Origin: Eledone cirrhosa | Taxonomy: Eukaryota | Direction: 5' to 3' | DNA: 64,000 nt | Assembly: GCA_964016885.1 (NCBI GenBank) | Contig: OZ024743.1 | Coordinates: forward strand, 231,446,001 to 231,510,000 | In this document: piece after piece, positions 1-64,000 of the stretch | Position numbering within the stretch: position 1 is the stretch's first letter | Layout: each line of letters begins with the position of its first letter | Position numbers and translations under genes: made by a program | Notes under the pieces: generated by a model | The model's database searches: none | Told to the model about the DNA's origin: nothing | What the model saw: the letters and a program-made list of their open reading frames with translations, nothing else

Positions 1-2070
1 TGTTGGAGGGGTTGTTTGGTAGGGTGGTGGTTCCTGGCGTGGTGGGGACGGAGATGTTTGGTGGGGAGGGGGTGTATGGTAGGGTGGTGTTTGGGAAACA
101 TTTCAAGAGGACGCGGTTCGTTGGTTTAACACACATATTCCCCACGTCCTCAGCAACATTTTACTTTAAGGACTTATAGGTGTCCGTAGGGAACTTAATC
201 ATCCTTAAATTAGGTTTGTCTTTACATTTGGTAAAATATTGTCCTTCGTTTTCCACGGAAGGGTCTTTGGAGGTGACCTCCAGCAAGGTTTTATTTTCAG
301 TGTTTATGTATGTATAATATTTTTTGTTGTGTTGTGTTAGTTTTTGTCAGTTGTTCTTGTGTGTGTTTTCGTTTTGTTGTGGGTATGTGCGTTTGGAGTG
401 TTGTCATTGTTATGTATTCGGGAGGGGGGATTTTTGTTTGTAATGTTTGTGTTGTTTGTGTTGGTGGTTGCGTGTTTGTTGCCTTTTTGTTCATGTTATT
501 TCTTTTTTGCTTTTTTTTTGGAGCGGAGGGTTTCTCCCTCATCAACACTGAGTGATGACGAGGGGGATTCGTCTGTTGTGGTGTCTGTTTGATTGGGGAG
601 GGGTATGCTTTGGGGAGCCGTTGTGCTTGTGGGTGTTTTGGGAGTTGTTTTAGGTGGGGAGGGGTTGGGTGGGACTGTGTTTGCAGTTTGGTTGTGTTGT
701 TGTTGTGGTAGTGGTGGTGGTTGTGTTGTTGTGTTGGGTGTCGGCAGTAGTGCCTTTTTTTAATGCAGTTAATTGAGGACAGGAAGCCCTCAGGTGACCA
801 CTGCTTAAACAGTGGTAACCTGAAGGCCGCCTACCCTCAACAGAAATGTTTATGTAGGAATTTCCATCCAGAGGCACACGTTGTGATATTCTAGCTATCT
901 GTTCTGGTCTCATTTGGACCAAAACTTCTAAGCTTGTACCGTTTGATATCCCCCTGGAGGACTTTCCTACCGAAATTACTGTATCTTCATCAAAATTGAT
1001 GAAACCAGCTAATATCCACCAGATGTTTTTACATTTGGTGTGATATTTGTTACTTTTATTTTTGGGGTCCTTTTCCCATGTATGTAGGGAAAAAGGTGTA
1101 GAGGGGGGACACAATTGGCGACACAGAATATTTCTGTGCCGTCAATTGGTCTTTCATTATTATTGATAAACTCCCGAAAAGTTTTCCCTTCTGTATGAAG
1201 GTAATGTCCTTCATGGAGTTTCTTAGAACCAGCTAAATTTCATTTGAGTTAATTGAGCTGGTTTTCTGGTGGTATTTGAGATTGTCCTAAAAACTAGGGT
1301 TTTCAGGACAGTGTCTCTACGCAATTCTTGGGGAGAAGTGATGCTAAAAGCGCCATTCTCCTCAAAAGTTATATATTGCTGGGCATCTCTTAGCAATTCT
1401 CCGGCATTAGAGATGTCAATCTGTGTATATAGTTCTGTCTTTTGGACAGTTTGTGCAAACGAAACATTTTTTCCTTGTTTGTGGAGTTGTTCTTGTTGGT
1501 GTTGTTATCATTATTGTTGCTGCTGTTGGTGTTGTTGTCATCATTGTTGCTGTTGTTGTCATTTTTGTCGTCGTTGTTGTTGTTGTTTTTGTAGTTTTCA
1601 ATTGCTTGATCTGTGGTTGCGGAATTCATTTGTGAAGTTGTATTTTCGTTCATAGCATTGTTGTTGTTGTTGTTTCTGGTGCCGCTGGTTGTGTTGTTTT
1701 GGTTTGTTGCCATGGCAACTTCAAGTAGTCGGTCAGCAGGTGGAGAAAATCTTTCTCTGGATGACCTTTGTCTTTGACATCTGCTAGTATGACAGTGGCA
1801 GGGGGTAGCTGTAAGCATATCTTCCAATTTCCTCCTTCGAATGTTGGTGAAGAAGCTTCAGCCATTTTTTTTAAATGTTAGCTTTTCAAAAAAAGAAAAT
1901 GTATGTACTATTTCGCCTAAAGGCGTAGAATATTTTGAGAGACTGACCAGATCAAAATTTGACCTGGCAGACCCCCTACAAATTGGTATAACAATGAAGG
2001 TACAGAGTTAGGAATTTCTATAGAAATTTAGGCAGAACATACCCATCAAGTTTCACGCGTGTGTCCATCC
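1..2070 (-). mobile_element. 5' portion of an L1/Tx1-like non-LTR retrotransposon (5' UTR plus disrupted gag-like ORF1), running off the left edge
   Basis: ORF 650-1114(-) has a degenerate zinc knuckle (GRRPSGYHCLSSGHLRASCP, CCHC spacing with the first C lost); frameshifted Asn/Thr-rich upstream ORFs 1390-1865(-); the 5' end abuts (TA)n at 2071. Confidence 0.6.
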
Positions 2071-2114
2071 CATATATATATATATATATATATATATGTG
2101 TATATCTCTCTCTC

Positions 2115-2197
<83 letters not shown>

Positions 2198-2209
2198 TTA
2201 ATATAGATG

Positions 2210-2260
2210 AGATTCTACAGGACTAGAACTGTTTCATTATTCAGAAATCATCAGGAATCT
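2210..2260 (-). ncRNA. Type I hammerhead ribozyme (family A, inverted arm)
   Basis: Minus strand: agattc CTGATGA tttctgaataat GAAA cag ttctagtc ctg TA gaatct; stems I and III pair. Confidence 0.85.
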
Positions 2261-2829
2261 GCGTATCAAAAAATAAAAATGGTATTTATAGGTCTCTACA
2301 AGTGGTAGGAGAGGGTGGGGAGTGGGATGGGTGTAGGTCATTGGTTGATAGAAGAGGGAATTCATTAAAAGCTAATTCTACAAAGCTATAGTTTATTTGT
2401 ATTTATTTATGTTTGTAGAGTAACAAAGGCAGACAGAATTCTATAAACAGGTTCCGGATGGCATACCATTCCTTGTCATTAAGTTTCTCTTAAGCTAACA
2501 GATGTCTATAAGATCAGTGGGGGGTCAGTCATGGTAGATAGAATAAGGAGAATCTTTAAAAGCTAAAATCATTAAGGTTCTACTAAGTGACAAAGGTTTA
2601 GAGAATTCTGTAGACAGATTCAAAATACTGAGTGCATATCTTACAATTATCTTCGAACTTCTCTTAAACTAATCAACTATATGCCAAAAATCAACAGACA
2701 CATTCACAAAAAAACATACTCACTCACACACTCACGCGCAACCATAAACACACATACACATACGCAAATACACACATAAAAACACACACACATATATATA
2801 TAAATATATTTATATACATACAAATACAT

Positions 2830-2926
<97 letters not shown>

Positions 2927-3150
2927 CATATATATACATATACACACACATATATATATATACACACACACATACATATATATACACACGCACACACATA
3001 CACATATATACACATATAAATACACTCACACACCTACATACAAACACAAATATACATGTGTATACATATACACATAAATACACATAGACATACATATATA
3101 TATATATATATACAGATATATACATATATAAATATATATATACATATACA

Positions 3151-3291
<141 letters not shown>

Positions 3292-3382
3292 GTACATGTA
3301 TATATACATATATACATACATATATATATACATAAAATACACGTACACACACATATATACATATACACACACATACACACAA

Positions 3383-3421
<39 letters not shown>

Positions 3422-3444
3422 AACAAATATATACATATACACAC

Positions 3445-3531
<87 letters not shown>

Positions 3532-3565
3532 CACCATTCATACATATATTCATATATATATACAT

Positions 3566-3623
<58 letters not shown>

Positions 3624-3637
3624 GTATATATATATAT

Positions 3638-4246
3638 ATGGTGGCTGCCAACTCGTTTTCGAGTACGGCCACTACTTTATATCCATGTAGGAGAACTCCT
3701 ACCGATGCGCTGAATGAATGTAACTTTAGTCCAGCCAGCGACTTGAAAACTCTGGTACAAACACTACACCTGTGACAATTATTGACACATAGTGCTAGGC
3801 CCATGGTACCATGTGACGACAAGTGCAGAGAGATCTCCAGATACAAAGCAATGCCTGTGCCGTGAAGCTTTTATAGTGAGCAAAGGCACTGCACAAAGCC
3901 AGTCCCACTCTCTTAACCAAGATGATATTTACCAAAAAGAAGAACAAGTCAACATCATTGGATACCATCAGGGTTGCAGGTGTTATATCAGAGTTTTCCT
4001 TCTCCTAGAATTCTGCCTTGACAAAGGCTAAGGGGTCATCTCTCCCAGTGATTTTGGATGGCCATTGACTCTTAAGAGCTCCTTTGCCCTTTGACAGGTT
4101 TTGTTTTTAGTCCTGCAGGATGTCCAAAGTCACCCTCCTCACCAAGATACCTTGGTGGGGTTGCCAGTTTAGTCGCCAACGACCCGACCATGAGACAGGT
4201 TGTACTGGGATACATGTTACCAGTAGCACCAACTGGTGACCTGACA
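3638..4246 (-). mobile_element. Internally deleted non-autonomous derivative of an RTE LINE, nested in the family A arm
   Basis: 5' end matches 43391-43540 (ggtcgggtcg..ggcgactaaac.ggcaaccccaccaag..cttggtgaggagggtga); 3' end gagttggcagccaccat matches 47256-47272; C2H2 remnant [19 protein letters not shown]. Confidence 0.8.
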
Positions 4247-4293
4247 TGTATATGTATGTGTGTGTATATATATGTATATATATATATATATAC

Positions 4294-4337
<44 letters not shown>

Positions 4338-4486
4338 GTATATATATATATATATACATATATATACACACACATACATATACATACATATATACACACA
4401 CACACATATATACATACACATATATACACACACATATACACATACATACATATATACACAAATACATACAAACATATACACACACA

Positions 4487-4808
4487 CAACAACTTTAAGA
4501 CCCGTTGGTATGCCCATACCCACTCCTTCAGAAGACCGGATAAATCAAATCAGACAGCACTCGCCTCCTACGTTTGGGACCTCAAAAAGAACTCCACCCA
4601 CTTCACGCTTAAATGGAAAATACTCCAGGAGGCGCGCTCTTACAACGGAGGACACAAGGGCTGCGACCTTTGTATTTCAGAGAGCTACGAAATGTTATTC
4701 GCCAAGGGCCCGCTACTGAACAAACTCTCTGAACAATGCCCGAACTGCATGCACAAGAACTTTGCAACTTTCAAACACTTTAAGCCAGTGTTAAAGCCCG
4801 ATGGCTAA
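4487..4808 (+). pseudogene. C-terminal fragment of a Naiad-type PLE GIY-YIG endonuclease
   Basis: [46 protein letters not shown] aligns with the end of ORF 14394-16196. Confidence 0.85.
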
Positions 4809-5157
4809 AAACGACCTCCCCCTATAGGCCCCTATACCTCCTCCCCACCCTACCCCCACCCCTCATCAATCTGAAATACGGCCACTATGGTTATGTGAGG
4901 ACCTCTTTCCTATCTACATTTTCTGCCTGTAGAGGTGTTTTTATGTGCCTGCGTATATGCGTATATTTATTGAGTACTTATTTATTAGTATGTGTATATA
5001 TTTGTTTGTATGTGTGTATATGTATGTGTATGTGTATATATATATATATATATATGTATGAGTATGTGTATATATATATATATATGTTTGTGTGTATATG
5101 TGTTTTATGTGTGTATATTTATATATTTATGTATGTATGTGTATGTATATATGTATA

Positions 5158-5200
<43 letters not shown>

Positions 5201-5253
5201 GTGTATGTATGTGTATGTGTATGTATGTATGTATGTATGTATGTGTGTGTGTA

Positions 5254-5331
<78 letters not shown>

Positions 5332-5357
5332 TATAAGCGTGTGTGTGTATGTGTGTA

Positions 5358-5392
<35 letters not shown>

Positions 5393-5438
5393 GTGTGTAG
5401 GCAGGTGTGTATATATATGTGTGTATATGTGTATATAA

Positions 5439-5474
<36 letters not shown>

Positions 5475-5696
5475 GTATATGTATATGTATATATATATAT
5501 GTATATATATATATGTATATATGTGCGTGAGAGAGAGTGTGTATATATATTTGTGTGTGTATGTGTGTATGCGTGTATATATATGTATATGTATATATGT
5601 GTGTATATATGCGTTATATGTCTGTATATATGTGTATATTTATGTATAGGACTGTGTATGTATGTGTATATTTGTATATATATGGATATATATATA

Positions 5697-5869
5697 TATA
5701 CGATATTAAATAAATGGAAACTATATTTATAAAACCATATTTATTTCATTATATATATTTCAGCGATATCATATTAACAATATGTTATGCCTTCTTCACT
5801 TGTTGAGTGCTTTTATATCAGTTATAAATATTTACTAGTTGTAACCCAACAATTTAAATATAACTTTCC
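5697..5869. mobile_element. Short family C PLE remnant (partial inverted arm plus tail)
   Basis: 5697-5762 matches 30743-30808; 5801-5869 matches tail 31063-31131. Confidence 0.7.
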
Positions 5870-5976
5870 ATATATATATATATATATATATTTTTTTATA
5901 CATATGCATGTGTATGCGTGGGTGTGTGTGTATATATATGTGTATATATGTGTGTGTGTGTATATATATGTGTGTG

Positions 5977-6032
<56 letters not shown>

Positions 6033-6210
6033 CGTATGTGTATATATATATATATGTATATGTGTGTATATATATATATATGTGTATATATATATATGTG
6101 TATGTATATGTATATGTATGTTTGTATATATGTTTGTATGTATATATATATATGTGTATATATGTGTGTATATGTATGTAGGTGTGTGTATATTTATATA
6201 TGTATATATT

Positions 6211-6297
<87 letters not shown>

Positions 6298-6386
6298 ATA
6301 TGTGTATGTATATATGTGTGTGTGTGTATATATGTATGTATATGTATGTGTGTGTATATATATGTATATATATATATATTTATATA

Positions 6387-6435
<49 letters not shown>

Positions 6436-6479
6436 GTGTGTGTGTATGTATATATATATGAATATATGTATGAATGGTG

Positions 6480-6621
<142 letters not shown>

Positions 6622-6639
6622 GTGCTTTTTCCTTATATA

Positions 6640-6671
<32 letters not shown>

Positions 6672-6697
6672 AGTGTATGTATATGTATATATTTGTT

Positions 6698-6750
<53 letters not shown>

Positions 6751-6842
6751 TTGTGTGTCTGTGTGTGTATATGTATATATGTGTGTGTATGTGTATTATA
6801 TGTATATATATATGTATGTATATATGTATATATATATGTGTG

Positions 6843-6902
<60 letters not shown>

Positions 6903-7183
6903 TATGTCTGTATATGTATATATATATAAATATATATTTGTATATATCTGTATATATATATATATATATGTATGTCTATGTGTATTTATGTGTATATGTA
7001 TACATATGTATATTTGTGTTTGTATGTAGGTGTGTGAGTGTATTTATATGTGTATATATGTGTGTGTGTGTGTGTGTATATATATATGTATGTGTGTGTG
7101 TAAATATATATATGTGTGTGTATATGTATATATATATATATATATACATATGTATATGTATATATATATATATATATACATAA

Positions 7184-8596
7184 TAAATAGACGCTCGGAT
7201 TTGTTTTCCATCTGCCTGCATAAATTCCATAGAACTTTTCACAAAGTATACAGTTAATATTCAATTCTTTATCAATTTAGAATCTTTTCTCAAAGGCACA
7301 TATACATACACCTCTTTAAAATATACCCATCTACCTTACTTTAAAGGGCATTATACACTCTATAGTACTCGTTTACTCATTTACCTCATCCTATCTTCTC
7401 GTAAAACAATAACATTTGTTTTTGACATTTTGAATATTCATCCGCAATCATTATTATTTTTTTTTTTTTTTTCCCTCTATCATAAATCTTTTTAATCTCA
7501 ATTTCATCCTTAATTTATTATTATATATTTTTTTTAATATATACTCATATATTCTTTAAAATATACCCATCTACCTTACTTTAAAGGGCATTATACACTC
7601 TATAATACCCGTTTACTCATCACCCTCATTATATCTCCTCGTAAAACAATAACATTTGTTTTTGACATTTTGAGTATTCATCCGCAATCATTATTATTTT
7701 TTCTCTCTATCATAAATCTTTTTAATCTCAATTTCATCCTTAATTTATTATTATTTTTTTCTCCCCATCAACGAACTCATTATTAATACATATGAATTCA
7801 ATATAAAAACTTTAACTTCACATTATTTTTCTCAAATCCTATACATAAACTTTTTCTCTTTGCTAATTTTAAAATTCCTACATTTCTCCTTTTGAATATT
7901 CACCCACAATTATTATTTTTTTTCTCTCTATCTCCATACATAATCTCCCTTCGTTATTTTTTTCTCTCTATCTCCATACATAATTTCCCTTCGTTAATTT
8001 TCAAATTCCTTTAATTTATACGTTATCTTCCAACGGTTCCCAACCTCTCTATATTAAAACATTATATCTTTTTCTCAGTTATAAAAACTATCTCTTTCTC
8101 TCTATCACCCATCTCTCCCTTTCCACCTTCACTCTCATCTCCTCCCCTTTTTTTCATCCTTTCCACCCCCACCCCTCCCTAAATATAATATATTTTTTCC
8201 TCGCACATATCCTCCCTTCGTTAATTTTCAAAATTTTTAATTTATACAGTATCTTCCAACGGTTTTCAACCCCTCTATATAAAATATATCTCCTCTCTGT
8301 TATAAAAACTATCTCTTTCTCTCTATCACCCATCTCTCCCTCTCATCTCCTTCCCTTTTCATCCTTTTCTCTCCCCCCCTCTCTAAATAAAATATTTTTC
8401 CCAATATCACACATCAATCTAAAACCACTTTTCATATGTTGATTTAAAACTGCACTATCAACAAGTGTTTTTTTAGCCTTCATATCATGTTCTCCTGTTT
8501 TATCTGATGAAAACACAAATATTATTGTTTGATGATGTTTGTTTTTGAAATGCGCATAATAAAATATATTGAACTCCTTTAACCATCTTTTGATCT

Positions 8597-8602
<6 letters not shown>
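7184..8602 (+). mobile_element. 5'-truncated Naiad-type PLE (family E): last codons plus 3' UTR with internal duplications and HHR
   Basis: NRRSDLFSICLHKF resembles the Naiad C-terminus; ~240-bp tandem duplications 7311/7551 and 7970/8210; 3' part repeated at 30456-30622. Confidence 0.7.
8498..8564 (+). ncRNA. Type I hammerhead ribozyme with palindromic stem III (family E)
   Basis: ttttat CTGATGA [long stem II] GAAA tgcgca TA ataaaa. Confidence 0.85.
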
Positions 8603-8658
<56 letters not shown>

Positions 8659-8843
8659 GTTTGTCCCGAATCTTCCTTTATCGATTTTAAATCGTATGGT
8701 TGATTGTAGACTTGTTCTATATGTGACGGTATTTTAACGATAGTTATAGCTCTGATTCATCTGAATTATTGAGCCCTCTGCCGCTCATGTCGAATCTCGT
8801 TTATCGTGAACTCGTGCGCCGATTTTTCGATACTCGATCTTTC

Positions 8844-8919
<76 letters not shown>

Positions 8920-8920
8920 G

Positions 8921-8951
<31 letters not shown>

Positions 8952-8972
8952 GCGTGTGTGTGTATGTGTGTA

Positions 8973-9007
<35 letters not shown>

Positions 9008-9036
9008 GTGTGTGTGTAGGCAGGTGTGTATATATA

Positions 9037-9097
<61 letters not shown>

Positions 9098-9110
9098 GTA
9101 TATGTATATG

Positions 9111-9142
<32 letters not shown>

Positions 9143-9429
9143 TATATGTAAATATATATATATATATGTGTGCGTGAGAGAGAGTGTGTATATATATTTG
9201 TGTGTGTACGTGTGTATGCGTGTATATATATGTATATGTATATATGTGTGTATATATGCGTTATATGTCTGTATATATGTGTATATTTATGTATAGGACT
9301 GTGTATGTATGTGTATATTTGTGTATATATATGGATATATATATATATATATATATATTTTTATACATATGCATGTGTATGTGTGGGTGTGTGTGTATAT
9401 ATATGTGTATATATGTGTGTGTGTGTATA

Positions 9430-9469
<40 letters not shown>

Positions 9470-9677
9470 CGTATGTGTATATATATATATGTATATGTGT
9501 GTATATATATATATATGTGTATATATATATATATATATGTGTATGTATGTGTATATGTATGTTTGTATATATGTTTGTATGTATATATATATATGTGTAT
9601 ATATGTGTGTATATGTATGTAGGTGTGTGTATATTTATATATGTATATATTTATGTATATATATATATATATATGTG

Positions 9678-9710
<33 letters not shown>

Positions 9711-9873
9711 ATATGTGTGTATGTATTTGTGTATATATGTATGTATGTGTATATGTGTGTGTGTATATGTGTAGGTATATATGTGTGTGTGTGTATATAT
9801 GTATGTATATGTATGTGTGTGTATATATATGTATATATATATATATATATATATGAATATTTATATATATATT

Positions 9874-9906
<33 letters not shown>

Positions 9907-9954
9907 GTGTGTGTGTATGTATATATATATGAATATATGTATGAATGGTGTATC

Positions 9955-10009
<55 letters not shown>

Positions 10010-10125
10010 GTGCTTTTTCCTTATATATGTGTATATGTGTGTGTGTGTATGTGTGTGTATGTATATATATATATATGTATGTATGTATGTGTGCGTGCGT
10101 GTGTATGTATATGCATATATTTGTT

Positions 10126-10168
<43 letters not shown>

Positions 10169-10258
10169 GTGTTTGTGTGTCTGTGTGTGTATATGTATAT
10201 ATGTGTGTGTATGTGTATTATATGTATATATATATGTATGTATATATGTATATATATA

Positions 10259-10352
<94 letters not shown>

Positions 10353-10574
10353 TGTATATGTATATATATATAAATATATATTTGTATATATCTGTATATA
10401 TATATATATATATATGTATGTCTATGTGTATTTATGTGTATATGTATACATATGTATATTTGTGTTTGTATGTAGGTGTGTGAGTGTATTTATATGTGTA
10501 TATATGTGTGTGTGTGTGTGTATATATATATGTATGTGTGTGTGTAAATATATATATGTGTGTGTATATGTATA

Positions 10575-10642
<68 letters not shown>

Positions 10643-10660
10643 TATATATGTATATATATG

Positions 10661-10692
<32 letters not shown>

Positions 10693-10714
10693 TGCGTGTG
10701 TGTGTATGTGTGTA

Positions 10715-10765
<51 letters not shown>

Positions 10766-10784
10766 AGGCAGGTGTGTATATATA

Positions 10785-10831
<47 letters not shown>

Positions 10832-10844
10832 GTATATGTATATG

Positions 10845-10883
<39 letters not shown>

Positions 10884-11165
10884 GTAAATATATATATATA
10901 TATATGTGCGTGAGAGAGAGTGTGTATATATATTTGTGTGTGTATGTGTGTATGCGTGTATATATATGTATATGTATATATGTGTGTATATATGCGTTAT
11001 ATGTCTGTATATATGTGTATATTTATGTATAGGACTGTGTATGTATGTGTATATTTGTATATATATGGATATATATATATATATATATATATTTTTATAC
11101 ATATGCATGTGTATGTGTGGGTGTGTGTGTATATATATGTGTATATATGTGTGTGTGTGTATATG

Positions 11166-11215
<50 letters not shown>

Positions 11216-11395
11216 CGTATGTGTATATATATATATGTATATGTGTGTATATATATATATATGTGTATATATATATATATATGTGTATGTATGTGTATAT
11301 GTATGTTTGTATATATGTTTGTATGTATATATATATATGTGTATATATGTGTGTATATGTATGTAGGTGTGTGTATATTTATATATGTATATATT

Positions 11396-11432
<37 letters not shown>

Positions 11433-11589
11433 ATATATATATATATATGTGTGTGTGTATATGTGTGTATGTATTTGTGTATATATGTATGTATGTGTAT
11501 ATGTGTGTGTGTATATGTGTATGTATATATGTGTGTGTGTATGTATATATATATGAATATATGTATGAATGGTGTATCTCTCTCTCTCC

Positions 11590-11647
<58 letters not shown>

Positions 11648-11793
11648 GTGTGTGTGTATGTATATGTATATATTTGTTTATGTATATATATATATATATG
11701 TGTGTGTGTCTGTGTGTGTATATGTATATATGTGTGTGTATGTGTATTATATGTATATATATATATATGTATATATGTATATATATATGTATG

Positions 11794-11851
<58 letters not shown>

Positions 11852-12089
11852 CATATATATATGTCTGTATATGTATATATATATAAGTATATATATGTAT
11901 ATATCTGTATATATATATATATATATATGTATGTCTATGTTTATTTATGTGTATATGTATACACATGTATATTTGTGTTTGTATGTAGGTGTGTGAGTGT
12001 ATTTATATGTGTATATATGTGTGTGTGTGTGTGTGTGTATATATATGTATGTGTGTGTATATATATATATATATGTGTGTATATGTATA

Positions 12090-12166
<77 letters not shown>

Positions 12167-12736
12167 TTGTATGTATATAAATATATGTATATATATGTGT
12201 GTGTGTTTTTATGTGTGTATTTGCGTATGTGTATGTGTGTTTATGGTTGCGCGTGAGTGTGTGAGTGAGTATGTTTTTCTGCGAATGTGTCTGTTGATTT
12301 TTGGCATATAGTTGATTAGTTTAAGAGAAGTTCGATGATAATTTTAAGATATGCACTCAGTATTTTGAATCTGTCTACAGAATTCTCTAAACCTTTGTCA
12401 CTTAGTAGAACCTTAATGATTTTAGCTTTTAAAGATTCTCCCTTTTCTTTTATTCTATCTACCATGACTGACCCCCCCACTGATCTTATAGACATCTGTT
12501 AACTTAAGAGAAACTTAATGACAAGGAATGGTATGCCATCCGGAACCTGTTTATAGAATTATGTCTGCCTTTGTTACTCTAAAAACATAAATAAATAAAA
12601 ATAAACTATAGCTTTGTAGAATTAGCTTTTAATGAATTCCCTTTTCTATCAACCAATGACCTACACCCATCCCACTCCCCACCCTCTCCTACCACTTGTA
12701 GAGACCTATAAATACCATTTTTATTTTTTGATACCC

Positions 12737-12787
12737 AGATTCCTGATGATTTCTAAAGAATGAAACAGTTCTAGTCCTGTAGAATCT
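12737..12787 (+). ncRNA. Type I hammerhead ribozyme (family A)
   Basis: agattc CTGATGA tttctaaagaat GAAA cag ttctagtc ctg TA gaatct. Confidence 0.88.
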
Positions 12788-12933
12788 GATCTATATTAAA
12801 ACTTTTATACTCTGCTATGTATTGAGTACCTTACTTACTGTGGTTACCTCCGATTCAACCCGGTATAACGTATATATATATATATATATATATATGAAAC
12901 ATAAGAATCAAAGAACTGTTCAAAACATTTTTG

Positions 12934-12980
12934 TGCTTACAACTGTTTCCTCCAAACCGAGGTTTGGATTCTTCGGAGCA
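12934..12980 (-). ncRNA. Hammerhead ribozyme, CCGAAGA core (family B inverted arm)
   Basis: Reverse complement of 17648-17694. Confidence 0.75.
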
Positions 12981-13438
12981 ATTTATTAATGAATGGACAG
13001 TTATATGACCTCCTTTTCACCCAAGAGACATACAGACACATATGCAAATATTGTGGGTCAACATTCATTACAGCATTTAGAGTGGCAGTACACACTTAGA
13101 GATTACATTCATATTAAAAGGTACAATAAAAAATCAAAACTACAGGTTAAAATACAACATGAAAATAAGCGGTTATATAGTGCAAATGTTATGTGTGGCA
13201 AGCACGTGCGTCTTGTTTATATAGTGTGGCAGAGAGTTACGTGTAGTAGAGGAACTTACGTAGGTAAACAAGAGTGTTAGGTTGATTTTTGATTGTACCT
13301 TTTAATATGAATGTAATCTCTAAGTCTGTACTGCCACTCTAAATGCTGTAATGAATGTTGACCCACAATATTTGCATATGTATCTGTATGTCTCTTGGGT
13401 TAAAAGGAGGTCATATAACTGTCCATTCATTAATAAAT

Positions 13439-13485
13439 TGCTCCGAAGAATCCAAACCTCGGTTTGGAGGAAACTGTTGTAAGCA
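13439..13485 (+). ncRNA. Hammerhead ribozyme, CCGAAGA core (family B 5' pLTR)
   Basis: tgct CCGAAGA a tccaaacc tc ggtttgga g GAAA ctgttg TA agca. Confidence 0.72.
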
Positions 13486-13737
13486 CAAAAATGTTTTGAA
13501 CAGTTCTTTGATTCTTATATTTCATATAACTGCTCTGTAAATCATCTGATGTTTTTACATTGAGCTACTTAACTTACTGGTAATAAGGTAGTAATATATT
13601 ACTGCCTACCACTATTTAGGGTTTCTTTAAAAAATATATATACCTGCAAAAGGTTTTTGTATTTACATAACCATAAATAGTATAATTAATACTATTAACT
13701 GCTCCATATTGTTGAGCTGACATATAATATTACCAAT

Positions 13738-16196
13738 ATGCTAATCAAAGACCAACTCCCCATGTCAACCAAGAACATACCAATACCATCCAGGAATACA
13801 TATGGGAAATTGCTGATCAACAGTGTAAATTCATTTATCAATAGAGTGAGATGGAGGACATTCCATTATGATAGAAACAGATCTAACAATGTGAATAATA
13901 CTAACAAATTTGACTCCTTCGGCTTTAAAACATTTAAAAGCCCCCCTCATAACACACTATTTAACTCCTTTGAAAATGACCTAGTTAAACTAGTTGAGAA
14001 CATTAAATACAATAAGCACCATAATAGAAGCAACACCTTCTTAAACAACCTTAACACCTCTATTAATGGGTTCAAAACTAGTAATTAAATTATTGTACAC
14101 GCAGATAAAACTAATAACATATACAGCTTAGATTATAATACTTATAGAAAGTTTATATATAATGAACTACATAAAAGCTACAAGAAGACCATCTTGAAAA
14201 ACTTAGAAGATATTAATATAGAGGGATATAATATAGTGTCTAAACTAGGACTTCAGAGGCATACACAACCATTCACCCCCCCCCCCCCCCTAGATTCTCT
14301 CTGAAGGACCATAAGGAGGACTTCATCAGCAACCCCTCGATAAGACTTATCTGCCCTTCCTAGTCCGACATCGGTATTATCAGCAAGAAAATTTTGGATA
14401 AAATCATCCCACAAATTAAACACAAGATACACCTTAAACAATGGGGAAATACGGGTGAAGTGATTGAATGGTTCAAAGATATCAAGAATAATAAGGACAA
14501 AAAATGTATTCAATTTGATATCAATTCATACTACACCTCTATTTCCCCTATCCTATTAAATAAGGCACTAATCATGGCCATGAACAATAGCGACCTGACT
14601 AGAGCCCAGATTGATGTCATCCTTGCGGCCCGTAAAACCATAATCACCTTCGAGGACCAACTATGGACACGCAAGGATACGCACAACAACTTCGACATAA
14701 CCATGGGATCTAGTGACTCGGCGCAGGTCACTGATTTGGCCGGCCTATACCTTCTTAATGAAATCCATGAGGACCTCCCTTACCTCAACGGTGGTTTGTA
14801 CCGCGATGATGCACTTCTACTTATAGAATATAAAAAATTTAATATAGAAAGAACTAGAAAACAATTGCACAAGACATTCAAAAACTTTAACCTTAGTATC
14901 ACCATGGACAAAAACACTAAAAATATTAACTTCCTAGACGCCACACTATACCTAGACTCAAAAATATATACACCTTTCCATAAGCTTAACGGAAAACTCA
15001 TTTACGTAGATACCAAGTCTAATCATCCTAGATCAATATTAAACTCTATCTCTAAGGGGGTATCCAATAGAATCTCTAGTCTATCCTATGACGCAAACAT
15101 ATTTAGCAAAAACTCACAATATTACAATCAAGCATTAGTTAGATCCGGCCATAATATAGAAATTGAGTTCCTACCTAAGAAAACACATAGCTACAACATC
15201 ATCTCGCACATGTCCATGAGGAAACCTAATAATAGGAATAGCAACCACAAGTACGCCAAAGCGGAGGGTGCCACCGGAAGTAACCATTACCACGGAAACT
15301 ACTGTAGTGCCTTAGGAAGAAACAACACACCAAACACTAAAAACAAAAATAGAAGAAGAAATAATACATTTTTCAACCCTCCTTTCAACCTAAATGTCTC
15401 CACCAACATACCTAGGGCTTTCTTCTCACTACTAGATAAAAACTTCCCTCTAGGACACAAGTACCACAACCTTTTAAACACAAACACTATTAAAATCTCA
15501 TACTCTACGACGCCTAACTTAGCATACCACATAGCTAGCAGCATTAAAAGTAAAATTAATTCTTACTTCCAACAAATGAAATCACAACAGGATGCAAACC
15601 TTCTAAATACCTCTGTAGCAAGCAACCATAGTAACGGCAGTAACAATAGAAATAACACTAGTATAAGAAATAACACCGGGGTTGACAACCCGAATGTCCA
15701 AAATCCTATAGCTACCACCCAGACTTCTGCACTGCATTATAACCAGCAGACTAACACACAGGATAATTGTAACTGTAGAGCTAATAGAACCTGCGCTTTA
15801 GATAAAAAATGCTTAACCAAGGATATCATATACTCATGCACCGTCACAACTAGCAACTCTTCAGAAACCTATGTAGGCTTCACTTCTAACTGCTTCAAAA
15901 TCAGATATAATTCACACATCCACTCGTTCAAAAGGCACAACCTAGCCAACTCCACCTCACTATCTAGCTGCATACACTATCTAAAAACTAAAAATAAACC
16001 ATACACACTCAAATGGGAAGTGATAGGCAGCGCGACTTCGTACAAACCACCTAATACATTTTGTAACCTCTGTATACTAGAGACCCACAATATTATCTTC
16101 TCTAACCGTAACCTACTTAACAAAAAATCTGAAGTGTTTGCAACTTGCCAGCACCGCTTCAGACATTCCTTCCAAAACTTTAAGCCCAATATATAG
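13738..16196 (+). pseudogene. PLE reverse transcriptase plus GIY-YIG endonuclease (Naiad-type), two stops and one frameshift in the 5' part
   Basis: STKNIPIP, ADKT, FDINSYY, MGSSDSAQ, GLYRDDAL, CNCR..C.L...CL linker, IIY..YVG; TAA 14086-14088, poly-C frameshift ~14276-14290, TAG ~14361; 14394-16196 open. Confidence 0.92.
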
Positions 16197-17647
16197 CAAT
16201 GTCGGACTTCAACTAAACACCACCTCTAGCATCAAACACCAGGGGCACACCTTATACCACATACCCAACACTAACTGATCTAATATAACACAAACAACGA
16301 CATCCCTCTGGAACCCTTCGCAGGGAGAATACCCATTTATACCTCTACGTTAGGTGTGACAACATCCACCCGCTTGAACTGCACTACACCGCTCTATAGG
16401 TAATTTAAGCATGAATTGATTGGCTTGGTAGTGTTGTGCGGAGGAACTGCCTTCCTTGGACAGATGAACAACGATTTAATCTAGTAACGCTGTTGAGCAG
16501 TAGGACCAGGACGCTGAGTGCAGAGAATGAATGTATTGCAACTGGCGTATGGGTTGTACATATATGGATGATTTGATGGTCAGAGTGGGGTCATGAGGAC
16601 TGCGGATTGACCTCTGGTCGGCCCTGGTGATGATTATCTTTCGACATCCAATGTAGCAAGCGATGACCCAGAACTTACCAGAGATCATTGTGTGTTGAGG
16701 TGATTCTGCAATCACCGCGCCTGGTCCTATGAGTAGACTACAACCACAGAGATCATTAATTTAGAATCCTCGCTCGTCGTCTATAATATTCATTTGTGTC
16801 ACCCTACGATGGGGGTTAATTCACCATAATAATACGAACACCTTCAGCACAACTTAATAGACTACTCTATAGTTAAAACACTTTATGCTTTAAACATTTT
16901 TTGGAAGTTGCGCATAACCATAGAAATTAGGGTCTATTTTGAGACACATTTCAATAGCTAGTAATAGAAACCTCGGAGTTACCTCCCCTCATGCATTAAC
17001 TCCCCTTAGCAACACACACACTTCCGGGTAGTATTCAATGTCGATTCTCGAAACGTAACAGCCTCCTGTATTGAACTAAAGAACATCAGACTACGATTCT
17101 CTAACTGGATTGTCAAACGCTCAATATCGAATTGTCGTGGATTATGTGAGGGGCATATAATCTGAAAAATACACTCCCCTGACTATGAAAATGTCGAAGT
17201 ACATGAAGTCCATATCATCCCTTCGCTGTGCATTTCCAATACTTTTAATATTTTTTAATGCTTGCACTATTTTTAATGCTTATATCATTTCTCCACACAC
17301 AGACTATAACAATCATATAAAGAATTTGCCACCAGATCAACCAACCTAACACTCTTGTTTACCTACCTAAGTGCTTCTACTACACGTAACTCTCTGCCAC
17401 ACTATATAAACAAGACGCACGTGCTTGCCACACATATAACATTTGCACTATATAACCGCTTATTTTCATGTTGTATTTTAACCTGTATTTTTGATTTTTG
17501 ATTGTACCTTTTAATATGAATGTAATCTCTAAGTGTGTACTGCCACTCTAAATGCTGTAATGAATGTTGACCCACAATATTTGCATATGTATCTGTATGT
17601 CTCTTGGGTGAAAAGGGGGTCATATAACTGTCCATTCATTAATAAAT

Positions 17648-17694
17648 TGCTCCGAAGAATCCAAACCTCGGTTTGGAGGAAACAGTTGTAAGCA
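17648..17694 (+). ncRNA. Hammerhead ribozyme, CCGAAGA core (family B 3' pLTR)
   Basis: tgct CCGAAGA a tccaaacc tc ggtttgga g GAAA cagttg TA agca. Confidence 0.78.
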
Positions 17695-17904
17695 CAAAAA
17701 TGTTTTGAACAGTTCTTTGATTCTTATATTTCATATAACTGCTCTGTAAATCATCTGATGTTTTTACATTGAGCTACTTAACTTACTGGTAATAAGGTAG
17801 TAATATATTACTGCCTACCACTATTTAGGGTTTGTTTAAAAAATATATATAACTGCAAAAGGTTTTTGTATTTACATAACCATTAATAGTATAATTAATA
17901 CTAT

Positions 17905-17936
<32 letters not shown>

Positions 17937-17945
17937 GGTAAAAAG

Positions 17946-17990
<45 letters not shown>

Positions 17991-18004
17991 TATATATATG
18001 TATA

Positions 18005-19014
<1,010 letters not shown>

Positions 19015-19029
19015 TTATTTATTTATTTA

Positions 19030-19385
19030 TTAAAATAACAGATTAAAGTTTAAGCAAAGAATCGCTGCTTTCACCCTTAACGGGATCTTCTGAAACTTAT
19101 ATATATATATATAAGAATATTGACAAAGAGAGGACAAGAAAATAGTGAACGGAAACAAATCAAGGCAAAACACTTTTTTAGGGGAAAGCTTAAGTTGGTT
19201 GACTTGCACATACACTCACACCCACCCCCACAGACACACACACATCCACACATACAAATTGACGAATTTATGTGGGGTGGTAATACTGAACATTATGGTT
19301 AGAGTCAAATACTTAGAAAGGTTAGAAATTTTAGAAATAAAAAGACTTATGTTGGTTGACTTGTACATGGAATCAAACTTACCCC

Positions 19386-19440
<55 letters not shown>

Positions 19441-20243
19441 CTACACACACAAATCCATACATGTGTGTATATATATATATATATATGTACGCACAAGTGC
19501 ATATATATATATACAACAGAGGCCCCTAAATCCAATTATAAGGCAGACATAAAACTAGGTGGTTGTTATTTTTAAAGAAAAGTAAAGTGGGTGTTTGAAA
19601 AGTTATTGTTAAGACTAGACAAAAGTAGAGTGTGATATATATCTTCACAGCAATAGCTTGGGGGCTTTGGAGCCTAAGCAAATCCCTTAGTACAAACATA
19701 TATACCCACACTTGTATACCTCTGGATGCGCGTGTATGTCTATATACACATGTGCACTCATATAAGAGAGCATATACAAATATACTCTTAAGCATACACT
19801 CGAACATTTTTCAAATGTAACCTGGGGTATTAGTATTTCGTTGCGTTCACACGAGTGTGTACATTCACGTGATCCTAGTATACAGACACAATGTACGGTT
19901 GCGGGCACTCATTCATGCATATAGGGTTAGTACCTTGGGATAATTGTTCTTCCTGTGTGAGCCACTCCCGGGGGGGGGGGTCCTTAGGTTCAATGAATGT
20001 GGTTTTGTTGACTCCTAACCAGTAGAGGATCTGGTGGACAATCCACCGTAAGGACTACAAACTATGGGTGGTTGTTGCTGTCCATTGGTTATTGGTACGG
20101 GGTGTATACCACCTATCTTTGAAGCTGGTCGCCGAGGATCCTATGTAGTGGTGCTCGGAGTTAGGGGTTGTGACCTTGCACCTGTAGACTACGTTTTTCA
20201 TCATGCGATCATTACTAACATATTACACACACACACACACATT

Positions 20244-20327
<84 letters not shown>

Positions 20328-20489
20328 CTGATTGTAGCTAAGATGCGAAATCATTAGACGTCTCCGTCGAACCTGCGGGTCCAGAATCAGAGAGATCCAT
20401 ACAATGATCGCGTCTCGAGCTGTCCGCCGGGGAAACAATTGTAACACACAATAAATTGAGTTCAGATGCATCACTGATTTTTCGTTTTC

Positions 20490-20587
<98 letters not shown>

Positions 20588-20674
20588 ATAATAATAATAA
20601 TAATAATAGTTTCAGAAGATCCCGTTAAGGGTGAAAGCAGCGATTATTTGCTTAAACTTGAATCTGTTATTTTA

Positions 20675-20675
<1 letters not shown>
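19030..20675 (+). mobile_element. PLE-type insertion bounded by short inverted HHR-bearing arms (family M)
   Basis: 19030-19097 is the reverse complement of 20608-20675. Confidence 0.6.
20608..20658 (+). ncRNA. Hammerhead ribozyme variant, CAGAAGA core (second copy at 19047-19097 -)
   Basis: agttt CAGAAGA t ccc gttaa ggg t GAAA gcagcgattatttgc TT aaact. Confidence 0.7.
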
Positions 20676-20722
<47 letters not shown>

Positions 20723-21479
20723 ATGTGTGTGTGCGTGTGTGTACATTCATACATATAACCATAGGTACATATACACTCATATAGATGGGAGGATGGTGTA
20801 TGCAGGACATCATTAGATAAAAGACCAGGGGGGATTTGCTCAATCTAGTGCAAGTGAGCTTGATAGGTTTATAATAAATGTCACAGGCTTAACATATATG
20901 TATGCGTGAGCTTAGGATGCAGCGTCCAGTTAAAGCTACCATTCTTTAGTGGAGTAGCAGTCCGCTGTCCTATATATATATTCATATATATATATATTTG
21001 TATGTATGTGAGAGAGAGAGAGAGAAAGAGTGAGAGGAAGAGAGAGACAGAGAGAGTGAGAGAGAGCGAGCCTTTGAGTGTGTGTTTGTGTGTGTGTGTA
21101 TATACATATTTGTGTGAGAATAGAAAGGAATCTCCTATATAAAAGATTCCAGATTTTCCCATGCAATAACTACATTTTTAACATTAGCTTTAAAACAATT
21201 TCATTGTCTTAATGTTACTCGTAAAAATGTTATTGCATGAGAAAATACTATGTTACTTCTTCAGCATTGTTACACTCGCCGTCAAATATGCATCGACTCC
21301 ATCATTTACCTTTATAAAGATTTACCATAAAAATGATCTGCTATTCTTCAAATGATTTTTACGACATTCTAATGAATGTAACAAATTGATGTTTGATATC
21401 AATTCCTTATGTCACACTGCTGTTTTTTTTTTATTGCGAAGCCATATCAAATTAGAAAAACGAACACAAATGTACCAGG

Positions 21480-21965
21480 AAACAAAATGGATTGGGAACA
21501 GAGCAAGATATTTACATATAATTTTCACCGTATCGTTTGAAGTTTGGTTGATATTCTTGGAATTCATGGAAATGTTTATTGATAAGGTATAGGCACTTTT
21601 CCCCTACGTTGGTTTTTCGCGTTAAGATGGAAAGTGGATGATAAATATGTGATAGATTTGTGTCTTGTGTTTTTTCTTTCTTGATAGTATTAGGTTGTTG
21701 ATCTGGGGGTTAAATTATTTTTCAGAGAGAATGCCGCTGCTTAAGGCCGAGCTATAAGATGGGGTCGCTCTGTTGAAGATAGCTTTATTAGAGAAGACGT
21801 TAGAGATACATTTACTAAAGTTTTTGTATGAAGTTCATGTTCTTTAAGAGTTGGTGGCATGAGTTTTTCTGAAAGTATCTAAATTATTCAGCCGGCTTGT
21901 GGAGGGGGTTTTGTGTATGTGTTTGTGTACGGTGATCTAGGTTTATGTCCAGGGAGTTGAAGCTA
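21480..21965 (-). pseudogene. Degenerate Naiad-type PLE RT thumb/linker fragment
   Basis: Minus-strand pieces NSLDINLD..PLHKP, AIFNRATPSY, KTNVGEK..LINKHF resemble the corresponding part of ORF 14394-16196. Confidence 0.6.
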
Positions 21966-23086
21966 TTGAGGTTTGTGTAATACCCTAAGAAAGGTCACTA
22001 CTCAGATGACTAAAGTATTGAAACATTACAACTCACTAGTGTAACATAGGTACTGTGTCCAGAGAAAGAGTTATGATACGGTCATTGATACCTTTGGAGA
22101 ATTATGGTAGCGATGTAGCAATATCAGATCTGATGATACAACAAACCTAGATTGACGTTGATTCGCTTCACGTCTTCCGGATCAAAAGACTGTGTAACCA
22201 TCTTCCATTTGTGATAAGCCAGGGATTCGGGTTTCATTTATCGTACAGATATTGATGTTATATATCTTGAGTGTATTGCAGTTGAGGGATGATCTTTGCT
22301 GCAGACTTGAAACGCAAACATTGAATGCTTTGTTTTGCATCGTATATTTTGATAACCAGACAGCCGAGATTGATAGCTACGTTTACTAATAGGGCAAGCA
22401 TATGTTTAAGGCTTTTTTCACTACCATTTCTTCTAAAAAGAACTACCTCTAAAACGAACACTGCTTTGTCACCATCAGAAGACACGAACAGCACAAATCC
22501 CTCATATTTTTGGCATTAACGGCTATCACCGTTGTGTAGAACTCCAGCTACGGACTGAATGTGACAGCCTTTACTTGTCCCCGTCACGGTTGCCTCTCGC
22601 CAGTAGGCTTTGTGTTAATGGTGAGATATCAAATAGAAATGGTAAAGCTGTTGAGCTTCATACACAAATGGTTTGTGTATAGCGGTGAAGGCTTGTGTTG
22701 GACCAGCCCCTCTTTTCGGAAATGTTGATAACAAAGGTCACGAACAAAGTTGAATCTCAAGAGATTCTTTACTCTTTGATAAGTTTTGTTTTTCACTAAT
22801 TTGATGCCTCTACCTTTCTTGGGGTATGGTCACATTTTTACCATCAAACCTATATATATGTATATAGGGGTTGTTGGAGTGTGCAGGTGTAGTGGGAAAA
22901 GAGACAAAAAATAAATAACTCGGGATAGAATACAGCACAATTAAAAGTTTAACGCTCAAAATCGCAATTCAAATGTTTTCGGGACAAACAATTCTATTAC
23001 TGATTAAATATTTCGCTTCTTGTAATTTTACTAGAAATAATTAGTTATCAACATCTCTATAAAATATATCACTATCCCGTATGTAA

Positions 23087-23150
<64 letters not shown>

Positions 23151-23401
23151 ATAATAATAAATGTGAAGACTAATTGTGAAGACTAATGTATATATATATA
23201 TGTAGAAGATCACGCCACCTAGCTTTAACTTTGGAGGCAGTCGATTAACTGCCCTTAGTTCTGACGTCAGTAGCTGTATACACTCTCTCTAGCTGATTGC
23301 TCCTTGGTTTGGGGTTTTTGCTAGTTGCTCATCGTTTTTCTACATACATCGTCCGATGAACCGATTTTTATTTCTTTTTCTAAAAATCTGGTGGGAGACC
23401 T

Positions 23402-23837
23402 TGTAGAAGATCACGCCACCTAGCTTTAACTTTGGAGGCATTCGATTAACTACCCTTAGTTCTGACGTCACGTTCTGACGTCAATAGCTGAATACACTCT
23501 CTCTAGGACTTTGTCTCTTGGAGCGTGCAGACGCGTTTCACTGTGGCGAAACAGTGATATTGCATCATGCGGTCACGGGATATTTGAACACCGCCACTTA
23601 ATGATAATTACGAATTACCAATCAAGGAGCCACTGATATGATAGCCTGTTTTGTTTATTACTCTGATTAAAATTCTTATGTACATATAATCTCGAGGTAT
23701 GTTCTTTTTGCTTAATTGTTTACCTACACCTAACAAAAAATAGAAGAGATGTTATAGCAGCCAAGCTAGGGAAATGAACTCCCCTCTAAATCGTAAAATA
23801 ACGCAGCCTTCTAAAATTGGTGACCATCTCTCCTACA
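23402..23837 (+). repeat. 5' LTR (436 bp)
   Basis: TGTAG..CTACA termini; direct repeat of 25659-26094. Confidence 0.92.
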
Positions 23838-23838
23838 G

Positions 23839-23856
23839 TGGTGACCCCGACGTGAT
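23839..23856 (+). promoter_or_regulatory. Primer-binding site complementary to the tRNA-Trp 3' end
   Basis: TGGTGACCCCGACGTGAT one base after the LTR; matches the 18-nt 3' end of eukaryotic tRNA-Trp(CCA). Confidence 0.88.
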
Positions 23857-25175
23857 GAGTAGTCCTAATTTACCTGCTTCTTCTTCAATTTCGAACCAGC
23901 CCGTCTCAACACGCGAGGATGCCATGTTAAAAGCTATTGACGCTTTGACACAGCAAGTCGCTCGGTTATGCAGGGAGAATAGGCTGTATACCCGGCGGCC
24001 TATGAGTCGTTCCCGTTCTTTCGCGACTCCACGTCGGCATACTACTTCGCCCGCCAGCAATCCATTATTTTGCTGGTATCATGCCACCTTCGCGGAGACG
24101 GCAAAACATTGCCTGCCTCCATGTGAATATTCAGCTTCGGGAAATTTAGATCAGAGTCACTAAAGGCGGCAAGTGAACTCTGCGAGACACAACAGAACAG
24201 CCATTTCTTCAAAGAGGACCTCCTGTCCGGAAGATTTTTCCTCGTATATACGGGAGCCTCCTGCAGTATTTGACCAGTGAACTGTGTTAAAGAAACTCCT
24301 CCTGAGTCATCAATGAATCTACAAGCTATCAATCATTCGCCGATACGGACTTTTGGACAAATCTCGCTTCCTCTGCAATTCAGAAATCTTCGACGTGAAT
24401 TCAAATGGATTTTTACGGTTGCTGACCTACCATACCCAATCATGGGACCGGATTTTCTACACCATTTTGCATTGACGGTGGACGTCCGTGGCCGACGCCT
24501 AGTAGACGACATTACTGGTTTTTCTCTTCGTGGCCAGAAAGCTAATTTTCCAACGGTTAGCCCGACCTTTTTCATCGCTAATGCTAGGAATCCCTATCAT
24601 GAATTGTTGAATTCTTTCCCACAGCTTACTCAGGGAAATTTTCGAGTTGTCGAACCGACTCACACAACGGAGCATTTTATCTCTACAACTGGCGCCCCAG
24701 TGTTCTCACGTCCTCGTCGCTTGCCTGTGGACAAATTGAAGGCAGCACGGTCCGAGTTCGACCACATGCTGCAGCCTGGCATAATTCCCTCTTCTACGAG
24801 CCCTTGGGCTTCTCCGTTACACATGGTACACAAGACTTCTGGCGATTGGAGACCCACTGGGGATTATAGGAAGTTAAATGCTATAACTCTCCCGGATAGA
24901 TACGCTATTCCACACCTGCAAGATTTTGCATCGTCGTTGCAGGGATGTAAACTTTTCTGGAAGCTCGATTTGGTGCAAGCCTATCTTCAGATTCCTGTGA
25001 GGAAAGAATATATTCCGAAAACGCCCATTACGACTCCCTTTGGATCATTCGAATTTCTAACCATGCCTTTCAGACTTAGGAATGCTATTAGAAACTTTCA
25101 ACGGTTCATGGATGAGGTCACCGTGGTTTAGACTTCGTCTACACTTATATTGATGATCTGCTTATTGCTAGTTCT
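23857..25175 (+). pseudogene. Gypsy gag C-terminus, protease and RT (disrupted; RNase H and integrase largely deleted)
   Basis: CWYH..F...A..C..PC gag motif; FLVYTGAS (degenerate DTG); [34 protein letters not shown] after a frameshift. Confidence 0.9.
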
Positions 25176-25658
25176 TCCAGAGAGACGGTTACTATTGATC
25201 CACTCAAACGAGCACATTTGGACACAGACGCTATCACACCTGAGCCACAAACGCCCCCGTATTTTTCTTTCGCACACGTACCTGCATCTTCGACATCCCC
25301 CCCCCCATCGCCAATATATAAAACTACGACCCGTTCTGGTCGGAGGGTTCATTGGCCCAAAAAAATGTGTAGCACTGTATATTTTTAAACTGCTATTGTG
25401 CGGCGCTTTAATCCTGTATTTTCTATTTGAACTATTTGAACTTTTAAAAATTGTATTTACATTTTATTATGATTTTATACTTTCTCGTTCTTGCATGCTT
25501 GTTTCATATGTTCTTTTGAAATGTGTTGTGCTCTTCATGCTCGGTTGAGCTGATTGCTCCTTGGTTTGGGGTTTTTGCTAGTTGCTCATCGTTTTTCTAC
25601 ATACATCGTCCGATGAACCGATTTTTATTTCTTTTTCTAAAAATCTGGTGGGAGACCT

Positions 25659-26094
25659 TGTAGAAGATCACGCCACCTAGCTTTAACTTTGGAGGCATTC
25701 GATTAACTGCCCTTAGTTCTGACGTCACGTTCTGACGTCAATAGCTGAATACACTCTCTCTAGGACTTTGTCTCCTGGAGCGAGCAGACGCATTTCACTG
25801 TGGCGAAACAGCGATATTGCACCAGGCGGTCACGGGATATTTGAACACCGCCACTTAATAATAATTACGAATTACCAATCAACGAGCAACTGATATGATA
25901 ACCTGTTTTCTTTATTGCTCTGATTAAAATGCTGATGTACATATAATCTCGAGGTATGTTCTTTTTGCTTAATTGTTTACCTACACCTAACAACAAATAG
26001 AAGAGATTTTCTAGCAGCCAAGCTAGGGAATCGAACTCACTTCTAAATCGTAAAAAAACGCAGCCTTTTAAAATTGGTGACCATCTCTCCTAAA
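25659..26094 (+). repeat. 3' LTR
   Basis: Direct repeat of 23402-23837. Confidence 0.92.
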
Positions 26095-26435
26095 TATATA
26101 TATATATAATATATATATGTAGATAAATCTACCAAAATAGACGGTAGTGTCCAATCCGTATGAAGAAATCAATGTAATCCAAATATCATGAAAAGAGAAG
26201 ATGTATTCAAAAAATGTTTCGATGAAAATCACAGGAAAACAGAGTCAAGATAAATTAATAAAAACAATGAATAAAAACAAAGAAACAGTTCCTTATATTA
26301 AAAAATTTATCATTTTACGATCGTTTCTAGAATATATATGTGTGTGTTGGTATGTATAGATCTATGTAAACATTTTACAAACTATCAGAGGGAATATACA
26401 TACCTACACATATATATGCTGTCTTCAGAAATAAT

Positions 26436-26551
26436 TGTTTCTACTTTAGGCACAAGGCCAGAAATTACCCAGTGCATTACTGGTACTTTATTTTATCGAC
26501 CCCGTAAGGATGAAAGGCAAAGTCAACCTCGGCGCGATTTGAACTCAATTT
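26436..26551 (-). mobile_element. 5'-truncated tRNA-derived SINE with a Meta-like core and 17-bp TSD
   Basis: Minus strand gagttcaaatc (B box) ..gcctttcatccttacggggtcgataaaa; TSD ctgtcttcagaaataat at 26419-26435 and 26552-26568; empty site at ~29335-29351. Confidence 0.85.
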
Positions 26552-27299
26552 CTGTCTTCAGAAATAATGATATTTGTTTATTGAAAAAAAAACAACAAAG
26601 ATTTAATATAATAGGTCTGTTTGGAAACAGGTTTTGAATTGACCAATAGAAAAGTAGTAAGTGGTCAAGTTGATAGAATAGTAGATGTAGAAAGTTAATT
26701 TAGGGGTAGAGAATGCAGACTTCAGTTTTGAATGGAAATAATATTTTGAATGAAAAGATTACTTTGGGGATGAAAAGAGGTCAAGCCGGTGAAAGGTACA
26801 CGAACATTTGATGTTATTAAAGAATAATTCTAATGTTAAAATCGAAGGAGAATAACATTTTAGGATAAATGTGTTAGTGAAAAATACCAATCTTATTTAA
26901 AATATAAGGAATTTAGATCTATAAAAAGAAATTAAATTAATTTAATTGATAGGTATACTTATAGGGATAAATTTATATTAATTCATATAGATATGATAAA
27001 TAAGAGTTAGATGTTATTAAAGAATGTTGTTAAAAACGAAGGAAAACATTTTTTTTTGGGGGGGGGGGGATAAATGTATTAGTGAGAAATAACAAACTTA
27101 TATAGACTACAAGGAATTTAGATCATAACAGAACATTAAAATAGTTTATATGTATACTTATAGGTATTAATTTTAGGAAAAGATAGCTGTAAAATGGAAA
27201 TAAAATTATGAAGTTCTCAGTAGTAAAATACTAATTATAGGTTAACTAATTAAGGTTGGTAGATACCCGTAGATAAGTCTAAAGTTATATCAAGGAAAT

Positions 27300-28614
27300 T
27301 AACTACCTTACCATAAACCTAACCAAAACTTACATTACATACACTCACAATCCAATCACCCTAGATCTATCCTTAAGAACCTAGCATATAATATCTCACT
27401 CAGAATTTCTAACCTTTCATCTAACCAGGATGTATGCGACCTTTTATAACGAAGCTTTAGCTAGAAGCGGCCACAAAAACAAATTAGTATATATAACTTG
27501 TACCAATAATACTACAAACATACAACCCAATATTACCAACAAACACCAAATGAAAAATACACACCTAAATGCCACTCACTATACCAACTTAATACCAACT
27601 TAAAACTTAAGTTCTCTACCTCTTCTCACATACAATATAATAACTTTCAAAAAACCATTCATCCTAATACTCCAATATATGTTAATAACATTACTAACAA
27701 AATTCCTAATAATCAAGCTAAAACACCTAAATCAGTGAATCTAACTAAACATATGTATAATAAATTCACTAATACTAACTCTCTTAGTAAACATCAGGAT
27801 ACATCGTATAAAAATAAAAAAACAGCATCGAAACCGTAATAGACGAGTTACTTGGTATAATGCTCCATTTAATCTACAAATTAAAGATAATATCCCTAAA
27901 AAAATGTTTACTATCCTAGAGAAAAACTTCCCGTCAAACCATAAATACCATCAAATTTTAAATAGATCAACGGTCAAATTCTCCTACTCCACTACCAAAA
28001 ATATAAAACAAAATATAAGTGCCTACAATGCGTATAAATGTAAAGAAACCATGAATATACCACCAACACATCAAACTAACCATAATACTAAAATAAACCA
28101 CAGCAAACCACCATCTCCTTCACATACAACAAGTCGAGTAAATTCCACACCTAATTTGACTAACCCCCTGATATGATATTCACGAAAGGTTGTAACTGTA
28201 GAAACAAAGCAAATTGCCCATTAAAAGGAAATTGCCTTATTAATAACATAGTATATAAATGTAAAATTAGCACTAAGGACTCAACTTATTCATATATAGC
28301 AGCTACTTCTAACCAATTTAAAGTAAGAATTAAACTCCACAAACAGTTTTAAAAATGCCGCATTAGCTAATACAACATCCTTGGCTGAAATAATTAATAA
28401 TTATAGAAAAAAGAATATCGATTATAACATGACCTGGAGTGTGCTCAAAAGGGCCACCCCTTATCAAAATAACAGATATGAGTGTAGATTATGTTCCCAG
28501 GAACCTTTTGAAATAATGAAATCTAAGGATATCCTATTAAATAAGCGACAAGAATTAATTATATCGTGCAATCATAGAATTAGAAGAATCTCCAAATATT
28601 ATAAACCTAATTAA
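27300..28614 (+). pseudogene. Naiad-type PLE thumb/linker/GIY-YIG fragment, multiply disrupted
   Basis: WYNAPFNL, KNFPSNHKYHQILNRSTVKFSYSTT, CNCRNKANCPLKGNCL..VYKC, CRLC..LLNKRQE..CNH. Confidence 0.85.
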
Positions 28615-29540
28615 TATACACTTATATTTTACAAATTATTATAATTATTATTTTTTTTTTATTTAGTTAACATATAATTAGTATTTTACTACTGAGAACT
28701 TCATAATTTTATTTCCCTTTTACAGCTATCTTTTCCTAAAATTAATACCTATAAGTATACATATAAACTATTTTAATGTTCTGTTATGAATCTAAATTCC
28801 TTGTAGTCTATATAAGTTTGTTATTTCTCACTAATACATTTATCCCCCAAAAAACGTTTTTCCTTCGTTTTAACAATATTCTTTAATAACATCTAACTCT
28901 TATTTATCACATCTCTATGAATTAATATAAATGTATCCCTATAAGTATACCTATCAATTAAATTAATTTAATTTCTTTTTATAGATCTAAATTCCTTATG
29001 TTTTAAATAAGATTGGTATTTCTCACTAACACATTTATCCTAAAATGTTATTCTCCTTCGATTTTAACATTAGCATTATTCTTTAATAACATCAAATTTT
29101 CGTGTACCTTTCACCGGCTTGACCTCTTTTCATCCCCAAAGTAATCTTTTCATTCAAAATATTATTTCCATTCAAAACTGAAGTCTGCATTCTTCTACCC
29201 CTAAATACAATTTCTACTACTACTATTTTATCAACTTGACCACTTACCACTTTTCTATTGGTCAATTCGAAACCTGTTCCCAAACAGACATATTATATTA
29301 AATCTTTGTTTTTTTTTTTCAATAAACAAATATCATTATTTCTGAAGACAGCATATATATGTGTAGGTATGTATATTCCCTCTGATAGTTTGTAATATGT
29401 TTACATAGATCTATATGATATAAATACCAACACACACATATATATCCTAAAAACGATCGTAAAATGATGAATTTTTTTAATATAAGGAACTGTTTCTTTC
29501 TTTTTATTCATTGTTTTTATTAATTTATATAATATTTATA

Positions 29541-29997
29541 GTTTTAATATAGAAGAGCTTCTACGGGACTAGAACTATTTCATTCTTGAGAAATCATCAG
29601 GAAGCTGACTGTCCGAGTAAATATGGTGGTATCTTTTCTGGTGGTAGGAGAGGGTGGGGAGTGGGATGGGGGGAGGTCATTGGTTGAAAGAAAGGGAAAT
29701 TCTTTAAAAGCTAATTCTTTAAAACTATAATTTATATTTAGTGTGACACACGCAGAGAGAATTCTATCAACAAGTTCAAATTGGAGTGCCACTCCTTATT
29801 TTAAAGTTTCTCTTAAGCTAACAATGCCTATATTTCAGGTGTCTATAAGATGGGTGGAGGTCATGGTTGATCGGTTTAAAGAAACGGGAATTCTTTAAAA
29901 GCTAATTCTTTAAAGCTTCACTTTAGTGACAAATATATATATGAGTGACACATATATATATGTGTGTGTGCTGTGTGTGTGTATGTATAGACATCAA

Positions 29998-30061
<64 letters not shown>

Positions 30062-30120
30062 TATGGATATATATATATATATATACATATATATGGATAT
30101 ATATATTTATATATACATGC

Positions 30121-30157
<37 letters not shown>

Positions 30158-30288
30158 TATATGTATATATACATGCATGTATATATACATATAGATGTAT
30201 ATACATACGCACACACAAACACACACTTATATATATGTATATATATATATATTATATATATATGTATATATATATATGTATATGCATA

Positions 30289-30319
<31 letters not shown>

Positions 30320-30329
30320 ATATATGTAA

Positions 30330-30400
<71 letters not shown>
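29541..30400 (-). mobile_element. Family A-related pLTR arm with HHR (29556-29606) followed by TA/TG patchwork
   Basis: Similar to 2195-2600; HHR agcttc CTGATGA..GAAA tag..ccg TA gaagct, stem I covaries relative to family A. Confidence 0.75.
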
Positions 30401-30406
<6 letters not shown>

Positions 30407-30517
30407 AGGTGAGTTTTATTGTGGTACAATAAAGCAATGCAGATATCGGATAAGATATGTTGATTTAAAACTGCACTATCCACAAGTGTTTTTTAGCCTT
30501 CATATCATGTTCTCCTG

Positions 30518-30584
30518 TTTTGTCTGATGAAAACACAAATATTATTGCTTGATGATGTTTATTTTTGAAATGCGCATAATAAAA
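30518..30584 (+). ncRNA. Hammerhead ribozyme (family E copy in fragment 30456-30622)
   Basis: ttttgt CTGATGA..GAAA tgcgca TA ataaaa. Confidence 0.82.
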
Positions 30585-30616
30585 TATATGGAACTCCTTT
30601 AACCGTCTTTTGATCT

Positions 30617-31205
<589 letters not shown>

Positions 31206-31369
31206 ACTAATAAAAGGAATTCCAACTTTGTCTGATTTACTCGTTTTATTTACAATCCTTTAAAATTATAATGATATTATAATGAAATAGTATGGTAGAA
31301 TATTAAATGTTAAATGTTAATTGAACATGAACAAGTACTTTCACGATTTCGTAATCTAACATAACTGAG

Positions 31370-32080
31370 AGAATTTTTGCTCAAGCAAAAATACCTATCT
31401 CTATTTATAGACAATTTCATACAGCGGGCTATGAAAATACCTATACAACAACTTAGGCCAACCCAAGGAAGAAGAAACCAAGAACTGGTCATACCACGTC
31501 TAATGAGACACAAGCCATGTCACCAGACTACCTTCAACACTGCCAAAGCAAATCAACCGATCATTGCTCAAAGTAATGAATTAAATGGTTTAATCACAGA
31601 CCAAGCTTTGATTCTTAGTAAAAGATACCCGAACAATTTGAAGCAATTACTAACAAACGCAAAGTTTGATCTTAACAACAAAGACCAATCATTCACTGTA
31701 TCTAAATGCAATGATAGTCGATGTGGCACATGTCAGTTCATACATACTAGTCAATATATTAACACAAAAACTGGAAAAATATTCCCAAATTCAAATATGA
31801 ACTGCAAAAGCAGAAATCTAATTTACTGCATTAAAAACCCGTATTGTGAAGAACTATATGTCGGTCAAACTGGAAATGCACTATCGGAACGTGCACGGGT
31901 GCACCGACAGCAAATCAGAGAACCAAATGTCCGTCAGACACGCTGAGTAACCATCTAGCAACATGTGGTCAGAAAATATTTATAATATTTCCATTCTACA
32001 AACTACACAGCCCAAGTTAAATCAAGAGAAAAATTAAAGAAAAGAATGTTATTGATAAATTCCAACCCAATCTAAATGAA
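31370..32080 (+). pseudogene. Neptune-type PLE linker plus GIY-YIG fragment
   Basis: SKCNDSRCGTC Cys linker; LIYCIK...LYVGQT...RVHRQQI. Confidence 0.85.
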
Positions 32081-32147
32081 CAATAATAATACTTAGGGGT
32101 ATTATTTCTACTATGACTACGCCTACGACATGTCGACCACCACCACT

Positions 32148-32184
<37 letters not shown>

Positions 32185-32718
32185 GCAGCAACAATAATAA
32201 TAATAATAAAAGTGATGTTGATGTTGATGATTACTGAAGATTTTTTTCATAAAAACCCTGGAAAATGCTATTTTCTTCATTTCTAAAAATAGCAAAACAA
32301 TTGATGCTTTGGATAGGGTCAAATAGAAGTCGTTAGACATGCTCAACCAACCGTGTCGCCTAAACCAATCATCTTTAGTAATCTAGTGAAACCACACACC
32401 GATTGGTCGAAATACAGTTTGCTAAACTTAGCATTCTTTAGCCCCTTTTTACTGTATATAAGGCACATACTTTAGCCATCTCATTACAGTTGAAAATTGC
32501 AAACTTGACTGTCACCACTGAATATGAACCTCAAGATTGCGTAAGCATGACAGTACTTGTTCAATTAACATTTAACTTTTAATATTCTACCAGACTATTT
32601 CATTATAATATCATTATAATTTTAAGGGATTGTAAATAAAACGAGTAAATCAAAGTTGGAATTCCTTTTATTAATATAATCTTCTATACACAATCATACA
32701 TACCCGTGTATATTTATA

Positions 32719-32749
<31 letters not shown>

Positions 32750-32750
<1 letters not shown>

Positions 32751-33572
32751 AGAAATAGGATTCCGCTTCAAGCATAGCTTTATACAATATGTATAAATAT
32801 TTTTTATCTCCAAAGAAACACAATTTTAGGAAGCCGAAGTTATTCAAACACTGGGGGGGGGGGTTACGCCCTCCGGTGAAGTCCAGCAGAAGCGAGGGGG
32901 ACAACCGTCTATGCTGTCAGGACGGTACCTCCCACCGCTTCCGACTGCTGGACTAGAAGACAGCTCAGAGTATATACTTTTCTCGTCTGTGTAAATGAGG
33001 TGATTAACCTCATTTGCATATGAAGCTGCATAAGTTGGTTCAACTTATAATAAAAAAGAAATAGGATTTCGCTTCAAGCATAGCTTTATACAATATGTAT
33101 AAATATTTCGTATCTCCAAAGAAATACAGTTTTAGGAAGATGTAGCTATGCAAACACCGGGGTGGGGGGGGGGGGGGGTAACGCCCTCCGGTAATGTCCG
33201 GCAGAAGCAAGGAGGACAACCGTCTATTTCTTTGGAGATACGAAATATTTATACATATTGTATGAAGCTATACTTGAAGCGAAATCCTATTTCTTTTTTA
33301 TTATAAGTTGAACCAACTTATGCAGCTTCAAATGCAAATGAGATTAATCACCTCATTTACACAGACGAGAAAAGTATATATTCTCAGCTGACCTCTAGTC
33401 CAGCAGTCGCAAGCGGTGGGAGGGACCGTCCTGACGAAGGTCAGTTAAGCCTGAAATGTATAGACGGCTGTCCCCCTTGCTACTGCTAGACATCACCAGA
33501 GGGCGTTAGCCCCCCGGTGTTTGCATAGCTACGTCTTAATAAAACTGTATTTCTTTGGAGATAGGACATATT
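32750..33572. mobile_element. Non-coding tandem plus inverted HHR element (family G, ~308-bp unit)
   Basis: agaaataggatt.cgcttcaagc at 32751 and 33057 (minus units); inverted copies 33225-33572. Confidence 0.75.
33426..33467 (+). ncRNA. Hammerhead ribozyme (family G)
   Basis: ccgtc CTGACGA agg tcagttaag cct GAAA tgta TA gacgg. Confidence 0.85.
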
Positions 33573-33603
<31 letters not shown>

Positions 33604-33671
33604 TATATATATATATATGTATATATATATACCTAGTTGAAAATTGAAAACTTGACTGTCACCACTGAACA

Positions 33672-33710
33672 TGAACCTGAAGATTGCGAAATCATGAAAG
33701 TACTTATTCT
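33672..33710 (+). ncRNA. Minimal hammerhead (family H; degenerate copy 32525-32563)
   Basis: gaac CTGAAGA ttgcgaaatcat GAAA gtac TT attc (gttc in the other copies). Confidence 0.68.
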
Positions 33711-33889
33711 ATTGACACTTAACTTTTAATATTCTACCATACTATTTCATTATAATATCATTATAATTTTAAACGATTGTAAATAAAACGAGTAAATCAG
33801 ACAAATTTTGGAATTCCTCTTATTGATATAAGATTCTATACAGAATCATACACACCCGTGTATATTTATTTATAAATATATATATATAT

Positions 33890-33987
<98 letters not shown>

Positions 33988-33990
33988 ATA

Positions 33991-36050
<2,060 letters not shown>

Positions 36051-36054
<4 letters not shown>

Positions 36055-36626
36055 GAATTGGTGCTCTGAAATACCTATATATATATGAATGTCTATATAC
36101 TGTATTTTGCAATACACTGTATGCTTAATTAAAACCATTTCGAAGACCTTATGCTATTGTTTTAGAGTAGTGACAGTCTCACTTACTTTAAATTTTCAGC
36201 AAACAGGGGGAGATAAAGCTGACAGAGCTATGTTTCGTACTGATTGGTACTTATCAAAGCCAAGTACCCCACCTGTTTGCTGAAAATAATGAATGTTTCA
36301 TTCTTATAGAATTTCTAGTAATAATCAGGAACTGATTATACAGAGCGGTTGCCGGTCAAGCAGAAATTGAAAATTAGAATTGGCGCTCTGAAATAAGAAA
36401 TTCTATAAGAATTAAACATTCAGGATTTTCAGCAAACAAGTGGGGTACTTGGCTTTGATAAGTACCAATCAGTACGAAACAAGGCTCTGTCAGCTTTATC
36501 TCCCCCTGTTTGCTGAAAATTTAAAGTAAGTGAGATTGTCACTACTCTAAAACAATAGCATAAGGTCTTCGAAATGGTTTTAATTAAGCATACAGTGTAT
36601 TGCAAAATACACTATATATACATTCA
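36051..36626. mobile_element. Non-coding inverted pair of family J units
   Basis: 36085-36315 inverted relative to 36396-36626; same family as 59636-60480. Confidence 0.8.
36451..36495 (+). ncRNA. Hammerhead ribozyme, U3-A8 core (family J; inverted copy 36217-36261)
   Basis: ggct TTGATAA gtac caatca gtac GAAA caaggctctg TC agct. Confidence 0.8.
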
Positions 36627-36652
36627 TATATATATATATATATATATATATG

Positions 36653-37249
36653 ATATATTTTCTTTAGGTTGTTTTGGAAGCCTCAACAATGCAGATGGGT
36701 AACTCTCCGGTTAACAAGATCCGGTGTTGGAGAGAGAGATGTACGTGAATGTAGATTGAGATGTATAGTGTGTAGAAGAACGTAGGAAAGAGCGTAAAAA
36801 ATTAAAATAACTCGATATAGAGTTACCTTGGGAGAGATTTAATTGTCCCTATATATTTCGGATTCACATCCATCAACTAGGGGTTTTTTTCTGGGGAGGG
36901 TGAACGTTGTCTGTCGGAAAGGTGCGAAACATCTCTTTCTCACCTTTCCGACAGACAACCTTACCCCCCCCCCCCCGGAACGCCGCTCCCCCAGTTGATG
37001 GATGTGAATCCGAAAGATATAGGGACAATTAAATCTCTCCCAAGGTAACTCTATCTCGTGTTATTATTTTTATTTTTTACGGTCTTTCCTACGTTCTTCT
37101 ACACACTATACATTCACTCACATCTCTCTCTCCACCACCGGATCTTGTTAACCGGAGAATTGCCCATCTGCATTGTTGAGGCTTCCAAAACGTCCTAAAG
37201 TAAATATATCTTATTATTCCACAATGCTTCAAGCAAACTTCAATACTCT

Positions 37250-37250
<1 letters not shown>
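36653..37250 (+). mobile_element. Non-coding fold-back PLE-type insertion (family N) with an HHR-like motif and short tail
   Basis: 36653-36925 inverted relative to 36940-37210; tail 37211-37250; HHR-like 36987-37025. Confidence 0.7.
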
Positions 37251-37302
<52 letters not shown>

Positions 37303-37980
37303 GTGAGGTTTTCTTTGCAAAATGAAAAATAACCGAGGGGTCCTTCACGTGTGAAAGTATAAAGAAACAAAGATGAAATCGAAAATACAACTGGAGTTTT
37401 ATTTTAAAAAAAAATATAAATATTTATTTGGTTCCTTTACCGGTTTCGCAGTTCTTCTGCTTTTCAAAATAGATTGAGATGGAGGGACTGTGGTTTTTCT
37501 CACATCTGGTTGGTTTCTGAATGTTATTGTTTTATATGGAAAAATGTGGCTCGAAATGCCAGGTATTTAGAGAAGTAATTTGATTGGTTGATCAATAATT
37601 GTAATAAATTTCGCGCTAGTTCGCGTTACAAAGTTCTTCAAACAGGGGGGGGGGGGCACAGGTTGTTTTTTTAATATATGAGTGTTTGAATTTCTTTTTA
37701 CTTAAAAAAAAGGGGCTCATGAAGGCTTTTTTTAAATAAACGTAATTTGATTGGTTATAAAAGAAATTATGGCTGTCACGTGAACTAGTTTTCATAAAAT
37801 TTTCGCGCCCTTATTTGGAAATCTATTCTGTATTCTTTTTAGAGAATTTTATGACAATCAAAAGATAATGGTCAAGAGAAATGGGATGGGAGAATTGTTC
37901 TGGTTTAGGGAATATGGTTAGTTCGCTGGGGTGTCAGAATTCATATTTTCTATTGAAATAAAGTAAAGATATGTATGTTT

Positions 37981-38056
<76 letters not shown>

Positions 38057-38679
38057 AATTTATTTTTACCTAAAAAAGAGGCTCACGAATGTTTTTTTTT
38101 AGTAAACGTAATTTGATTGGTTATAAATGAAATTATGGCTGTCACGTGAACAAGTTTTCATTAAATGTTTGCGCCATCATTTGGAAATCTATTCTGTAGC
38201 CTTTTTAGAGTATTTTATGACAAGCGAAAGATAATGGTCAAGAGAAATGGGATGGGAGAATTGTTCTGGTTCAGTGAATATGGTTAGTTCGCTGGGGTTT
38301 CAGAATTCAGATTTCTATTGAATTAAAGAAAGTAAAGATGTGTATGTTTATGTGTGTGCTTGTGTGTGTGTATGTGTGTGTGTGTTTATTGGAAGATGAT
38401 TCTATTAGTAGAAATGGGGGAGGGAGTTGTGTGTGTGTGTATGGGTGTTATGTGTGTGTGAGAGTATGTTAAGATGGAGAGAATATATATATTGTGTGTG
38501 TGTGTATATATGTGTGTACGAAAGTGATTCTATTAGTAGAAATGGGGGAGGGAGTTCTGTGTGTGTGGGGTGGGGTTGTTATGTGTGTGTATGGGTGTTA
38601 TGTGTGTGGGAGTATGGATAGCATGTTAAGATGAAGAGAATATATATATAGTGTGTGTGTGTGTAGGAAAATGATTCCT

Positions 38680-41560
38680 TTAGTATGAATATTTTTGAAT
38701 GAACATATTTTCCTTACTTATTCGTATTTGTTCTGTTGTATTATTAGCGCAAAGGTAAAATGGGAAGACTTGGAATTTTGGTGTCTTATTACTTGCGCAT
38801 ATTTCTAGATGTGCGCTTAGTGGTATCTGTCTCGTGGTTGGATCTCGTAATTGTTGGCGATGAACTGTCATTCTGTTTCTGAGTGTGAGTTTAGTTTGCC
38901 CTATATAATCTTCATTGTATCCTTTACATTTAATGGCATAAAGTAGATTTTTAGATGAGCAAGTGAAGTGATTTTTTACAGCAAAATCTTGTCCTGATTT
39001 AAATGTATACGTCTTGCCTTCAATGAGCTGAGTCCAGGTTCCACAATTAGAGCGACCACATTTTTTGACAGTGGGTTGTGGGATTGTGGTAGGTAATTTG
39101 GCATTGGTGAGTAATGTTTTCAATGATTTCGGTTGTCTTTTTCTTTTGATTATTTTGTGTGTTTCAAGGGCTTTTTTCATTCTTGGGTTTTGTTTTAGTA
39201 GTGGGATGTTCTTGTGAATAGTGTTGTAAGCTTCCGCATTTCTTGGGTTGTGTGTTGAGATATATGATAGAATATTGGACGTACCTTGAATTTGTTTCTG
39301 TTTTCGTAATTCCTCAATGCCTATCGCTTTAGCCCTTTCTATTCCATTATATATTAGTAATGGTGGGTACTCTCTTTCGAGTAGAATTTCCTTTAATTCT
39401 TAAAGTCTTTTATTTCGTGTTTCATAATTGGAGACAATTGTGCAAATTCTTCTTTCTAAGTTAAAAGGAATGTTCGTCTTCGTGTACTTTGGGTGGTTGG
39501 AGGTGAATAGCAGATATTGTTTGGAATCTGTTGGTTTGTAGTGTATGTCAGTTTCAAAATTTGTGTCTTTTTTAAGATTAAGATGTCCAGAAATGGGAGT
39601 TGATCTTGGCTGTATTCCATTGTGAATTGGATGTGGTTATTGATGCCGTTTATTAACTTTTTGAAATCCTTGTGTTGGTCGAGTGTGTGGGACCAAATAA
39701 TGAGACAATCATCCAAGTAGCGTTTCCAATTCTCTGATAAATATTTGTGGAAGTTCAATCCGTATTTTGATTTGGACTGTTCATATATCTGGACTTCTAA
39801 GTATGCCATGGCTAAGTTGGCATAAGTTGGAGCGGCTTTTGTACCCATCGCAGTCCCCGATATTTGCTTGTAAGTACTGCCATCGAAATCAAAAAAGTTG
39901 TTCTGTAAGATGAATTTTAATCCCTCGGTGATGAAGCTTTTTTCTATTCTGCCAGGTATTTCATTGGGATATTTCTCTAGCCAGAATCCTATTGCTTCTA
40001 GTCCGTATTGATTGGTGTGGGATCGTTGTGTAGAGATTCACTACATCGAAAGACACAATAATAGTGTCGTTGTTGACATGTTTGGGGGGGTGTTTCAAGA
40101 GGTCCAGATCGTCTCTTACAAGGCTTGGTATGTATTTGAGAATTGGTTTTAGTAGCATGTCTATAAAGTTGCTCAGTCTGTGTGTTTCACATTGTGGGCC
40201 CGCTACAATTGGTCTTAATTTAAGGTCTGTGGGGTACTGTGTGTTCACGCAGGCTGATGTGGATTGTTTACAGGCATCGTTAATTATTTTACACTTGTGG
40301 ATCTTCGGAAGTCCGTAAAGGTTGCTGGTTTTGTATTCAAAATGTGTTAAATAATCGCGTTCCTTTTTAGTTAGGTCTTCCTGGTATCGATAAATCAGTG
40401 TGTTTATCTGGTCATTGTTTTTGATTGCTGGTAGTTTTTTACTCTTTCATAGTAATTAGTATTTTGTAAGCGAGAGAACATAGAATTTTTATATTTTTCA
40501 GCCTCCATAATGACAACAGTACTTCCCTTGTCCGCTTCCTTAATTATAATGTCCGTATTGTTTTTTAGTTCATGGATAATCTCCTATTCCCTTCGACTCG
40601 TGTTGGGTTTGGGTTTAGGTTGCGGTAGTTGATGGTATGGGAAATTAGCTATGTTGTCACAACATTTGTCCAGAACTCTGTTTCTACCTTTTGTTGGGTT
40701 GTAGCTGCTTTTATTCCGTACAATTGATTCGTCGTTATTCACCTTGTCAAATAATTCCTCTGTAAGACGTAATTTTCTACAGAAGAGTGAGATATCGTCA
40801 TTTATCTCATTGGGGTTAGAGTATTGTGCTGTTGGTGTGAATTTCAGTCCTTTGGAGATAATTTTTACTTGTTGGGCTGAGAGGTTTGTATTTGAAAGGT
40901 TGATTATTTTCAGTTTTTCAAAATCGGTTTGTGCCACCGGGTGTCGTGGGTCCTGTAGCCTTGGTCTAAAAAATGATTTTTCTGGAATGTTTTTTCAATG
41001 GTATTATTATATCTAATGGTATTTCCCCTGTTGTTGTGTAGTCATGTATAGAAGTTTCGGACGTATTGAGGTTCGGTTTGTTGATAGTACGGGTTGTAGA
41101 TTTTGTTCCTTTGTATGGGTTGGGATCTACGGTTTTGGAACATGATCATTGGGGTAGAGTTTAGCCACTTTTCATATATGTCTGCCTTGCCATTATTTTT
41201 TAGGAGGTTCCAAAAGGCGAATTTGTGGGCTGCGAGCTTTTGAGTCCATATATTGATTAGGGTGTTTTGCACTGAGTGGACATCTCGTAGATTGGGTTCT
41301 AATGGTTGTTCCAGCTTTTGGAGCATTGCTGTTTCAATGGTTTGGATTAGTTTAGTTAATGCTGGAGTAATATTCGTCTCTTGGGTATTTTCTGTTTCTT
41401 CGTGGGGTCCTTTTTTATAGATGTGTATGTGGCCCACTTTGTTGGTCAAAATTGAGAGTTTAGAGGAAACTTCTTTGAGTTCATTTAAGATGTCCTGGTT
41501 CAGTGAGTTGTTGTTTTGTTGAGACTTTGGTGGCATTTTCGGTCTTCGTTTTGTTGGCAT
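38680..41560 (-). pseudogene. PLE RT plus GIY-YIG ORF, frameshifted
   Basis: KGLKFTP, ADKG, GLPKIHK, LRPIV, SFDVVNLYT, AMGTKAAPTYANL, WKRYLDD, KCGRSNCGT linker, LLY..YIGQT. Confidence 0.92.
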
Positions 41561-41700
41561 GAATTAGAAAGTGAGGTTTTTTTACAAAATAAAAAATAAC
41601 CGAGGTGTCCTACACGAGTGAAAGTATAAAGAAACAAAGATGAAATCGAAAATGCAACTGGAGTCTTATTTTTAAAAAAAGATATATATTTATTTGGTTC

Positions 41701-41736
41701 CTTTACCGGTTTCGCAGTTCTTCTGCTTTTCAAAAG
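41701..41736 (-). ncRNA. Minimal hammerhead, U3-A8 core (family F; second copy 37435-37470)
   Basis: ctt TTGAAAA gcag aagaa ctgc GAAA ccgg TA aag. Confidence 0.78.
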
Positions 41737-42102
41737 TAGTGCCAAGATGGAGGTTCTGTGGTTTTTCTCACATCTTGTTGGTGTCTGAATGTTATTTGTT
41801 TTATATGGAAAAAAGTGGCTCGAAATGCCAGGTTTTTATAGAAGTAATTTGATTGGTTGGTCAATAATTATAATAAATTTCGCGCCAGTTCGCGTTACAA
41901 AGCTTTTCAAACAAGGGCGGGGGCACAGGTTGTTTTTTTCGTATATGAGTGTTTGAATTTCTTTTTACTTAAAAAAAAGAGGGGCTCACGAAGGCTTTTT
42001 TTAAATAAACGTAATTTGATTGGTTATAAATGAAATTATGGCTGTCACGTGAACAAGTTTTCATTAAATTTTCGCGCCCTTATTTGGAAATCTATTCGGT
42101 AG

Positions 42103-42150
<48 letters not shown>

Positions 42151-42152
<2 letters not shown>

Positions 42153-43330
42153 TAAAACATGTCTATAGAATCACAAGATAAAATATATACTATTTCCTCT
42201 CCCAATTAGCATAATTAACTATATAAAACATCGAATAGACCAGGCTATAAGAATAAGGCTTCTATGAAGGAATCTCCGACAAATAACCGAAACTAGCTCT
42301 TCGCGTCGGCCGTAACGGAATATTTATCGAATATTTCGACAGCATAATCGCCTAGATATAGTCAAGTAAACAGAATTAGGTTTAAAACAAACTAGGAGAA
42401 AATAGAATACATTTAAATACCTCTACCATGGTTTCGTCCGTGTTTTGAGTTTTCCAATAATTATGTAATAATTATGTAAACTCGAGCGCCGGATTCTTCA
42501 GGAAGCTCGTTCATATCTAGACACTAAATTTTCCAAAGCGATCGCGCCAAGAATTCATTTCAAAATGGCTAAAAATCGTGACGTAGTCGCGGTGAAGTTT
42601 GGAGGGGTGTGGTAGTTGCTTACGGCTGGTGGCATTTTTGCTAGAAAGCACAGCACAATACAGCCAAATTTGTATCTCAACCTAGTGGGAGATTATTACA
42701 TATAAAAGTTTACATATATATATACATACATATACATATACGTGTTTTGCAACCGGTCACTTTGTGGCTCAATGAAAAATTAATAAATTAAACAATCAGA
42801 GCTATATATCATAAAACATGTCTATAGATGAATGAATTCTTGGCGCGATCGCTTTGGAAAATTTAGTGTCTAGATATGAGCGAGCTTCCTGAAGAATCCG
42901 GCACTCGAGTTTACATAATTATTACATAATTATTGGAAAACTCAAAACACGGACGAAACCATGGTAGAGGTATTTAAATGTATTCTATTTTCTCCTAGTT
43001 TGTTTTAAACCTAATTCTGTTTAGTTGACTATATCTAGGCGATTATGCTGTCGAAATATTCGATAAATATTCTGTTACGGCCGACGCGAAGCGCTAGTTT
43101 CGGTTATTTGTCGGAGATTCCTTCATAGAAGCCTTATTCTTATAGCCTGGTCTATTCGATTTTTTATATAGTTAATTATGCTAATTGGGAGAGGAAATAG
43201 TATATATTTTATCTTGTGATTCTATAGACATGTTTTATGATATATAGCTCTGATTGTTTAATTTATTAATTTTTCATTGAACCACAAAGTGACCGGTTGC
43301 AAAACACGTATATGTATATGTATGTATTTA
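42151..43330. mobile_element. Non-coding inverted/partially tandem HHR element (family K, ~660-bp unit)
   Basis: cataaaacatgtctataga at 42151 and 42810; 42151-42557 inverted relative to 42833-43239. Confidence 0.8.
42885..42970 (+). ncRNA. Hammerhead ribozyme with extended stem II (family K; inverted copy ~42420-42505)
   Basis: cttc CTGAAGA a tccg [insert] cgga c GAAA ccatgg TA gagg. Confidence 0.82.
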
Positions 43331-43340
43331 TATATGTAAA

Positions 43341-43390
<50 letters not shown>

Positions 43391-43391
<1 letters not shown>

Positions 43392-46300
43392 GTCAGGTTG
43401 CTCTCGAGTGCTACTAGTAACATGTAACCCAGTACTACCTGTCACGTGGTCGGGTCGTCGGCGACTAAACCGGCAACCCCACCAAGCTTGCTTGGTGAGG
43501 AGGGTGATATTTGGACACCATGCGGGATGAAATACGAAACCTGGCAAAGAACGGAGGAACCCAGCACAGTCAACGGCCATCCAAATAGTACTTTTTTTTT
43601 TTTCTACCTTTCTAGGAGAGGGAATCTCCTAAAAAAAAACCTGCGGCCTTGGAACCATCCGATGATGTTAACCAGTTCTCCTTTTCGGGTAGTGCTTTCG
43701 ATGCTCAGAGAGTGGGATTGGTCGCGTGCAAGGCCTTTCCCCACTTAAAAAACGTTCAAAGCACTGGCATCGCTTGTTTATGATCTGTTACAGGTTTGTG
43801 TGGCTGGCCGTAACCAAAAAGTGCACCAAACTCTATGATGACAGATGATAACCTTGAAGTCAATGGCAGTAAGGGCTCTGGAACTTATTGTGAAGGGTTC
43901 TGGCCTGGCAGGTGTCCCATGGCACCGCAGCGTGGGCCCGGTCGTCATCCTACAACTGCAAGGAGGTTCAAACCTCTGAATATTGGATGTTGGAATGTAA
44001 GAACTTTACTGGATTCCCAGTCCAGTAAAACTCGCCCTGAAAGAAGATCTGCTTTGGTGTCGAGGGAACTCGATCGCTATAGCATGGACATCGTTGCTCT
44101 CTCAGAAACGAGATTGGCAGGTGAGGGTCAATTCACAGAACAGAAGGGAGGATATATCTTCTACTGGAGTGGTGGAACAGAGGGTTGTAGGGGAGAGGCA
44201 GGGGTCGCCTTTGCAATCAGGAATAGAATCGTCTCAAAGCTGGAAAATCTTCCTTGTGGATTCAATGATCGGATAATGTCCATGAGAGTCCCTCTGATTC
44301 AAAACCGCTTTGTGACTCTAATCAGTGTGTACGCTCCTACTATGTGTGCTAGTGATGATGAAAAACTAAGTTTCTACCTGTCTTTGAGAGAGGTCATCCA
44401 TGCATCTTATGCAGACAAGATTGTCATCCTTGGTCATTTTAATGCACGTGTTGGTTAAGACTGGTAAGCTTGGAGTGTGATGGGCAGGCATGGAGTAGAT
44501 AAGTGCAATAACAATGGCCTACTTCTGTTGAAGATGTGCACTGAGATAGATCTTGTTAGGAACACACTCTTTCAGTAGAAAGACAAATATATGTCAACTT
44601 TGATGCATCCAGGTTCCAAGATTGACTTCGTTTTAACGAGAAAACGTGATATCAGGGATATCACATTGGTTCGTCTATTGCGAGGGTCGGAATGTTGGAC
44701 TTATCATCGTCTGGTGCGCGCCAAGTTTCAATTTGTTGTGAAGCCCAAAGTAAGAGGGAAGACGGTTGCACTTCTAAAACAACTAAACGTGGCTCGTCTG
44801 AAAACAGAGAAAGTGAAAGCTGAGCTGTCGAGGTCTCTTGAGTCCATGGAATGTGAAAACCGTCTATGATGTTAGTGCTGGAGTTTTTGGTCATACCAAT
44901 AGAAAGCATAAAGACTGGTTGGATGAAAATGATCCACTGATCCAGACCTTGCTTGAAGAGAAACAAAAATTACTGACATCATTTTTGTGCGAGACACGTT
45001 CTTGCAGGAATGACCGGATCTTCAGGCAGATTAAGGCACGTGTGCAACATCGATTGAGAGCCATGCAGGATACCTGGTGGAGCCAAAAGACTGATGAAAT
45101 CCAGAAAGCCTCAGATTGACATGATAAAAAGCACCTATACAATCTGCTCAGAGAGGTGTATGGTCCGACCGGTTCACAAATATCACCACTTCGCTCCGGG
45201 GACTGCAAGGGATTGCCCAGAGATCCGAAGGAAATTCTGATCATGTGTCATGACCACTTTGATGAGCTTCTCAACAAACCATCAGAAATTGGTGATAAGT
45301 TCATCCGGTCGATTCCATCCAGACCTACAAAGCTGGCAACGGCTGATCCTCCTTCATTTGATGAGGTGGCGAAGGCCATTGCCAAATTAAATAGCGGTAA
45401 GTCACCTGGAATGGATGGACTGAGTGACGAGATTTTCAAGTGTGCTGTTGATAACTTCCGCCTCACTGATCTCTTTGTGAATGTTTGGACTGAAGGAGAT
45501 GTACCACAGGATTGGAAAGATGCACTGATGGTGGTACTTTACAAAGGAAAGGGAGCCAACGATGACTGTGGCAACTACAGAGGTATTTCACTGCTATCTG
45601 TGGCTGGGATGATCTTGTGCAGGATATTGTTGGACAGATTGATAGAGCACATTGATGTTGAGGTACATTCTGAGTCCCAATGTGGCTTTAGGAATGGCAG
45701 ATCACTGTTGACATGATCTTCTCGGCCAAATAACTTCAAGAGAAATGCATTGAACAGTGCATGGACTTATACCAAGTTTTTGTCGATCTGACTAAGGCAT
45801 TTGACACCGTTAATAGGAAGGCTTTGTGCGTTATTTTAGAGAGATTGGGCTATCCTGAAAACTTTGTGAACATTCTGAAACTCTTCCACGATGACATGCA
45901 GGCATGGGTGATTGTTGGAGGTAAACTGTCTGAGCCAATCTCAGTTGAAAATGGTGTCAAGCAGGGTGATATACCTGCACCGACTTTGTTTGCCTTGTAT
46001 TTCGCGATGGTGTTCTTCATGGCCTTCAAGGATTGTCAACATGGTATCTATCTCAGATATCGTACTTCCGGCAAGATGTTTAACCTTAGGCGTCTCACTG
46101 CCAACACTAAGGTACTGAGTACCTTGATCAGAGAATTTTTATATGCAGATGATTGTGAACTCTTTGCACACTCCCAGAGTGACATGCAACACCTTATGGA
46201 TTATTTTTCCAATGCGTGCAGTACTCTGGGACTGACAATCAGTCTGAAGAAGACTGTCGTCATGTAACAACCTGCTCAGGATAAAGTTTTCAATGAACCA

Positions 46301-47264
46301 TCCATACACGTATACGGTCAAAAGCTGAAGGCTGCTGACACATTTGTTGCTCTCTGGATGCAGAAGTTGGTTTACGTGTTAGTAAGGCAAGTGAGTCATT
46401 TGGAAGGCTCAACGACCGTCTTTGGTGCAGGCGAGAAATACAATGAGGACCAATGTGAGAGTGTATGCTGCATGTGTACTGTCAGCTTTGCTGTATGCAT
46501 GTCAGACATGGGTTGCCTACAAACGACATATCCACAGACTGGAACGGTTTCACCAGCAGTGTCTCAGAAAGATTATTGGTATCAAGTGGCAGATGCATGT
46601 GAGTGATGTTGAGGTCCTTGGGAGAAGTGAGTGTCGGGGCATTGAGAGTATCATCCACCAACGACGTTTGCGATGGACCGGACACCTCTGCAGAATAGAA
46701 GATGATAGAATCCCAAAACAACTCTTGTATGGCGAGTTTTGTGAGGGTAAGGGACAACCTCACAAACCAAAGCTCCGATTCAAGGATTGTGTAAAGGACT
46801 CATCGAATAAAACTGGTTTGAAGATGGCTGACTGGGAGATAGAAGCTCTTGAAAGAGAAACTTGGCGTGGAATGGTGGATGATAGGGTCCATAATTTTGA
46901 GGACAGACGCATAGATCACGAGAAGATCAAAAGGGATGTGCGTAAGCAATGCCCTGGTGTATCATTCGAAACGATCGGTCTCTCCATTGAATTTAAGTGC
47001 CCTGAGTGTGGAAAAATTTGCTTGAGCAAATCAGGTCTCAGGAGCCACAGTCCCAGCCATGTTCAAAGAGAACAAGTGAACTATGATCTCCACGGTGTTG
47101 TGAGGGTTCACGGGCTACCTGATGCGGGACCTCAAGCCAGGGAGATCCATAGTTATCGTCAGTGTGTATAGGTGTGCAAGTCTCTAGCAGGCTTGAAAAG
47201 CCATATCTGAGCGTCCTACATCTGAATCTGACAAGCGATTGCAATACTAATGGCAGAGTTTGCA

Positions 47265-47272
<8 letters not shown>
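43391..47272 (+). mobile_element. Full-length degenerate RTE-clade LINE inserted in (TA)n
   Basis: 5' UTR, single APE-RT ORF, C-terminal C2H2 finger, short 3' UTR. Confidence 0.92.
43835..47171 (+). pseudogene. RTE APE endonuclease plus reverse transcriptase, several stops and frameshifts
   Basis: IGCWNVRTL, ALSETR, SVYAPT, NYRGISLL, FVDLTKAFD, GVKQG, LYADD, RLRWTGH, CPECGKICLSKSGLRSH. Confidence 0.93.
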
Positions 47273-47312
<40 letters not shown>

Positions 47313-47361
47313 TTTTTGAATTTGTTTAGCAAGATTCTTTATCTGAAAACATGGGTTGAAA

Positions 47362-47880
47362 CCGATATTGTTATACTTTGGGATGGTCATGTCGCTAATA
47401 AGAAACACACGCACCAGTTGCTTTCACTCAAATTTATTATAAATTAAATTTATAAATTTCTGGTTGGTTGATTGGTTCCACAACCGGAGGGTTGTTCATA
47501 TATTGTCAAAGTTCTTTCGTCACACATTCTGTGACCTCTTTAGTGACTGGGGATTCTTTTATTGGTTTTTTACCTCTCCTGTGTTCTGTCCTACGCCATC
47601 TTGTTTTTGTGTGTGACAACACACTTAAAAACAAGATGGCGTAAAACAGAACAAAGGAGAGGCACAAAACAAATAAAATAATCCCTAGAAACTAAAGAGG
47701 TCACAGAATGTGTGACGAAAGAACTTTGACAATATATGAACAACCCTCCGGTTGTGGAACCAACCAACCAACCGGAAATTTATAAATTTTTAACTCAATA
47801 AATTTACTTTATAATAAATTGGAGTGAAAGCAACTGGTGCGTGTGTTTCTTATTGGCAACATGGCTCTCCCAAAGTATAA
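47362..47880. mobile_element. Non-coding fold-back element (family L), probably a PLE pLTR pair
   Basis: ~47375-47610 inverted relative to 47627-47875; weak HHR-like TTGACAA..GAAA tttataaa at 47722-47790. Confidence 0.6.
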
Positions 47881-47912
47881 CAATATATATATATATATAT
47901 ATAGACACACGC

Positions 47913-48006
<94 letters not shown>

Positions 48007-48095
48007 TTCTCTCTTTCCTTTCACTATCCAGGTGGAACTTGAACCGTTAAGGTCTCATTCCTGGATATGTCAATATTTATAAAACAAACTTTGTA

Positions 48096-48152
48096 TTTTG
48101 TCTGATGAGGGCGCACTAAACTTTTGGTACCCTTGAAATATATATAATAGAT
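48096..48152 (+). ncRNA. Hammerhead ribozyme (family C-related fragment 48050-48195)
   Basis: ttttgt CTGATGA gggcgc actaaacttttg gtaccc tt GAAA tatata TA atagat. Confidence 0.75.
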
Positions 48153-48197
48153 TAAATATGGTTTTATAAATATAGTTTCCATTTATTAATATCATTG

Positions 48198-48228
<31 letters not shown>

Positions 48229-48894
48229 TATATAATATATATTTATATATATGCATATATATACATGTGTGTGTGTGTGTGCATATATGTATAAATGAGA
48301 GAGGGGGGGGACGAAGGAAATACGTGCGTGTGTATTCACACGAATATATTTCTCTTCGACTACACAAAGGCATATATTGTTAATTTATCAGTATATTAAT
48401 ACTTGTATATTTAGACAATATTTTATCTGAATTATGTTATATATTTTTCTTTCTACTTTGCCATTAAAATGTTCCCCGTAGTATTTCCACATATAATATA
48501 AAAATTTCCATATTTATTGACTCAATTTTTCTTTCTTTCATGTCTCATTTATGTTAGATTCATGCAATTTAAAATGTCATTTATAATATATTATTTGGTA
48601 GTTTTAAATGTAAGATTGGAGTATATTTTCGTAGCGTAGTTTCCGAAAAGGAAACATGTTTATTGTAATTTTCTGACACTATCTATGCGTATATGTATGA
48701 TTAATATTGTTTCATTCCTCATACTGATATGTACATATATACAGAAATATGAGGACGCGTGCATGGGTGAATCATTTTTCGCGTACTTATCTATGCGACA
48801 CATCTCACCCGTTACGCTCACGAATACAAGAGGGCGAAATGTGGTTCCTACGAAGAGTTTTTGGAGTAACGTTACTCTCAGGAATGAGAGATCA

Positions 48895-49161
48895 CAGCTC
48901 CCATATTATGTACATGTTGTTAGAATGACTCAGGAAAGAATCGCTGGACAGATTGTACGGGCAAAACCAACCAGCAAGAGACCCACGTGTGGTCACCGAA
49001 CAAGATGGTTGGATAACATCCATGAGCTTGAGTGGGGTCTCACTTGACGATTGAACCGGATCAGATGGAGTCGGTTGCTTCTGACAGGACGAGCTGGAAG
49101 GAGTGTTTAGGACACTGCACCCACGACCCTCTCGGGAATAAGTGGGCGAAGGAAAAGAAGA
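48895..49161 (+). mobile_element. 3' end fragment of an RTE-like LINE
   Basis: YYVHVVRMTQER..KRPTCGHRTRWLDNI resembles the RTE C-terminal GHV.RM..R..RP.GRP..RW.D motif; ends in a GAA-rich tail. Confidence 0.6.
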
Positions 49162-49456
49162 GTATGTATAGTTGAGAAATAGATTTAATGTTCAGTTAAG
49201 GCGTGTTTAAATATGTATATATACATATTTTCCGTTATCCACAATTTCTCTTGACAAGCTTGATTGAAATTAATCGTTATGATTTCTGCGAATTTAATTA
49301 TATTCGATGTTAGGATAACTTTGTAACTGACTGTATTGTCATTTTTGTCAGCTAGCCAAATTTTTGTTCCTTGACGTCAGCAAATGTATTTATATATGCA
49401 TGTAATAGCCTTTCAACACATAGTTACAATGAATATATATATATATATATATATAT

Positions 49457-49629
49457 AAGAACCAGTAAGACCCCGACAGCTGAGCTCAAGCCGTTTCGAC
49501 GGCTAATTCGAAACGGCTTGAGCTCAGCTGTCGGGGTCTTACTGGTTCCTATTACCCACTCTACTACCTCAAGTATTGAGTACTTTGGTGCGTTATGGTC
49601 CACCTGGTTCCTTACCACATTTCCTTCGT

Positions 49630-49630
<1 letters not shown>
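49457..49630 (+). mobile_element. Ultra-short family D PLE insertion: perfect 41-bp hairpin plus tail
   Basis: 49459-49499 is the exact reverse complement of 49508-49548; carries an HHR 3' half (GAAA cggct..agctg TC gggg). Confidence 0.75.
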
Positions 49631-49670
<40 letters not shown>

Positions 49671-49863
49671 ATATATATATATTTATATCAGATTGATTTT
49701 TGTGCTTGCACGTGTAGTGTATGTATGCATGTTTGTATAACAGGGAAGAATTATGTATATTGCTTAAATAGAAATATGCATAGATTTTATTAGATATATG
49801 TATGTAAATACTGTTGGTTTATACGGAAACATCGAAACTCACGTATAATGCATATACATATAC

Positions 49864-49896
<33 letters not shown>

Positions 49897-50244
49897 TATA
49901 TACACATCTATATATCATACGTGAGTTTCGGTATTTACCGGCACATATCTAATAATATTAATATATATAAATATATATATATACATGTACATATATTATA
50001 TACGTGCGTGTTGTTTGTGTGTGTGGGTGTGTGTTTGTGCGTCCGTATGTGTGCATGTACGTACATATGTATACAGAGATAGACAGATTGAGAGACGTAT
50101 TGTCATAAGTGATATACTATAAATATTATCGCAGCAGTGACATTATCCGATTTTACTCGTTGATACATATACGCACGCAACTCATATACATACGCACGCA
50201 CCTCACTCACAATTGCACACAGAAACAATTATATACATATATAT

Positions 50245-50296
<52 letters not shown>

Positions 50297-50325
50297 TAGA
50301 TAGATAGATAGATAGATAGATACAC

Positions 50326-50427
<102 letters not shown>

Positions 50428-51167
50428 ATAACGAGGTGAGGGGGAAGAAAGCGACATACATATCTTAAAAACTAAGGCAATGTTCTTGTAATATGTATGT
50501 AAATATGTACATTTGTATTAACTATATATCCAAAACGAAGAAAATCAATTGGTAATATTTTACGTTAATATAAAATTCTGCAGACATTTCTATTCAGCTA
50601 TTTATGTATGAGAACGAGTATATCGTAATGTGTTATATTAATTTTATTATAGTGAAAACATATCAAATATAGAAAGATGTGAAAATTACTTCTTGAGTAA
50701 CACTGAACAATTGGCATATAGTTAACATTGAATATATATACTTTTTTTTATTTAGCCTTTAGTAATTGGTTCTTTAAATAATAGGTATATGTTGGTAGCT
50801 TCAAGCATTTAAATGGTAATTACTTTTATATAAATATATTCGTTCCACCACCGTTTGTTATTTTCTTGTCTTATTTGATTTATTTTTTTTTTTTTTATAT
50901 TTGAAAGACAAAATGGAAATACATTGAATATATTTTTTTTGCGTCTATTTTTTTCATGGTTGCTTTTTTTTTCTTTACTGTGGCTAACGAAATTAATTTT
51001 ATTTCTTTTTACCTATGCTTCTGTATATAATACACAAGATTTTGATACAAGTCACTCAAATGACAGTAGAATTTTAAATACACAGACACTCACGCACATC
51101 TTTCTCTCTAGCCCTCTCCCCCCCCCCTCTTTATATGTATACATATATACATACATACATACATAAA

Positions 51168-51223
<56 letters not shown>

Positions 51224-51739
51224 AAAGAATAGAGGTGTAGCACACAAGTTATTATATATTGGTAAACGGAATAGAAAATGCTGACAAATTGTTCACAGTT
51301 GAAAAATGGTTTAATTAGGAATAAAAGAGTATTAGTGATTGTATGGGTTAGTATTCAGTTGTGGTTTTAAGTTTTTAAGTTTTTACCGGTTGCGCATTTC
51401 TAAATGCTTTTCAAAAATAATTTTGAGATAGAGTGTCCGTGCTGTTTGCTCTGATCTGATTAGTTTTGGGAATTCTACCTGTTTTTATGTTTAAAAAATG
51501 GCTCCAGCGTTATTTTTGTGTTGCAAAAATGCTTGTGGTCAAAACAATTTTGATTGGTCGGTAGAGGTCATGTGAATGTAAAAAGTTGATTTTGCGCCAA
51601 GACTGTTTTTATGTTAAAATGTTAGAAAAGTGGCTCCAGCAAAAATTATTGGTCAAAACAATTTTGATTGGTCGGTAGAGGTCATGTGGATAAAAAATTG
51701 GTTTTGCGCCAAGATTGAGAAATGACTCTTTCACAACAA

Positions 51740-51809
<70 letters not shown>

Positions 51810-52041
51810 TAGTAGTAGTAAGGTGTTCGATGCTGCGACAATAGCCAGCAGCGATGTGTGTCAAATGGCTATTAAGATAAGTGTGTGTGTGTGTGTGTGT
51901 GTGCGTACATACACACAGCAGAGTCATTCGAAGGTCAAAAGATATTTTTCAGCATTTGTCTTATACGGAGAAGTGCGTGTGTGTGTGTGTGTGTATAAGT
52001 CTCTTTGTATGTTGATGTACGCGTGTGTATGTGTTTGTGTA

Positions 52042-52876
52042 CCCTAGACACGTTAAAATTAATATTCCCTACAACTTAGCCAAGAGAATCTGTACTATAG
52101 TCTCCAATAAAAACATCTGCTACTTACGGCTACAAGAACTAAAGGACACACTCATAGGCAGGGACTACCCTGCATCACTAATTGACAATGGAATCCAACG
52201 TGCCCTAAAACTCAGTACCCAGGAACTTAGACACCCTAAAGTAAATCAACCAAAACTAAAAGTTATTCCATACATCTCCACACACAACCCCCTCAACAAT
52301 GAGGCCTTTGACACCATCCTCCAGAACATCCCTGTATTGAAAAAGGACCATAGAATGAACCAAATTCTACGAACACACGATATCATAAAGAGCAAAAGAC
52401 AATCCAAGTCAATGAAAAACATCTTAACACATGCCAAAGTACTGCCAACCGCAACAACGAAACCCACAGTAAAAAAATGCGATTGACCCAACTGTGGCAT
52501 TTGCATCAACCTAATAGAGGGTTCGGAATTCTATTTCAAAGATGGACAACGTTTTATAGTAAAACACAATTTCACATGTGCATCGGAAAATTTAATATAT
52601 GTATTAACTTGTTCAGGTTGTCGAGAACAATACATAGGCCAGACCAAAAACAGCCTCCGCCAACGCATGACTGTCCATAGATCCCAAATTAAAATACGGG
52701 AATACAGGAAAATACCACTGAGTGAACACATTGATACCTGTGCCGCCCAAAATCATCCCAACTTCAGAATCTTTCCCCTCTACAAATTTAAAGATAATGC
52801 CACCCACACCCAGCGCATCAGCAAGGAATCTTACTTCATTAACAAATACGGACCCCGTCTAAACACTTCTCCCTAA
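52042..52876 (+). pseudogene. Neptune-type PLE thumb/GIY-YIG fragment, one in-frame TGA
   Basis: PRHVKINIPYNLAKRICTIVS, KKCD*PNCGIC, LIYVLTCSGCREQYIGQT; close to 38680-39480. Confidence 0.88.
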
Positions 52877-53274
52877 GACGAACCCACAACATACACACGT
52901 CAACATACATACCTACATCAGCACACATCTCTACCCACATATAAACACAATGACACACGTAAACACACATGCTCTATGGTGCAATACAAAAAAATATATG
53001 TGCATATATATGTATGTATATATGTATATATATATATATATGTAGTGAAAATATATATGTGTGTGTGTGTGTGTATATATATATAGTGAATATCATTTCA
53101 CACCTTTTATTGTTAAGATTGTTGATGTTCTATTAAGAGAACCGATTTTACTGAAAAAATCGAATAATGTACACCATTTTACCAGGGGGAAAAAAATACT
53201 GGTCCACCCACACACACACACACATATATATACACAAACACATACACACGCGTACATCAACATACAAAGAGAAT

Positions 53275-53309
<35 letters not shown>

Positions 53310-53470
53310 TTCTCCGTATAAGACAAAAGCTGAAAAATATCTTTTGACCTTCGAATGACTCTGCTGTGTGTGTGTACGCACACACACACACACACACACT
53401 TATCTTAATAGCCATTTGACACACATCGCTGCTGGCTATTGTCGCAGCATCGAACACCTTACTACTACTA

Positions 53471-53508
<38 letters not shown>

Positions 53509-53830
53509 TTGTTGTGAAAGAGTCATTTCTCAATCTTGGCGCAAAACCAATTTTTTATCCACATGACCTCTACCGACCAATCAAAATTGTTTTGACCAAT
53601 AATTTTTGCTGGAGCCATTTTTCTAACATTTTAACATAAAAACAGTCTTGGCGCAAAATCAACTGTTTACATTCACATGACCTCTACCGACCAATCAAAA
53701 TTGTTTTGACCACAAGCATTTTTGCAACACAAAAATAACGCTGGAGCCATTTTTTTAACATAAAAACAGGTAGAATTCCCAAAACTAATCAGATCAGAGC
53801 AAACAGCACGGACACTCTATCTCAAAATTA

Positions 53831-53867
53831 TTTTTGAAAAGCATTTAGAAATGCGCAACCGGTAAAA
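53831..53867 (+). ncRNA. Hammerhead-like motif with U3-A8 core and GCAA instead of GAAA (inverted copy ~51381-51417)
   Basis: ttt TTGAAAA gcattt ag aaatgc GCAA ccgg TA aaa. Confidence 0.6.
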
Positions 53868-54012
53868 ACTTAAAAACTTAAAACCACAACTGAATACTAA
53901 CCCATACAATCACTAATACTCTTTTATTCCTAATTAAACCATTTTTCAACTGTGAACAATTTGTCAGCATTTTCTATTCCGTTTACCAATATATATATAT
54001 ATATACATATAT

Positions 54013-54277
54013 AGGAAAAAGTATAACCCCGACGGCAGAGCTTAAGCCGTTTCGACGGCTATTTCTGTACTAAATTAGAATTTTTAGCCTGGTGAATAAA
54101 TAGCGGGCTATTTATTCACCAGACTAAAAATTCTAATTTAGTCCAGAAATAGCCGTCGAAACGTCTTGAGCTCTGCCGTCGGGGTCATACTTTTTCCTAT
54201 TTCCCACTCTACTACCCTAAGTATTGAGTACTCTGGTGCGTTATGGTCCATTTGGTTCCTTACCACAATTTCTTTGT
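54013..54277 (+). mobile_element. Family D short fold-back PLE insertion plus tail
   Basis: ~90-bp arms 54013-54104 / 54107-54198; tail matches 49551-49620. Confidence 0.75.
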
Positions 54278-54292
54278 TATATACATATATAT

Positions 54293-54510
54293 AGAGGTAA
54301 AGAGTCAGGACCCCGACAGCTGAGTTCCGGCCGTTTCAACAGTTTCATCCGACCTCACTACGACAGCTAGATCCGACATCAATTCGGGTCTAGCAGTCGA
54401 AACGGCCTGTGCTCAGCCGTCGGTGTCCTGAATATTCTCCTATTACCCACTCTACTGCCCTAAGTAATTAGTGCTCTTGTGCATTATGGTCCCCCTGGTA
54501 TCTTACCACA
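54293..54510 (+). mobile_element. Diverged family D insertion
   Basis: caggaccccgacagctgag..gaaacggcctgtgctcagccgtcggtgtcctg plus tail. Confidence 0.65.
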
Positions 54511-54524
54511 CTCTCTCTGTTCTT

Positions 54525-54603
<79 letters not shown>

Positions 54604-54604
<1 letters not shown>

Positions 54605-56130
54605 GCATTAAAACAACAGAAGTCAGGACTGGAAATTTACATTAGAACTTTAGTTCCTCGAAAGCACTATACATATTTCAATGGCCGAGCCTTATCAACC
54701 GATTATGATGTGCGAATAGATAACAAGAAAGTACATCATACATCCCAATTGCGAGTTGTTTGGTCATGTTTTCTCTAAACAGTCGATTCCCCCCTCATCT
54801 GTTTACTGTGCAAGAATTTGTCACCATGCGAAGATGCCCAAAGATATCGTGTTATCCGCTTTCCCAACTGAAGTCCTCCCCTGGGATGGAAACATTATTA
54901 CCATAGACTTATCGATCCAACACACTCGAATATTGGTGTGCACTTTTATTTACAGGAAAAGGGGAAGAAAAATCTTAGGCGTGTCGATTGCACGAGATAA
55001 TAAGTCGCTGAAGTCGATTTGAATGACATCAAACGAATCAAAATTGAATATGGAAATAGTGTTATGTCCTTAGACATCAGCATCAGTAACACTTGTATAC
55101 ACCAACGATGTAATACAAAAATTGAACCTGGTTTCACAAAATACCTCATGTCTGGCTTGCCGCCACCACATACTTCAACTAGTTTTGAAGAAATGTTTTG
55201 AGATCTTTTGCACATCTGCTTCCAGTATCCCACTGATCACAATGTTCCAGAAATATTATGACTTCATCGATAAGTCTCATTATCAACCACCTGAACCCTG
55301 ATGAGCCCATGGAAGAGCTTTACAAGCAGATTACGGAAGAAACGTTTGTATATTTACTAACTGTACAGCTTTCTGGAGATAATCCGTCAAAAGACTAAAA
55401 CCAGTAAATAAATCATTTTCATTTTTATTTCAGTGGTTGGCCATCTTCCCAGTTCTTCTTCGCAGTCTCAGGAGTTTACCAGGATCGTTGTATGGTTATG
55501 GCCATATTTGTGATGAAAATAGTTCTGTTTAAAGAACAACTTGAGCTTACACCGTGTAAGTCGAGAGATCTAAAAGACGTCGCTTACCTTGTGAATTTGG
55601 TGTATGTAAAATTCTGGATCAAAACCACGGTTCCCATATTGGCGCTGAAAATGATCTCGATTTATTGAAACAGCTGCCAATGTATCCTGACTAAAAGATC
55701 GGAACCGAGGCAGAAGCGATTCTTCGGCGTCATCTGTAGTACTTGTTAGAAGAGTTACTAGCATTGGCTTTCTTTTACGAAAACTTGTACTGGAAGAGAA
55801 AAGAAAAGTATTCCGAAATCTAACAAGAGTAAAGAAAGAATGGTATGAAGTATATCGAAAGGAGAGAAATGGCTTCTGGCAACAAAGAACTGAGCTGCGA
55901 TAAAAACAGATAACAATTTTCCATTTGCTCGTCATCGCCCCAAACGATTTGGACTTTTGCACTGTCGACGATATCTAAGCATTTGGAGATGCTTGGAAAG
56001 TAGTGAACAACGACACTTCTAATCGAGATATTTGTTTCATAAAGAGGTTTATTGATTCTACGAAGGATGAAAATCAGAAACATTTCCTCTTAAAGGTTGT
56101 TGTGGAGTAAAGAAATAAATTCCCCAGAGC
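54604..56130 (+). pseudogene. Degenerate hAT-like (hATm-type) DNA transposase
   Basis: LACRHHILQLVL, DRCMVMAIFVMKIVLFKEQLELT (cf. ARWM.K.IY.LK..LF), KVVNND..KDENQKHFLLKVV; many frameshifts; no TIRs identified. Confidence 0.65.
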
Positions 56131-56578
56131 ACAAAGAAGTCGTTACCGGTAATAAATTTCATTCATAAAATGTATTTGTCTCTGTAACCCTAATAATCGT
56201 GTATTTAGAATGTATCCATCCTTCTTATTTTCATTTCATTTCATTCTGTCATTTGAATTCAGTAAAGTGAACAAAAAATATAACACAGAGCCAGATCCAA
56301 AATATCATTATAAATAAAAAGATGCGCAAGTATGCAACCTTGAAATATTCGATTGAACTATAATCCGGCATACATCGTTATCTCATCAACTCAAATACCA
56401 ACCTAATCGACATGATATAATTGGATGTAAATGGTATTTCTTAGAACAATTTTAGAATACGAATGCGCTGGGGAATCATATTTCTTAAGTAATTTGATCG
56501 AAATATTTGAAGTTTGATTGGTACTGAGAAATTCAAGGAGCGATTATAGCAACCGTGTGTATTTTTATTATTTACGGA

Positions 56579-56697
56579 TTGAGTTCAAATCCCGCCGAGG
56601 TTAACTTTGCCTTTCATCCTTACGGGGTCGATAAAATAAAGTACTAGTAATACACTGGGATAATTGCTGGCCTTGTGCCAAAAGTAGAAATAATTAT
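56579..56697 (+). mobile_element. tRNA-derived SINE with a Meta-like core
   Basis: gagttcaaatcc B box; gcctttcatccttacggggtcgataaaataaagtac core; same family as 26436-26551. Confidence 0.8.
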
Positions 56698-57850
56698 TTG
56701 TAACACTTGTAGGGCCATCAATATAACAAATTTTGTCTTTGAAACATCTTCTTGAAGAACATCATTATGGTGCTTAGACCAGTCAGCAATAAATTGTTCT
56801 TTAGTAAGAGAGAGGAGGACAACAATGGAATGAAATGGTGTAAGGATAAAGGAGAATGGTTATAAGTAAAGATAGAAGGAAAGAGTAAGAAACAAGGATA
56901 AAATAATGAATAAAAGGTATATTAATGCTATTGACGGCGAAAGAAGGTAAATATAAATATTGCTATGTTATATAAAAACTAAGATGCATCACATACTGTT
57001 CCGAATGGGTACATAGTTAATTCAGGAACAATAAAATAACAGTAGTGATGTAGTTAAAAAAAAAGAGTCTCTAGATTTTTGAGAACATCCTAACAGAAGA
57101 AAATAAATCAATGCGGTAGAGAAATAATAGAATCTGTTAGACACACAGTGACTAATAACAGAATGCTTTAAGTTTGCGTGTCTCACATATATGCGTAGCT
57201 TGTGAATAAAACAATTCAAGGGGTGTCGCTGGCCGTGGTGATCGCCAAACATGTTTTGTAATGTATCGTCTTATTGGCTAATCAACCAACGAGAGTAATT
57301 GTTGCTCAAAAGCATCCTCCATTTTCTTTGCACGTTTATTTATCGTTTCGCTTTCGAATCTTCCTCTTGTATTTCGTCGTTTAACATCAAAATATTTCTC
57401 TCGTTTTGGTAAGTTACATTCTTAATTTATATATGATTTTTAAAAATGTATATTAACTATTTTTTTTCAGTTCGTTATAACATGCTTATAATATTGGTTG
57501 TATCATATTTACTTGTATATTTGTCCATATTATTGTTCGTTTTATGTTAGATTATTTTATTATTAGTGTTAGATTATTTTTTTATTATTATGTTAGACTA
57601 TGTGTATGTAATAATTAATTTTTATTAATTCAACTATAACAATTATTATGTAAAATATATTTATTTAATATTGATTGTTTTTTGTATTTGTTTATATTAA
57701 AAGTCTGAAAATATTTTTATACATCTTACAATAATATTTATAAGATCGTTTATAAAATAACAATTATATAATCTAATTACATTACAACGATAATTTATTA
57801 ATAATATATATCATGTTTAACTAGAGTTATTACAGGCGTTGACTTAAACA

Positions 57851-58141
57851 AATATTAAACTAGACCTGAAAAGTGCGCAAGCTCAAAAGTGTCACAGAAT
57901 GTTATAATAAACTTTCAAAAGTGTGGAACTAGAGTTGTTGCTCAAAAATATTGTAATCATTATCTATCGTACATTCTGTGGCATCCTTTATAAAAATATC
58001 ACAATAAATACATCTGGAGTGTACGATAGATAATGATTACAATAATTTTCAGCAACAACTCTAGTCCCACACTTTTGAAGGTTTATTATAACATTCTGTG
58101 GGTCTTTTGAGCTTGCGCATTTTTCAGGTCTAGTTAATATT
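57851..58141. repeat. Fold-back inverted repeat (~125-bp arms, ~38-bp spacer), MITE-like
   Basis: aactagacctgaaaa..tatcgtaca vs tgtacgata..ttttcaggtctagtt. Confidence 0.7.
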
Positions 58142-58829
58142 GACCCGAGGTAAATGTAGAAATCTAGATTTTTAATGTCTATATTTGCAGTTAAATATCG
58201 AAGCTTTGCAAAAAAGTAATTACTAATGTTTTCCACATCAGCGTGAAGTAACAAGTGAAAACTTGATATAACACTAACACAAATGTCGGTAAATTTATAG
58301 AGCCTTGCTTTTGGTGAGAAAACATTATTTTCCTCGTGTGTTTTTTGGGGTTTTTTTTCGTGTGCTATCATCCAATCTGACATTCAAGATTCTCCTAATT
58401 GACATTTTACCAGGAAAACAGGAGTCGGGTGGGTGAGCCACTCATCGCCCCGACCTCCTCACAGTTTTCTGTATGTTTGTTCTTTTGTTTTCGTGTGTTA
58501 TCAAAGAATATGACCACCAAACTAGTTAGAAACGACTACCTTTATAGAAAAGGGAGGTGAGGAAACGGGCAGAAAGACCATCGAAGTTTCGCAGATCTAT
58601 ACATCCATCCTTGCATTTAGTGGGAAATAATTATTTTTCTTCGGCGATGTCGTGTTGTCAACAAATCTGACCTCCAAGATTCTCAGAATCGATGTTTCTC
58701 CTGGATTAGGGTATATATCAACGTACATTTGTTTATATTTACGAAGGCCTAAACATATAATTCAGGTAGGTCTTTTATGTTCTAATTTCCTGAAACAAAG
58801 TGTTATATTATAGAGAATACCACAGAGGA

Positions 58830-59400
58830 ATCTGCTCTGATTAACATCCTCATGTCCATTGAATTCCTCACTAAACCTTATTTTGTTGTCCGCCACTATT
58901 TGCATGGCTTCAACTGCTCTCACAATCCAGCCACCGATCTATACCTAGATTCCTTATGGGTCACCAGATACCAAATCGGGATAACCTGAAGAAGGCTTTC
59001 TCTAGATGAAAGAACACATAGCAACCTACACTTAGCGAGAAACTTTTCTTGTAAATGTCTCACTAAGAAGAGGGAATGTGTGATGCTCTTTAATGACATA
59101 AAATCAAATTGCATCTCATCGCATTTGAAACTTCACGCACAAATTACGCTGAAACTATTTGTGTCAATTTCATAAATTGGTCCATAGGTTTTATGCCTCT
59201 GTAGACGAGGCTTTCTAGAGCAGCACATTTACCATCATAACAAATAAGACATTGCATATGGTACGATCATGTATAATGTAATTTACAATGCGGGTGACTA
59301 TATGAATTTGAACTTCACATGATGACTACAAGATCCCAGCATCTGACAGTCCAACTGCTTTTCAATTTTTCTATTTCTTGATAGATTCTAAAATATTATG
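58830..59400 (-). pseudogene. Old RTE-like RT fragment
   Basis: MQFDFM..SITHSLFLVRHLQEK resembles QFGFM..ST.DAIF..RQLQEK. Confidence 0.55.
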
Positions 59401-59559
59401 ACTGTCAACGTCCATTTAAGGTCCGTCGAATCGTTGTACACGTTATCAACTTTTCGAAATAGTGTTTCCAAGTGTCTTTCTTCTGCGCATCATTGAGTGT
59501 AAGTACGCAGGTGCCATCCTGCACACACGTTTACCTAACCAAAGCCTGTTTCATATTTA

Positions 59560-59635
<76 letters not shown>

Positions 59636-59640
<5 letters not shown>

Positions 59641-60480
59641 ATGTATATATAGTGTATTTTGCAATACACTGTATGCTTAATTAAAAGCATTTCGAAGACC
59701 TTACGCTATTGTTTTAGAGTAGTGACAGTCTCACTTACTTTAATTTTCAGAAAACAGGGGAGATAAAGCTGACAGAGCTCTGTTTCGCACTTGTTGGTGC
59801 TTATCAAAGCTAACTACTCCTCCTGTTTGCTGAAAATCATGAGTGTTTGAATATTATAGAATTCTAGTAATAATCAGGAACTGATTATACAGAGCGGTTG
59901 CCGGTCAAGCAGAAATTGAACATTAGAATTGGTGCTCTGAAATAGCGATATATATATATATGAATGTATATATAGTGCTCTGTCAGCTTTATCTCCCCTG
60001 TTTGCTGAAAATTAAAGTAAGTGAGACTGTCACTACTCTAAAACAATAGCGTAAGGTCTTCGAAATGCTTTTAATTAAGCATACAGTGTATTGCAAAATA
60101 CACTATAAATACATTCATATATATATATCGCTATTTCAGAGCACCAATTCTAATTATCAATTTCTGCTTGACCGGCAATCGCTCTGTATTATCAGTTCCT
60201 TATTATTACTAGAATTCTACAAGAATCAAACACTCATGATTTTCCGCAAACAGGAGGAGTAGTTAGCCTTGATAAGCACCAAAAGGTGCGACACAGAGCT
60301 ATGTCAGCTTTATCTCCCCTGTTTGCTGAAGATTAAAGTGAGACTGTCACTATTCTAAAACAATAGCGTAAGGTCTTCGAAATGCTTTTAATTACGCATA
60401 CAGTGTATTGCAAAATACACTATATATACATTCATATATATATCACTATTTCAGAGCACCAATTCTAATTTTCAATTTCT
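59636..60480. mobile_element. Family J: one minus unit followed by tandem plus units of ~320 bp
   Basis: gct.tgtcagctttatctcccctg at ~59978 and ~60298; HHRs at 59767-59811(-) and 60265-60309(+, GACA). Confidence 0.82.
59767..59811 (-). ncRNA. Hammerhead ribozyme, U3-A8 core, fully palindromic stem III
   Basis: agct TTGATAA gcac caacaa gtgc GAAA cagagctctg TC agct. Confidence 0.87.
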
Positions 60481-60812
60481 GTGAGATGGCGATAATAGCC
60501 ACTAAATTATAGGAAGTCCCCATCTGAGATCTGACGGAAAACAATAAAACATGTGGAATAGGGTTAGACACAACTATGACAGAATTTGTAGTAGCATATA
60601 AGAAGGAATCGGGATAATGTTCAACCACTCTCAAACGTGAGTCGACATGTTTAAATATATCTGAGGTGCTTCTGATTCCAGAGTCACGTTCGATCATTAA
60701 TATATCGTTCCTCGAGCGGATCGACAGTGAAACATATTTAATATGGAATTATATATGTATAAGATGCAACACCGATTCTTTGTTCCTTGTATATATATTT
60801 ATATATACGTTA

Positions 60813-60846
<34 letters not shown>

Positions 60847-60871
60847 GATAATAATAATAATTATTATTATA

Positions 60872-61521
60872 TAGCTCCAACCGAATACCTAACCAGGCAT
60901 GACAGAGCTGCACAATACATACATTGGATAATGTGTAAGCATTTTGCCCTGCCCCATCAAAAGAATTGGTGGGAGCATCAACCACCTCCCATACTTGAAA
61001 AAGATCACATCTCAATCTTGTGGAACTTTAGCATCAAAACAGACCGAAAGATAGACGCAAATAGACCTGATATAATACTGAAGGACTTTAAAAAGAGGGT
61101 ATGCCTGCTAATTGATATGTCAGTTCCAATAGATAAGAATGTATCTATAAAAACATTTGAAAAATTGAGCAAGTATAAGGTTCTGGAGAGAGAAATTGGA
61201 AAAATGTGGAAATTGAGAACTAAAACAATACCAGTGGTTGTAGGCGCTCTAGGAATGATACCTAAGGGGTCTAATGATTACTTATCGCAAATCCTAGGAA
61301 ACCCGCGGATAGGAGAAATACAAAAGATAGTACTAATGGGAACTGCCCATATACTAAGGAAGATTCTGTCAATATAAGTACATCACAAGTCTAAATACCT
61401 AAAGATGCATGTGTGAGATTGTATATTCTTTCTTGAACATGGCGGACCTTGTTGTCTCTTGAGGTCACTGGTTGTGACTTGGTGATAACTTGTATGAACA
61501 TAAAGCAAGATAAATGCAGCT

Positions 61522-61556
<35 letters not shown>
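60872..61556 (+). mobile_element. 3' fragment of an R4/Dong-like non-LTR element (REL endonuclease) ending in (TAA)n
   Basis: YLTRHD..IHW..ILWNFSIKTD..ANRPDII..LIDMSVP..EKLSKY; ORF to 61377; TAA repeat 61523-61557. Confidence 0.85.
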
Positions 61557-61557
<1 letters not shown>

Positions 61558-63236
61558 GAGTTAACATCGAGTGGAGAATCCTTTGAAGGCGTGAAGACCA
61601 AGTGAGGTATCTTCCATGGAGATAAATTGTCCCCTCTGTTGTTTGTCCTTGCCCTGCGAAAATTGAGAGCAGGATACAAGTTAGGAAAAAGAGAGCTCAC
61701 AATCAACCACCTCCCCTTCATGGACGATCTTAAATTCTTTGGTAAGAGTGAGAAGGAGTTGGATGTACTTGTTGACACTGCCCGTATTTTCAGCAATGAA
61801 ATACAGTATGTATGCAATTTGGTATTAATAAGTGTGGTGTCCTAGTGATGAAGTGGGGTAAATTGAGCAGAAGCAACGGAATCCAGGTACCAACAGGTGA
61901 GATGATAAAGGAAATTGACACGGAAGAAGTATACAAATATTTAGGTGTTCTGGAGGCAGATGACATCAAGAACAAAAAAAAATAAAGGAATTGATAAGAT
62001 CTGAGTACATTAGAAGAATAAGGAGTGTATTAAAATAACATCTAAATAGTAGGAATGCCATAAGCGCAGTGAATCCCCGAGATGTCTCTATTATTAGGTA
62101 CAGTGCGGGAATTCTGAAATGGGATGTTGCTGAACAAAAAGAAATGGATACGAAGACTAGGAAGCTATTGACTATCTACAACATGTTCCACAAGAGGAGT
62201 GATGTGGATAGACTCTACTTAAAGAGATCTGAAGGTGGAAGAGGTCTTATCAGCATAGAGGACTGTATTCAGATGGAGAAAAACAACCTGCACAAATACG
62301 TGACTGACAGTAGGGAGCCAATGCTCAGAAATGTACTGAAGTAGAGGACAATAGATCAGGGGATGTGCAGGGAGGAAATAATAGCAAGGAGGAAGAACAA
62401 CCTTAATGAAAAATCCTTTCATAGTACCTTCTTTGAGAAAATTGAATTTAGAGATCCACAGACATGGAACTGGTTAAAAAGATGAGATCTTAAAAAGGCT
62501 ACAGAAGGAATGCTAATGGCTGCGCAAGAGCAGGCCCACAGAACGAAGTGGGTGAAACATCATATATACAAGGAGGAGGCTAGCCCACTGTGTAGGATCT
62601 GTGGAGAGAGGAGTCTGTGGCTCACATTGTATCCGAGTGTAAACACCTAGCCCAGACTCACTATAAAGGCTAGAGACATGATGTGATGGGCAGGGTGATC
62701 CACTGGCACCTATGGAAAGTAAACAATTTACCGCATTCTGAGAAGTGATATGAACATAAGCCTGAGTCGGTGATAGAAAACGATCAGGTGAAGGTGCTAT
62801 AGGATTTTAGGATACAGACGGACAAGAAACTGGAACACAATAAGCCTGACCTGGTGGTTTTGGACAAAGAAAAAAGAACGTACCTAATTATGAATGTAGC
62901 CTACCCATTTGACACGAGAGTGCAAGAAAAGGAGAGGGAGTAAATTAACCGATACCAGGACTTAAAGTGGGAGGTAAAAGGGATTTGGAACTGCCATGAA
63001 GTCAGAGTCGTCCCGATTGTCAATGGCGCACTAGGTACAATCTCAAAGAGTTTCCAAGGATGGTTAAAGAAAATTAGTCCAGCTCCGCTTTTTAGAACAC
63101 TTCAAAAGGCATGCTTGCTGGGAACAGCAAGAACCCTCCGATACGTCCTGAATATCTGAGGCTGCAGGTAGCAGCATGATATTAATTTCAACAAACTTTC
63201 CCGTAAATTAACATCTATGACTGAGACTCAAAGAAC

Positions 63237-63296
<60 letters not shown>
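61558..63296 (+). mobile_element. 5'-truncated R4/Dong-like element (RT plus REL), disrupted
   Basis: GIFHGDKLSPLLF, HLPFMDDLK, RLYLKRSEGGRGL, CRICGE, RHD, NKPD; ends in (TAA)n. Confidence 0.87.
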
Positions 63297-63298
<2 letters not shown>

Positions 63299-63566
63299 AG
63301 TCAAAGTGATCCCGATTGTCATAGGCGCACTGGGGACTATCTCCAAAGGTTTCCAGGGATGGTTAAAGAAAATCGGCCCCTTCACGCTTTTTGGAACGCT
63401 TCAAAAGGCATGCTTGCTTGGAACGGCAAGAACCCTCCGATACGTCCTGAATATCTGAGGCTGCAGGTAGTGGCTTGATATTCAATCCAACGGACTTTCC
63501 AGTTAACCAACATCAATGACTGAGATTCAAGGAATAACAATAACAATAATAATAATAATAATAATA
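63297..63566 (+). mobile_element. Second tandem 3' fragment of the same R4/Dong-like family
   Basis: Similar to 62997-63240; ends in (TAA)n. Confidence 0.85.
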
Positions 63567-64000
63567 GGGAATAAAACGCACATGGGGGATATAAATCGTT
63601 ATGGAATCGCTCGAGTATGTTTTTGATTTTTACTTATTTAAAACCACTGTGATAGAATAATTCTTATTACAAATGAAATATAAGATTACAGTTTTGACTC
63701 TCAGCAGGCGACAACGCATCACATTACGGCATAGGGCCCCAATATTTAATATTTAATTTTGGATCAGAAATGTTATAGTCGAAAAAGAGAAAAATGGCTA
63801 AGTGGACAGACAGGCAAATCATTTCACAACCAACACCACCACCGCCACCATCGCCACTACCACGCCAAAAACTCTAGTCAAGTTACCTCAACTTCTATTT
63901 CTACTTCAACTTCAACACCATCCCTACAGTACTACGATCACATCACCACCAACACTACCTCATTATCGCTACCGCCGCTATTCTCTCCCACTACCTCCTG

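What the first reader, a model, noticed from the sequence alone, without database searches (positions are those of the whole stretch)
59636..60480. Family J: ~320-nt tandem monomers with one HHR each, a candidate non-LTR retrozyme (circular RNA)
Seen: non-coding, head-to-tail period of ~320 bp, one U3-A8 HHR per unit, and a diverged second locus at 36051-36626 in which the unit also wraps around (attagaattggtgctctgaaata joins end to start). Established: metazoan non-LTR retrozymes are short HHR-bearing tandem repeats that produce circRNAs and are thought to use PLE machinery. Inference: permuted junctions fit reverse transcription of a circular or multimeric template.
Basis: partly seen in the sequence, partly recalled or inferred. 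Interest (0 to 1): 0.7.

Follow-up and report, generated by a model that had tools for sequence, protein, structure and literature searches.

The report
Ribozyme mini-retroelement copied by Penelope machinery
A roughly 320-base non-coding element carrying a self-cleaving ribozyme sits at two places in an animal genome as back-to-back inverted copies with the insertion marks of Penelope-like retrotransposons, so it fits the known retrozyme type, although a circular RNA form is not shown.

Summary
The unit (321-323 nt), its U3-A8 type I hammerhead (HHR) and the wrap-around at both loci are real. Each locus is a head-to-head inverted pair of arms (1.09 + 1.6 units; 1.08 + 0.74 units), not a head-to-tail array. 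No arm has two complete HHRs, and one of the four HHRs carries A14C. So neither locus can release a monomer by itself.

Both loci show the Penelope-like element (PLE) insertion footprint: an inverted 5' junction, a ~29-38 nt tail on one arm only, and 3 of 4 ends in (TA)n. ORF-bearing PLEs in the window show the same footprint. In those PLEs the repeat end runs into the ORF; in J the tail loops back to the HHR in 3 of 3 arms that cross it.

Best reading: an ORF-less, PLE-mobilised element of the non-LTR retrozyme type. A circular template is only hinted at: 4 of 8 over-unit arms are one unit plus 25-34 nt (post hoc P 0.003-0.11). The predicted fold is inactive as a monomer and active as a dimer for one copy. 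Circles, cleavage and genome-wide ORF linkage are untested.

The parts
59563..59651 (.). (TA)n array into which the 3' end of the locus-A left arm runs (likely target; merges with the unit's own short internal TA run)
   Evidence: TRF, 44.5 copies; arm end at phase 144
59627..59977 (-). Locus A left arm: one 323-nt unit plus a 27-nt terminal redundancy (phase 117/118 to 144; phase 1 = first base after HHR cleavage). No tail.
59744..59838 (-). Intact U3-A8 type I HHR (core 59807 to C17 at 59771). 4-bp helix II with 6-nt loop, palindromic 12-nt helix III, 4-bp helix I continued across an internal loop into a ~19-bp helix.
59977..59978 (.). Head-to-head (5'-5') inversion junction of locus A. The right arm starts 7-8 nt upstream of an HHR cleavage position (C17 at 59984).
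59977..60481 (+). Locus A right arm: ~1.6 units (321-nt period). Only the 3' half of the first HHR, then a full HHR.
60265..60309 (+). Damaged U3-A8 HHR: A14C, helix I and helix III mismatches
60444..60481 (+). ~38-nt 'tail' present on this arm's 3' end only. This end does not abut (TA)n, and no TSD was found.
36048..36396 (-). Locus B left arm: one 322-nt unit plus a 24-25 nt redundancy (phase 148 to 173). Carries a ~29-36 nt tail, then (TA)n.
36217..36261 (-). U3-A8 HHR, core intact, one mismatch in the helix III palindrome; helix II has U-A in place of C-G
36397..36637 (+). Locus B right arm: 0.74 unit (phase 229 to 144), ends in (TA)n
36451..36495 (+). U3-A8 HHR, core intact, helix III palindrome with changes

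Best explanation
Family J is a ~320-nt ORF-less unit with a type I U3-A8 hammerhead, copied into the genome in trans by a PLE RT/GIY-YIG protein. It is a non-autonomous PLE derivative of the non-LTR retrozyme type. SHOWN: unit, HHR anatomy, arm layout, tail, (TA)n ends. INFERRED: (1) A source locus elsewhere is transcribed into multimers. (2) Two neighbouring HHRs pair through the 12-nt palindrome (double hammerhead) and cut. The monomer then refolds into an inactive form and may be ligated into a circle. (3) The PLE protein nicks AT-rich/(TA)n DNA on both strands and starts cDNA internally at two nearby sites, phase ~144 and ~173-182; the stretch between them is the tail. (4) The two cDNAs run past the HHR into the preceding unit and are joined 5'-to-5' with 0-3 nt of overlap. 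The two loci here are dead-end products. I put about 0.4 on a circular template for at least some arms; otherwise the template is a linear multimer.
For: PLE footprint: inverted arms and a one-sided tail at both J loci. PMC8557442 describes an inverted 5'-truncated copy, a 30-40 bp tail at one end and (TA)n targets as PLE features. PMC11167929 shows both strands nicked and extended, with two internal RT start sites bounding the tail. In 10 inverted loci tabulated, the two arms end at different points, and 19 of 20 ends abut (TA)n; this set includes ORF-bearing loci 51253-53995 and 12891-17904. PLE RT/GIY-YIG remnants lie in the window. In two ORF-bearing PLEs the upstream repeat end runs into the ORF's ATG, whereas J's tail returns to the pre-HHR segment in 3 of 3 arms. 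HHR geometry is canonical-size. 94.3% of 122 cells pair, against 40-53% for slid controls; there is one two-sided change in helix II. Divergence between loci is concentrated in the HHR 5' half (18/95 vs 5/144 sites, Fisher P 0.0002) while pairing is kept. For the A-left unit, P(active fold) is 0.002 as monomer or circle, and the dimer MFE is the double hammerhead, P 0.22. Circular-monomer MFE z is -3.4 to -5.6 against 100 shuffles.
Against: No parent PLE for J was found in the window: blastn and nhmmer give only TA-rich hits. No locus has two complete HHRs, so the 'active retrozyme' criterion of bioRxiv 10.64898/2026.07.22.740005 is unmet. Covariation does not beat the shuffle control (187-453 of 500 shuffles reach it; only 4 sequences). 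The B-left dimer does not favour the double hammerhead (P 3.5e-5). One J end lacks (TA)n, and no TSD was seen (longest shared word 5 nt). Tail lengths across loci span 21-169 nt, wider than 30-40. In the anole PLE, HHR cleavage is dispensable in vitro and no RNA-seq reads end at the cut site, so circles are not required.
Confidence: 0.75

Rival explanations
1. J is the (locally duplicated) pLTR of an autonomous PLE, and both loci are ordinary 5'-truncated inverted insertions that never reached the ORF.
For: The insertion anatomy is the same as that of ORF-bearing PLEs in the window. U3-A8 cores and opposite-strand HHR pairs 100-700 bp apart are reported for truncated Cercyon PLEs of Schistosoma (PMC4209133). 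The ORF-bearing PLE at 37295-42101 has a 366-nt, 1.9-copy duplication in its 3' region.
Against: Three arms from two diverged loci cross the tail and re-enter the unit at the same junction with no ORF. That 366-nt duplication stops ~390 nt short of the 3' end. The J HHR has a 4-bp helix II, no extra base after A9 and a full helix III, unlike the minimal PLE type described.
Confidence: 0.15
2. Same element, but the template is only a linear multimer. No circle is involved, and the wrap-around reflects read-through of tandem units. This rivals the circle step, not the PLE mobilisation.
For: Arms of 1.55-2.0 units exist. Two arms start at or near the HHR cut site and carry a damaged internal HHR: J-A right, -7/-8 nt with A14C; 32750-33227, 0/-3 nt with a deleted core (P 0.036 for >=2 of 6 arms, post hoc). 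The J-A right pre-HHR part differs more from the left arm (12/139 vs 3/144, P 0.016), as if from another template. At locus B the left arm's 5' end (phase 148) is 4 nt from the right arm's start (144), as twin priming on one multimer would give. Three of the four short overshoots also fit a fixed roadblock upstream of the no-tail start site.
Against: The overshoot is 27 nt and 25 nt in the two J left arms although their start sites differ by 29 nt. The -7/-8 nt start includes bases that a ribozyme-cut 5' end would lack.
Confidence: 0.5
3. A DNA-level satellite or hairpin rearrangement, or an assembly chimera, with a chance HHR-like motif.
For: Inverted repeats next to (TA)n arrays are hard to assemble. 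Rfam scores are below gathering.
Against: Arms differ by 2-7% within a locus, so they are not read duplicates. Two loci share the layout. The descriptor excess over shuffles is large. Helix pairing is kept across diverged copies.
Confidence: 0.04

Closest known systems
Metazoan non-LTR retrozymes (Cervera & de la Pena 2020, PMC7229834; Li et al. bioRxiv 10.64898/2026.07.22.740005)
   Same: 150-450 bp non-coding unit, GC <50% (34-35% here), one type I HHR per unit with a palindromic helix III, no LTR/PBS/PPT seen, co-occurs with PLEs. Li et al. link them to PLE pLTRs by homology and phylogeny.
   Different: Here it is inverted pairs of 0.7-1.6 units, not arrays; U3-A8 core; PLE tail and (TA)n ends. 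The words 'inverted', 'tail', 'microsatellite' and 'octopus' do not occur in the 2020 main text. Expression, cleavage and circles are unshown.
EN+ PLE insertions and pLTRs (Penelope/Poseidon, Neptune, Naiad; PMC8557442, PMC3846280, PMC11167929)
   Same: Inverted 5'-truncated copy, partial tandem, one-sided 30-40 bp tail, AT/(TA)n targets, HHR in the repeat.
   Different: No RT/GIY-YIG ORF. The tail leads back into the unit instead of into an ORF. The HHR is canonical-size, not minimal.
U3-A8 minimal HHRs of Schistosoma mansoni Cercyon PLEs (PMC4209133)
   Same: Same core covariation (about 1,300 hits there); opposite-strand HHR pairs 100-700 bp apart.
   Different: That paper's minimal HHRs have a 7-8 bp helix II, an extra base after A9 and no helix III. 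J has a 4-bp helix II, a 6-nt loop and a 12-nt palindromic helix III.
Non-autonomous Chlamys PLEs such as MRC1 of Chlamydomonas (PMC8557442)
   Same: ORF-less units forming pLTRs and head-to-tail multicopy insertions via PLE machinery.
   Different: Green alga; most Chlamys lack canonical HHRs; those elements share 3' ends with an identified autonomous family, whereas J's partner is unknown.

Membership tests
non-LTR retrozyme | Short (150-450 bp) non-coding unit, GC below 50% | tested here: met
   321-323 nt, GC 0.34-0.35; longest ATG ORF 65 aa
non-LTR retrozyme | Type I HHR in each unit | tested here: met
   Four copies with all three helices, U3-A8 variant; one has A14C
non-LTR retrozyme | [quoted passage not shown] 'active' criterion) | tested here: not met
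   Longest arm is 1.6 units with one full HHR. Not met at these two loci; other loci could not be searched.
non-LTR retrozyme | Self-cleavage and accumulation of linear and circular monomer RNA | not testable with these tools
   Folding predictions only
non-LTR retrozyme | Large TSDs when present | tested here: inconclusive
   None at locus A; masked by (TA)n at locus B
non-LTR retrozyme | Coexists with autonomous PLEs | tested here: met
   RT and GIY-YIG remnants in the window; all are broken or partial except possibly 13699-16196, not assessed for activity
PLE-type insertion | Inverted 5'-truncated copy at the 5' junction | tested here: met
   2 of 2 J loci
PLE-type insertion | 30-40 bp tail at one end only | tested here: met
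   38 nt at A; 29-36 nt at B, the range arising because the short end lies in (TA)n
PLE-type insertion | (TA)n / AT-rich target | tested here: met
   3 of 4 J ends
autonomous PLE | RT + GIY-YIG ORF continuing from the pLTR | tested here: not met
   No ORF in J, and no Pfam match above cut-off in the locus-A flanks 58300-59561 and 60482-60783; tail loops back
autonomous PLE | J attached to an ORF elsewhere in the genome | not testable with these tools
   No animal genome collection is offered; the prokaryotic scan was empty and uninformative
PLE minimal HHR | Long helix II, extra base after A9, helix III absent or tiny | tested here: not met
   against the descriptions

The most novel reading that the evidence does not exclude
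The 'one unit plus 25-34 nt' arms are a genomic footprint of PLE reverse transcriptase making one lap around a circular RNA and stalling after a short strand displacement. They occur in four loci of three unrelated ORF-less families in this window. Sister arms that begin at the ribozyme cut and read through a dead HHR would come from linear RNA. This would be direct sequence evidence for the circular template proposed for retrozymes and PLEs, testable by counting junctions genome-wide.
Probability: 0.3. Interest if true: 0.72.

Novelty: new member of a known kind. Interest (0 to 1): 0.42.

Why it matters
PLE mobilisation of non-LTR retrozymes has rested, in the papers I read, on shared HHRs, co-occurrence and pLTR homology. 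Here an ORF-less HHR unit carries the PLE insertion footprint itself (inversion, tail, (TA)n), next to ORF-bearing PLEs with the same footprint. The arm-length pattern gives a countable test of circle versus linear multimer as the RT template, which is an open point in PLE biology. The host is probably an octopod; my one search pairing 'octopus' with 'hammerhead ribozyme' listed no paper on cephalopod retrozymes. Each ingredient alone is already known.

Tried and rejected
1. Whole-window Rfam scan: swamped by (TA)n miRNA matches; no HHR in the 150 of 211 rows shown.
2. A second HHR-like string in the unit (phase ~22-100): inspected by eye and rejected. It has no closing helix II, and its core-like word is the 3' strand of the long helix I (pairing).
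3. Pol III A/B boxes: none by a simple regex, on either strand of two units.
4. A parent PLE in the window: blastn and nhmmer gave only TA-rich hits outside J; the part of the tblastx output that printed (cut at 3000 characters) showed J-to-J matches plus one TA-run match.
5. TSD at locus A: none.
6. Coding remnants in J and the locus-A flanks: 18 frames, 4 Pfam rows, all E>=0.099 and below cut-off.
7. Degenerate HHR pattern in prokaryotic genome contigs: 0 matches, uninformative.
8. Covariation as proof of structure: not significant with 4 sequences.
9. Twin priming on one RNA: fits locus B (4 nt) but not J-A, 32750-33581, 42144-43349 or 34128-36004 (from coordinates).
10. Literature on the activity of U3-A8 cores: searches found only PMC4209133, which reports the variant; the parts I read show no assay of it. 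PMC5785218 is not held. That U3-A8 keeps activity and A14C lowers it is from my own recall.
11. Four further inverted loci (26250-29528, 57851-58141, 30743-31047, 54011-54200) were looked at and left out of the tail count. Two show one arm ending in (TA)n with the other continuing; two show no clear pattern.

Full report
CONTEXT. The window is AT-rich animal DNA full of (TA)n arrays (194 runs of 5 or more repeats, 7.5% of bases) and retroelement remnants. Pfam finds GIY-YIG at 31365-31943, 38683-39399 and 52487-52873, and RT at several places. These GIY-YIG proteins have a cysteine-rich linker upstream, which PMC8557442 gives for the Neptune and Nematis clades. A search with the ORF at 14364-16193 returned 36 proteins, and the four with an organism name are Argonauta hians, Octopus bimaculoides (two) and O. 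sinensis, at 36-46% identity. An octopod host is therefore likely but only indirectly shown.

OBSERVATION. I number the unit from the base after HHR cleavage (phase 1). Locus A has a minus-strand arm 59977-59627 (phase 117 to 144, 1.09 units) and a plus-strand arm 59977-60481 (from 7-8 nt before the cut site to phase 182, about 1.6 units). Locus B has a minus arm 36396-36048 (phase 148 to 173, 1.08 units) and a plus arm 36397-36637 (phase 229 to 144, 0.74 unit). Periods are 321-323 nt. The arms meet 5'-to-5' and their 3' ends point outward. TRF reports no ~320 array. J has no ORF over 65 aa and no other copy in the window.

RIBOZYME. All four copies have a U3-A8 core, a 4-bp helix II opened by G-C with a 6-nt loop, a 12-nt palindromic helix III, C17 and a 4-bp helix I that continues past an internal loop into a ~19-bp helix. 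A descriptor finds 6 sites in the window, 3 of them J, against 0.27 per shuffle (30 shuffles). Rfam HH9 matches weakly, below its gathering score. Pairing is 94.3% of 122 cells, against 40-53% when slid, with one compensatory change in helix II; with four sequences this does not beat the shuffle control. The two loci differ far more in the HHR 5' half (18/95) than in the 144 nt after the cut (5/144; P 0.0002). I read this as structure kept in the ribozyme and sequence kept at the 3' end where a protein would bind (inference). The HHR at 60265-60309 has A14C and two helix mismatches; I expect it to be weak or dead (recalled knowledge). No strand at either locus has two complete HHRs, so these loci cannot release a monomer in cis. 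For the intact A-left unit, the active fold has probability 0.002 as a linear or circular monomer, while the dimer's minimum-energy fold is the double hammerhead (P 0.22). The B-left unit, with a mismatch in the palindrome, does not show this. These models omit tertiary contacts and Mg2+.

INSERTION FOOTPRINT. At both loci one arm ends at phase ~144 in (TA)n and the other extends 38 nt (A) or 29-36 nt (B) further. PMC8557442 (passages read) lists an inverted 5'-truncated copy, a 30-40 bp one-sided tail and (TA)n bias as PLE traits. PMC11167929 (abstract, main text and start of methods read) shows a PLE protein nicking and extending both strands of AT-rich DNA, with two internal RT start sites bounding the tail. 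In 10 inverted loci that I tabulated, the arm ends differ in every case (21-169 nt in nine, 38 nt by phase at J-A), and 19 of 20 ends abut (TA)n, the exception being the J-A tail end. The ten include two ORF-bearing loci. Four more inverted loci were left out; two fit partly and two do not. PMC3846280 (passages) offers self-priming on an antisense template as another route to head-to-head junctions, which I cannot exclude.

PLTR OR INDEPENDENT UNIT. In two ORF-bearing PLEs in the window (37295-42101 and 12891-17904), the upstream repeat end runs within tens of bases into an ATG and ORF. In J, all three arms that cross the tail re-enter the pre-HHR segment at the same junction. The unit is therefore closed on itself and ORF-less. 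That argues against 'just a pLTR', although descent from a pLTR is likely: Li et al. (bioRxiv 10.64898/2026.07.22.740005, parts 1-3 of 5 read; supplements closed) report this for Xenopus retrozymes. Against my reading, one ORF-bearing PLE here has a 366-nt duplication in its 3' region, and U3-A8 cores and opposite-strand HHR pairs are known from truncated Schistosoma PLEs (PMC4209133, parts 1-2 of 4 read and 2 supplementary files searched).

CIRCLE OR MULTIMER. Five ORF-less wrap-around loci have ten arms; eight exceed one unit, and two shorter ones were left out. Four of the eight overshoot by 25, 26, 27 and 34 nt. The chance of four of eight within 9 nt is 0.0025 (uniform), 0.012 (fitted exponential) or 0.11 (short exponential) (post hoc). 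In J the overshoot stays at 25-27 nt while the start site moves 29 nt, which a one-lap circle explains and a fixed transcription start does not. That comparison rests on locus B alone, which twin priming on a linear multimer also fits. Two other arms start at or near the cut site and contain a damaged HHR, which suits linear, partly cleaved RNA. In the anole PLE, cleavage is dispensable in vitro. The question is open; I give circles about 0.4.

COMPARISON AND VERDICT. J works like a PLE-mobilised non-autonomous element. It meets the size, composition, HHR and co-occurrence features of non-LTR retrozymes (PMC7229834, parts 2-4 of 6 read and main text searched; supplement unreadable; review PMC7761336, passages). 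It fails the two-intact-HHR criterion at these loci, and circRNA is untested, so membership is probable at family level, not shown. Unseen supplements of these papers could hold cephalopod or inverted examples. Searches pairing octopus with hammerhead terms listed no cephalopod retrozyme paper; the library lacks most subscription journals. Verdict: real, a new member of a known kind, interest 0.42. The overshoot pattern is the part worth following.

Noticed in passing
window 32750-33581: A second ORF-less HHR family with the same layout. Period 315-323, C3-G8 HHR at 33431-33462. The right arm is one unit + 34 nt; the left arm starts at the HHR cut site, has a deleted HHR core and carries a ~45-nt tail.
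   Followed up: partly
window 42144-43349: ORF-less inverted wrap-around family, period 659. The left arm is one unit + 26 nt, the tail is ~105 nt, and no HHR was found by my descriptors.
   Followed up: partly
window 34128-36004: Inverted family with period 523-529 (1.55 and ~2 units). It has an HHR-core-like string near 35220 and 34782 that does not close a clean three-helix fold, and its tail shares a 16-nt word with the tail of the 42144 family.
   Followed up: partly
window 37295-42101 (-): Near full-length PLE with RT and GIY-YIG split over several frames, direct pLTRs of ~545 nt, a 366-nt duplication in the 3' region and a (TA)n 3' end.
   Followed up: partly
window 12891-17904: PLE-like element with an inverted arm, 414-nt direct repeats and ORFs at 13699-14088 and 14364-16196 with an Asn-rich linker. 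No Pfam hit, but many RT-like homologs; relatives at 27306-28611 and 4482-4787.
   Followed up: partly
window 8504-8558, 30524-30578, 30947-30995, 48102-48146 (+): Further C3-G8 type I HHR candidates with long helix II regions and short AT-rich or palindromic helix III, closer to the PLE type.
   Followed up: no
window 33861-37296: A chain of three different inverted elements (34128-36004, J locus B, 36652-37210) separated only by (TA)n runs, which looks like a repeated-insertion hot spot.
   Followed up: no
window 26436-26551: A ~117-nt insertion flanked by a 17-nt direct repeat inside the inverted element 26250-29528, with a related copy at 56578-56699; possibly a SINE.
   Followed up: no
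window 43814-47171 (+); 60763-61377, 62674-63455 (+): Non-LTR retrotransposon remnants: AP-endonuclease plus RT at 43814-46267; C-terminal fragments at 60763-63455 that match each other.
   Followed up: no
window 59627-60443 and 36076-36636: Each J locus is a long inverted repeat, so any read-through transcript would fold into a ~240-350 bp hairpin, a possible substrate for RNA editing or small-RNA pathways (inference).
   Followed up: no
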